Assembly (NCBI GenBank): GCA_032718475.1
Contig: JAUCBJ010000341.1
Span: forward strand, 1 to 64,000
Length of the DNA: 64,000 nt
Reading direction: 5' to 3'
From: Nemertoderma westbladi
Lineage: Eukaryota; Animalia; Xenacoelomorpha
Under the pieces are notes generated by a model that did not search any database, was not told the origin of the DNA, and saw nothing but the letters and a program-made list of their open reading frames with translations. Made by a program: the position numbers and the translations under genes. This document shows positions 1 through 64,000 of this stretch, in pieces; within the stretch, counting starts at the first letter, position 1; the number at the start of each line of letters is the position of its first letter.

Positions 1-817
1 ACCGTTTTAAGTCAGATTGCGGCCGGTGGGTGCTGCAACCTCCTGTAGGCTCTGCGAGAGTTCACAGCACTGGGAAACTTGTCCGATCTCGAGAATTAGC
101 CCACTCGAACCGAATTTATGGGTGGCCAACGAACACGGGACAACCTCCAGGCGCAAGTCAAAGCAATCCCGAGGTTGTTCTATTATATTTCACAATTACA
201 CCGATTCATTCGCAAAACAAACCAATATCTGCCAACTTTCCTAGCGGTGTTCATGTCACTCATAATAATTTATTAGGATGTTATTGAGGCGCTGGCTTTC
301 TATCTCCGTTATATTTTCGCTATGTCCACGCGTATTTGGCGCGGGTGTGTGAACAGGATGAAATGAATGGTGCGAATGTGGGAGAGTGTGAGGGAGAGGT
401 TTGAGTATATGAACTCATAATAGCGGGCGCTAATTACCTTACTAATGGGGCATCTCACTGCCCCACGCAATTACTATCATACTAGCTAATGTAAATAACT
501 CAATCTCTTTGTCTGAGTTCGCTTGCTGCTACTATAGTTGTATGTATCAACTCATTGCTGACCATTGTGCGAGTAGAATTACATTATTAATAATTTTCTA
601 CTCTCTAGTTAATTCTTACTCATTTGCAATTCGCAGGTGGCACCGCGATAATAATAACCACAGATGCAATAGATCTATAGGGTACTAATATTATAAATAA
701 ACAAAATATAATTTTAGAAAGCCTATAATATAATATAATATTAACTATTATGCCTTATTCCACCTTGTTGTTTTTATATTTCTACTTCTTGTTTATTTCT
801 ACTTTCCTATTTTACAG

Positions 818-3800
818 ACGGTCTTCTTGGAATTCGATATTTAAATTTAAAACTTTGGGCCGACCTAGCGGCTCGAAAAACTCGTTGTTGAAGAAAGAAA
901 CGGAAAGGCGTGGATCGACCAACTCCTTACTGAGACGGAGGAGTTCTCGGGATATCGACGGTAGGTAGTCAACTGAAACTGAAAGTAAAATAAATATGTA
1001 GTTTGTGGGTTCTAGATGGTAGGTCGTTAACTGAAACTGAAAGTAAAATAAATATGTAGTTTGTGGGTTCTAGATGGTAGGTCGTTAACTGAAACTGAAA
1101 GTAAAATAAATATGTAGTTCGTGGGTTCTAGATGGTAGGTCGTTAACTGAAACTGAAAGTAAAATAAATATGTAGTTCGTGGGTTCTGGATGGTAGGTCG
1201 TTAACTGAAACTGAAAGTAAAATAAATATGTAGTTCGTGGGTTCTGGATGGTAGGTCGTTAACTGAAACTGAAAGTATATAAATGTATTGTTCGTGGGAT
1301 ATCGACTTTAGGTCGTCAACTGAAATAATGTAATTCGAATATTTATTAACTTTAATATTTATTATTTTAAATAATTATTTTCTGTTTTATATTGCTACAG
1401 CATAACATATCTTTCACATTCTGTATCGTTTAATAATTGTTGTCTTTATTGTATTTTGTAATTTTGTTTTCGCTATCTGTAACTTGGCATTATCAGTAAG
1501 TCGACTTAAACCATCAGGGAACCCGCCTTACTTTGTCAGCGAGGTCACTTCCCAGACAGTAGACGCCGGTACAACGGCTGTGCTTTGCGCTCGGTGTTAT
1601 GCGCAGCCCATGCCAATAACGGTATGGATAGACCATAAAGGCAAACCTATTGTGTGCGGCCAGCGCCATCGTGTGGTCATAGCGGGAGCTGGGGAATCGA
1701 TTCTTATGATCAGTGATTGCCGCCCCAAGGATACCGGCTATTACAGCTGTTTAGTAACCAATGAAAACGGCTCGTGTGTTTCAGCAGCTTGGTTGTTAAT
1801 TACAGGTTTGGTCGCCACCTAGCGGCTGTCTGTTATACGTTGTTTAGTTTGTTAGTAAGTAGATGACCATTTCTTATACAGTAGCCTGATTGGTAGTTGC
1901 AGGCGAAGGCGCCACCTTGAGGCTCTTTCTGTAGACTGCTTCTGTTTAGTAATTTGCTTAGTAACCAATTAAATTATTGTTCCTGTGTTTTAGTAGTGTA
2001 GTAGTGTTGGTATTGAGAAGTTGTTGGAGCCTTATCCAAGGTTGTTTCTGTTTAATAATTTGCCTAGTAACCAATGAAACGCCCCTAGTTCTCTAGTAGA
2101 GCCTCTTACCAATGTAGTTTTTTTTTACTAACCAATGAGAATGGTTCCTGCTATTGTTACTGTACACAGTTATATTCATATCTGAATAATATATTTCACT
2201 GCGCATTAAACTAACATTTAGCCCAACATTTAGTTCACTTTGTAAATAACAATTCACCAAATTTCTCAGCAAACTAGTCATTTTCTAAACCAAACCATAC
2301 TTAAATACTCTCCCTTTTCATCAGCTATCGCCCCAGGCTCCACTACTCGACGTATTATGTTTTATTATACATTATCAGTTCTTATTTATTAATTAATAAT
2401 GATCTCTAGGTGTACCACGCTGTACACTGCAGGCTACAACTAATGCAGTGCAGTTCACCTGAATAGTGCGGTACAGGTACACCTAGACTAGAGCGGTACA
2501 GGTACACCTCGACTACTGCAGTACAGGGTACCTACACTAGTGCTGTGCAGGTACACCACGACTAGTGGACTAGTGCAGTACAGGGCACCTAGACTTGTGC
2601 GGTTCAGGTACACCTAGACTAGAGCAGTACATGTGCACCTAGACTAGTGCAGTACAGGTACACCAAGACTAATGCAGTACAGGGGTACCTAGACTAGAGC
2701 GGTATAGGTACACCTCAACTACTGCAGTACAGAGCATCTAGACTAGAGCGGTATAGGTACACCTCGACTACTGCAGTACAGGGCACCTAGACTAGTGCAG
2801 TACAGGTACAACTAGACTAGTGCAGTACCGGTACCAGTGCACCTGGACTAGTGCGGTACAGGGTACGAGGTACAACTAGACTAGTGCAGTACAGGTACCA
2901 GTGCACCTGGACTAGTGCGGTACAGGGTACGAGGTACAACTAGACTAGTGCAGTACAGTGTACACCTAGACTAGTGCAGTACGGGTACAACTAGACTAGT
3001 GCAGTACCGGTACCAGTGCACCTGGGCTAGTGCGGTACAGGGTACGAGGTACAACTAGACTAGTGCAGTACAGGTACACCTAGACTAGTACAGTACCGGT
3101 ACAACTAGACTAGTGCAGTACCGGTACAACTAGACTAGCGCAGTACCGGTACAACTAGACTACTTCAGTACAGGTACACATAAACCAGTGCAGTACCTGT
3201 ACACCTAGACTAGTGCAGTACCGGTACAACTAGACTAGAACAATACCGGTGCACCTGGACTAGTGCGGTACAGGGTACGAGGTATGACTAGACTAGTGCA
3301 GCACCGGTACATCTAGGCTAGTGCAGAGAGGTAGATCTAAACTAGTGCAGTAGCGGTACAAACTAGATTAGTTCAGTACCGGTACACCTCGACTAGTGCA
3401 GTAACGGTACATCACATCTAGACTAGTGTAGTACCGGTATACATACCTAGACTAGTACAGTACAGGTGCAACTAGACTAGTGCAGTACAGGTACACCTTG
3501 GCTAGTGCAGTACCGGTACACCTAGACTAGTCCAGTACCGGTACACCTAGACCAGTGCAGTATCGGTACACCTAGACCAGTGCAGTACCGGTACACCTAG
3601 ACCAGTGCAGTGGTACACCTACACTAGTGCAGACCGGTAAACCTAGCAGTACCGGTGTAACAGCGGATTCTGTCCCCCCGCGGATATGGTCCGGGGGGAC
3701 CGAATCCGCTAGCGGATTGAGTCCGGGGGGACCGAATCCGCTAGCGGATTCTGTCCCCCCTCCGCAGATTGAGTCCCCCCCTTAAATTATAATTTTACAG

Positions 3801-6800
3801 TACAGTCAGACAGTGCTGAGTGCAGCAGTACTGGTACGGACATAGCAACGTAGGCGTAGCTTATGCATTAAATTATCGGTCAGACCTGCAGACTGATTAA
3901 AATTCAACATTATAGATTCATTATGGATGAGGGATGATTACATGATGAGGAGGAAGATACTGTACTGTCCCTATTACAGTAATAAACATACTGTAGTTCG
4001 AGTTGTCAGGCCTCATTACCTAGGCCTAATATATGTACTGATAGTATTTTCGGGGTGGGGGGGGGGGGGGGGGGGGGGGTGGTATATTCAGTTCAACTGT
4101 TACACCTAAACCCAACTGAGTAACAGTTATTCATATTCATTCATATTATTAGTTTGCAGGTGGGGAGGATATATTTTCTAATAATAAAAAGGCTAAAACA
4201 ATATAACCTCATTACAATAAATTTATCGTACTACGAAATTGGGGAGGAGCAGGTTACACAGACAAGGTTTTCAAACCAGAACAATAAACGATACATACTG
4301 AATAACCGGTCTGCCAGTACTGTAACCATTGACAATAAGGAAGGGAACGGAGCAGTCTGGCAGTGTATTTTGAATTTATTGCAATAACATTGGGGGGACC
4401 AAATCCGCGAACGAGGACCCAATCCGCTAGCAGATTTGGTCCTAGGGAGACCAAATCTGCTAGCGGATTGGGTCCGGGGGACTAAATCCGCTAGCAGATC
4501 CGGTCCGGGGGGACCGATTCTTCGGGGGACTGAATCCGCTGTTACACCGGTACACCTAGACCAGTGCAGTACCGGTACATCTAGACCAGTGCAGTACAGG
4601 TTTAACTAGACTAGTGCAGTACAGGTACACCTTGGCTAGTGCAGTACCGGTACACCTAGACTAGTGCAGTACCGGTACACCTAGACTAGTGCAGAACCGG
4701 TACATCTAGACTAGTGCAGTACCGGTATACATACCTAGACTAGTGCAGTACAGGTGCAACTAGACTAGTGCAGTACAGGTACACCTTGGCTAGTGCAGTA
4801 CCGGTACACCTAGACTAGTGCAGTACCAGTACACCTAGACCAGTGCAGTACCGGTACACCTAGACCAGTGCAGTACTGGTACACCTAGACCATAGTGCAG
4901 TACCGGTACACCTAGACCAGTGCAGTACCGGTACACCTAGACTAGTGCAGTACAGCCGTTGACGTTGTTTTTCGCTTTGTTTTCAGGTCGATCTTCGGAA
5001 CCCGGTAAACCTGATATTGTTAAGAAGTTGGGCGCCTCCGTGTGGCTGAATTGGGAACCTCCGAAATCGGCGGGTAACAGCGACTCCCCATTAGTCTACA
5101 CAGTTGAATCGCAGGATATGAATTACAGCGACAAATGGGAGACCGTAGTCGCATTCAACAGGTCCGTGATTACTTGGCTTTATATAGTAGGCCTATATTA
5201 CATTATTAGTTTTATTTTTTATTATTTATTAAAAATTATGAATATTATTTTTACTGTTACTGTACAGTAAATTGTCTCAATTTATCACTGCATTTAGTCT
5301 CGTATTTGTCTTTATAAATATATTGTAAATGCTTTTGCTGACATAACAAGTCATTTTCCCGCAATGCGCAGTGTAGGTGCTTTTGCGGACATAACAAGTC
5401 ATTTTTCCGCAATGCGCAGAATACTCTAAAATATCCCTAAACTTATCCAAATACGTGAGGGGGAGGAATCGGAGCCCAGATGACGAAATCTATCAGCTGA
5501 TTCTTTGTGGACGTGGAACTTCTTTGTTCTGCTCAGCCAATCAGAGCGATTTTCACTTTATGTCTGACAGAGGCCTATGGAAACCCGCGCAATGCATTGC
5601 GGTCTTTGTTTACCTTTATGAGCCTCGGAACCGGCTTGGAATTCTTCTCTGCTTCTGTGTGGAAGTTTCAGACTTTGGCCTAAACATCAGATGGCTTTGA
5701 TTATAGGAACGTAAATCTATTATCCGACACCTACCAACCTATCTCATTACTGAACCCAATGCATTACGTAACACATACTGACTGTTCACCGCATTATTTT
5801 ACTTCTGTTTACGGTCTGTTATTAATTGTTGTTATATTGATGTATATTGCTGATATATTTGGAGAATACCGATAAATAATCATAAAACCCCCAATCTTCT
5901 TGATTACTGAAGGTAAGAGGAACAGGTTACCGGTAGCAACTGCGATTTAAATTATAGTGGTTTTTGTGTGAATTAAATGCTATTTCATAATCTCTACAAG
6001 TGTCAGTTGCGATCTTCCTTATATATGATCAAATTCAGTGACGGTCGGCAGATTAGTGCGCAGTAGTGTGAAGTAGTGTGAAGTCGTGTGAAGTAGTGTG
6101 AAGGATAATAAAGCATCTCCTAAAGAATGCGCTATTTACGAAACTCAGTAGCCATATCTAGTTGTGATTAGTATAAGTCATAACTCTGTTTATATACTTA
6201 AAGCGCCACGTCCTAAAAGGAACTGTTAATATTTCCCCGAAAGTAAATATATTGTCAGAGATTATATAGTAACGATCAATCGAATAATATAGTGTGTCTA
6301 CATTGCAATAAATCTCAAGGCTCCCGAATCCAGTCTCCCTTAACTGTGGGTGAATGATCGCGCACAGACTGGCTTCGGCTGATGTAACTTCAGTACATTA
6401 AATAATTGATATAGGCTAAAGTCGATTTATAAACAAGAGGACAACTAAAATTGGCAGGTTAAACTGCTAAAGGTCTAAAAGCGCGAACATATATTATGTT
6501 TTATTTGCAGTGGTACGACTTGTGGTATAGAAGATTTGAATCCAGGTTCCTCATATATATTCCGTGTGAGCGCTCACAACGAGGCCGGGTTGAGTCCATC
6601 TAGCGAACCATCGGACCCGGTCACTATAGCAACCGACATAGTCAGTGAGTATCTTCGTTACTTTATTAACTGACATAGCTAGTGAGTACCTCGTTACTAT
6701 AGCAACCGACACAGTCAGTGAGTACTTCGTTACTATATCAAGTGACTCATTCGCAATGACAATACGTACTCACACAATAATTTATTAAACTGTAATACTT

Positions 6801-9800
6801 GCATTTTTTCAGTAATTTATTGTGCTTTCAGATTACTCACCCCGTTCCCCTTCCGCCATTCAAATTAAATGGAATAAAAACTTCGATTTACATTATACGA
6901 CTCTACAAGAGATCGATAGGGGGCGTTTCGCAACAGTTTCTAATTGCATCTGCAAAATGAATCAACAAGAGGTTGGAATATTATTTATTATGTGGGCCGT
7001 AAAAGTGCAACTGAAAGTTTGGCTAATAATGCTAAAAGTGCTAAATAAAATAAAAAGTTGATGAATTTACAGTCGTAAACAGTATTCAGAGACAGAGGCA
7101 CAAAAAATTCAAAAAACCCCATTTAATTGTATTGCAGGTTATATTTTTATTTTGAGGTCCTTTTTATTTATTAAGTCAATAATTAACAAACTGTTTAAAT
7201 GAATATTTCAAACGTTCCCAGGTTGTATGTAAAGCCATATCGAAGGTTCACACCAAGAAGGATGCCGTTATGAATGAGGTGTCTATACTCCAAGCCCTCA
7301 ACGAAGACATGTTCCCCAGATTGGTTGCCTTATATGAGACGGAGAAATGCTACTTAGTCGTCCAAGAAAAGTTAGTTTTTGAAATCTACCGTAAAATATA
7401 TTTTACATTTTTGTTTTTATGTATGATTAACTACCGGTAGTAGGTAGATACTATAGGCTGCTAGGTACCGGTACTGTATGGTGCTTTAGGTATAGGCCTA
7501 TAATATAGTGGTTTATCAGTGATTCACAGATAATGGTTTGCGTTGCCACGGCAATGTAATGTTACTTTACGGAGAGGAGCATACTGCACTGCACTCAATA
7601 TATCATCACAGACAGACTAAATCTAATATTTATTTATGTATTTATAGGATTCAAGGTTTCAGACTGGCTAATTATATTACCCGTTACCACACCCTCACAT
7701 ACACAGAGGAGTTGGCAATGCAACTTATTGAGCAAATTTTATTCGCCCTGGAGTTTTTACACAAGAACAATATTGGACACTTAGACCTCAAGGTTAGTTG
7801 GGCAAATAACAGAATTAGCGGTGGAGACATGGATACTATTGTAGCGGGGGTTAGGTGGAGACATGGATACTATTATAATCGGGGTTAGCTGGAGACATGG
7901 ATACTATTATAATCTGCCTCCTGCATTGAAACTGCACATTGACTGCACTATTCTGGCTTACAAAAATATTTTTGCCGCCACCAAGCAATCCACATTTGCC
8001 ATGCCGCCAATACAAAAAAGAATAAATGAAATCATGAATGCTATGCCGGCTTATTGACAAAATTGTGCCGCCACAACTCCCTATCAACCATGACATTTGC
8101 TAGATCATCCGCATCTTCAAGGCCAGTGTCCTTTAAGATGCGTCTCAAGAAAGTCAAGGGCTGTCCGCCAAGATTATTTTCACCATGGGATGCCAAAGCA
8201 CGTGTACAGGCTGGTTCTCTAGGAGGTGCCTACGGCGAAAGCAATGTTCTGCTTTTGCAAAGCGGTTGTTTAAGTATAAAGCTTGGGGGAACCATTAAGA
8301 CACCTAGCCAATGTTATATAGTGTCTGGTTGGAGATGTGTACATTGTATTTGACACACTGAACCCGGCGTAGCATTCTTGTGAATGTTCCATCCAGAGAT
8401 TTGGTGTCCTCAGCAGTTAGAGCCCAGCATGGACTCCCGTAGAGGAGTACTGGAACTACTGCTGCTCTAAATAATCGGACCTTAAGTTTCCGATTAATTC
8501 TAGGTGACTTCCTAATCCTGGAAAGCCTATTCAAGGCTGCCATTCCCTTACGTATTCGAAGGTCCTCACCTGACTTACGGATCCATGATCCCAGGTAACA
8601 GAAGTCGTCCACATGCTCAAGCATACCATCCTTTGAGATTATGGTCATACGATCAGACATTTCCTGAGGACTTTCAAAGTTAAATGTCAAAATTGGGACA
8701 TGGATAAGTAGGTCGAGAAGAGTTTAAAATTATATTAAAAAGAGTTTAAAATTTAACGTTTTAGGAAATTATTTATTTTTATTTTCAGCCGGAAAATGTG
8801 TTAGTGGAAAACGCTTCGCAAGCAAATGTAAAACTCGTTGATTTCGGCGATTCCATGTACATAGGGCTACCAAATTCCAAAAATCAAATTAAACAGCTGA
8901 TTGGTCATCCTGAGTTTTCTCCTCCGGAAATTGTCAAGGGCCAACCAATCACTTTGAATTCTGATATGTGGTGAGTAGAACTCTTTAATTTTATCATATA
9001 ACATTCTGAGAAATGGTGGTGTTGGGGGAAAATAAATGCCCCCTCCCCCATCTGCATTCTTTATCAGATGATACAGTACTGTTACCCATCTGAATAGTAA
9101 TAATAATAAATACATAAAACTGTATTTATTAATTATTGGTGTTTAGCGCGGAAAATTCCCTCTATTTCGGGATCTTGGTCTCGTAGTCACAGAAGAACCC
9201 GTATTATTATCGTATAGCGGATGTGTCTGATTTTCTATTGATATATTTCCTTGTTTTCATCTTTCAGGTCTCTCGGGGTTCTCATTTACGTGATTCTCAG
9301 CGGTGTCAGCCCATTCCTCGACGAATCCCTCGAAGAAACCCGTCTCCATATCGTTATGGTCGACTACAGCTACCCAGAGGAATATTTCCATCACGTGACC
9401 AACCAGGCACGATCCTTCATTAGTCAGCTGTTGCTAAGGGACACGAGTAAACGCCTGTCCTCTAGCGAGGCCCTTAATCACCCCTGGATACGCTATTCTA
9501 AACCTTCTCATAAACTCTTAAATACAGAGAGACTGGCTGGCTTTATTGAGAGAAGAATGCATACGGTACGTTGTGTTGGTACGGTTGACTGAAGTGTTAC
9601 CTTGGTTATTGTCCAGATAATCATAACAAATTGTATCAGTATCCGATTTCGAATCTAATATATCCAATTCCGCTTAAATACTAATGATGGGCCTTCGGTC
9701 ACGTTTTAGAATGATCTTCACGTGTGATAAATGTTAAGCGACGCATTGTACGTCATGTGTTGCAATAAATATATCATGTCTCACAATGGCCTTGACTTGT

Positions 9801-9968
9801 CACAGTGTATGTTAGGTGTGTCAAAATACGGATCAAGTATCATTATGTCCGTTAAGTGTCACATTGATGCAGTGTTTCATCGTTTCTATTATCGTTTGCA
9901 TTTTAAATTTTAAATATTTTATTTCGCAGCAAAGTGATTTGACAGCTATGCCACCGTTCGCCACATAA
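818..9968 (+). CDS. 3' part of a spliced Kalirin/Trio-like gene (Ig-FN3-Ser/Thr kinase). Exons: 818-960, 1497-1805, 4987-5161, 6511-6644, 6832-6971, 7222-7370, 7648-7792, 8789-8970, 9268-9565, 9930-9968 (stop)
   Basis: All introns are GT..AG with compatible phases. Ig I-set exon (DTGYYSC), FN3 (WEPP...YIFRVSAHN), kinase motifs GRGRF-like (DRGRF), VVCK, HLDLKPEN, DFG, GHPEFSPPE, DMWSLGV, SGVSPFLDES, and the Kalirin/Trio-type tail TERLAGFIERR. Ig+FN3+kinase is the Kalirin C-terminal architecture. Upstream exons lie outside the window. Confidence 0.88.
955..1325 (+). repeat. 58-bp minisatellite, ~6 copies, containing the splice donor
   Basis: GTAGGT recurs at 961, 1019, 1077 and onward (period 58). 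Confidence 0.9.
1497..1805 (+). CDS. Kalirin/Trio-like exon, Ig I-set domain
   Basis: AG at 1495-96, GT at 1806; PPYF...LCARCYAQPMPITVW...DTGYYSC. Confidence 0.9.
2410..4955. repeat. ~25-bp minisatellite (CCGGTACACCTAGACTAGTGCAGTA), interrupted by a MITE
   Basis: Dozens of variant units at ~2410-3655 and 4547-4955. Confidence 0.9.
3656..4546. mobile_element. Non-autonomous TIR element (MITE), Ginger1-like
   Basis: Termini TGTAACAGCGGATTC / GAATCCGCTGTTACA; subterminal GGGGGGACCGAATCCGCTAGC repeats; CCGG on both flanks (3652-55, 4547-50). Removing it restores a perfect satellite unit. Confidence 0.75.
5324..6489 (+). mobile_element. Solo LTR related to the Bel/Pao family, intronic
   Basis: TG...CA termini; TSD TATAT (5319-23, 6490-94); shares blocks AGCGCCACGTCCTAAA and GGCAGGTTAAACTGCTAAAGGTCT with the LTRs at 19083, 33658 and 50251. 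Confidence 0.88.
6511..6644 (+). CDS. Kalirin/Trio-like exon, second half of FN3 (not in ORF track)
   Basis: ttgcag acceptor, gtgagt donor; translates GTTCGIEDLNPGSSYIFRVSAHNEAGLSPSSEPSDPV. Confidence 0.88.
6620..6745 (+). repeat. ~37-bp tandem repeat (~3 copies) spanning an exon/intron junction
   Basis: ACTATAGCAACCGACATAGTCAGTGAGTA recurs with variants. Confidence 0.75.
7222..7370 (+). CDS. Kinase exon, subdomains II-V (not in ORF track)
   Basis: VVCKAISKVHTKKDAVMNEVSILQALNEDMFPRLVALYETEKCYLVVQE; phases match both neighbours. Confidence 0.88.
7904..8696 (-). mobile_element. 5'-truncated non-LTR retrotransposon (RTE-like), RT C-terminus and 3' UTR
   Basis: ORF 8304-8690: LEHVDDFCYLGSWI...KLKVRLFRAAVVPVLLYGS..W...MLRR...HISNQ.LY; possible TSD GACATGGATA at 7894-7903 and 8697-8706. 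Confidence 0.8.
8789..8970 (+). CDS. Kinase exon, subdomains VIb-IX (not in ORF track)
   Basis: PENVLV...VKLVDFGDS...GHPEFSPPE...SDMW; tttcag acceptor, gtgagt donor. Confidence 0.9.
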
Positions 9969-10322
9969 CACAGCGCCATTAAACGGCACCATCCGATACC
10001 CTCTACGTTGTTAATAAGTCATACAGTGCGCTTATTGGCTGACAAAGACTAATGATTCGAATACAACTGCTATTGGATGAAGTTAACGATGTGATAATGA
10101 GCTGGAAGCACATCGCATACATTCTTGCCATTCATCAACAACTAATTAATTAATTAATTATTTATTTTGACAATAATGCTTAAAAACTACTTAATTTACT
10201 GTCTTTATTACTCGTAATATCATTGTTGATGTTTGTTTTATATCATTTAATTTATACATTTATATACTTTACACTATTTCCGAGGTAGTATACAGTTAGG
10301 TAGTGTGGTGATGTATAATAGG

Positions 10323-10328
10323 AATAAA
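10323..10328 (+). promoter_or_regulatory. Candidate polyadenylation signal of the Kalirin/Trio-like gene
   Basis: AATAAA about 355 nt after the stop; not unique in this AT-rich UTR. Confidence 0.3.
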
Positions 10329-11729
10329 AATATCAGTATTCATAAACTGTTACTAAACTTAGTTCTAGCTTATTTGTAGCAGTGCCGGTACTTTAACTTA
10401 TGTTTATCAAAAAGCTTTCAGTTTCAACTTAAGGTCGGTAGCTATGCCCCGCATGTCTCTATGTTTACTGTTTTACTTGTACTGGTAGTCTACATTAAAA
10501 CCCATTAATTTTATTGGTCACTAAAAAAATTCCTGTTTTCCATTAAATTTGTTTCGTTATCAAATATATATTTCCTCCACTCAATAATTTAATTATCACT
10601 AAAATATATTTTCATCAAAAATAAATCTGTTACGGCCTGTTGTAATAAAATCCCTTCATTATTTAGGTTAGAATAACGTGGCACTGTAACCTGCCCTTGC
10701 CCACATTTTAGCAATAATTTATAATTAATAGATTTAATGTTAATTAATAGATTTTAGTGGAAACTGAATATTTTAGTGATTTCCTGTTAAAATTATAGTG
10801 AAAAATTATTATTTTTAGTCAGTTAGTAAGGCGATAAATCAATTGGCTACCATTATCGAATACCATTATTTACATTCGGTAATAGAGATGAAACTAATGA
10901 AGTGGGAACGCTACCGCTTTTTTATCTTGCGAAAGTTCGCGAATGGTAGAATTCTTTAGCGAAACACATTTTTCAACGGACGCGGACCATTCGGCAGCAA
11001 TCTCACCATTCAAGAATGTGAGCTGAAATTTGGAAATTTAAGTCGGATATATGTTTAAAAAACAACAAGCTTTATGTCGTTACATTTGACAGTTTCTCTG
11101 CAACAACACATTTGCAATGAACACAGAATGCTAGAAAAACAAGAGAGAGTACAGTATAATGTGGGCAGAGTCGTCAATAACATAATAACCATACTGTATG
11201 TATGAAGGCCAATATGCAATAAGTAAGCGGTCTTACCAACTTAGTCACATCGTCATGTGATTAGAAATGAAATTTAAGTTACAGCTAATACTAACTTAAG
11301 TAAGACTAAATTCTATGAATACGAGTTTAGCAACAACTAGTACTAAATACGGTAGTAATAAGTAGCACCAACTTCTCTGAATACCGAATTAGTACAAGCA
11401 CTTACTAACTTGATGTGACTAAGTTCCTAGTTAGTCACATTTATGAATCGCAATAATTTTTATTGTCCGTTTAAATCCTTTTTTGTCCTTTTTTTTTTAC
11501 TTTTTATGTCCTCCAAAAATCTAATGTTAGGTTCCATGCTACCGGTTTCTCTACTGCTGTTCTCTCAGGCTATCAGTACCGGTATTAGTATATATAGCAC
11601 TGTTTTGCTGTATTCTATGTACAGATGTAGGTATAAAGCATGCATTTCTGTATTTTAGTACCGGCACCGGCACCGGTACCTGTGTAGCCTACCATTTAAA
11701 TACGGTACTGGTAGGCCTACCGGCTGACC

Positions 11730-12340
11730 GGTTGTTTTGGATAGAAAATCCCGCCTCATCTGTAACCTGCTCCTTTGCCTGATTTGGTAAAGTGACCGTT
11801 TATTGTTTTGGTTAGAAAGGCCCGCCTCTGTAACCTACTCCTTTCCTACATTTTGTAAAGTGACTGTTTATTGTTTTGGTTAGAAAATCCCACCTCTGTA
11901 ACCTGCCCCTTTCCCTCAAATAATTAAGTGATCGTTTATTGTTTTGGTTAGGAAATCCTGCCTCTGTAACCTGCTCCTTTCTCTCAATTGGTAATGTTAT
12001 CGTTTATTGTTTTGGTTAGAAAATCCCGTCTCTGTAACCTGCTCCTTTCCCTGATTTGGTAAAGTGACTGTTTATTGTTTTGGTTAGAAAATCCTGCATC
12101 TGTAACCTGCTCCTTTCTCTCAATTGGTAATGTTATCGTTTATTGTTTTGGTCAGAAAATCCCGTCTCTGTAACCTGCTCCTTTCCCTCAATTAGTTAAA
12201 TGATCGTTTATTGTTTTGGTTAGAAAATCCCGCCTCTGTAACCTGCTCCTTTCCCTGATTTGATAAAGTGACTGTTTATTGTTTTGGTTAGAAAATCCGG
12301 CCTTAACCTGCTCCTTTCCATCAATTGGTAATTGTTTTTG
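11730..12340. repeat. 68-bp tandem repeat, ~9 copies, flanked by inverted low-complexity arms (~11455-11520 and ~12620-12730); probably a MITE core
   Basis: TGTAACCT recurs at 11761, 11829, 11897 and 11965. Confidence 0.85.
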
Positions 12341-12823
12341 GCTATAAAATGAGTGTTTTGCTACGTCATGTGGTAATCGATTATCGACAACAACCACAAA
12401 CTATTAAATTTACAGTCTTTTACCACAGGCGCATATGGAAATCTATCTCATAGTCTATAAATCATGGAATCATGGAATGTTTTGGCACAGGCATAGTGAA
12501 ACCAACTGTCCGACAGACCAGAAATCAACAAATTTTGAATGTTTTGCATAGGCATGTTGAAATCAACTGTCTGACAGTCCAGAAATCAGCAGTCTGACAG
12601 TTTGAAGAAATACATATATAAAAAGTCATTAAAAGGACAATAAAAGTCATTAAAAGGACAACAAAAGTCATTATGCACAATTCGTAAAAAAAGGAGGACA
12701 AAAAAAGTCAAATAAAAGGACATAAAAAATCACTGCCTTTATGAATACCGCCCCAGGTGACACCTTGATGGTAAGAGGTTGCTACGCCGGGCTCATGGCA
12801 TAAAATACAATGTGTTAGCTTAA

Positions 12824-13959
12824 CCCTTTCCCGACCAGGGATCTAAAATTTAGTGCCCGCCAGTGCTCCAACATTTTAGAAAAAAATATTATTGTAATTT
12901 AGCTGTGCATAACTTCGGTTGTGGTGGACCTACGAACTCAGTTTTTAGTTTTTTAGAATCAACATAGAATTGTGAACATTAATATTATAATTAATAACAA
13001 ATTAATTCACAGCAATTCACAGCTTGTGAGTTTGGTAATTACCAAAACCGCCAGGGCACAATCTTGGTTTATCGTAAAAAATAGCAGAATACCGTAAAAT
13101 AGAACACATACAAATCTGATTTTCTTTAATGTTTTGTTATTTACCCAGCAGACCCGACAACATAATCGTAAATAAAATAGTGCAACATTGTTGTATACCG
13201 ATATCGAGATGTAATTTTATCCAAAATGATCAGTTTATACTCTCTCGTGATGAACAGTGGGTGTTTGTAGGCTTCCAGTTGTATCGATAACATCACTGCA
13301 ACCAACCGTCAGACTGCAGTGTCATCAGAGTCTTCTTGCGCATATGCAATATCACGCCGCCCCAGTCCCAGCAGGTCTCATATATAGATATATAACAAAT
13401 CAGTAGGCCCTACCAGTATCACTGTCAGATTCTCTATCGGAATCGGAACCAGCAATCTCCAATCTCGGAATCATCATTCTCCCTCACTGTTATCGTTTTA
13501 TCCCTGCATGCTTTATTCCGTCATTGTTTGATTGTCGGTGTCGTAATCATCATCCTCATTCTCGATCTCGTAGCCCGCTCCTTGGCGGATTCCGCTAGTC
13601 TCGGTACAAACTTGACACTTTACATGAAGTGCGCAGCTAGACATTACAGCAGTATGCAGTAATAGTGCCTTACTTTTGTAGCTGTACTTGTATTGTTGAG
13701 CTGTACTGCTGTAGCAGTGCCGTAATTCCGCATTTTCAAATTTATGTTGCTAGGGCAGACTGGTCTGGTAGGCCTACTACAGTACTATAAAATTATATTT
13801 TTTTTACTTATTAACTGCTCCAGTTGCCTATAAAACACACCAGTTTGTGTTCCAACGTCATAGGAATGCCTAAATGTCAGTATAAAACCCATGGACTACC
13901 ATGTAGTCCATGGAACAGTCCCTGCATGTACTACCATGTAGTCCATGGTCGGGAAAGGG
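12824..13959. mobile_element. piggyBac-like non-autonomous DNA transposon
   Basis: TTAA|CCCTTTCCCGACCA ... TGGTCGGGAAAGGG|TTTTAA; internal D/E/S-rich coding-like remnant on the minus strand (~13420-13570). Confidence 0.7.
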
Positions 13960-15335
13960 TTTTAAACAAATGTTGTAAGATCTCGGTAGTGACCGAGAAT
14001 AGCCAACAATTCCGTGAACCACCTTGAAGACAGTATAAACACACGTAGCTGATCATTGTAGATCCATCGGTAGTAGATTAACTGATTAGTTTGTGCAACA
14101 TATTGTTCTATGCCACCCGGCTGGAAAGAGAAATATGTATAGGCCAGTCATTGGCATTCTTAAAAAGTCTGCTAAAAGTCAATGGTTTTGAAAATATTCA
14201 GATGAATTTATGAGTTATAGGTCATGATGTTTCTGTTTCATTTATCTGTCATGATGTTTCATTGCGTTCATGGTGCGGTTGCGGTTGCGGCGATCCTGTA
14301 TTGCTTCCTAACGGTGTGGCCGATCTATAATGTATGTTTTCCGATAATTATTGTTTATTATAATTGCACACATACACAGACAAACTCGTCCACTGGTAGT
14401 TAGCTCGGCGTACGCTGACTCGTCCCACAATTATCTATGTCTATTATGATTATAAAAAGACAAGAGATCTAGATATCTTTTCAGCCGAATATTTGACATA
14501 TCGAATTTATGTAACTATCAATATGATGTATGGTGACCCCTTAAGAACATTCAATGTTATTTTACGAAATAAGTTGTTTGATTTGACATTATTATCCTAC
14601 ATAAGTGAGACATCTGATTAAATCGTAATAGAATATTATAAATGAGGGTCGGGATAATATGTCGCAGTACAGTATTTATAACCCAGACATATCGGCTCTC
14701 CTGCCAGAAATATTAATCCGGCTAGAATAATATCTACTTTTTTTCTTTGGCATGTATGGGTAAACTCCAGCTCTATTTGAAATCTATTTAAATCTATGTT
14801 TGTAACCTGTGTTTGCCGACCCCAGCAAATCTATGTTTTCTCTAGGTTTATGCAGGGTGATGCTTGATTGCCACAACGGGATGGAAGTATCGCTTTGACA
14901 ATATGGCATCAAACATCGGCCTTTAGGATGTATCGCCGGCGCCCTCTAGAACGCATCGCCTCCTTACTCACGATCGGCCCTAACTCCCCGACTCATCTGC
15001 ATTATCATGTCCAGTGACTTTCAGAAGATGTTTTATGTCAATTATTGCTGGCATTCTATGTTTACTCTCAACAGCCAGCTGTCATAGAATTATAATACAA
15101 ACGCTGATCTGTTCTACGGTAGCAGTTGCTCATCCGTCGTTCCTGCAGGGTGGTACTTGGTTTTGGAAACATGATTAGATATCAGATTGTACAATGCCTT
15201 TTTTGTTAAGTGAACATTGTATATTATGCCATGAATACTGCGTAGCAACCTGTTGTATGTGGGGCGAGCCACGAAGTTGGCGGAGCCTTAGCGAATTGAC
15301 ACTGTTAGGGGGTGGGTCAATTTATGCAAATAGTT

Positions 15336-15356
15336 GTCGTCGTCGTCGTCGTCGTT

Positions 15357-15404
<48 letters not shown>

Positions 15405-15445
15405 GTCGTCGTCGTCGTCGTTGTCGTCGTCGTCGTCGTCGTCGT
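15336..15445. repeat. (GTC)n microsatellite
   Basis: Direct reading. Confidence 0.95.
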
Positions 15446-16450
15446 TACGATTTTGACATGCTAATAACTTTGTCGGGTTTAAAGCTGCCAAGTTGAAAAT
15501 TTGTAGGTATCAATATGAGCAAAAGTTGAGATTTTTGAGAGACTTTCAGACACCATCAGTGCAATGGTCTCCCGCTAGAGGGCCACATGTCTAAACATTA
15601 AATGCCCTCCCATTTCTTTGCTTTTAATCCGTTTAAGCTGAAACTTGGCAGATATGTATTAGACCATTAGCTGTGACTTTCAAAGGAGGCGAATCCATCT
15701 GCAGTTCTCCAGTCTGCCGCTAGAGGGCCAAAGGTCTGAAAGTGAAATCGTTGTCGTCGTTACGATTTTGACATGCTAATAACTTTGTCGGATTTAAAGC
15801 TGCCAAGTTGAAAATTTGTAGGTATCAATATGAGCAAAAGTTGAGATTTTTGAGAGACTTTCAGACACCATCAGTGCAATGGTCTCCCGCTAGAGGGCCA
15901 CATGTCTAAACATTAAATGCCCTCCCATTTCTTTGCTTTTAATCCGTTTAAGCTGAAACTTGGCAGATATGTATTAGACCATTAGCTGTGACTTTCAAAG
16001 GAGGCGAATCCATCTGCAGTTCTCCAGTCTGCCGCTAGAGGGCCAAAGGTCTGAAAGTGAAATCGTTGTCGTCGTTACGATTTTGACATGCTAATAACTT
16101 TGTCGGATTTAAAGCTGCCAAGTTGAAAATTTGTAGGTATCAATATGAGCTAAAGTTGAGATTTTTGAGAGACTTTCAGACACCATCAGTGCAATGGTCT
16201 CCCGCTAGAGGGCCACATGTCTAAACATTAAATGCCCTCCCATTTCTTTGCTTTTAATCCGTTTAAGCTGAAACTTGGCAGATATGTATTAGACCATTAG
16301 CTGTGACTTTCAAAGGAGGCGAATCCATCTGCAGTTCTCCAGTCTGCCGCTAGAGGGCCAAATGTCTGAAAGTGAAATCGTTGTCGTCGTTATGATATTG
16401 ACATGCTTATAACTTTGTCGAATTTAAAGCTGCCAAGTTGAAAATTTGTT
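15437..16450. repeat. 315-bp tandem repeat, ~3.2 copies
   Basis: CGTTA(C/T)GAT at 15443, 15758, 16073 and 16388. Confidence 0.92.
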
Positions 16451-17334
16451 TTGTTGAAAATCAGTTCAACAGTCACCCGCTATAGGACTACTTTATGCCT
16501 GAAAGTGAATAGATTCTCCCGTCTCATTGATTTTAATCAGTTTAAGCTGAATCTTGCCATATATTCTGGACTACATGCTGCGTCTTTGTGGGGGGGGGGG
16601 GGGGGGGGGGGAGATTTAATCGGTCTGCCGCTATACGACGAAATTTCTGAAAGTGAGATCCGTCTCTCATTTCGTTATCCGTTATTCAAGATGAAACTTG
16701 GCCGATGTACGTATGTACTATTCATCCATAGGCTGTGTCTTTGTGGGGCTGGAGACCCTAATCCATCTTCAGTTCTCACTATGCCGCTAGAGTCAGAAAT
16801 GTCTGAATAGAAATGAAAGAGGTAAAAAGTGATTAGGCGAAATCTGCTTAAAATTTGCTAATACAGTAATACTTTCGAATTAGTACTTAAATTAAATTAA
16901 GTCACGTGCTGCGCGAAGGCCCCACTTCGTGTACCATCAATGTATTGGATGTCTTCTGCATCAAGAGCCCATAATTAGGACTGCAATTATATCGTACTGT
17001 ATTGGTGGTTTTCCTCTTCGTATAGGCCTATTACCACTTGATGGTTGTGCTACAACGCCAACTATATTAGGTTTCTTCTGTTCTAGAGACAAATGTTGTG
17101 GAACCATAAAACTATGAGTGCTGAAAGTGGTCATCATTTTTATCCTATTGATCTGACCAGTCTTGTAGTCAAACTGTCAGCTTTAGTTTAAGTCAAACAA
17201 AGCCGCATATAATAATTGTTTCTGCATCATCGCGTCTCTACTGCACAACAAATTGTGATTGTGTGTTCTAATTGTCTATGTTCTAATTGTGTGTTCTAAT
17301 AAATTTGCGGTAAATGACACGTTCGTAATATATA

Positions 17335-17388
<54 letters not shown>

Positions 17389-17389
<1 letters not shown>

Positions 17390-17612
17390 ATGCACCACGG
17401 AGCAGGCGTTGGAAGGGCTAGATATGACCCCAAAAGCCTGGATGGTCATCCAGTACTCCACCGGTTTCTGGTTGAGGTCTCCTTCAGGCCACCACAGAAA
17501 TCTCAGGCTGTCTCTATCTCTATCCAGCGCCTTGACTTGTAAGAACATTCCTTCTATATCGGAGGCGAACGCGATGGAATATTGTCTTAATCTTAAAAGT
17601 ATTCCCAACAAA
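17389..17612 (-). pseudogene. Inverted, slightly diverged duplicate of the Bel/Pao RT segment ~18857-19078
   Basis: LGILLRLRQYSIAFASDIEGMFLQV...AFGVISSPSNACSVV is nearly identical to the end of ORF 18064-19143. Confidence 0.85.
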
Positions 17613-18062
17613 GACGGACGGACGGACGGACGGACGGACGGACGGACGGACGGACGGACGGACGGACGGACGGACGGACGGACGGACGGACGGACGGACG
17701 GACGGACGGACGGACGGACGGACGGACGGACGGACGGACGGACGGACGGACGGACGGACGGACGGACGGACGGACGGACGGACGGACGGACGGACGGACG
17801 GACGGACGGACGGACGGACGGACGGACGGACGGACGGACGGACGGACGGACGGACGGACGGACGGACGGACGGACGGACGGACGGACGGACGGACGGACG
17901 GACGGACGGACGGACGGACGGACGGACGGACGGACGGACGGACGGACGGACGGACGGACGACGGACGGACGGACGGACGGACGGACGGACGGACGGACGG
18001 ACGGACGGACGGACGGACGGACGGACGGACGGACGGACGGACGGACGGACGGACGGACGGAC
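17613..18062. repeat. (GGAC)n microsatellite, ~450 bp; (TA)n at ~17326-17388
   Basis: Direct reading. Confidence 0.97.
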
Positions 18063-18069
18063 TTTGTAT

Positions 18070-19082
18070 ATTTTTACTTGGTACTTTACTGGCCCTTCCC
18101 ATAGAACTCTCATGGAAAGATTACCGAAAGATCAGGTATATCAAGTAAGAGAATGGGAAGTTGAGAGCAGTGAGTTAGACGATCCAACTGAGGGAACACC
18201 ATACTCCTCAGATAACGACGATATCCACCAACTCTTTGACGAGGAGAATACCATTGATCTCCTTAAGGAAAACGAGACTTGGCAAAACCAAGTGAACTTA
18301 TGTCAGCTCCTTCGTCCATCAGAACGAGACGACTATAACGACGAACTGAATGACGTCATTGAACGTTATAATGCCAAAACTCGGGATGAACACGCCGTAC
18401 GATTCTTTACTCAAGAGGCTGTAGAGCCCAATTCCTACGATAAGGCCCTATCGATAGAAGAAGAAAGAGCCAAGCAGATCCAAGAGACAACTACACGTTT
18501 TCTTAAAGATCAAGGTAGATATGAAATCGGTCTACCTTTCCGAAAGCGAGAACCAAAGTTCATAAACAACAGACCCTTGGCGGAGAAAAGAATCGCTCAA
18601 CTACATCGACGCCTTACGGCAAATTCTTCAGCTAAAGAAATGTATCAAACGCAGTTGAAGAAATTTATTAGCAAGGGATATGCGGAGCGAGTACCGGAAG
18701 AAACACCTATAACTGAGAGAACGTATTATTTAACTCACCATTACGTTCCCAAACCCGGTAAACCCCATGAGGTACGAGTAGTGTTTGACGGCTCCGCCCT
18801 CTACATGGGCCAATCCCTTAATTCCGAATTGTTACCAGGACCTAACTTACTCCAATCCTTGTTGGGAATACTCTTAAAATTACGACAATATTCAATCGCT
18901 TTCGCCTCAGATATAGAAGGCATGTTCTTACAAGTCAAGGCGCTGGATAGGGATCGAGATAGCCTACGATTTCTGTGGTGGCCTGAAGGAGACCTCAACC
19001 AGAAACCGGTGGAGTACTGGATGACCATCCAGGCTTTTGGGATAATCTCAAGCCCTTCAAACGCCTGTTCAGTGGTGCGCAC
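18070..19082 (+). pseudogene. Bel/Pao copy A, pol 5' part (post-protease linker and RT N-half), interrupted by copy B
   Basis: YEIGLPF, YYLTHH, RVVFDGS, SLNSELLPGPNL, ASDIEGMFLQV, FG..SSP are Bel/Pao RT motifs; the frame resumes at 42528 on the minus strand. Confidence 0.9.
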
Positions 19083-20336
19083 TGTAAAAGCTTCTGTGGG
19101 ATGTAACTGGCCCTTTTGCTTCGCAATCCAGTTTCCCCCCTAGGCGCTGGAATACTCTAAAAGGCTCTATAACCATATATATATTCCCCTCGCCCGCAAG
19201 GTACCGTTATAGGTGTTTTAACGGACATAAAAGTCATTCTGCTATATACGTGTTTTGGCGGACATGGTAAGGCAAAAAACCTGCAATGCACCAAATACCT
19301 TTCACAGCTTAGCCGTGATGATTCATATTACGACATCTAACAGCTGGTTGCTGACATGGAAACAGCCATTGGCCACATGGTTCTTTGTTTAGCTTAAGCC
19401 AATCAGAGCGATTTCTTCTGTCGATGTGGAGCTTTCGGCCGATCATACTAGGAGTGTTCAGTCTTACTGTTTTGGTGATACTGTTGTGTTATTGCTATCT
19501 AGGCCAGGAACACCGGCTCTAGAGTCAACTCGGTTTCATACTTTAGAAGAAACATTAGTAGGCTTAAATTATAGAGCGTATAACCGTTATCTTATCTAAT
19601 CATATCAACTGATCGCAATTCAGTTTTACATTATCGGTTCAATATACATTATTATACTGCTATTTACTATTGTTTGGTTGAATATTATTTGGAGAACATT
19701 TATAAAGAACCCAAATTTCCCAATTTTCTTGATACACTACAGGTTAGAGAGACGGGTTATATATAGCGATTGCGACTTATATTATTGTGTATGTAGTGAA
19801 TTTAATGCTATTTGATAAGCACTACATTGGTCCGTTGCTGTTCTCTTTATATATGATAAAAATCATTGACGGTCGGCAAATTAGTGGGCAGTATTGTATG
19901 TTACCGGTAGTGTGCATGATTGTGACTGATAACTAAGCATTTCCTAAAGAATGCGCCTCATACGTGAATCTTAAGCCTTACCGACTTGCCGTTGTGATTA
20001 GTATAAGTCATATCTCTGTTTACCTAGATAGAGCGCCACGTCCTAAAGGAACTGTTAATATTTCCCGAAAGTGAATAATATTAGTCAGAAATTATTTATT
20101 AACGATCAATCGAATAATACAATACAGTAAGCTTACACTGCAATAATAATCTAAGCCCTCAGAATCCAGCCCCCCGGGTATATCCAGCGGGTGAATGGAC
20201 GCGCACTAGGCTGGCTTCTGCTAATGTTGTGTTTATTGGTATTAAATATTTGTCATCTTCTAAAGTCTATTTATAAACCAAAAGACATATAAATTTTGGC
20301 AGGTTAAACTGCTAAAGGTCTTCAAAAGCGCGTACA
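19083..20336 (+). repeat. 5' LTR of copy B (1254 bp)
   Basis: TGTAAAAG...CGCGTACA; matches 32043-32509 plus the reverse complement of 42529-43310. Confidence 0.93.
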
Positions 20337-20384
20337 ATAACGGTTATTGACTTTATTGCAGTAAGCAATAAAGTTGAAAGTACC

Positions 20385-21280
20385 GGTCAACCGGTAAACC
20401 TGAACCGGTACTTCTGTAGGTCAGTAGGCCCAACTGCCAGAACCGGTACTGCTGTAGGTCCGTAGGTCCAACTGTCAGAACCGGTACTTCTGTAGGTCCG
20501 TAGGCCCAACTGTCCTAACCGGTACTTCCAGTATAAGTACATTAGTATTATTCGATTTTGATTATTGTATACCGGTAGGTCTTAGTATTTAATCAGGGAC
20601 TGCAGCCCTGGTTTTTTATTGAGATTTTACTCATTTCTGTCGGTTTTATTTACATGTAAGTTAATATTGAGCTGAAGACGTGTAAGTCTGCTCAGATTGT
20701 TCAGATAATTGTAGGCCGGACTGTTGTTAGATTGTTGTTGAGTTTGGAGAGATTACGGCGTGTGTAGAGTTTGTCCGATAGAGTGCCAGTTAGTAAGTTG
20801 GGGCAGCCATAGCTGTAAGGTCAATCCCCTCTTAAAGAATAAGTCGTACTACCGTGTTAGAACGCATACTAACTAACAATTTTGGAATCTGCACATACTG
20901 TAGTTTATTTAGGCTTGACAGTATTCTGCCAGCGCTTTGGCCTGTGTTTGTTTGTGTGGTCTGTTCAGGTACCGTAATAGTTATTACTCAGATATTTTGT
21001 AGGCTGGATTGTTGTCTAGCTATTATTAGGTCTGAAGAGATTGCTGCTTGTGTAGAGTTTGTCTGATAAAGTGCCAGTTAGTAAGTTGGGGCAGCCATAG
21101 CTGTAAGGTCAATCCCCTCTTAAAGAATAAGTCGTACTACCGTGTTAGAACGCATACTAACTAACCGTTTTGGAATCTGCACATACAGTAGTTTATTTAG
21201 GCTTGGTGGTAGTCTGCCAGCGTTTGGTCTGTATTTTGTTTGAGTATTCTGTACGGGTAGCGTAATATTTATTATTCAGA
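20385..21280 (+). repeat. 5' leader repeats of copy B: 38-bp tandem (~20385-20530) and 288-bp direct duplication (~20690-21280)
   Basis: GAACCGGTAC at 20402, 20440, 20478; GTAGAGTTTGTC at 20764 and 21052. Confidence 0.8.
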
Positions 21281-22569
21281 GTTTATGCGATTATTCGCAA
21301 CATTCATGTCCCCAAGTTTATTCCTACAGTAATTGTGTTTGTTACACATACCGTTATAGTTAAATTAACCCCGGTACTACACGGGCTGCTTGGCGTAGGA
21401 CAAGACTGGTGATTTTGTGCACCGGTCACTCCAGCAGATGCCGTGGTTCTTTTAACTGTTCAAGTATATTTAACTACTGATTATTTGTTGTACCAGTGCT
21501 TGTACCTAATTTAGGGTTTAGTGTACAGTGCTTTCCGAGGTAATTAGTGTGTAGGCAGTATATTTGTGTTGTAAAGTGGTTAATAGGCACGCTGGATCTG
21601 GTAGTCCGCGGTAATTAACTTCTAGGTAGGAACACTCCGTGATATATAACGTAGTACCTATAGCGATACGGTTATAGGTCGTCAGGCGGTGGTATTTTCC
21701 TATCTGGACAGTGCAATATATTTACTACTACTTATTATTTCAAATACCGTAGTACCCTGTCCGTTGTAATAACCAGAATTCTAACCCTTTGTTAGGCTGG
21801 TTTGTAGACTTCCTGTAAAATTACCCTAAAAAATTCGTACGTAATATTTTTGTTGTGTTTAATTAGAGAATTAATCTCACCCGTATCGTAAGTAATTTGT
21901 AGTATTAAGTAACTTAGGTAAATTAGAATTATCTGTTTTAGTGTCAAATAAATAGCACTTCACTGAGAGCGCACAGCTTCTGTGTAGTGACCCCCCAGAA
22001 ATAATAACATTTATTTCAAATATTGACAAAACCCTTTTAAACGGGTATATATATATTATAAATCAACTCAAACGATTTATAAATAGTAGGCCTGCCATAC
22101 AACAACTAGGTCTCAAAATCAGTTGGACTACTGCTTAAATAACGGTAACAAAGTAAGTTAAAGTAACCAAGTAACCCTAAAATATTCAGAAATTCAATTA
22201 TTCTAAAATAATTGACATACCGGTATTTACCATAGGCTTATTATATTTATTTCTATAAATTTGAGCTGAAATCATACCGGTATTCTGTAATTAATTCTAG
22301 TTCATAATTATACTTATATATATTATAAGTGTAAGCTGTATACCGGTATTCACGATAGGCCTATTATATATTTATATATATTTGTGCTAAATTTATATAC
22401 CGGTACTCTGTGACAAAACTAGTTTACAATACTTATATATATTATAAGTGCATACCGGTATTCTAATCTACTGCAATAAATTACTGGTACTAGGCCAACG
22501 GTCATACTGAATTACTAGTCTTGCTTTAACTGTAACTATAGCAGTAAGCATTCAACTGTATAGCTAAAC

Positions 22570-25500
22570 ATGTCTGACACTCAGCAAAACCTGTCAGACA
22601 GTCTAATCGATACAACCATCTGTGACACAGATAGGAGTGTGGAGCGATTAAGAAAGGAGTTCAGCTCACCTCCTACTGAAAGAAAAGTCATCCCTCCAGT
22701 AGTGGTATCGGACCCTAAGCTAATCCAACACCGTAGGTCTATCATCGGCACTCGGGCCCAAGTCAAACGGAACCAGGAAGCAGCTGTCCCACAGCAGCAA
22801 CAGCCTAGTCAAAAAACTTGTTCCCAGCGATCCGATAGCTCCAGTAGTTCGGATACTGTCGAGCTGACCCCCGAACGCGGATTGCAGATGGCAGCTAAAG
22901 CCTACTCGGACCCCCTTCTCACCCTTCCTGCCGCAGTGCTAACTACTATATTGATTGCGGTGGAGGAACATCAAGCCGATTGGGCAAGAAATAAGCGAGC
23001 GACCCAAGATAATTATGCGGGATACGCCAGGGAAGAATTGATGTCTATTGTCGAGTCACAATGGAACTTTCCCGGACCCGGACTCCCGTTAGATCTGTCC
23101 GAGGCTACTTGGGAAGATATACACAGGATGGGAGTGGCTAAAGATACGATGGATCCAGCTGTTTGGAAGAGGTCGGCAGCAGGATATGTGCAGGGATTCT
23201 TCTGCTCCTTAGAGCGATTAGAAGAACAACTGTTTCGACAACCCCAAGGACCTCAAGAGCAGGAAGAACTGCTATATCAAGTACGCGAAAGAACCCTACG
23301 CATTCGACTAATCCTATCAGCTTTTGAGGAAACTTCCAAAAGAAGACAGGACACGTCGCTGCAAGTTGCTGTCAAAACTTGGTTCCAGCGGGTAGGTCTC
23401 CAAGTACAAGAAACAGACCAGTGGAAATCCCAGTTGTCTGAGAGACGAACCTATGATGAACCAACCGATGTCACCCTTCCTCAAGTGGAAGGCGAAGAGA
23501 CCGCAGAGAGACCACGAACGAGAGACGCCATCGACATTTATCTGTCCGACTATCAGCGATTCCTAGGAGACGAAGAGTTGAGGAGACGGCTGTCTGGACT
23601 TTCCCCTAATAGTGAAGGAACCCAGCGTGTGTTAGACTCAATCGATGCTGAGATGTTAGCTGCTAACCAAGCTGAGTTTGATGAAAAACTCCGCCTCACT
23701 AGAGTCCAAGAAGAACAAGTAAAGAAAAGACGGATAGAGGAACAAAAGGCGGCGGCTATGGCAGAAGCAGAAGTAGAAAGAAAGGCAGCGGCGGCAGAAG
23801 CAGAAGCAGAAAGAAAGGCAGCGGCGGCAGAAGCAGAAGCAGAAAGAAAAGCAGAAAAGGCAGCGGCGGCAGAAGCAGAAGCAGAAAGAAAGGCAGCGGC
23901 GGCAGAAGCAGAAGCAGAAAGAAAAGCAGCAAAGGCAGTGGCAGAAGCAGAACGGAGAGCCTCTGAGCAGACTACCCAACTGGAGTTGGAAAATCTGCAA
24001 GAGACGCAAGACAACATAAATAAACAGTTAACTGCTAGTCAAATGCAGATGATGAGACGATCTACTCCCAAACGCCAGGGATACACATCATCGGAGGAAA
24101 GCGAAACCACCGATCCTGAAGGCAGAGGAAATAGATCTCGTCTAAGCAGGCGTAGAAAAACATCTCACCGTCACAAATTGCCTGATTTGCCCCCAGCTGT
24201 TAGAAGACAGCTAGCTAGCACAGACTTAGGCAGTACGGAACCCGCATATCAAACTATTCAGGTCAAAAGACTCCCTACAATAGTTGATGAGCCTGAAATA
24301 ATTAGGCCTGTCGTTCCCAAAGTCACTTCTGTGTTAGAGACCCCTGTACTTCCAGAGCTTAACTCTAAATTCCCTTTACATAGTACTACACTGCCTGTAC
24401 CCGGTAGAACAGTCCAAGAGAATATCCCTGTCCTGATAGCAGAGAGAGAAATCAAAGATTTGTCTCCCGTCGTCCAGCGTCGGCCTGCCACAATGTTGGC
24501 GACTCCCGCTTCGGCGGTCGAGTGGGTAGAGGAGGGACGGCGGGGGATGAATCTCCTGCTCGGACAGATGCAGGAGACTGTCCACCAACTTAAGGGAACA
24601 GTAAGAGCAGAGTTGCAAGAAGTGCAGCAAAGTATTGCGCTAGAACGCGACAAATTAGTCAATATCCAAAAGGGGATACCAATACCCCCTGTAAAATTGT
24701 GTCAACCTGTCAGGTCTGAAGTATTACATGCGCAAGGTGTGGAGCCTACACGCATCTATACTGCTAGTGAAGTAGAAACTCCTATAGCAAACCCTATTAA
24801 GGGTGATTATAGACCTGTTGTTAATGATATTCCCTATAGACCTGATAATGATCCGAGAAATTTATATACCGATAATTCGATATTAAATAACACGATGGCC
24901 CAAGAAAGCTTTACGCGTCAGATGGCTAGAACAGAAGCTTGCCAAGCGGTTAAAGTGGGAGAGATCGTCAAATTCAATGGAGATGAGATGAAATGGTTAC
25001 CTTTCAACGAATATTACAAAGACAGCATACAGAACTCTGTGCTATCTAACGGAGAGAAACTTAGGTTCCTCATCAAGTGCTTGGAAGGACCTCCCAGGTT
25101 AATGGCGTTAAAGTTTATTGGACATCCAGATGGATTAAGACAAGTTTGGGATACATTAAACGTCAGGTATGGTAACAAGGATAACATAGCTAAGTATTTG
25201 TATGCAAAATTAGTAGCCCCCCGACACTTCCTTAGTAGCGGGATTATAGAGTTTTCCGATGAAATTCAGGAGATCTGTAGACAATTGGACTGGTTAGGTA
25301 AGTCTCATGAATATCAGAGTTCAATGGTTATTGGAGCCATAGTCTCTACTTTACCCAAGGGTGGAGTATGTACATGTTGGGACAAGAAAGTGTTGTACAT
25401 GAATGAACAACAACGACGAAGTCCTACCATGGCTGATCTCATGTCCTTCTTAGATGGTGAAGTAAAACTACAACTCATCAAGCAGTCCAGAGAGAAAACA

Positions 25501-27237
25501 TCGGAAAATAAGGTAAGTGAGAAACCCGCTTCTAGGAGAAGAGTAACACCGGTGTGTTACACTGACGACGGCGAAAGCCAAGCCTCTCAAGAAGAGGACA
25601 GCGGGAAAGACACAGATCGATCTTACTATGTTGACAAAACCTCAAAAGACGTAAGTAAATACAAGTCTCGAATCAGTGACAGGAGAGAACAGGTAACAAC
25701 AACTCCTCCTACGTCTCCTAAGAGAATTCACGGAAGAAAGCCCGAAGAAAGAACGATAGTGCATAACGTTACCCAAGGTAAGGTGAGTAACATCAAACCA
25801 AAATGTGCGCTGTGCGACGGGCCCCACCGTTTGAGTGCATGTGCTGAATTTCTAAAGAAATCCCCTGTAGACAGACGTACAGTCCTGTGGAGTAAGCGGT
25901 TATGCTATAATTGCCTCAGATCAGGACACCAACGGCGAACCTGTTACTCCGACGTAAAGTGTGCAAAGTGTGGCGCGAAACATCACATCTTGTTACACAG
26001 TGAGTTCGAACGAGACAACCCGAGTCAGGTAAGTGAGCCCAAACTACATGTCCAATTCAGTGATGTAAATGACACTGATCAAGAGTCTGAGATGGAAGGA
26101 TTCTATACTGACGAATTCTCCGACGCCAACGAATCCTGTTACCTAATAAATACCTCAGTGTATCGAGCACTTACTTATGAAAAGGACACCGACAATGAGT
26201 TCCCCCCAACTACTTTTGCCAGACAACCGTCTTGGAAAGCTCCAACTTCCAACGTAGGAATCAGAGAATTTCCTGTAGTGCAGGTAAGAGTTCATGGTCC
26301 TAACAATAGTTACATAGTGAACGCCCTCCTTGACTCCGGCAGCACAGGAACATTCATCGATCAAGAACTAGCCGAAGATATTTTTGCTGGACAACCCAAA
26401 TTCCGGACTAAATTGAATATGTCAGGAATTATGCAGGTTTGGAAATCTACCCTAACGGTAGACTACTATGTAGGTGTGTTGTCCACCCCCCAGGATAAAT
26501 TAGGAGCACAAGGTATAAGGTCGGTAAAAATGGTGGCTATAAAGAACTTTGCTGCTACCCAAGCAGACCTTTATAATTGGGACGAGGATGAGAGCATCCA
26601 ACATCTTAAGATACCTCGATTCCAGACAGATTATCCTGGAGTGCAAATACTCATCGGCCAAAACGCGCATGAGGCGCTCGAGACATTGGAGAAACGGCCT
26701 GCTCAACCGCAGCCACTACAAACCTATGCGGTAAGAACTAGAGTAGGTTGGTACTTCACTGGCCCTTCCTGTAGAACTCTCAAAGAGAGATTACCTCAAC
26801 AACAGGTATACCAAGTAAAGGAATGGGAAGTGGAGAGCAGTGATGTGGACGATCCAACTGAGGGAACACCATACTCCTCAGATAATGACGATATTAACTC
26901 CAATGTAGATCAATGGAGACATTGCCTTGGGACGATTAATCCAGCCGACATCGCTTCCAGAGGAGCAACTCCTCAAGAACTGATAGATACTCCAGGCTGG
27001 TTAGGTGGATCCGACTTCTTAAGTAAAGAAGAAGAAGAATGGCCTCCTCATCTTACCACGGCAGAGATTAGACAGGCCAAGGGAGCGGAGAAAGTAACAC
27101 AACAACTAAATCGCCCAGCTAGTCGTTTATGTTTACTGGAAAGAGACCGAAAACTGTCCGGAAACTATGGAAGGCAAGATACTCTTCCTACGACCACTTC
27201 CCTAATCCGACAAATATCTAGGGACTCCATAACGTAA
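22570..27237 (+). CDS. Bel/Pao Gag-protease polyprotein (1555 aa) with in-frame deletion of RT, most of RNase H and integrase
   Basis: Capsid-like FNGDEMKWLPF..EKLRFL..L..RYG; three Zn knuckles (CALCDGPH..C, CYNCLRSGH...C, CAKCGAKHHILLH); aspartic protease LLDSGS; junctions SSDNDDI|NSNVDQWRH and GAEKV|TQQLNRP. Confidence 0.92.
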   Translation: MSDTQQNLSDSLIDTTICDTDRSVERLRKEFSSPPTERKVIPPVVVSDPKLIQHRRSIIGTRAQVKRNQEAAVPQQQQPSQKTCSQRSDSSSSSDTVELTPERGLQMAAKAYSDPLLTLPAAVLTTILIAVEEHQADWARNKRATQDNYAGYAREELMSIVESQWNFPGPGLPLDLSEATWEDIHRMGVAKDTMDPAVWKRSAAGYVQGFFCSLERLEEQLFRQPQGPQEQEELLYQVRERTLRIRLILSAFEETSKRRQDTSLQVAVKTWFQRVGLQVQETDQWKSQLSERRTYDEPTDVTLPQVEGEETAERPRTRDAIDIYLSDYQRFLGDEELRRRLSGLSPNSEGTQRVLDSIDAEMLAANQAEFDEKLRLTRVQEEQVKKRRIEEQKAAAMAEAEVERKAAAAEAEAERKAAAAEAEAERKAEKAAAAEAEAERKAAAAEAEAERKAAKAVAEAERRASEQTTQLELENLQETQDNINKQLTASQMQMMRRSTPKRQGYTSSEESETTDPEGRGNRSRLSRRRKTSHRHKLPDLPPAVRRQLASTDLGSTEPAYQTIQVKRLPTIVDEPEIIRPVVPKVTSVLETPVLPELNSKFPLHSTTLPVPGRTVQENIPVLIAEREIKDLSPVVQRRPATMLATPASAVEWVEEGRRGMNLLLGQMQETVHQLKGTVRAELQEVQQSIALERDKLVNIQKGIPIPPVKLCQPVRSEVLHAQGVEPTRIYTASEVETPIANPIKGDYRPVVNDIPYRPDNDPRNLYTDNSILNNTMAQESFTRQMARTEACQAVKVGEIVKFNGDEMKWLPFNEYYKDSIQNSVLSNGEKLRFLIKCLEGPPRLMALKFIGHPDGLRQVWDTLNVRYGNKDNIAKYLYAKLVAPRHFLSSGIIEFSDEIQEICRQLDWLGKSHEYQSSMVIGAIVSTLPKGGVCTCWDKKVLYMNEQQRRSPTMADLMSFLDGEVKLQLIKQSREKTSENKVSEKPASRRRVTPVCYTDDGESQASQEEDSGKDTDRSYYVDKTSKDVSKYKSRISDRREQVTTTPPTSPKRIHGRKPEERTIVHNVTQGKVSNIKPKCALCDGPHRLSACAEFLKKSPVDRRTVLWSKRLCYNCLRSGHQRRTCYSDVKCAKCGAKHHILLHSEFERDNPSQVSEPKLHVQFSDVNDTDQESEMEGFYTDEFSDANESCYLINTSVYRALTYEKDTDNEFPPTTFARQPSWKAPTSNVGIREFPVVQVRVHGPNNSYIVNALLDSGSTGTFIDQELAEDIFAGQPKFRTKLNMSGIMQVWKSTLTVDYYVGVLSTPQDKLGAQGIRSVKMVAIKNFAATQADLYNWDEDESIQHLKIPRFQTDYPGVQILIGQNAHEALETLEKRPAQPQPLQTYAVRTRVGWYFTGPSCRTLKERLPQQQVYQVKEWEVESSDVDDPTEGTPYSSDNDDINSNVDQWRHCLGTINPADIASRGATPQELIDTPGWLGGSDFLSKEEEEWPPHLTTAEIRQAKGAEKVTQQLNRPASRLCLLERDRKLSGNYGRQDTLPTTTSLIRQISRDSIT
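23745..23955 (+). repeat. 33-bp coding repeat (AAAAEAEAERK)n in gag
   Basis: Direct reading; predicted charged helix. Confidence 0.85.
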
Positions 27238-28125
27238 TAACATATGGAGTGGGCGTGTGACTATATCATTTTATATTTGTTTTATTTTATATTTATGTAT
27301 GTATTATTATGTAATTTTATTATAATCGTTTTCTTTAATTTTATTTAGTAGAATGTTATTTTAGTGATTATTTAGTAGATTAGTGCAATATATTAGTGTT
27401 TATTACGTACGTAATTACTTATCATATATATTTAGTGCGACGGCGAGAAATAATTATTTTTCTCTTTCCTTACTGTCCGTATCATATTATAAATACGTGA
27501 CTACAGTAAGATGAAATGTCTGTACTTATTAAAGTACAATAAAGCCACTACTATATTCAAGTATTATTGGTAGGCAGAGTATTAGGAATGCAAAGTTCAG
27601 ATCCTCGTGTCTCGGCTAAACCAAGCTCTGGGTAGACCTTGGAAACGACTTGCCTCTTCACACTGACATTGCTTCTACCTCTTGCTCTTCTACCTTATAT
27701 TAAATAATACATATAGTAGCGTGATGTCCCTCTAACAGTAGCGTAAAACGCAAATAAATCTGTTAAACCTTTTGACCATCTGTAATTCTAGTCGATTAAG
27801 ATATCGCGGCACCCACCGATATACTTGAAAGACAAATTCTAGAATCAGTGGTTAACGTCCCCAGACAAGTTCTGGAATAAATCGGTGCCCATCTTAAATA
27901 TTAATTTAATATTTATTAAAATCTGTAAAATTCAGATCCGTTAACAATTCTAGTCGATTAAGATATCGTAGCACTTACCGATACTCTTAAAAGACAAATT
28001 TCATAGAATTAAGGATCCTATGTCCCCAGACCTGCTCTGGAATCAAATTGTGTCAATTTTAACATCAAATAATAAAATTCACGGGAATAAATTTAAAGTC
28101 ATATTTTTTAAATGAATTTCATAAA

Positions 28126-28980
28126 TTGTCATTTTATACGGAGATTCGGAGATATCTCGATATTACCAGTCAACAGAATCTAGAAACTCGATATCCTCAA
28201 GGTATACATCATGACCGCATGGTAGAACTCAAACGGCTCTATTTCACTATGATGTATCTTACCGCCGATCGTCCACTACCTGTTATCCCGGATAGTTTTG
28301 AACAAATGGAAGAATATTGCAAAACTGGAGAACGTTCACCCGCGTTTCCTCTACAGGACGTACGTCTTTGGTATTATTGTGACGAATGCCCTAGACCCAA
28401 CCAACAAACGGAAAGACACAAACATCTGCGGAGACGTTGCGCTAAACATAGTTTTACGCGTTACACTTACGGGAGTTTCGAGCGAAACCTGTTCGACATA
28501 CCACCCACGATCGCTCGTCTTAAACGATCACTGAATAAACCCATGATCAGAGTTCCGGAATACTCGGTCAGGCCTCCTCATTCCCTAGTGAGACCTCAAA
28601 CTCTTGATCCTAACAGTATCACTGATCCTCCCGAACTATATTCTCTGTTCAAAGACTTAGTGTTACCCGAACAATTAATCGGTGGTGCTCCGGTAGTGGG
28701 TTCGTTAGACATCCGCCCATCCTACTTAGCCGGATTGGGACGCGGGCAGCTAATATCGCCCTTTGATCCTTACAATCGTCCAGGATTAAACCCGATGCAA
28801 CCCGCCACGGAAGTAGAGGAGAGCGTTATAAGAAACGCTTTAGACGCCATTCGACAGAAAATCGGAAAGGGAACACAAGATTGTTTAGAGAAACGTAAAT
28901 TACAACAACAAGTCCAATCGGTGAAGGAGTTAGCCTTGCAAAGTTCGATAGGGAAATCCAAAACCTCGAGGAAGACATAG
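28126..28980 (+). CDS. Accessory gene of copy B, upstream part (N-terminally truncated; 1-nt frameshift near 28940 relative to the downstream part)
   Basis: Homologous to remnants at 35410-35830 and 51927-52560; WYYCDEC..H.H...C..H putative Zn site; the 29124 frame stays open upstream (KFDREIQNLEEDIELGR...). Confidence 0.7.
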   Translation: MSFYTEIRRYLDITSQQNLETRYPQGIHHDRMVELKRLYFTMMYLTADRPLPVIPDSFEQMEEYCKTGERSPAFPLQDVRLWYYCDECPRPNQQTERHKHLRRRCAKHSFTRYTYGSFERNLFDIPPTIARLKRSLNKPMIRVPEYSVRPPHSLVRPQTLDPNSITDPPELYSLFKDLVLPEQLIGGAPVVGSLDIRPSYLAGLGRGQLISPFDPYNRPGLNPMQPATEVEESVIRNALDAIRQKIGKGTQDCLEKRKLQQQVQSVKELALQSSIGKSKTSRKT

Positions 28981-29123
28981 AGCTTGGACGCACGTATTCT
29001 CTACAAGAATTTTTAGATGAACGCTTACAGAGACAAGCGGAAGAAATTCTACTCGAGGAGAAACACACGAAACTGGAAGAGAGAGAAGAAGCCGCTTTAG
29101 CCCAACCGGAAGCTCAAATCCTC

Positions 29124-31964
29124 ATGACGGACCTCTACTCTAAAACCGTTCGTCATCCCTCGATGATTCCACATTTCGGGGACAAGCTCTTCGCGACGAT
29201 ACAACCTCAACCGGTTGATATCAGTACAGGATCGCCAAATCTTATCGCTGACGCCCCTATGTTACAGCGTCCGCCGATCGAGGCCGCTCGTGTTGACGGT
29301 ATACTCGTCGAACCTCCGGACAATCGAGCGGATCTTGTCCGTCGTATGGTACACGATGTCAACATACGCGCTAGACCTTTACAGAACTCGTTTTATGGGA
29401 TTAAAGACCACCCTTATTACGTTAATCTGACTCAATATTATATGGTAAAGCCTGAAGACCCGACACATAATTTAAAGTTTCTACCACTAATAAATCCTCT
29501 AGACATTGTCGAACTCGAACAATTGCAGAAACATCTGGATCAGTTAGTAAAGGTAAACTCATTTAGAAAACCATATAACATTTCTCGAATCGAGAAAGAT
29601 ATAGAACCTCCTTATAATCTCGATGGATTTATTAAAACTCGATTAGTCCATTGGAATCTAGATGTATTATTTGAAGAAGAGAAAATACAAAGATATGGAA
29701 ATGTGGAGACGTATACCACTCGGCACATGAAGTATAGTGATCTCCCTGACGCTAACCAATGCGCCACCTTGTGGCATCCAGTAGGGATGACCCTAGAGAA
29801 CGCCACCAAGGAGTGGAATGAAACTCTTAATGTTATTGAGATGTATGGAGTTGTCACCTACGATAATGAAGGTAGCGTTCCGGTCGGAGAACTAGGAACT
29901 ACGCGCATGATTCACATACGCGGATTAGCTGGTTCTACCCACGTGTTTACTCGAGCGTGTTCCGACGTGATTGATTATTCCTTTGAAACTCTCACCGAAA
30001 CACAAAAGAATCTCCGACATGGACAATTCGAACTCGCGCAGCGTTACGTCATTGACACCGAACGCAAACCGGCCATGGGCATCGATGGATCGATGTTACC
30101 CCAGCCCGTACTCAAGATGTTGTTCAACGAAAGAATCCTTAAAATCGGCTCAGCTGTTTATGGAGATCTCCAAAACGACTTTCGGAATATGGAGAACATT
30201 CCATACCCTTTCGTTGATACTCAGCTGATTGCTCCCTGGGCAGAAGGTCGAGGTTTCTTCCGCACTATGTATGCTAATACGCCTAGCAACATTACCAAGG
30301 TGCAACGAACTTCCATCGGACATCTTGCCTTTCAGGAATACGGATGGAATTTCAAAGTCGGAAATCCCATTAACTATCAACAAGTATACGGAGATCATTA
30401 TTCTCGATTGTACTTTGATGGACCATTAACCGCACCTGGCGCCGTGTATAGCTTCATGAGTGTTCCACTCCGTCCCTCCTTAGCTATATACACGATCTTT
30501 GAAAACACCGCACTTGCCGGTTGGCTAGCCGATGTGTGCAGTCGTACTATACGCGCCCATCCATTAATACTTGGGACCAAACTCGCTAAGCTAGATGAAC
30601 ATAATAAATTCATCCGTTTCGAATGTTTCCGGCGATTTTTAACCCCGTTCCGCAACGTGGATAGCCAATTTAAAGACCGCGCTTTGACCAAACTCAGCCT
30701 AAGAAACTCAGCTGCAGAGAAGTTGGATAGCGCTGGATTCGCCATTTTCAAAGAGATTTGTATATCGAACTTGCACTCCTCTGTTATACAAAGACCTCGA
30801 ATCCCCACAGGTTATTCTGTCGTGGAAATTCAGACAATAGGTCCACCTGAAGAGACAGACGCGCCCACTTCAGCTATGCACTTGGAAGACGAACCAATAT
30901 GTCTAGAATCTGAAGAGATTCAGCCTATGGCGCCCCGGAACAGCGACAACGATTACATCATAGAATGGTATCAAGGTCCACAGTGTCTCACTGCGTACGA
31001 TTATCGACATGCCAACTATGTTTCTAGGCAACGTTGTCGGTTATGCGCATCGAGAGACCACGATACGCCCATGGACACCAACGTCCGCTGTTCCTATTTC
31101 CAAGAACAACCGACTATGGAAATTTATTGCGCATATTGCAGACTCAATAACTTGCATATCTTTGCGGTTTGCCCTCAATTTATGACTCAATGTCACCATT
31201 GTCAACTAAAGGGACATGCTAGTTTCGACTGCCCTTTTAATCACGATTTGGAAAGCGTAGATGAAATGATCACACTACGTTACATCAGAGCTTGGGAAGC
31301 GAACGCTGATTTACATTGTGATTCGCGCCATCGCTATTATCCCAGACGCGCTTACGAAGGAGTTTATGCGTTCCATCCTTATCTATTCGCTTCGGTTGAA
31401 CAGAAATCACGCATATCAAGTTACGAGCTACTGAAGCGCGTTGGAGAATGTATTTCAACCAAATTCGTACGCAAATTTCTCAGGAATGTTAATCCTAGCG
31501 ACCTTCATTCCTATAACTTAATCAATTATATCCGTCAGGATCCGGACTATGGAGACTTGTTTGTTAACTCACACCCCGAGTTACAGGAAGTATATCGACG
31601 GCCTTATGAATACCGAGCCCGCGAACGCGAGTTGGAAAGGACCATTAAACCCCGGAGGTTTCTAACTGCCTATGGTCCACCCACGGCCCTCGTTCAGACC
31701 ACTCGTAAAGGACCCGTAAGAGCGGCTGTCTTGAAACGAGCTCTCAAAGCCGTTAGACCCCTCTCCCCGGACGTTGATGTCAATCAACCCGGTACTTCGA
31801 CTGGCGGATACACCGACCATAATCCTACACCCTCTGATGCAATCATATTGCACCCTTCACCCAGGAGTTATAGCCCTCCTTGTAAAGTGGCTCGCCCCAA
31901 AGAGAAAAGGACTCTGGCTAGCTTTAAGAAACTGCGTAAACGTCGTCCGCGCAAGAAAGACTAA
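29124..31964 (+). CDS. Accessory protein: DEDDy (WRN/EXD/Mut-7-like) 3'-5' exonuclease domain, CCHC zinc knuckles, basic NLS-like tail
   Basis: ExoI VVTYDNE (D247/E249); ExoII LPQPVLKMLFNERILKIGSAVYGD (D348); FVDTQLIA; SIGHLAFQEYG; ExoIII PLRPSLAIYTIFE (Y456/E460); CAYCRLNNLH....C and CHHCQLKGHASFDC; KKLRKRRPRKKD. Confidence 0.75.
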   Translation: MTDLYSKTVRHPSMIPHFGDKLFATIQPQPVDISTGSPNLIADAPMLQRPPIEAARVDGILVEPPDNRADLVRRMVHDVNIRARPLQNSFYGIKDHPYYVNLTQYYMVKPEDPTHNLKFLPLINPLDIVELEQLQKHLDQLVKVNSFRKPYNISRIEKDIEPPYNLDGFIKTRLVHWNLDVLFEEEKIQRYGNVETYTTRHMKYSDLPDANQCATLWHPVGMTLENATKEWNETLNVIEMYGVVTYDNEGSVPVGELGTTRMIHIRGLAGSTHVFTRACSDVIDYSFETLTETQKNLRHGQFELAQRYVIDTERKPAMGIDGSMLPQPVLKMLFNERILKIGSAVYGDLQNDFRNMENIPYPFVDTQLIAPWAEGRGFFRTMYANTPSNITKVQRTSIGHLAFQEYGWNFKVGNPINYQQVYGDHYSRLYFDGPLTAPGAVYSFMSVPLRPSLAIYTIFENTALAGWLADVCSRTIRAHPLILGTKLAKLDEHNKFIRFECFRRFLTPFRNVDSQFKDRALTKLSLRNSAAEKLDSAGFAIFKEICISNLHSSVIQRPRIPTGYSVVEIQTIGPPEETDAPTSAMHLEDEPICLESEEIQPMAPRNSDNDYIIEWYQGPQCLTAYDYRHANYVSRQRCRLCASRDHDTPMDTNVRCSYFQEQPTMEIYCAYCRLNNLHIFAVCPQFMTQCHHCQLKGHASFDCPFNHDLESVDEMITLRYIRAWEANADLHCDSRHRYYPRRAYEGVYAFHPYLFASVEQKSRISSYELLKRVGECISTKFVRKFLRNVNPSDLHSYNLINYIRQDPDYGDLFVNSHPELQEVYRRPYEYRARERELERTIKPRRFLTAYGPPTALVQTTRKGPVRAAVLKRALKAVRPLSPDVDVNQPGTSTGGYTDHNPTPSDAIILHPSPRSYSPPCKVARPKEKRTLASFKKLRKRRPRKKD

Positions 31965-32042
31965 CTGTTTAGAGTATTTACGTATATTAGAAACTGTGAT
32001 TTTGTATATTTTATAGACTCAAATCCCATTTTCTGGGAGCGG

Positions 32043-32509
32043 TGTAAAAGCTTCTGTGGGATGTAACTGGCCCTTTTGCTTCGCAATCCAGTTTCCCCCC
32101 TAGGCGCTGGAATATTCTAAAAGGCTCTATAACTATATATATATTCCCCTCGCCCGCAAGGTACCGTTATAGGTGTTTTAACGGACATAAAAGTCATTCT
32201 GCTATATACGTGTTTTGGCGGACATGGTAAGGCAAAAAACCTGCAATGCACCAAATACCTTTCACAGCTTAGCCGTGATGATTCATATTACGACATCTAA
32301 CAGCTGGTTGCTGACATGGAAACAGCCATTGGCCACATGGTTCTTTGTTTAGCTTAAGCCAATCAGAGCGATTTCTTCTGTCGATGTGGAGCTTTCGGCC
32401 GATCATACTAGGAGTGTTCAGTCTTACTGTTTTGGTGATACTGTTGTGTTATTGCTATCTAGGCCAGGAACACCGGCTCTAGAGTCAACTCGGTTTCATA
32501 CTTTAGAAG
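32043..32509 (+). repeat. 3' LTR of copy B, proximal part
   Basis: Near-identical to 19083-19549 (two substitutions seen); preceded by the PPT. Confidence 0.93.
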
Positions 32510-33657
32510 GAAACAACATGTTCCTATCTGTTCAACCGTAAGTAGTCATCGTTTTATTTAAGCAGGGACACAAAGCGCAACCCTGTTTAAATACTGTAAG
32601 TAAAATTATCACATTGGTTACATTTTTGCATATGTGTTTCGCCGGGATTTGGCTCATCAGCTACACTAACCCGTGCATGCAGGACACATGTTAATCAAAC
32701 TAACTACACCAAAAACCAGCTAAACACACACACATACTTAATAAACAAAATAGTATTGCATTCCAGATCAAATAAGCAATCATTTCCTTAGCAACGCTAT
32801 ATTAGATAATTTATATCCTTCCACGGCTTAGAAAATATAGATTATAAATTTAGCAAGTCAAAGCCGTTGGGGTGTGGGATCCGGTTACAAAAATTAAATA
32901 TATAAATATAAATGTAAGGAAACCAAGATCAACCACGTTAAATAAATTATTTGGAAACAGAGAAACAACATGTTCCTATCTGTTCAACCGTAAGTAGTCA
33001 TCGTTTTATTTAAGCAGGGACACAAAGCGCAACCCTGTTTAAATACTGTAAGTAAAATTATCACATTGGTTACATTTTTGCATATGTGTTTCGCCGGGAT
33101 TTGGCTCATCAGCTACACTAACCCGTGCATGCAGGACACATGTTAATCAAACTAACTACACCAAAAACCAGCTAAACACACACACATACTTAATAAACAA
33201 AATAGTATTGCATTCCAGATCAAATAAGCAATCATTTCCTTAGCAACGCTATATTAGATAATTTATATCCTTCCACGGCTTAGAAAATATAGATTATAAA
33301 TTTAGCAAGTCAAAGCCGTTGGGGTGTGGGATCCGGTTACAAAAATTAAATATATAAATATAAATGTAAGGAAACCAAGATCAACCACGTTAAATAAATT
33401 ATTTGGAAACAGAGAAACAACATGTTCCTATCTGTTCAACCGTAAGTAGTCATCGTTTTATTTAAGCAGGGACACAAAGCGCAACCCTGTTTAAATACTG
33501 TAAGTTAAATTATCACATTGGTTACATTTTTGCATATGTGATTCGCCAGGATTTGGCTCATCAGCTACACTAACCCGTGCAGGACACATGCACGGGTATA
33601 CATCTAAGCCGTGGAAGAATATAAATTATCTAAAATAGCGTTGCTAAGGAAATGATT
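32510..33657. repeat. 452-bp tandem repeat (~2.4 copies) followed by a short inverted piece of the unit (~33604-33657)
   Basis: AAACAACATG at 32511, 32963 and 33415. Confidence 0.9.
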
Positions 33658-34885
33658 TGTTCGCGCTTTCAGACCTTTAGCAGTTTAACCTGCCAAATTT
33701 GGATGTCTTCTAGATAATAAATCGACTTTAGCCTATGACGAGTATTTGATACACTACATTAGCCGAAGCCAGTCTATGCGCGACCATTCACCCGCTGGAT
33801 ATACCCGGGAGACTGGATTCGGAAGCCTAACCTTATTGCGGTGTAGGCCTACTGTATTATTCGACTGATCGTAATATATAATTTCTGACAAATATTATTC
33901 ACTTTCGGGAAATATGAACAGTTCCTTTAGGACGTGGCGCTCTAAATATGTAAACAGAGTTATGACTTAAACTAGACACAACGGGATGGCTATGGATTCA
34001 CGTATATAGCGCATTCTTTAGGAGATGCTTTGTTATCAGTCACAATCATACACACTACTGCACAATGCTGCACACCGATCTGCCGACCTTCACTAATTTA
34101 GTCACATATAAAGAGAACAACGACCGATACATGTAGTGCCTATGAAATAGCATTAGATTCACTTCAAAACCACTTTAATGTAAGTCGCAATCGTTATATG
34201 TAACCGGTCTCTCTTACCTTCAGTATATCAAGAAGATTGAGGGTTTTATGATTAATTTATCGATATTATCCAATATAATAATATTCCATCAACTGATATA
34301 ATGAATAACCGACAGTAAATAGCAGTAAAAATGCGGTGTTTGTAGTTGACAATATGATTAGGTGAGTTATGTTATGATTGATTTGTTAAGTAAGATAACA
34401 GATATACGTTTCTATGATTAAGCCTACTAATGTTGGGCTAAAGCCTGAAACCACAGAGATTCCAAAGCCGGTCATCTGGCTATGGACAAAATACACATAC
34501 TGATCCTTCTGGGCTGTTGTAGGTATCTTTCAACACAAAGAGAAACAGCTCTCATTGGCCGAGTTCCAGATTCTGTAGGTTCCACGAATGTCTAAATGCC
34601 GAACTATTCGGGTTTTTGCAGCCCATATTCAACACAAGGCGAAATCGCTCTGATTGGTGGATCATTGTTCTGATTGGTTGATCGAACAGAACAAAGAGCC
34701 TATAGGCGTACAGCAAATCGGTTGGTAGATTGCGTCATTTGAGTTAGGTAGTTTAGAGTATTTGAGCGCATTGTGGGAAAACTGGCTTTTTATGTCCGCT
34801 AAAGCACACATGCAGTCCTCTAAAAACACCTTACACAGTACATTGCGGAGAAAAGGGCCCTTTATATCCCGCAAAAGCTTTTGCA
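33658..34885 (-). repeat. 3' LTR of copy A (1228 bp)
   Basis: Minus strand TGCAAAAG...CGCGAACA; homologous to the other LTRs. Confidence 0.88.
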
Positions 34886-34963
34886 CCGCTCCCAGAAAAT
34901 GGGATTTAATTCTATAAAATATAAAAAATCACAGTTTCTAAAATATAAAAATACTCTAAACAG

Positions 34964-36322
34964 CTAGTCTTTCTTGCGCGGACGGCGTTTACGCAGTTTT
35001 TTGAGGCTAGCAAGAGTCCTTTTCTCTTTGGAGCGAGCCACTTTACTAGGAGAGCTGTAACTCCTGGGTGAAGGGTGCAATACAATTGCATCAGAAGGTT
35101 TAGGGTTACGGTCGATGTCTCGTCCATTTCGATATGCTTCTCCTCGAGCTGATTTTCCTCCGCTTATCGTTGGATGCATTCGTCCAAAACTCTTGCAGAG
35201 AATAGGGTCGTCCAAGTTCGATATCTTCTTAGAGATTCTGAATTTCCTGATCGAACTGAGATAAAATTAATTCGTTTACCGCTTGGACTTGCTGCTGCAA
35301 TTTACGTTTCTCTAAACAATTGTAGGTTCATTTTCCGATCTTTTGACGAATAGTGTCCAACGCATTTCGTACAACTCTTTCCTCCGCCTCGGTGACAGGT
35401 TGTATCGGGTTAAACAGGGACGATGATACGGTTGAGTGGCGATATTAGATGTCTGCGTCCCAATCCGACTAGGTAAGATGGGTGAATATGTAGGGAGCCC
35501 ACAACCGGAGTGCCACCGACTAACTGTTCGGGTAACACTAGATCTTTGAACAGTGAGTACAGTTCGGGAGGATCCATGATACTATTAGGATCAAGAGTCT
35601 GAAGTCTAACTAGGGAATGAGGAGGTCTGACCGAGTATTCTGGAACTCTGATCATAGGTTTATTTAAGGATTGTTTGAATCGAGCGAGCGTAGGTGATAC
35701 ATCGAACAAGTTTCGCTCGAAACTCCTGTAAATATAGCGAGTAAAACCGTGTTTAAAGCAACGTCTCCGCGGATATTTATGTCTTTCCGTTTGTTGGTTG
35801 GGTCTTGGGCATTCATTGCAATACTACCAAAGACGCACGTCTTGTAGGGGAAACGCGGGTGATATTTATTCGGTTTTACAATGTTTCTCTCAAGAATTCC
35901 AAATATACGTTGGAGTTACCGCGTTTATCCGGTTCTTTAACGTCTTCTCTTTCAAGTCGATTTCGAATAGAATTTTCGCATTCGATTCTCAATTTATCGT
36001 TCCGACTCCGCTGGGTATGATATTTAAATAGGACCATTTCCCTTTCGGTGTCGATATCGTCCGTATCGTGTAAATCGATAGGATGGCCAGTAGTTAAGAA
36101 GTCCATATACGTACCATTACAATGCGTATAGCGAACAGTGAATTTTCGATAGTCCAATTCACGCGTAAGTTGCTCCTGGGACATCGGCGGTTCGATATAA
36201 CGACCATCGTCCTCCGTAGTAGTTGGACTAGCATCGCTGCGTATCAAGCTATCAACAAACGCTTGCAACGGTAGAGTATATTTCTCCCTGATACCAAGAT
36301 CATCTTCTATCAACTGAGTCAT
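34964..36322 (-). pseudogene. Accessory gene remnant of copy A (keeps the N-terminus MTQLIEDD..., lacks the exonuclease and knuckle region)
   Basis: ORF pieces 35410-35709 and 34964-35215 match ORFs 28126 and 29124; 35876-36322 matches the copy C remnant; internal deletion, TAA and frameshifts. Confidence 0.85.
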
Positions 36323-36638
36323 AGCTGCTATATGAGTTTATCAATATTATAATGAGTTTATATTTAGGCTAGCGAGCGTCGCTGCCTACCCCTCTCGGCC
36401 CCCGGACAGAGCAAGATCCTCAGCGCTGGTGTACTTTCGCCGATGTGCCTGTCGCCAACGTTGTAGCTGCACAACGACCACAACAACCAGCGCGAGTTAC
36501 TCCACCGTCCGTCCCAAAGGCTTAGATTTACTTCAGGTTCTTACTGGAGAGTTAGGGCTACTTTCACAATTGCGACTCGCTACTGTAAACACACTTTAGT
36601 AGTAACATTCACCTATATACGCACAAATTCCACACAAC

Positions 36639-38215
36639 TGTGGGGCGAGCCACGAAGTGAGTGAGCCTTAGCGTAGTGGTACCATTAATCAACCTGTCGT
36701 TCTGTCGTTCTGTCGTTCTGTCGTGTTCAATTTTAAACGTTAATAACTCGGCCAATCTTTGATGAAATCTATCCAAACTTGGTACACATGTTGTTTGGCA
36801 AAAGTTTAGAAATTTTCCAAGTAGAATTTCAGTGTGGCCTTCGAGAAGCTAAGATAATAGCAGTTAATTAGTTAATTAAGTTATTACGGTAAAAACACCA
36901 TTTTCAACCTGCCTTTTAAAGGAAATTAATTGTTTTACAGTATAAGATTTAAATAATTATAATTAAAAATTATACAGATGTAATCCCCATACGCCATTCT
37001 ATTATAGTTTTTAATTAGTTCAAGTGATTTGCTTTAATAATTGTGTCTTTAATTGATCTAAAGTAATTAAAACGGCAAAAAAAATTTATTCTCATTAAAT
37101 ACTGCTCATTTATTGGCCAACATGCTGGTACATAGATGGGATGTGTGTGTCATTCCCAGTTGCTGGGAATGATTATTGGTCAAGTCTCTGCTGCTGGCTG
37201 GGAGTTGTTGCTAAGACTAACCAGAGAGGAATAGTAATAGACAACCAGTATTGCTATTCCAGCCCAGACAGCATTCTTTAAATTCACTATAAATGTTGTA
37301 TTGCTATCTCAGGTGAATGACAGATATCATAACATAAATACTATCCATGGCATGGCTGTTGTGTAGGCTTCTGAAATAGTTTATTCCACAATGTATATGT
37401 CTGGTTATTTTTTAATTGAATTTTTGCAAAGTAGTAAAATTAATGTTCTTAAAAATAATATTATTATTTTATATGTAACCTAGGAAATTAGCTACATTTT
37501 TTCGCTGCAGCTTTAAGAGTGTACATTAATTTAATATTATTTCAATACCCATATTACTACATCGGCATAAGATGAGTTGGCGTTGTATCACACATCTCCA
37601 CATATCACACATATCCACATAGATGTATCAACAGTTACTCGCACAGTTTCGAAACTTCGCATAGTTATAACTGTATAAAGATCGTCAGTCTGCGTTTAGG
37701 AAAAATATTTTATAACAAAACAGGACAAGCGACGAGCGCAACGAGGCATATAATGAAGACGAGTACTGCGTTGACTAAATTATTATATAAACCACCTGGC
37801 TTCACATATTGATCGCATCCCTAGTTATTATTATTATAAAGAACGTCCTAGCCTGCGTTTAAGAAATATATTTAAATACAAAACAGGACGAACGCAACGA
37901 GGCTTATAATGAATACGAGTACTGCGTTTATTATATTCCTATAAACCACCTGGCTTTGCATATTGAACGTGCGATTGGAAATAAGTTCGTGCTACCCTTC
38001 CGTGGGTGGTAGATGTCGCGGTTATGTATTGGTGGTTGGGAAGGGTGGGGGGGGGGGGGGGGATTAAAAGGGGTGAACACGTACTGTCCCCCTTTCTTTG
38101 ATTGATTGGTGGTGTGGGTAAATTTCTCAAAACCTGATTTTGTGATACAGTCGCTCAATTTTAATTTGTATCTCATAACTGGGCCTCGTGCTGCGCGAAG
38201 GCCCCACGAACGTGT
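36639..38215 (+). mobile_element. HINE/DINE-1-like element, copy 2, nested in copy A
   Basis: Same ends as 15258-16932; (CTGTCGTT)n near the 5' end; the empty site CACACAAC-TGT-CACAAACC is visible in copy C at ~53056-53074. Confidence 0.75.
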
Positions 38216-39565
38216 CACAAACCGCACACATTCGGGCCATTTGTCCGTTAGTCAGTGCCTTCCAGAATGCCACGTTATTATTATGTATCCTTGGATACTA
38301 GCAGTGTGCTATTTATTCCCTATGCTATTCAATGGGACAAGCCTTTATTGTTCTTTTAACTCACTTCTAATTCTAGCGTGGTTGTTGCCATGGTGACATT
38401 ATGGAAAGCTAGCGGTAGAATTAGGGTAATTCTCATGCATACAGATCTGGGATGCTATTTAATAGTAATTCTTTAATTGTCAATATTCCTCTTTATACAT
38501 GATTTTATGAATTTTATCGGATATTGACTATATATTGGAGATTCTCGCACACTAATACACTTAATAGGGTGAATCTCCGCTCCCATGATCTATTAATTAA
38601 TGGAATTTTGGGAATGGTATAAATTGTATAAAGATGACAATTTATCAAATTCATTAAAATATGAATTTAAATGTATTCCCGCAAATTTTATTATTTAATA
38701 TTAAATAGACACAATTTTATTCCAGAACATATCTGGGGACTGAGATCCTTGATTCTAGGAAATTTGTTCTTTTAAGAGTATCGGTAAGTGCTACGATATC
38801 TTAATAGACTAGAATTTTAAAGGATCTAAAATTTGACAGATTTTGTAAATATTAATAATTAATATTTAAGATAGGCACCAGTTTATTCCAGAACTTGTCT
38901 GGGGACGTTAACCACTGATTCTAGAATTTTGTCTTTCAAGTATATCGGTGGGTGCCGCGATATCTTAATCGACTAGAATTACAGATGGTCAAAGGGTTTA
39001 ACAGATTTATTTCGCGTTGTACGCTACTGTTAAAGTGACATCACGCTACTATATGTATTATTTAAGATACGGTATGAGAGCAATATCGCACAAAGCAATG
39101 TCAGTGAGAAGAGGCAAGTCGTTTCCAAGGTCTACCCAGAGCTTGGTTTAGCCGAGACACGAGGATCTGAATTTTGCATTCCTAATACTCTACTTTACCA
39201 ATAATACTTGAATACAGTAGGAGCTTTATTGTACTTTAATAAGTACGGAGATTTCATCTTACTGTAGTTACGTATTTGTAATATAATACTATAATACTAT
39301 ACTATTACTACTATATATACTAATATATACTACTATAATAAGAGAAAAAGAATTATTTCTCGCCGTCGCACTAAATATATAATATATAAGTAATTAAGTA
39401 ATAAACACGAATATATATTGCACTAATCTACTAAATAATCGCTAAAATAACATTCTACTAAATAAAATTAAAGAAAACGATTATAATAAAATTACATAAT
39501 AATACATACATAAATATAAAATAATAAGAAAATAAAATAATATGGTCACACACCCACTCCATACG

Positions 39566-41098
39566 CTACTGAGCTGGGGAGTCCCTAGATGTTTGTTGGA
39601 TTAGGGAGGTGGTCGTGGGAAGAGTATCTTGTCTTCCATAGTTTCCGGAGAGTTCTCTGTCTCTTTCCAGTAAACATAAACGACCAACTGGGCGATTGAG
39701 CTGCTGTGTCTCGAAGACAATTCCCGGTTTCTTGAAGTTACGTCGCATGACGACGAGTTCTACCGATCGCACCAAACCGTCATCCGAGATGTGAGTCTCG
39801 ATGATACGACCTGTCTGCCACCTCTTACGTGGAAGATCTGAATCCACAATAAGGACCATGTCTCCAGCGCTGACGTTTTCTTGCTGCGCAAACCACTTCG
39901 TTCGAAGTTGTAGCGTGGGCAGATAGTGTTTTTCGAAATGGTCAGCGAAATGACGGGATAACAACTGCATGAGTTGCCAAGTTTGCCGGCAGTATTCGTC
40001 TCCGTCTGTGATTTCCGATTGTGGGAGCATGGCTACAGGTTTCTTCAGTAGGAAGTGCGCGGGTGTTAGCGCTTCCAGGGAATCGGGACTCGATGAGACT
40101 GGCATAAGCGGTCTCTCGTTGAGATAGGTGGCGATTTCCTCCATTAACGTCCGCAAAAGTTCGTCGGTGAGATACGCACGGCACGGCACTATAAAGTGAA
40201 ATGCGGTCTTCACGCTTCTGATTAATCTCTCCCAACTTCCTCCCCACCAAGGGGCGTCGGCGGCGTTGAAGGTCCAGCTAGACGCTGTTAACCTTAGCTG
40301 ATCGTCCACCTGTCTTTGGTTCCAATCGTTGACGTAAGCTTTGATTTCATTGTTGGCACCAATGAAGTTTGTTCCCTTATCAGATCTCATCGTGTTACTA
40401 GTTCCAAAGCGAGCGATCTGTCGTCGTAAGCTTAATAGGAAGCTGTTGGTAGATAAATCGTTCACCATATCGAGATGGATAGCTCTACAAGTCATACAAA
40501 CAAAGATGACACACCATCTCTTGACTATAGTCCTAGCACGATATACTTCAATAGGGCCAAATAAATCTACACCGGTATTAGTAAAGGGTGGTTCATAGAA
40601 GCTTACTCGTTCCCTAGGTAATTCTGCCTCTCGCTGTGTTAAAGGCCTACTGAATGCTTTCCTACAGGGTATGCAGTTCCTAAGAACTTGGTTCAGAGCT
40701 CTACGGGGTTTATAAAAATAATAGCGAGTTCGAATTTCGCTAAGAACTCGTTCTCTACCAGCATGATAAAGTTTGCTGTGAACATATACAATCATCTTGA
40801 CTTGTATCTCAAGATTTCTAATGAGTATGGGAAACTTAGTGTCAAAGGATAATGGAGCATTCGTTAATCTTCCTCCAACACGTATCAACCCATCTATCAT
40901 TGTGCTAGAGAAACGATCCCTTAAGCGCATCTGTGGATTTCTCAACAACAGGAAATACTTATCGGAATCCTCATAGCATTGCAGGAGTCTCAGCATCTGC
41001 TTGTTGGTTTCTTCATGCTCCTGATAACTGATCTTCTCCTTCAGAAACCTGTCGGATATCTTATATTTGGGTAGATCTTTAACAACATGGACCTGCAC
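39566..41098 (-). CDS. Bel/Pao integrase (HHCC, DDE, DUF5641-like tail), frameshifted from the upstream pol
   Basis: H....HAG...CIPC; GVDLFGP; SDKGTNF; APWWGGSWERLIRSVK; LNERPL; LTPAHFL. Confidence 0.93.
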   Translation of the reverse strand: MQVHVVKDLPKYKISDRFLKEKISYQEHEETNKQMLRLLQCYEDSDKYFLLLRNPQMRLRDRFSSTMIDGLIRVGGRLTNAPLSFDTKFPILIRNLEIQVKMIVYVHSKLYHAGRERVLSEIRTRYYFYKPRRALNQVLRNCIPCRKAFSRPLTQREAELPRERVSFYEPPFTNTGVDLFGPIEVYRARTIVKRWCVIFVCMTCRAIHLDMVNDLSTNSFLLSLRRQIARFGTSNTMRSDKGTNFIGANNEIKAYVNDWNQRQVDDQLRLTASSWTFNAADAPWWGGSWERLIRSVKTAFHFIVPCRAYLTDELLRTLMEEIATYLNERPLMPVSSSPDSLEALTPAHFLLKKPVAMLPQSEITDGDEYCRQTWQLMQLLSRHFADHFEKHYLPTLQLRTKWFAQQENVSAGDMVLIVDSDLPRKRWQTGRIIETHISDDGLVRSVELVVMRRNFKKPGIVFETQQLNRPVGRLCLLERDRELSGNYGRQDTLPTTTSLIQQTSRDSPAQ

Positions 41099-41103
41099 CG
41101 ATG

Positions 41104-42528
41104 TCAGCGCAGCGGAGCGGTATCACTATTGGTCTTCGTCCCGGAGTAGTAATGATGAAAACATTGTTTTAAATATGTAACGGCCTTACAGAGCCGATTC
41201 CAGGAACTGCAGTGATGTATCGCTCTCTGCAGGAGAGGTGAGAGTCCTTGCGAGACGTCTGGTATTCCAGATTTCCAATCCTTCTGACGGATTTCCACAA
41301 CAGACTTATTTATGGATGTGGGTTTCAGATCCAAAGCGTCGTCTCCGGAAGTGTGTAGTACAGACAGATCTACCATAGGTTTAAATAACTTCGATTTACT
41401 CGCCCGAGTTTTGGGTTTGACTTTCTCCGCTCCCTTGGCCTGTCTAATCTCTGCTGTAGTAAGATGAGGAGGCCATTCTTCTTCTTCTTTGTAGAGGAAG
41501 TCGGGTCCACCTAACCAGTCTGGAGTATCAACCAGTTCTTGTGGAGTTGCTCCCCTGGAGGCGACGTCTGCTGGATTGATCGTTCCGGGGCAATGTCTCC
41601 ATTGATCCATCTTCGTGCGACTAAGAATAATGGCTACTCTGTTGGTAACGAAGACGCTGAACTGACAGACTTCATTGGTTATATACTCCAACACGAGTAA
41701 AGCATCGGTCCAATAGACAGTTTTCTCCAATGGATAATCGATCTGTTCTGTTACATTCCGGCCGATGGCGGTAGCGTATAGAGCCGCTTTTAACTCCGCT
41801 CGAGGAACTTTCAACTTGTTGTTTATCAATGCCTTAGAGGTAACCAAGGCGACTTTGATTCCATCCGGAGTTTCCACTCTTAGGTAGGCTACTATACCCA
41901 TTCCCATATCGCTGGCGTCTCCAAACACATGGAGTTGATAGGAATACGTAGGGAGAACATGACCAAAATATGAACGGGAAATTATAAAGTTCTCGATGGC
42001 TGGTAGAGAATCTTCCCATTTCATCCACTTCTTTAATAATTCCCCCTTAAGTGGATTGTCCCATGAGTGGTTTTCAAGCCACATTTGTTGTACTAAACTC
42101 CGAGCAATCAATATAACTGGGCTAATAAATCCCAATGGATCGAAATAAGTGCTCAGGATACTTAAACAAATCCGTTTAGTCCGAACTGGATTATCTCGCT
42201 GTTTTAGCTGGAAAAACAGGATATCTCTCTCTGTGTCCCATTTCAAACCAAGTGTCTTGGTTTCTGGAAGATCATCTTTGATTAGATCTAGGTCTTTCGC
42301 TCCTCGATCTTCTACCGGGATCGACTCCAGAAACTCACGGGAGTTGCTGGTGAATTTAGTTAATCGAAATCCACCTCTTTTTAAGCACTCTACCGTTCCT
42401 TTAGCGACATCAATGGCTTCTTCGACTGATGGAAGGGACTTTAGATTGTTGTCCATGTATATATCCCGTTTGATGTTGTCAATCACCTCTTTAGAGAAGG
42501 CTTCCCGGTTGTCATCCGCAGTGGTGCG
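41104..42528 (-). CDS. Bel/Pao RT C-half and RNase H (Pao 'peptidase A17' region)
   Basis: YMDN, GGFRLTKF, KTLGLKWD, FDPLGFISP, LHVFGDAS, PRAELKAA, YWTD, NPADVASRG. Confidence 0.92.
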   Translation of the reverse strand, partial: RTTADDNREAFSKEVIDNIKRDIYMDNNLKSLPSVEEAIDVAKGTVECLKRGGFRLTKFTSNSREFLESIPVEDRGAKDLDLIKDDLPETKTLGLKWDTERDILFFQLKQRDNPVRTKRICLSILSTYFDPLGFISPVILIARSLVQQMWLENHSWDNPLKGELLKKWMKWEDSLPAIENFIISRSYFGHVLPTYSYQLHVFGDASDMGMGIVAYLRVETPDGIKVALVTSKALINNKLKVPRAELKAALYATAIGRNVTEQIDYPLEKTVYWTDALLVLEYITNEVCQFSVFVTNRVAIILSRTKMDQWRHCPGTINPADVASRGATPQELVDTPDWLGGPDFLYKEEEEWPPHLTTAEIRQAKGAEKVKPKTRASKSKLFKPMVDLSVLHTSGDDALDLKPTSINKSVVEIRQKDWKSGIPDVSQGLSPLLQRAIHHCSSWNRLCKAVTYLKQCFHHYYSGTKTNSDTAPLR

Positions 42529-43310
42529 TGTACGCGCTTTTGAAGACCTTTAGCAGTTTAACCTGCCAAAATTTATATGTCTTTTGGTTTATAAATAGAC
42601 TTTAGAAGATGACAAATATTTAATACCAATAAACACAACATTAGCAGAAGCCAGCCTAGTGCGCGTCCATTCACCCGCTGGATATACCCGGGGGGCTGGA
42701 TTCTGAGGGCTTAGATTATTATTGCAGTGTAAGCTTACTGTATTGTATTATTCGATTGATCGTTAATAAATAATTTCTGACTAATATTATTCACTTTCGG
42801 GAAATATTAACAGTTCCTTTAGGACGTGGCGCTCTATCTAGGTAAACAGAGATATGACTTATACTAATCACAACGGCAAGTCGGTAAGGCTTAAGATTCA
42901 CGTATGAGGCGCATTCTTTAGGAAATGCTTAGTTATCAGTCACAATCATGCACACTACCGGTAACATACAATACTGCCCACTAATTTGCCGACCGTCAAT
43001 GATTTTTATCATATATAAAGAGAACAGCAACGGACCAATGTAGTGCTTATCAAATAGCATTAAATTCACTACATACACAATAATATAAGTCGCAATCGCT
43101 ATATATAACCGTCTCTCTAACCTGTAGTGTATCAAGAAAATTGGGAAATTTGGGTTCTTTATAAATGTTCTCCAAATAATATTCAACCAAACAATAGTAA
43201 ATAGCAGTATAATAATGTATATTGAACCGATAATGTAAAACTGAATTGCGATCAGTTGATATGATTAGATAAGATAACGGTTATACGCTCTATAATTTAA
43301 GCCTACTAAT
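42529..43310 (-). repeat. 3' LTR of copy B, distal part, inverted
   Basis: Reverse complement of 19554-20336; followed on the minus strand by TSD CGCAC and the RT continuation. Confidence 0.93.
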
Positions 43311-43734
43311 TTATAATCTATATTATAATATATAAATAATATTATATATAAATATATAAATCAATTATATCGTACATGGGACGATTTTTTGAACTAACCA
43401 TATTGACAGTACAGCAGTAAGCCTAATAGCTGCTGAGAATGGTCATAAACAACTATAAAAAAAGCATGACCTCCAGCAAGTGATTGCGAAACTTGCACTA
43501 TTGCCATACTCACCACGGACTGTGGGGCTTGTTAGTGTGGGTATGCAAGCAAAACTCGAGTTTTGAGGACACTCATTTTATTTCCTATGCCCAAACTGTA
43601 CCACCTCTGTTCGGACATAGAAATAACCTGGTGTTTGCACTATTGCCAAGTTTCCAATAGCGTGAAACCGCACCAAGTATTTTACGACTTAGACTTACGG
43701 CTATTTCGAATTAGGGTTGGTGCGCGAAAAAATT

Positions 43735-46655
43735 GCTGCAAAGCCCCAAAATTTAGTGGGCCAGTTATTTCTCTTAGATAGAACCCCTGAAACAATAGGT
43801 CTAGCGCGTCGAAAGTACTTGTCCCTAACTAAAATTATGTCCTCTTTCAGATGAGACAAATAAAAATTTAATAGCTCCAGTAGTTTTCGAGATATGAGGA
43901 GTTCCTGGCACCCATACCATATCAGCACTTTTCGGAATTGATAAAATTACTCAAAATACAAGCATCACCCTTCAAAGACTTTGGTATAACCATTAAACCA
44001 TATTATGCTTTTTTGGTTAGTCGAATTAATTATTAGTAATCGAAAGCGAAATTAGAATAAAATCTTCATTGTTTATTTTATAATAGACACTAAAAGAGCA
44101 CCAAAATTACAAGTAGCTCGAAATTTTCAAATAGCCAAAAGTGGTAATTTGGCCATATAGTTTGGCTACTGAGGTTTTATAATGTGCTGATTTCATTGGC
44201 AAGGTTTATAAAATTGTGGTATTTTCAAAAATGGCCAATGTTTCAGTCGAAAATTCTAAGTGCCAACCAGTGCACTTCTATTTCAGTACTGCAGTACTCT
44301 GGTACTGGTGCGGTAATGTAGTGAATTATTCAGTGTGGTATTTGCATTGCACTGCACTACTGCGTTAGGCATTACATTACTGCTGAGTGCTGACTGCATT
44401 ATGTGTTACTGTGTTAGGCATCAATGCCTTATCATTATTACATTACCTGATTACCTGTATTTATTTGACTATTTATTATCACCTCTCTCTACACGGGCTG
44501 GCAGCCACGGGCGGGGGCCTAATCTAATCTGGACATAGTATCTGAATCTGTATGGAGGGGAGGCCGTAGCAGTTATAGTTGGAAAGTGCTGTGTGTATAG
44601 ATGACGCTCGCTCGCTCGGTCTACAGAGTGGCACTTAGTTCGACTAGTCAGGGCTTTTTTATAGATCAGATGACACCAGGGCCTACCACTAACATTTGTA
44701 CATTTCAACGGGCGATATACTGATATATTCAGTAAACCCGGAGTGCCGGAGTCTGTTCTGACTTCAGTGTGCTATAAATGCCTCAAATTCCTCAGAGACC
44801 GACAGTAAAAAGAATATACCGTCCATCGTTTATCGAAATTCATGAAGGAGAGTAAAATTAGTTCTTTATCTGATCTAGAAATGAAGCTACTGCTCGACTT
44901 TGGCTTGGAGGGTCCGGTTATTATTTAAGAATCATCATGCTAGGTTTATTTTCCTGCCCAAACCAACGGGACTCCTATCTGAATCCCCGAAGACATATCA
45001 GCCCTTTCGGAGGATCTCAAGTAAGACAATATGCGTGGCCACCTTAACAGTGTTCGCTTCTTACGATCTTGGATTTAATAGACAAAGGTTATTGATACAT
45101 AATAGATATGCTGAGATAAATTAATATTACGACTTCAATATAATGAGGAACTGATATTATTTAGGGGAATTATTATTAACTATCCTGGAATATCGTGTCG
45201 TTTAATGATTTGAGGAAGTGATACTTTATTTTACTCTACTCTACTATGTGTTTATGTGTTTGATGCGGAATTAAGAGATTCATATTCAGTCGGGGATATT
45301 TATCCTGGGTTACCGGTACGTTTAACACTATCTGCTATCTGGCCCGGGCTATACGGTCTATATTACTACAGTAATTAATTGGCCAGTGGGGGGGGGGGGG
45401 GGGGGATTTTCTGATTTTGACCCCCAGGATGAAAAGTACAAGTAAAAAATTGTCAAACTAAACATTTTGTGCTTGGTTTGATAATTCTAAACGTATACCG
45501 GCTTTCGAGGTAGCTGATCGCGATGAAAGTAGTTATAAATATTTCTGGTATGTGCAAACCCTTTTGGTGCCATTTTGGTGCTCCAAAACGAAAAGTACAA
45601 GTAGCAAAAATTTGAAACTGTTTAATTTTGCCTTTGGTTTGGTAATTCTGAAACTATACTGGTTTTCAAGGTCGCTAATCACGATACAACTCGTTAAAAA
45701 TAATTCGTGGTAACGCAACTATCGTTTTTCGTGTTTGTCTGGTGGGCGAAAAATTCAAGTATCATAAATTTCAAAGGGAAAAAATCAAATTTGGTTGGAT
45801 GGATAATACGATATTTTGAGTGTCATATTCGTGATCAGCATCCCAAAAACCCCAAATGTTATAAAATCAGGTTGATTTGGTAATGATTTTTCATTATGAA
45901 ATTTGTGCTACTTGTATTTTTCGTGCCGCACATTGACACGTATCCAAAAAAGCCGTAATCAACAAGGTGCGATATTTTCAAATGTCATATTCGTGATCAG
46001 CATCCCAAAAAACCACATGGTCATAAAATCAATTTGTTTTCGTGGTGATTTTTCATTATCATATTTCCACTACTTGTTTTTTCGCGCTCCAGGGGCACAA
46101 ATAACTGACTAATAACTAATATAACAACATGCCTATGTTGTTATATTACACAACTCTTCGATATGTTTGATGTAGAGGAATAAACCTTCCCAATGAAATC
46201 AGCACATTCTAAAACCTCAGTAGCCAAACTGTATGGCCAATTTACCACGTTTGAAAAAAGTGCTACTTGCACTTTTGGTGCTCTTTTAGTATATATTGAT
46301 AAAAAAATGAAATTGTTGCTTCTAATCTTACTTTCGATTACTAATAATGAATTCAACAAACCAAAAAAGCATAGGGCCTAATGGTTTAATGGTTATACCA
46401 AGTCTTTGAAGGGTGATGTATTTTGTGTAATTTTATCAATTCCGAAAGGTTCCGAAATGGTATGGGTGCCAGGAAGGCCTCATATTTCGAAAACTACTGG
46501 AGCTATTAACTTTTTATTTGTCTAATCTGAAAGAGGATTAATTTTAGTTAAGGACAAGTACTTTCGACGCGCTAAACCTATTGTTTCAGGGGTTCTGAGA
46601 CGTTCTGAGAGTTTAAGAGAAAATACTGGCCCACTAAATTTAGGGGTTTTGCAGC
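43735..46655. mobile_element. Foldback-like element with ~475-bp inverted arms (43735-44208 and 46181-46655)
   Basis: For example CCCCTGAAACAATAGG..GCGCGTCGAAAGTACTTGTCC has its reverse complement at ~46552-46592; no transposase ORF seen. Confidence 0.7.
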
Positions 46656-46699
46656 AGCTTGGCGGGTCGTATCTATAGTAGGTCATGTGTATTGTTTGG

Positions 46700-47165
46700 C
46701 AGAAACAATTGAATAAGGTGTAACATGGTGTCCTGAATCGAGAGGTGGACTGTGTTTTTTGTAAAAACACGAGGAATCGGTCGAAATGGCGTGTTTAAAA
46801 GTAAGCGCAGTTTAAATTCTTGATGACCCTCATCAAAAATATATTTAATTGTTGTGTCAAAAGACACCGCAAGACTCTCCGCTTTCAATTGATATAAGCT
46901 ACGTGTGAAATGATTGAGATTTAATATGTATTTGAATGGATCGAAAATCACTCTCCATAGAAACAAAAATTAGAAATTATCAGATTGATTACTTTGAATT
47001 GACGTCAAATATGTACTGTAGCAGCCAATCACAGCCGATTTTCAAAATTGGCTTCCCGGGCTTACTTAAAACCCGACACTTTGACCGTTTCCAGGTATTT
47101 TTACAAAAAACACACCCCGCCAGTCGTTTCCTGGCACCTTGTTACTTATTAAATTGTTTTTAGTG
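46700..47165. mobile_element. Small MITE-like element with ~110-bp imperfect inverted ends
   Basis: TGTGTTTTTTGTAAAAA vs TTTTTACAAAAAACACA plus flanking matches. Confidence 0.5.
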
Positions 47166-50100
47166 CACCGACCCTATTGTACACACAGACAGAATTTATA
47201 ATTCCACTGTCTGCCGCTGGGGGGCGGATTGTCAGAAATGTAGCAAAAGCTCTAATTATAGTACCAACCAACCATCAGATGAGCATTGCTTAATTATAAA
47301 TTAGACACACAATTTTATAGTTCCTCTGTCTTTCTCTAGCAGGAGAATTTACAGAAAAGGAGAAGTAACTCTAATTATAGAATCAACCATCAGAATAATC
47401 TGAAATTTGCTAAGAGTAGTGGATCAAACAGAAACAAGTGCTCGCAACACAGTATCGTGCTGCGCGAAGGCCCCACGAACATGTAACAAATATTGTAATA
47501 CAAACATCTACATAGCAACTCGCATCGCATTCAACTTATGGAGTCAGTAATGTTTAAAGATTTTGTAAAAATTCTATATTTCCATTTCCTATATTACACT
47601 GTGAGTAAGTACTCGTTTATTGCCATTAATATATTTCGCGATCCCTTATTGAAACAAATTGGATACGCAATTACGACCCTAATTGACACCATGACACTTT
47701 ATTTTAATCTCCTAAATAAAATCGATTTTACTATACTGCTGAATCGAAGAGGCAACGCCATTGCGGTTCTAATGGCATTCAGGGGGGAGCTGCTATGTGA
47801 TCGGAAGGCGTAATGAAGGGCAATACTACGGAAGATATAGTGTTCAATCAATAGATTCTAAGTGCGCATAGAATGCGCGCGCATGTACAACAGTGCGGTG
47901 TCTCAAAGTAGGGCAAATCAAAGCGACAGTTTGTAAGACTAGCACGTCTTATATCCCCGCCTCTAAGTACGCACATTCTTAATTCTGTGTATTTACTGCC
48001 GGACGGGCCCGGAAATAAGGTGAGTGAGTAAGTTATATTGTTCTGTAATATTCATAATGTACAGTATAACCTTAACTGCATCTTATACGAAAATTATGGG
48101 TACACTTTTACCAAGTTTGGAACACAAAATGTACCTACCCACTTGGTGTACTTGTAGTGTGTCAAAAGTATTTGTGGGGGGAATTTGCGATTCCCCTAGT
48201 CTGGCGCTAGAGGGCGAAATGTTTGAAAGTGATAATTTAATCGTTTATGATCCATTCAAGCTGCAACTTCGCGAATATATTAATAGATATTTATATATTA
48301 CCTTGACCTTTGCCCTTGCCTTGCCTTGACTTTGGCCTTGTCTTTCTAGAACACAGAACATGTACAATACTCCCGTTACCAGTGCTGTTCTTGTAGTGAC
48401 AAATTAACTAAACCCAAATACATAAACATAAATTACAAGTTAACTAATTATTTGATTAATATTATTTTGAGGTGTTTAGTTAAATAATAGTTGAAAATAT
48501 GTCTGCTTGGAGATATATACGATTGTACTACTGTACTTGATGCAGTTTGGGTAAATCATGGACTCCCATATAGACAGATATCACACATTTCCTGAGGACT
48601 GTCGAGGTTTAACTGTTATAATTTGTAATAAATGATATGGGTTAATTGGTTTTATAATCGTTTTGTTTTGGGAGCAACTATTTTACTTTGTTTTTGATTT
48701 GGCTAGTTTGGAAACAAATTACATTGAGTATCATTTCCAATAATCGTAGTTTTTACACCATAAACCTTTCCGTATAAGACATTATTTATCAAAAGGAACG
48801 CCATAACGTATCAAAACTAACGCAATAATGCATCAAATCGATAATTTAACGCCATCATGTTGCTAATTAACATACCTCATTAGTGGATAAGATAATTTGA
48901 CAGCATTAATACCCTCGATTTCTTTATGGAATTTGCGCTCTTGGTCTCACGATGTTGTGGTCACTCACTTTGAGTCTAGCATGGAGATCCCTGGTTCGGT
49001 CCTTTGCCGAATCCTTTAACCGGGAGCCGTGTCCAGCGAAATGGGAATCTAAATTCAGCTAGATAAAAGGGTTGGAGTGCTCAACCTTGGTAGTTATTGC
49101 TGCGTCCTCCCTGATCACAGGTAAGTGCAATGAAAAACTCCTTTAGTTGCATCTGGTGTTTCATGTTTTACACTCACCGATACAGTAAGTTTTAGTTTTT
49201 TATTGGGATTTTTTTATTATTACTATTAGCCCAATTTTGGACTATTCAGCTCATTCGTTCCATATTAATTATTTTATGCTGCGAAGTAAAGGTCTGTGTA
49301 ATTTAATAACATCAATCCTTACCGTAGATTAACAAATGACTGCAGCAGTGGTGACAATCGAAAATATCCGCCCATCTCTACCATATATAAATGATCAACC
49401 AGCAGGTGAGCAGTAGGAGGCAACTAATTGACCTCCTTCGCTGCGCAGTTCCCGGGATATTTATGGTAAACTGTGTCTCGATATCCTTCAGTAATTATGT
49501 AAATCCTAAGTGAGTGTCCCGGGAAAATATATTAAATCATTACCGGGGACTACTGAATAAGATAAGATAAGAAAGATAGGGCCGTCCATTCAACCCAGAA
49601 AAGTAGCCAATCCCATGTCGTTTCTACCCAAATATACCAGAAATATACACCACAATATATCCTGCTTCGGTATACACACTACACTACAATGTACTCTGGC
49701 TCTGTGGTACACATACTACACTACACTAATGGACAATCTATGCCTCTTTCCTCGCATCAGATCGCATCTCAATAATTTATATCGACCTTTGCGCCGAAAC
49801 ATCGCCGATAATTGATGTACCTGCTTGATTGATCACCAGCATTGCGTATTTCCGCACTTAGCTTTAATTAAGGATTTGCCGCTCTTTGATATTAACGTAC
49901 ATTGAGGTCCAATATGAATTGTCCAAGTGATGCTGTTACGGGGACAAATTTCGGCAATGTTTTTCAAGAGGTTACCACAGTACTGGGTCCAGGTCAGGAA
50001 TAGGCTGAACTTCCCGGTGATAGGAGAGACCTGTAAGTTTTGAAGTGGTGGGATAGCAGGTTTGACTCCCCGTTGGAGCTATGTTTTGGCAACAAGGTGA

Positions 50101-50250
50101 CACCATAATTGTAAAGCATCTCTTTGTTTATATGTGCATCATATCAACAATTTGCATTCACTTCATAATATTTTTGTATATCAGATCAATCAGATCCATG
50201 GATTGTGATCTGGTCCGCACATGCACGGCTGCTGTAAGGAAAAGTCCCAC

Positions 50251-51402
50251 TGTTCGCGCTTTTAGACCTTTAGCAGTTTAACCTGCCAAATTTAGGTGTC
50301 TTCTAGATTATAAATCGACTTTAGCCTATGACGAGTATTTGATACACTACATTAGCCGAAGCCAGCCTATGCGCGACCATTCACCCGCTGGATATACCCG
50401 GGAGACTGGATTCGGAAGCTCTGACCTTATTGCGGTGTAGGCCTACTGTATTATTCGATTGATCGTTAATATATAATCTCTGACCAATATTATTCACTTT
50501 CGGGAAATATTAACAGTTCCTTTAGGACGTGGCGCTCTAAATATGTAAACAGAGTTATGACTTATACTAGACACAACGGGATGGCTATGGATTCACGTAT
50601 AAAGCGCATTCTTTAGGAGATGCTTTGTTATCATTCACAATCATGCACACTACCGCACAATGCTGCACACCGATCTGCCAACCTTCACTAATTTTAGTCA
50701 CATATAAAGAGAACAACAACCGACTCATGTAGTGCCTATGAAATAGCATTAGATTCACTCCAAAACCACTTTAATGTAAGTCGCAATTGTTATATGTAAC
50801 CGGTCTCTCTAACCTTCAGTATATCAAGAAGATTGGGGTTTTCTGATTATTTATAGATATTATCCAAATATAACAAGATTCCATCAACTGATATAATTAA
50901 TAACCGAATAAACCATAAATAGCAGTGAAATAATGCGGTGAAAGCATAATGCATATGTACTGAGTTGGTTTGATAACAGTTATACGTTTCTATGACCAAA
51001 GCCTAGTAATGTTTGGCTAAAGCCTGAAACACAGTAACTCCAAAGCCGGTCTTCTGGCTGTGGACAAAATACACATACTGACTCAATTCATGAGTTTCTG
51101 TATACAATCTCCAACACAGAGTCAAAAAACGCTCTGATTGGTCGACCGAACAAAGAGAGAACGAAGAACAAAGGAATGTTACACGTGGACATATCAGCTG
51201 TTAGATGTCGTCATGGTAACTACACTGTATCAAGAGGATTTTGGCTTATTGCGACATAAGATCGCTAGTTATGTCCGCTAAAGTACAGCTAGTTATGTCC
51301 GCTAAAGCACACATACAGAAGAAATGGCTCTTTATATCCACTAAAGCACCTACAGAGTACTTTGCGGGAAAATAACTAGCTAGATCCGCAAAAGCCTTTA
51401 CA
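50251..51402 (-). repeat. 3' LTR of copy C (1152 bp)
   Basis: Minus strand TGTAAAGG...CGCGAACA; closest to the copy A LTR. Confidence 0.88.
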
Positions 51403-51480
51403 CCGCTCCCAGAAAATGGGATTTAATTCTATAAAATATAAAAAATCACAGTTTCTAAAATATAAAAATACTCTAAACAG

Positions 51481-52812
51481 TTAGTTTTTCTTGCGCGGAC
51501 GGCGTTTACGCAGTTTTTTGAGGCTAGCAAGAGCCCTTTTCTCTTTGGGGCGAGCCACTTTACTAGGAGGGCTATAACCCTTGGGTAAAGGGTGCAATAC
51601 AATTACATCTGAGGGTTTAGGGTTACGGTCGATGTCTCGTCCATTTCGATATGCTTCTCCTCGAGCTGATTTTCCTCCGCTTATCGTTGGATGCGTTCGT
51701 CCAAAACTCTTGCAGAGAATAGGGTCGTCCAAGTTCGATATCTTCTTAGAGATTCTGAATTTCCTGATCGAACTGAGATAAAGTTAATTCGTTTACCGCT
51801 TGGACTTGCTACTGCAATTTACGTTTCTCTAAACAATTGTAGGTTCATTTTCCGATCTTTTGACGAATAGCGTCTAACGCATTTCGTACAACTCTCTCCT
51901 CCGCCTCGGTGACAGGTTGTATGGGGTTAAACCGGGACGATGATACGGTTGGATGACGATATTAGATGTCCGCGTCCCAATCCGGCTAGGTAAGATGGGC
52001 GAATATCTAGGGAGCCCACAACCGGAGTGCCACCGACTAATTGTTCAGGTAACACTAGATCTTTGAACAATGAGTACAGTTCGGGAAGATCCCTGATACT
52101 ATTAGGGTCAAGAGTCTGGGTTCTCACTAGGGAGTGAGGAGGTCTGATCGAGTATTCCGGAACTCAGATCATAGGTTTATTTAAGGATTGTTTGAGTCGA
52201 GCAAGCGTCGGTGATACATCGAACAAGTTTCGCTCGAAACTCCCGTAAATATAGCGAGTAAAACCGCGTTTAAAGCAACGTCTCCGCTGATGTTTATGTC
52301 TTTCCGTTTGTTGGTTGGGTCTTGGGCATTCATCGCAATAATACCAAAGACGCACGTCTTATAGGGGAAACGCGGGTGATATTTATTCGGTTTTACAATA
52401 TTCCTCCATCTGTTCGAAGCTATCTGGGATGACAGGTAGCGGTCGATCGGCGGTAAGATACATCATAGTGAAATAGAGTCGTTTGAGTTCTATCATAGGA
52501 TCATGATGTATACCTTGAGGATATCGAGTTTCTAGATTTTGTTGATTGGCAATATTGAGATATGTTTCTCTCATGAATTCCAGATAATCGTTGAAGTCGC
52601 TGCGTTTATCCGGCTCTTCAATGTCTTCTCTTTCGAGTCTGTTTCGAATAGAATTCTCGTGTTCCATTCTCGGTTTATCGTTCCGCCTCCGCTGGGTAGG
52701 ATATTTAAATAAAACCATTTCCCTTTCGGTGTCTACATCATCCGTATCGTGTAAATCGATAGGATGGCCGGTAGTTAAGAAGTCCATATACGTACCATTA
52801 CGATGCGTATAG
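51481..52812 (-). pseudogene. Accessory gene remnant of copy C (exonuclease region deleted)
   Basis: ORF pieces 52383-52925, 52164-52355, 51927-52127 and 51481-51732; same deletion and TAA as copy A. Confidence 0.85.
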
Positions 52813-54389
52813 CGAGGTGCACTGGTGCACCTCGCTGGTGCACCAGCGCGCTGGTGTACTTTCGCCGATGTGCCTATCGCCAACGTCGTAGCTGCACAAC
52901 GACCACAACAACCAGCGCGAGTCACTCCACCGTCCGTCCCAAAGGCTTAGATTTACTTCAGGTTCTTACTGGAGAGTTAGGGCTACTTTCACAATTGCGA
53001 CTCGCTACTGTAAACACACTTTAGTAGTAACATTCACCTATAAATGCACAAATTCCACACAACTGTCACAAACCGCACACATTCGGGCCATTTGTCCGTT
53101 AGTCAAGTGCCTTCCAGAATGCCACGTTATTATTGGGTATCCTGGGATACTAGCAGTGTGCTATTTTATTCCTTATGCTATTCAATGGGGCAAGCCTTTA
53201 TTGTTCTTTTAACTCACTTCTAATTCTAGCGTGGTTGTTGCCATGGTGACATTATGGAAAGCTAGCAGTAGAATTAGGGTAATTCTCATGCATACAGATC
53301 TGGGATGCTATTTAATAGTAATTCTTTAATTGTCAATATTCCTCTTTATACATGATTTTATGAATTTTATCGGCTATTGACTATATATTGGAGATTCTCG
53401 CACACTAATATACTTAATAGGGTGAATCTCCGCTCCCATGATCTATTAATTAATGGAATTTTGGGAATGTTATAAATTGCATAAAAATGACAATTTATCA
53501 AATTCATTAAAAGATGTGAATTTAAATTTATTCCCGTAAATTTTATTATTTAATATTAAAATAGACACAATTTTATTCCAGAACATATCTGGGGACTGGG
53601 ATCCTTGATTCTAGGAAATTTGTCCTTTTAAGAGTATCGGTAAGTGCTACGATATCTTAATTGACTAGAATTTTAAAAGATCTAAAATTTGACAGATTTT
53701 ATAAATATTAATAGTTAATATTTAAGATGGGCACCGGTTTATTCCAGAACATGTCTGGGGACGTTAACCACTGATTCTAGAATTTTGTCTTTTAAGTATA
53801 TCGGTGGGTGCCGCAATATCTTAATCGACTAGAATTACAGATGGTCAAAGGGTTTAACAGATTTATTTTGCGTTTTACGCTACTGTTAAAGGGACATCAC
53901 GCTACTATATGTATTATTTAATATACGGTATGAGAGCAATATCGCACGAAGCAATGTCAGTGAGAAGAGGCAAGTCGTTTCCAAGGTCTACCCAGAGCTT
54001 GGTTTAGCCGAGACACGAGGATCTGAACTTTGCATTCCTAATACTCTACTTACCAATAATACTTAAATATAGTAGGAGCTTTATTGTACTTTAATAAGTA
54101 CGGATATTTCATCTTACTGTAGTCACGTATTTATAATATGATACGGACAGTAAGGAAAGAGAAAAAGAATTATTTCTCGCCGTCGCACTAAATATATAAT
54201 ATATAAGTAATTAAGTAATAAACGCGAATATATATTGCACTAATCTACTAGATAATCGCTAAAATAACATTCTACTAAATAAAATTAAAGAAAACGATTA
54301 TAATAAAATTACATAATAATACATACATAAATATAAAATAATAAAAACAAATATAAAATAATATAGTCACACACCCACTCCAGACGCTG

Positions 54390-57138
54390 TTACGTTGGGG
54401 AGTCCCTAGATGTTTGTTGGATTAGGGAGGTGGTCGTGGGAAGAGTATCTTGCCTTCCATAGTTTCCAGACAGTTCTCGGTCTCGTTCCAGTAAACATAA
54501 ACGACCAACTGGGCGATTGAGCTGCTGTGTCTCGAAGACAATTCCAGGTTTCCTCTTCGTCCTGGAATAGTGACGATAGAAACATCGCTTCAAATACACG
54601 ACGGCCTTACAAAGCCGATTCCAGGATCTATAGTGGTCCATCGCTCCCGGCAGGAGAGGTGAGAGTCCCGGCGAGACGTCTGGTGTTCCAGATCTCCAGT
54701 CTCTCTCTCTGATCTCCACAACAGATCGGTTCGCGGTGGGGGAGTTTAGATCCACAGCGTCGTCCCTGGCAATGTGTAATACAGACAGATCTATCACAGG
54801 TTTAAATAACCTTGATTTACTCGTCCGGGTTTTAGGTTTGACTTTCTCCGCTCCCTTGGCTTGTCTAATCTCAGCCGTGGTAAGATGGGGAGGCCATTCA
54901 TCTTCTTTACTTAGGAAGTCGGGTCCACCTAACCAGTCTGGAGTATCTGTCAGTTCTTGAGGAGTTGTTCCTCTGGAAGCAATGTCGGCTAGATTAATCG
55001 TCTCGGGGCAATATCTCCATTGATCTACATTAGAGTTAATATCGTCATTATCTGAGGAGTATGGTGTTCCCTCAGTTGGGTCGTCAACTTCACTGCTCTC
55101 CACTTCCCATTCACGTAATTGATATACCTGTTCTTTTGGTAATCTTTCCATGAGAGTTCTACGGGAAGGGCCAGTAAAGTACCAACCTACTCTAGTTCTT
55201 CCCGCATAGACTTGTAATGGTTGCGGTTGAGCAGGCTGTTTCTCCAATGTCTCAAGCGCTTCATGCGCATTTTGGCCGATGAGTATTTGCACTCCAGGGA
55301 AATCTGTGTTGAATCTAGGTATATTAAGCTGCTGGGTGGAATCGTCCTCATCCCAGTTGTAAGGTTCTACTTGGCTGGTAGCGAAGTTCTTTATCGCCAC
55401 CATTTTTACTGACCTTATACTGTATTCTCCTAGTTCATCCTGGGGGGTGGACAACGCACCTACATAATAATCTGCTATTACTGTAGATTTCCAAACCTGC
55501 ATAATTCCTGACATGTTTAACTTAGTTCGGAACTTGGGTTGTCCAGCAAAGATGTCTTCGGCTAGTTCTTTGTCGATGAATGTTCCTGTGCTACCGGAGT
55601 CAAGAAGGACGTTCACTATATAACTCCTTTTAGGTCCGTGGACCCTCAACTGTACTACAGGAAATTCTCGGATTCCTACATTGGAAGTTGGTGCTTTCCA
55701 AGGTGGTTGTCGGTCAGAAGTATTTAGGGGGAGCTCGCTATCGGTGTCCCTTTTATACGTAAGTGCCTCGATACACTGCGGTATTTATCAGGTAACAGGA
55801 TTCGTTTTCATCGGAGAATTCGTCCGTATAGAATCCTTCCATCTCAGAACTTTGGTCAGTGTCGTTCACATCACTGAATTGGACATGTAGTTCGGAATCA
55901 CTTACCTGACTCGGGCTGTTTCGTTCGAATTCAGTGTGCAACAAGATATGATGTTTTGCGCCGCACTTTGCACACCTTGCATCGGAGTAACAGGTTCGCC
56001 GTTGGTGTCCTCGTCTGAGGCAATTATAACACAACCGCTTATCCCACATGACTTCACGTCTATCCTTGAGTGATTTCCTCAGGAATTCATCACACGCACT
56101 TAAACGGTGGGGCCCGTCGCACAGCACACATTTTGGTTTGATGTTACTTACCTTACTTTGAGTAACGTTGTGCACACTCGTTCTTTCCTCGGGCTTTCTT
56201 ACATGAATTCTCGTAGGAGACGTAGGAGGAGTTTTTCTTACCTGTTCTCTCCTGTCATTGGTTCGAGAATTGAATTTACTTACGTCCTTAGGCGCTTTGT
56301 TGTCATAGTAAGATCTTTCAGTGTCTTTCCCACTGTCTTCCTCTTGAGAAGCCTGGCTTTCGCCGTCGTCTGTATAACACACTGGTGTTACTTTTCTCCT
56401 AGAAACGGGTTTCTCACTTACCTTGTTTTCCGGTGTCTTCTCTCTGGACTGCTTTAGGAGCTGTAATTTCACTTCTCCATCTAAGAATGACATGAGATCA
56501 GCCATGGTAGGGTCTCGTCGTTGTTGTTCCATCATATATAACACTTTCTTATCCCAGCGTGTACCTACTCCACCCTTCGGTAAAGTAGAGGCCACGGCTC
56601 CAATAACCATAGAACTTTGATATTCATGAGACTTACCTAGCCAATCTAATTGTCTACAGATCTCCTGAATCTCATCGGAAAACTCTATAATCCCGCTGCT
56701 AATGAATTTTCGGGGCGCTACCAATTTTGCATACAAATACCTAGCTATGTTATTCCTATTACCATACCTGATGTTTAGGGTATCCCAAACTTGTCTTAAT
56801 CCATCTGGATGTCCAATAAACTTTGACGCCGTTAACTTGGGAGATCCTTCCAAGCACTCGATGAGGAATCTAAGTTTCTCTCCGTTAGATAGCACAGAGT
56901 TCTGTATGTTATCTTTGTAATATTCATTAAAAGGTAACCATTTCATCTCCTCTCCATTGAACTTGACGATCTCTCCCACCTTTACCGCTTGACGGGCTTC
57001 AGTTCTAGCCATTTGACGCGTAAAACTTTCTTGGGCCATCGTGTTATTTAATATCGAGTTATCGGTATATAAATTTCTCGGATTATTATCAAGTCTATAT
57101 GGAATATCATTGTCAACAGGTTTATAATTACCCTTAAT
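54390..57138 (-). pseudogene. Gag-protease-deleted pol of copy C, with a frameshift near 55760
   Basis: ORFs 55753-57039 (capsid, knuckles) and 54390-55649 (LLDSGS; SSDNDDI|NSNVDQWR junction). Confidence 0.88.
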
Positions 57139-57204
57139 CGTTTTTAATATTTATGATCAATCATTAAGTTTAAATAGCAGGAAAGAAATACATATCGATT
57201 AAGT

Positions 57205-57657
57205 ATGTTATCTACAGAGGACCTTGATATGTTTCCAGTGGGTGGTCACTATTTGGGAGCGTTTCCATCTAACAAATTACCTAAATTAGATAATAATAAG
57301 CGGAGAGATTATGGGTTAATAGTAAACACCGATAAACAGCATCTACCCGGGGTTCATTGGATTGCTATATATATATGAGATAATGAGGCTGAATTATTTA
57401 ATTCATTCGGACCAAAATATCCAAACAGATGTATCGAAAAATGGCTTGAGAAAAATTCAGCAAGATGGCGTACTACCCGGAAACAATTTCAAGACCCCAG
57501 GAGGACCACATGTGGATTATACTGTCTTTATTACTTGGTAAATCGAATTCATACAAACTATCCAATGAGAGCATTTACAAATAATGTGGAAATAAATGAA
57601 ATAATATTATATAAATGGCTTGTTAATTATTATAAAATAAACCAACAAGCGTTGTAA
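57205..57657 (+). pseudogene. Adenain-like (C5) cysteine protease with one premature TGA at 57376-78 (not in ORF track)
   Basis: YLGAFPSNKLP...LIVNTDKQHLPGVHWIAI..FNSFG...QFQ....TCGLYCLYYL. Confidence 0.85.
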
Positions 57658-57688
57658 TTAATCATTTAACTTTTGTTTATCAGATAAA

Positions 57689-58287
57689 ATGGATAATATT
57701 ATTTTTGTTGATTTTCAATATTATAAGATAGACAATAAGGAATATCCGGTAGTATTTAAAGAATTTCTATATTCGATTCTAATTACACCAAAACTAATGT
57801 AAAGACGTTTTTAATTAAAGGTCCACCTAATATTAAGTTATCAGCATTAGATGAAGCCCACGTAAACAATTTACGGGACATGACTTCGCATTTACCTTGG
57901 GATTACGGCAACATTTCGCAAGATGACTTTAAAAAGTACATGAAGAGACATTTAAAATATAAAAAAAATATACATGTATTTGGGTTGATGAAGCTGGCAA
58001 TATTAGTTTCCCAACTTGATGTTCTCGCACCAAATTCGATGGAGAAATGGTGGATATATCAGCAATATTACAACTATTTAACCCCATGCCGCTTCCACGA
58101 TCAATTTATTACACTAGAAAATAAATGTGCTTTCCACTTAAACACAAGGGATAACTGTCTGCGGTACTGCTCTGCAAAACGAGTCGGCGGGTTTGAATTG
58201 AAACGATTTTTCGTGAGAAAGCGTTTAACTGACACTGATGATAAACAGAAAGAAATAACTGCGGTGGAAGATGTACTCGTACAGTAG
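57689..58287 (+). pseudogene. Frameshifted Polinton-associated ORF with DEDD-nuclease-like motifs
   Basis: MDNIIFVDFQ...VVFKEF, then in another frame HLPWDYGNI...IHVFGLMK...CAFH......CSA; resembles small ORFs I recall from Polinton-like elements. Confidence 0.5.
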
Positions 58288-58669
58288 GTTTACTGTAAGC
58301 TTGTAATGTGATGGGATATAATATAATTTTATTTTGGTGATGATCTTGATGTTAATATAAAAATATAATAAAATATAATTTTTTTACAACAAGTTCTCTA
58401 AAAGAGTCAATTGCGGTAGGTTAACCATGCACATTTAACAATATGACGTAGACGTAACATGTACAGTAAGTATTCTCGACATCATTCTAATATAGTTGTA
58501 CTGGTATTGCGAAACATCCTATACATCGCAAACTAATAACACATACAGTAGTTGACTAGTGATATAACTTTAGTAATATTAGTCAGAAATGCAACATAAT
58601 CTGTATAGGATGTAATGTTAACCTGTTGGTACCGGTACTGATAAATTCAATAATTTATTATAGCCCTAA

Positions 58670-59580
58670 CCACAACTGTCATCCACTTTATCAGTACCGG
58701 TAGTGTTTTACTCTTCCAACACTGTAGTCGCGGTCTACTGGTATCAGTACAGCAGTAATCTGATGCAATAGCATACTGCTGTCATGACCTGGATTACATG
58801 CAGGGGTCTCACATATAGGGATTAGATCACCTACCCAAACAATACAGTACTGCAGTACTGTCACTGTTGTTGTAACAGTATAGTCAGATAGAGCATACTG
58901 ATTTCCTTTGATTAGCATTGTACTGCAGTACCGGTACTACAGTATTAATGTAACAGTACCTTGCAGTAACAAACTAAGCCAATGTATACAATATCGTGAG
59001 CCAGTTACAATCAGATGTGTACGCAGTCAACCGCACGCTGCTGGGATGCGGTCAACCTCACAGCTAGCCTCGCAGCTGCTATCTACAACTATCATCCACT
59101 TTATCAGTACCTGTAGTGTTCTACTCTTCCAACACTGTAGTCGCAGTCTACTGGTATCAGTACAGCAGTAATCTGATGCAATAGCATACTGCTGACATGA
59201 TCTGGATTGCCCGCGTGGGTCTCACATACAGGGATTAGATCCCCTACCCAAACAATGCAGTACTGCAGTACTGTCACTGTTGTTGTTGTAACAGTATAGT
59301 CAGATAGAGCATACTGATTTCCTTTGATTAGCATTGTACTGCAGTACCGGTACTACAGTATTAATGTAACAGTACCTGCAGTAACAAACTAAACCATTGT
59401 ATACAATATCGTGAGCCAGTTACAATCGGATGTGCGCGCAGTCAGCCTCGCAGCTGGGATGCGGTCAACCACGCAGCCACCCTCGCGAGCAGCATCGCTG
59501 CCAGCCTCGCAGCCAACCTCGCAGCCAGCCTCGCAGCCAACCTCGCAGCCAGCCTCGCAACCTGCCTCGCAGCTACTATC
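58670..59580. repeat. 413-bp tandem duplication followed by a 12-bp (CAGCCAGCCTCG) array
   Basis: ACAACT.TCATCCACTTTATCAG at 58672 and 59085; array at ~59470-59575. Confidence 0.85.
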
Positions 59581-59688
59581 GGTTAGGCTCGCAGTCAGCC
59601 CGTGAGAGTCATGCTTATTCAAACGAGGTTAGTTTTCCCTAACTACTGATAGATTGATTGAAAAATAATAATGTTTAATTTTCACCTT

Positions 59689-60243
59689 CTAATTATCAAT
59701 ATATTCTACACCTAAAGTCACAACACCAAACATTAATAAATAATTAACCAGTTTACTAAATATAGGATAATAAATGTGAAATTTGCTAGGTGAACACATT
59801 AAAGTACATTTACCGGTATGAAAGCAGCAAATGACTACGGTATTATTTATTCTTATTTTGCAATTATTAAAAATTTCAGGTTCATATATAACTTGAAGTT
59901 GTACATTATCAAAGACAACATAAAACCCAGTATTGTTTATCAATAACCTATAGACTACAGACTTAATGCTAAAAATATAAGTACATAAATTAACAGATTT
60001 TAAAATCAAATTAATACTAGTTTTATCAAATATATGCTTTTTTACTTTTTGGAAATTATACTTACTACCTAATAATGTAATACGACCATTTTTAAATATT
60101 AATAATGTGGCACCAAATATCTTATATATAAACTGATTTGGTTTGAGTATGTGTTTACCAGATAATTGATTTTTTAATTCTTTCAAATTAATCGCTGACA
60201 CTTGCTGGCAACTTACATTCTTATTAACTATCTGATAGTTCAT
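59689..60243 (-). CDS. Divergent TATA-binding-protein (TBP)-like protein, 184 aa
   Basis: ATLLIFKNGRITLLGSK (cf. TBP TALIFSSGKMVCTGAK), YEPEIF (cf. YEPELF), CFHTGKCTL (cf. IFVSGKVVL); intronless; overlaps the pPolB stop. Confidence 0.7.
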   Translation of the reverse strand: MNYQIVNKNVSCQQVSAINLKELKNQLSGKHILKPNQFIYKIFGATLLIFKNGRITLLGSKYNFQKVKKHIFDKTSINLILKSVNLCTYIFSIKSVVYRLLINNTGFYVVFDNVQLQVIYEPEIFNNCKIRINNTVVICCFHTGKCTLMCSPSKFHIYYPIFSKLVNYLLMFGVVTLGVEYIDN

Positions 60244-63200
60244 TGTTTGGCTCCCGATAAATAGGTATATTGTTTTTTTTTACGGGTTTTTCAACCTTTG
60301 TTTGATAGTGACCCCAGGGAAGTGAATGATTTTTATTAACCCAATAAAGTTTATCGTCAAATGCGCTGAGAGCAAACTTATCTCGTGCTACAGTGTACAC
60401 TTTGTGTAATTGACTCTGAAATTGATGCGTTTCCTTGGAAATTTCTTCGTTATTCTTATATGCTCTTAAATAATCTTCGTGGCAAATTTTTTTATCCACG
60501 ACAGGTCTTGTTATTCCTTTCGCCCGTCGTATATTTTTGTTATTCCATTCCAAAATTGAATATAACTTTGGTCTTAAAAATACTGCTTGTTTAATCTCTC
60601 TCGAGCACAACTCGTCTTTACAGTAATAAAGTCTGGATTTATTTTTATCGCTGTAGAGAGGGTGATCCTTGGGGTAATTGGATGTATCTAGAATATTATT
60701 TTTAATTAAGGCTTTTAAGAAATTACTCTGCGATGTATTATAGTAACAACCTATTAAAGAGTCCGTATCTGATGCTACAATTTCAATTCGGCAGTTTAAT
60801 TCTTTCTCAATAGGTAGTAATTTATTATAGTACAACTCATACATATCCAATTTAGCCAAGTCCAAGACAGTGCTACCTACATAGACCGGTTTATCTAGTG
60901 TCACACTGTCTTTCACTAATAAGTGTCCCGATAAGGAATTATTATAAATTATAAATTGTTCATGATTTATACGTTTCACCAATTGATCACATTTCTCATT
61001 GCTATTAGCGATACGAAAGTTGCATCGGTCCCGTATCTTTTCTATCGTTTTACCAAATAACGAATTATTCAGCAATTTCGCGACAGCTGTTTCAATGTAA
61101 CTTTTTGCTAATCGCCTTTGATTAATATTAAAATCTATATAGGGTTTAAATACAAAGTCTTGATGGAAAGAATACAATTTATGTAGTTTAGTAACAATTA
61201 AACCTTGTTTTATATAAAATTTTAACAGTTTTAAATTTACATGATAGAATTCCTTATCGAATTGTGTCAACATAAGTTTTGGAGCACACATCTTATACTT
61301 GCTATTAGTACCTCTTTGTTTACATACATGATTATATTGTTCCCTCATATATGGTGAAAGCATTGTCTCATTTATACTTAAATGTTCCGGGGCTAAGGGT
61401 AGTTCTAATGTACGATCATGAATATCTTTGGGATATTTCAAATCGCAAATTAAGAAAAACCCAATATCCCCTTCAGTATCAAGATTTGTTAAATAGTTTA
61501 TTAGTTCTTCTGGAGCGGCATTCTCTAAATATGTAACGTTGACTTGATCAAAACCTGAAACAGGTAGCTTTTTACTTAAATTACCCGAATACAAGGAATT
61601 AAAATCTATATTGAAAATATGACACTCTTCCTTGCTTGGATCATAATTATCAGTATCTGGTATATTTGACTCTATGTAATGCTTTCGACAGAATGAAACC
61701 CCTCCTCTAATAGATGCTTCAAAATCTCTATATGTTTGGTAATCTTTTATTAATGCTAACTTACATTTATTGTATTTCAGGGCGCAATCATAAGTGAAAG
61801 CTGCGATACTGCAATAATAAACTACTTCTAATTCGTAGTTTTGTCTACATACTCTCCTAAAGTTCTCAAATATATCAGCGAGGAGACAAACATCGAGTTT
61901 TAAGTATGCTAAAAGATAATCCTTGAGATTTGAACAGTCAAACTGACTCCATGCGTTGGCAAAACTATATTCCTCGGGTGTACAGGTATTTTGTGTTAAT
62001 TTACTATAAAATTTGTCTATTGATGGTAATTTCGAATCATTGAATTTATTTAAATCTGTCAGATACTCGTAGGGAAATATACCTTTTCGTTTAATTGTTG
62101 CATTATTTAAATTCGGATAAAAATATTTCATTTGCTGTTCAGTAATTGGTAGAACTGATGTTATATCCTCGCTGTCTATATCCTTTGTTGAACAATCAAC
62201 TAAAGTACTTAGGGAAAAGGATAAAAATTGATATGTGTCTAAGACACGTAGCTCAATTTTTGTTTTTTCATCTTTCACTGGTATATACATACTCAGTGAA
62301 ATATACCTTTCAGAATTTTTAGGGATCACCTTTATATCCCAATCGGAATATCGGTTATTACAAAAGCCAACTTGTAAAAGAAAATGCAAATCGTAGTGAT
62401 TGCAGTTGTGTGCAGCAAGTATATACATGTGTCGTTTCAACGATAAAGAGCGGTTACATGTGTTACAAGCGGCCGCTATATAGTTACCAGTAATATGTGA
62501 GTGATGTTTGTTTTTCTCAGATTTATCCTTAAATAAAACATTGCAATAAAAGCAAGTTTTAGCTTTCCAAAAACTTAACTTATCTACATCATTAAGTATC
62601 ATCTTCTCTCTCGTGTGAGTTTCTGACCACTTATATAATTGGGTGATGTCATTATATACAGAGTCTAAAAAGTCTTGAATACAGTTGTTGTCGATTGTTT
62701 TTGTAAAGGTCTTCAAATAAAATTTTGGTGGATTGATTAATTCGGTACTAGGAACAATTAAATAACTTACAGCTCATGGAATATGATTCTGAATAAATTT
62801 ACTGTTGCTGGCTGGCTCCAAAATAGATTCTATGTCAAAATATATTACAAACAATGCTGGTAATGTTCTGTCTAAATTTCTAAAGCTAATGTGAGTTCTT
62901 TTTTCAGATGGTAGCTTCTCAACTTGACTTTTTCCTCGATAACAAGCAAGACGGTGACGTTCTAGAACATCCTTTCTGTAGAAAGGAGACAAACACCGTT
63001 CACAATATTTCCTACCTCCAATATGCTTACCTCTTGTATTCATCATGCGATTCAAGTTAGTTATGCAAACATAATGTGATTGTTTACTCGTATTCTTATT
63101 TTTTACAAGTAATATATTCAATAACTCTTTATCTGGAGTGATTTTACTAAATGGTGCCTGTCTTAATATAGATACTCGATTGTTGTTGTAGAGTAATAAA

Positions 63201-63745
63201 TTAATTATATATACTGAATTCTGTTTTTCAAAAAGTTTAATTGCAAGCTGCCATTCTGTTGGATAATCTTTGTTCCTGTTGTCAAAAATAAAATGGTTCA
63301 TGTAATCTGTGTACTGCAAAGTACGGTTTTTGTGATCTTTCACTTTGGTACTAAATTTTGTGGCTATAATAGCCCATTTGAAACAGTCATTATCAGCCGT
63401 TTGTATATTTATAATACATTGTTTACCTGATAGAGCCTTAGGTAACTCCATATAACCGTGACCTTTATATAGTAACGACCTACACTTAGATTCAGCTACT
63501 TTAATTTCCACTCTTAATAAAGATTTAATGCGCCACCCTGAGCCACGAGTGTTAAAGATGGCTATTTTTTGCATTAATTTTTCTAGTACATACTCAAACC
63601 ATGTGTCAAAACTTTCATGTGAATCTACGGTATTAACTGCACCACCTGAAGAACTAAAATAGAAAGTTTCTTCTTGGTCTCCCTCAGAAAAATGTGATCG
63701 ATACATGAGTATATTCACACCTAGCCAGGGTCTAAGTACATTCAT
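60224..63745 (-). pseudogene. Protein-primed family B DNA polymerase with N-terminal vOTU-like/Zn-finger region and an EndoVII-like insert; in-frame TGA at 62774-76
   Basis: GSGW; DNDCF...SHY; CERC..H...C; ExoI YFDIE; HHSHITG..IAAACNTCN; HN...YD; KGIFPYEY; IRGG; DFNSLY; KLLNNSLFGK; DTDS. The two ORFs are in the same frame, 57 nt apart. Confidence 0.9.
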
Positions 63746-64000
63746 TTCGCTAAGTTTTCCTAATAATAACGTTTGGATATGAGGTAGAATATGAACTATC
63801 GATGAATCTCAGGAAAATCTTCATCATTTGGAAGATTGTAAACATAGATTTCTAAATGGTTATCGTGTGTGGATCGTTCGATGCTAAAAATTGATGGACC
63901 TTGACCAGATTTCAGTCTTTTTCTAGATGCGACAGTATTGTTTTGGTTCCGTCGTGGTGGTCTAACATGATAATAACGTTGGTGACAGTCGTGACATAAA

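Follow-up and report, generated by a model that had tools for sequence, protein, structure and literature searches.

A predicted DEDDy exonuclease gene with zinc knuckles in the env position of a Bel/Pao retrotransposon family

In the window analysed here, a 64,000-nt stretch of DNA from Nemertoderma westbladi, a Bel/Pao retrotransposon (element B) carries a long third gene, ORF3, between its pol remnant and a polypurine-tract (PPT)-like sequence, where env usually sits. What does ORF3 encode, does it belong to the retrotransposon family, and what would the element gain from it? Exonuclease third genes are known already from rotifer retroelements; in the literature searched, none is described for Bel/Pao.

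Element B and the two related copies in the window, A and C, provide the context for ORF3 (Table 1). A preliminary description of the locus assigned the family to Bel/Pao, and both structure and gene content agree. B has LTRs with TG...CA ends, a short target-site duplication, and a PPT, and Pfam detects DUF1759 in it at E 1.4e-12. In copy A, Pfam detects Peptidase_A17 (E 8.7e-37), DUF5641 (E 4.2e-21), and Integrase_H2C2, and the gag and pol content is of Bel/Pao type with the order PR-RT-RH-IN. B is a young, pol-deleted copy: two in-frame deletions in its gag-protease/pol ORF removed RT/RNase H and integrase, and the remaining pol sequence is 80-85% identical to A. None of the copies in the window is autonomous, with RT absent from B and C and interrupted by B in A.

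Table 1 Coordinates of element B, its ORF3, and copies A and C in the window.
Feature	Position	Strand	Remarks
Copy A, first half of RT	18079..19082	+	Split by B insertion
Target-site duplication of B	19078-19082 and 42524-42528		5 bp
5' LTR of B	19083..20336	+	1254 bp, TG...CA ends
LTR segment, candidate self-primer	19580..19590	+	11 nt; exact reverse complement of bases after LTR
Primer-binding position	20337..20347	+	No TGG start; pairs with 19580-19590
gag-protease ORF of B	22564..27237	+	DUF1759, zinc knuckles, aspartic protease; pol remnants at end
ORF3 N-terminal part in B	28063..28980	+	Homology with C from 28152; 5' start lost by deletion; matches no known family
Main ORF3 frame of B (P0001)	28899..31964	+	1021 codons; 946 aa from first Met 29124
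DEDDy-group 3'-5' exonuclease-like domain	29826..30554	+	aa 310-552 of P0001
Three CCHC-type zinc knuckles	31035..31232	+
Basic C-terminal tail	31887..31961	+	K/R 13/25; kept in A and C
PPT-like sequence of B	32035..32042	+
B 3' LTR, first part	32043..32509	+	2 mismatches/467 vs 5' LTR
Copy A ORF3 remnant	34964..36337	-	N-terminus and tail kept; nuclease and knuckles deleted
Copy A, remaining pol	39566..42528	-	Peptidase_A17, integrase H2C2, DUF5641
B 3' LTR, remainder	42529..43309	-	Inverted and displaced; 0 mismatches, 1 gap/781
Copy C ORF3 remnant	51481..52946	-	Deletion same as in A

Comparison of the copies shows how the gene is built. The end of the upstream ORF (28063-28980) and the start of the main ORF (28899) form one frame in both A and C, and in all four listed contigs that span this junction with long matches the length offset relative to B is not a multiple of three. 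Therefore, B is frameshifted near 28,93x. A and C had been described as joining the two frames and supplying an N-terminus of ~150 aa, for a protein of ~1400 aa. This reconstruction fits A, where the open frame adds ~146 aa from the first Met and the summed full-length protein is 1416 aa, while C adds ~74 aa for a total of 1344 aa. C has about 920 nt of 5' gene sequence that are missing from B. The ORF3 remnants of A and C are also disrupted by their own frameshifts and stops, and both lack the sequence corresponding to B 29085-31800, which is the entire nuclease and knuckle region. Consequently, neither copy can serve as proof that the nuclease is a family gene, the use to which the preliminary description had put them, and that proof comes instead from sequencing runs. 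Thousands of divergent contigs per run cover the nuclease domain. Among 40 listed differences in the domain 35 are silent, and none of the five non-silent changes touches an ExoI, ExoII, or ExoIII catalytic residue. The nuclease domain is thus under strong purifying selection, and ORF3 is a conserved multi-copy accessory gene of this Bel/Pao family, which was the substance of the earlier claim. Capture of a host gene as a single event was rejected because the sequence is multi-copy, divergent, and selected, with an intronless frame. The A and C insertions resemble each other at ~95%, have both lost the nuclease, and have a deletion junction that is also found in a sequencing run, so a nuclease-less subfamily has still spread.

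The domain upstream of the knuckles very probably has the DEDDy, DnaQ-like fold that was first proposed from its motifs. Four unseeded methods agree on both the superfamily and the stretch of P0001 involved, at scores below any curated cut-off. The ESM Atlas returns PF01612 clusters at 0.93, where the 0.9 level is reached by 4-10% of shuffles and 167 features are shared compared with 170 typical of true members. The RNase D HMM matches at E=0.004, and a profile match is obtained at 94%, against 1.8% for shuffles and ≤0.4% for six other real stretches, over 103 columns around ExoII with ExoI and ExoIII outside. For P0001 alone, hmmsearch gives 7.8 bits, a thin margin over the 6.3 bits of the best of 200 shuffles. 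Pfam assigned no family to the main ORF3 frame or the excised domain, a PDB sequence search with P0001 or the domain of P0004 (a distant homologue described below) gave chance matches only, and a single-sequence AlphaFold model of the ORF3 protein was unusable (pLDDT 31). A fold model seeded with alignment A5 agrees with the DEDDy fold (pLDDT 63.7, Z up to 15.5) but is circular: A5 comprises 31 of 87 reference domains that were picked because their motifs aligned, one of 32 having been dropped for a mis-picked ExoI, and the model is therefore a compatibility check only. Two long insertions in the modelled domain have low confidence. Structural rankings from this seeded model are near ties, with Nibbler first in Foldseek and RNase D first in VIA-align. 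RNase D reaches Z 15.5, the WRN exonuclease and family-A polymerase exonuclease domains Z 14.3-14.7, EXD1 Z 13.1, the trypanosome RNase D TbRND Z 12.7, and Egalitarian Z 12.3, and the top matches of the RNase D/Rrp6 and WRN/EXD/Mut-7 groups lie no more than about 1 Z unit apart.

The catalytic motifs lie where they had been placed originally. Counted from Met 29124, they are ExoI D247 and E249 (codons at 29862 and 29868), ExoII D348 (30165), and ExoIII Y456 and E460 (30489 and 30501). The ExoII Asp is recovered in every comparison. The ExoI D-x-E is supported by pairing with P0004 and by 31 of 32 references, with an alternative register for Bacteroidetes-type references. Placement of ExoI and ExoIII follows the pairing with P0004 and alignments to a selected subset of references; in alignments A2, A3, and A4, the register of ExoI or ExoIII is different. 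ExoIII is a variant motif, with Y-x3-E in place of Y-x3-D in both P0001 and P0004, so that the Tyr is kept and the Asp has become Glu. P0004, the only homologue found (E 1.3e-6, 30% identity to P0001), comes from a 9449-nt ENA contig and is known here from its protein rather than from a retrotransposon context. It keeps the ExoI D-x-E, the ExoII Asp, and the ExoIII Tyr and Glu, retaining an acid at all four sites, and has the same layout, in which three knuckles and then a basic tail come after the nuclease motifs. On its own it matches PF01612 at E 0.2, with ExoI aligned in the HMM. That the motifs exceed chance follows from the Atlas, HMM, profile, and homologue comparisons and is not readable from the sequence alone. 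From this pattern of residues, a functional two-metal site with Glu as the fourth acid is predicted to be somewhat more probable than an inactive one. Word-based searches found no homologue of P0001 residues 200-900 among 5539 candidates, only P0004 itself among 7995 candidates for P0004, and none among 1725 candidates for the P0001/P0004 alignment. No related locus was confirmed among 289 viral, 30 metagenome, and 63 prokaryote pattern matches, the five viral and 12 metagenome loci picked up by a DNA pattern built on ExoII proved to be chance matches, and tblastn against phages gave one match at E 4.

Downstream of the nuclease domain, a Cys/His cluster noted previously at ~31030-31235 resolves into three CCHC motifs. 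The first two have variant spacing (C-x2-C-x4-H-x10-C from 31035 and C-x2-C-x5-H-x4-C from 31128) and the third has canonical spacing (C-x2-C-x4-H-x4-C from 31191). This region matches zf-CCHC_3 at E 0.0068, below the cut-off, and nucleocapsid structures at E 0.0014 with a two-sequence profile, while its best ESM Atlas score of 0.85 is a lead only. The protein ends in the basic tail that had been described, and the ORF3 stop ends 70 nt before the PPT-like tract. The nuclear location proposed at first would be in keeping with this tail. With a highest 19-residue hydropathy of 1.10, the main ORF has no membrane segment, and the maxima are 1.21 for the N-terminal part in B and 0.49 for the N-terminus in A. 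ORF3 therefore lacks the signal peptide and transmembrane anchor of an env protein, and its identification as env is rejected, as it was at first sight.

As the preliminary description noted, DEDDy ORFs occur in bdelloid rotifers as ORF3 of the LTR elements Juno and Vesta and of the Penelope-like elements Athena/Terminon (PMC5408684, PMC6431247, PMC5718144). Rotifer ORF3 and B ORF3 share a DEDDy-type gene downstream of pol in the place of env, without membrane segments, with apparently intact catalytic residues, one Asp-to-Glu change, and a predicted function. In B the change is at the fourth acid, whereas the rotifer motif is given as DEED (PMC5408684). The host elements also differ, and the words BEL and Pao are absent from the rotifer paper (PMC5408684). 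B ORF3 is further distinguished by its length (~1350-1400 aa), its three C-terminal CCHC knuckles, and strong purifying selection. Literature searches, whose scope stopped short of Repbase reports and subscription journals, found no exonuclease gene in Bel/Pao. A term search of the main text of PMC12440569 and PMC13524379 gave no match for one, and in PMC6338049 one sentence cites the rotifer paper. Within this literature, the gene is unreported for Bel/Pao, as had been supposed. The same fold and motif order are found in RNase D, WRN exonuclease, Nibbler/Mut-7, EXD1, EXD2, Egalitarian, Rrp6, and stand-alone exonucleases of giant viruses, but identity of the ORF3 domain to these cellular and giant-virus proteins is 10-18% and none stands out. 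TbRND (PDB 7C42), like ORF3, has a DEDDy domain followed by several CCHC knuckles (PMC7797062). However, it is a cellular mitochondrial enzyme with canonical DEDD residues and four knuckles close behind the exonuclease domain (PMC7797062), whereas ~160 residues separate the two in B ORF3. TbRND may be viewed as an analogue of ORF3 in design rather than a demonstrated relative.

What ORF3 does can be approached through these comparisons. Our favoured reading, to which we assign a probability of roughly 0.35, is that its product is an accessory RNA exonuclease directed against small-RNA silencing that protects copies of the family in trans. The ORF3 protein would be a zinc-knuckle-assisted 3'-5' RNA exonuclease; if it works as trypanosome RNase D does, its knuckles would grip single-stranded RNA and guide the 3' end into the active site. 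It would degrade or over-trim the host's small silencing RNAs, precursors included, and would shield all family copies in the cell; both target and trans action are suggested by the distribution of the gene. Retroelements with different replication chemistry have gained DEDDy genes more than once, which argues for a shared pressure, such as silencing, over a single replication step, and action in trans fits the spread of the nuclease-less subfamily of A and C. On the other hand, nuclease-less copies would spread with any protein supplied in trans, and strong selection is less easily maintained on a diffusible benefit that is shared than on a service to the element's own RNA. Mature piRNAs usually have a 2'-O-methylated 3' end that is resistant to such nucleases, which would leave only their precursors or RNAs without methylation accessible. 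In TbRND, an exonuclease domain with CCHC knuckles binds and trims RNA, and the knuckles raise both binding and cleavage (PMC7797062). The rotifer paper saw no clear link between ORFs of this type and copy number (PMC5408684). Were silencing RNAs the target, ORF3 would represent an enzymatic counter-defence of an animal transposon. We offer only as a doubtful extension that Bel/Pao has its own lineage of large nuclease and knuckle proteins with a D-E-D-E site. These would be the first enzymes encoded by transposons to suppress small-RNA silencing in animals; nuclease-less and pol-less subfamilies would receive them in trans, and with their help one family could flood a genome. The rotifer report concerned low-copy families and gave no activity data (PMC5408684). 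The family of B belongs to another superfamily, fills thousands of contigs per run, is under purifying selection, and has natural nuclease-less copies adjacent, which makes the question testable.

Alternatively, an active nuclease may trim the element's own replication intermediates, in the most specific form the 3' end of a self-primer released from the 5' portion of the element's RNA, or else genomic RNA tails or cDNA ends, a possibility that we consider real if rather unlikely. B has an exact 11-nt pairing with its LTR where a tRNA-type primer site would be expected, and its knuckles resemble retroviral nucleocapsid. A role on the element's own RNA would explain the strong selection on the nuclease, and 3'-end processing was proposed in the rotifer paper (PMC5408684). 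Against this reading, the self-priming element Tf1 is not known to have a third gene, and a single primer site lies in the window, with its LTR segment partly kept in the other LTRs. Trimming of a self-primer would add a new step to reverse transcription.

It is unlikely that the domain is instead a weak or dead DEDDy fold that works as an RNA-binding adaptor, similar to EXD1 or Egalitarian, in export, transport, or packaging of element RNA. Dead domains usually lose their catalytic residues, and here all four acids and the Tyr persist at 30% identity, with none of them hit by the listed variation. Nevertheless, the Glu at the fourth position in both P0001 and P0004, the two insertions in the seeded model, and the presence of EXD1 and Egalitarian among the structural matches are consistent with an adaptor, which a basic tail and knuckles would suit. 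Inactive DEDD derivatives are mentioned for piRNA pathways in the rotifer paper (PMC5408684).

A nuclease that acts on DNA, for instance to clear wrong or untemplated bases from cDNA 3' ends ahead of integration or to proofread for RT, is improbable. The WRN and family-A polymerase domains tie with RNase D in the seeded model, and Dada DNA transposases also have a transposon-borne DEDDy exonuclease, proposed to process cleaved 3' ends (PMC3706591). Unlike ORF3, the Dada domain sits inside the DDE transposase and has four canonical residues (PMC3706591), while ORF3 is a separate gene outside pol, and CCHC knuckles joined to an exonuclease domain form an RNA-trimming design in the one solved case (PMC7797062). 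Partial or coincidental resemblance to DEDDy proteins, with some other fold or role, would accord with the lack of a Pfam match, the thin hmmsearch margin, an Atlas score level that some shuffles reach, and the seeding of the model, but is very improbable given the agreement of the unseeded methods, the low values for other real stretches, and the independent PF01612 match of P0004.

Element B also has a candidate self-priming site. It lacks a tRNA-type primer site. No tRNA genes were found, and Rfam gave no match of note. As in Tf1 and Tj1, the bases that follow the 5' LTR are complementary to a segment within the LTR (PMC4600332, PMC6317226). Self-priming has been demonstrated in Tf1, and further elements, from those of fungi through to those of vertebrates, have been implicated in it (PMC4600332). 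The Tf1-like type is known from Tf1/sushi-type Ty3/gypsy elements and some plant copia elements, whereas B is a candidate by its sequence, in one copy, with the LTR segment partly kept in the other three LTRs. The strength of the match is equalled or exceeded by 10 of 11,675 other internal starts, and the pairing is present in both the minimum-energy and centroid folds.

The window contains three mutually related LTR-element copies, A, B and C, and the gene in the env position of B (ORF3) is a real feature whose preliminary description is correct in outline. On the basis of Pfam domains the family is assigned, as that description had it, to Bel/Pao, with DUF1759 found in gag (B and C alike) and Peptidase_A17, Integrase_H2C2 and DUF5641 in A's pol. 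The insertion point of B is the RT gene of A. The LTR pair of B shows 2 mismatches over 467 aligned bases and 1 gap over 781 aligned bases, and a 5-bp duplication is present on both flanks. Therefore, B is a very young insertion. It is non-autonomous, and RT, RNase H and integrase are gone via two in-frame deletions, across both of which the frame stays open. Across 9 bases, one flank of B (19070-19082) repeats the other (42519-42528) in inverted form, and the insertion target was therefore a short palindrome. At 32510-43310 the second part of the B 3' LTR, like A's 3' half, stands in inverse orientation to B, and one of the breaks carries a 452-bp tandem repeat; this reflects either a post-insertion inversion or an assembly error. 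B and C, though ~12% diverged, have an RT/RNase H deletion in common (22564-27237; 54390-57150), while C shares its ORF3 deletion with A and not with B; the subfamilies are therefore mosaic, which suggests template switching.

Coordinates of the features of element B
Feature	Coordinates	Strand	Remarks
5' LTR	19083-20336	+	1254 bp
gag-protease ORF	22564-27237	+	
Spacer	between gag-protease ORF and ORF3 reading frames	+	long, AT-rich
Purine tract	32035-32042	+	
3' LTR	start 32043; remainder 43309-42529	+ (start)	remainder inverted

The main reading frame of ORF3 (28899-31964; protein P0001) is present, and the five residues of the putative DEDDy exonuclease motifs ExoI, ExoII and ExoIII lie where they had been placed (D247/E249, D348 and Y456/E460, counted from Met 29124). 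The frame also encodes three Cys/His knuckles at 31035-31232 and a basic C-terminal tail, its stop codon falls 70 nt upstream of the purine tract, and it has no hydrophobic segment, in keeping with the view that it is not env. In A and C, ORF 28063 runs at its end into the start of ORF 28899 without a change of frame, and in four of four listed long contigs that bridge this join the length difference from B is not divisible by three; B therefore carries either its own frameshift or an assembly error here. The 5' end of ORF3 is missing from B. An extra N-terminus of ~146 aa comes from the frame of A and of ~74 aa from that of C, giving summed lengths of 1416 aa (with A) or 1344 aa (with C), close to the ancestral ~1400 aa proposed earlier. 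A and C had also been offered as proof that the gene belongs to the family, which stands for the joined frame and the N-terminus and fails for the nuclease: a 2.7-kb deletion common to both removes the nuclease and knuckles, so that they are uninformative on it, and both copies have further breaks. The AT-rich spacer that separates pol from ORF3 contains an imperfect direct repeat of ~150 bp (27733-28050), which A and C retain and which may serve ORF3 expression as an RNA or promoter element. Within the N-terminal portion of ORF3, a C-x2-C ... H-x-H ... C cluster (28370-28440), retained in C and lying in a region with no family match, is possibly a further zinc site. On the minus strand, a TATA-like AT-rich stretch at 36330-36420, directly upstream of A's ORF3 open frame and absent from B and C, gives a weak hint of an internal promoter.

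A Pfam search of ORF3 returned 0 families, a PDB sequence search gave no match, and a single-sequence structure model was unusable. Despite these silent standard libraries, four unseeded lines of evidence agree on a putative DEDDy nuclease. In the ESM Atlas, residues 290-620 adjoin PF01612 clusters of giant viruses (0.93; 25/30 matches; 167 shared features). NCBIfam places RNase D on the ExoII stretch at E 0.0044, far under its cut-off score, and E. coli RNase D aligns at the same stretch. Among 1.84 billion representatives, phmmer found a single match, the distant homologue P0004 (648 aa, E 1.3e-6), which has the ExoI D-x-E, the ExoII Asp and an ExoIII of the form W-x3-L-x3-Q-x2-Y-x3-E, together with three knuckles and a basic tail. 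A profile was built from 87 WRN/RNase D-type domains, selected out of 149 domains found in 221 loci. Compared with it by hhalign, the domain of B by itself reached 82.6% (highest value among 40 shuffles 10.4%), the P0001+P0004 pair 94.2% (highest value among 40 shuffles 1.8%) and six other real stretches <=0.4%; the match, which supports the proposed DnaQ-like fold, is confined to 103 columns around ExoII. Placement of ExoI and ExoIII rests on the P0004 pair and on alignments with 32 references; under 7 of the 10 alignment settings, 31-32 of these agree at each of the four positions. Bacteroidetes-type references shift the motifs to other registers. A model built from the chosen alignment (pLDDT 63.7, pTM 0.66, best around ExoII) matches RNase D, WRN, Nibbler, EXD1, Trypanosoma brucei RNase D (TbRND), Egalitarian and Rrp6 (Z 15.5 to 12), and being seeded with that alignment it is circular and shows compatibility only. 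We consider a DEDDy nuclease fold very probable, and an error in the fold highly improbable. The knuckles match retroviral nucleocapsid (E 0.0014, two-sequence profile).

ORF3 is present in part in 6 of the 7 sequencing runs listed (4 studies, 2 organism labels), and contigs covering the nuclease domain alone number 3264, 1109, 12 and 32 in four runs. Their identities extend from 99% to <90%, and at the 5% level no indel is listed. Among the best-supported 40 of 164 differences in the nuclease domain, 35 are silent (0.30 expected; binomial P ~4e-14), none changes any of the five motif residues, and the crude dN/dS is ~0.06, not near 1. This silent excess rules out a one-off capture drifting neutrally. 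Over a wider stretch, the two ORFs contain 30 of the listed differences, of which 20 are silent, a tally that leaves out 10 listed rows outside both ORFs and 1447 further differences beyond those listed. Between B and C, codon differences number 70 silent and 28 replacement within the ORF3 N-terminal part, and 125 and 85 in gag-protease. The silent and replacement figures are simple counts over listed rows and not codon-model estimates. The junction of the A/C deletion is found in a further run (X3) too, and the nuclease-less subfamily has therefore likewise spread.

DEDDy third genes have been published in the rotifer LTR elements Juno and Vesta and in Athena/Terminon elements, and that report describes a DEED motif without activity data and mentions neither BEL nor Pao (PMC5408684). 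Dada DNA transposons have a DEDDy domain inside the transposase (PMC3706591). As the preliminary description had supposed, a search of open-access papers, without Repbase or the rotifer supplement, found no published exonuclease third gene in Bel/Pao. New relative to the rotifer cases is Bel/Pao as host superfamily, and the predicted D-E-D-E site, common to ORF3 and P0004, and the apparent exonuclease-plus-knuckle design are also new. The rotifer report is without selection evidence, whereas ORF3 has it.

We infer that the ORF3 product would act as a 3'-5' exonuclease of the two-metal type in which Glu occupies the fourth site. Its basic tail would be nuclear or RNA-binding, and its knuckles would hold RNA as in TbRND, where binding and cleavage are almost abolished without them (PMC7797062). 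The target may be host small RNAs or their precursors, a tentative reading with a probability of roughly 0.35; that the protein is an enzymatic suppressor of small-RNA silencing appears unlikely. In the nearest alternative, which we hold to be somewhat doubtful, the nuclease would trim the element's own RNA. In favour of this alternative, B has no tRNA-type primer site at its primer-binding position, and the 11 nt that follow its 5' LTR (20337-20347) are the exact reverse complement of LTR segment 19580-19590. This pairing, which 10 of 11,675 other starts equal or surpass, has the geometry of Tf1-like self-priming (PMC4600332). A small-RNA target is favoured by the recurrence of DEDDy genes in retroelements with differing modes of replication (PMC5408684), and by the fact that gene-less copies multiplied nonetheless. 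A catalytically dead RNA adaptor, resembling EXD1 or Egalitarian, is doubtful, and a DNA-end nuclease is distinctly improbable. A perfect hairpin of 10-13 bp directly follows the 11-nt site, and our literature search found no paper devoted to such an LTR-complementary primer site in Bel/Pao.

Elsewhere in the window, a fourth LTR of the family at ~5200-6489, ~76-80% identical to the others, is probably a solo LTR. The 5' part of A is severed at 17392-19078 by an 8-bp tandem array together with an inverted 223-bp copy of the RT sequence of A, and a 33-bp tandem expansion in gag (23718-23993) codes for a coiled-coil-like Ala/Glu/Lys/Arg run. On the minus strand at 59689-63808, an 849-aa ORF has an Endonuclease VII-like N-terminal part and, by eye, family-B DNA polymerase motifs; it adjoins a TBP-like ORF (PF00352, E 4.3e-10), and the surrounding DNA is AT-rich. 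This region may be either a Maverick/Polinton-like or a large-DNA-virus-like insertion with a TATA-binding-protein-like gene.
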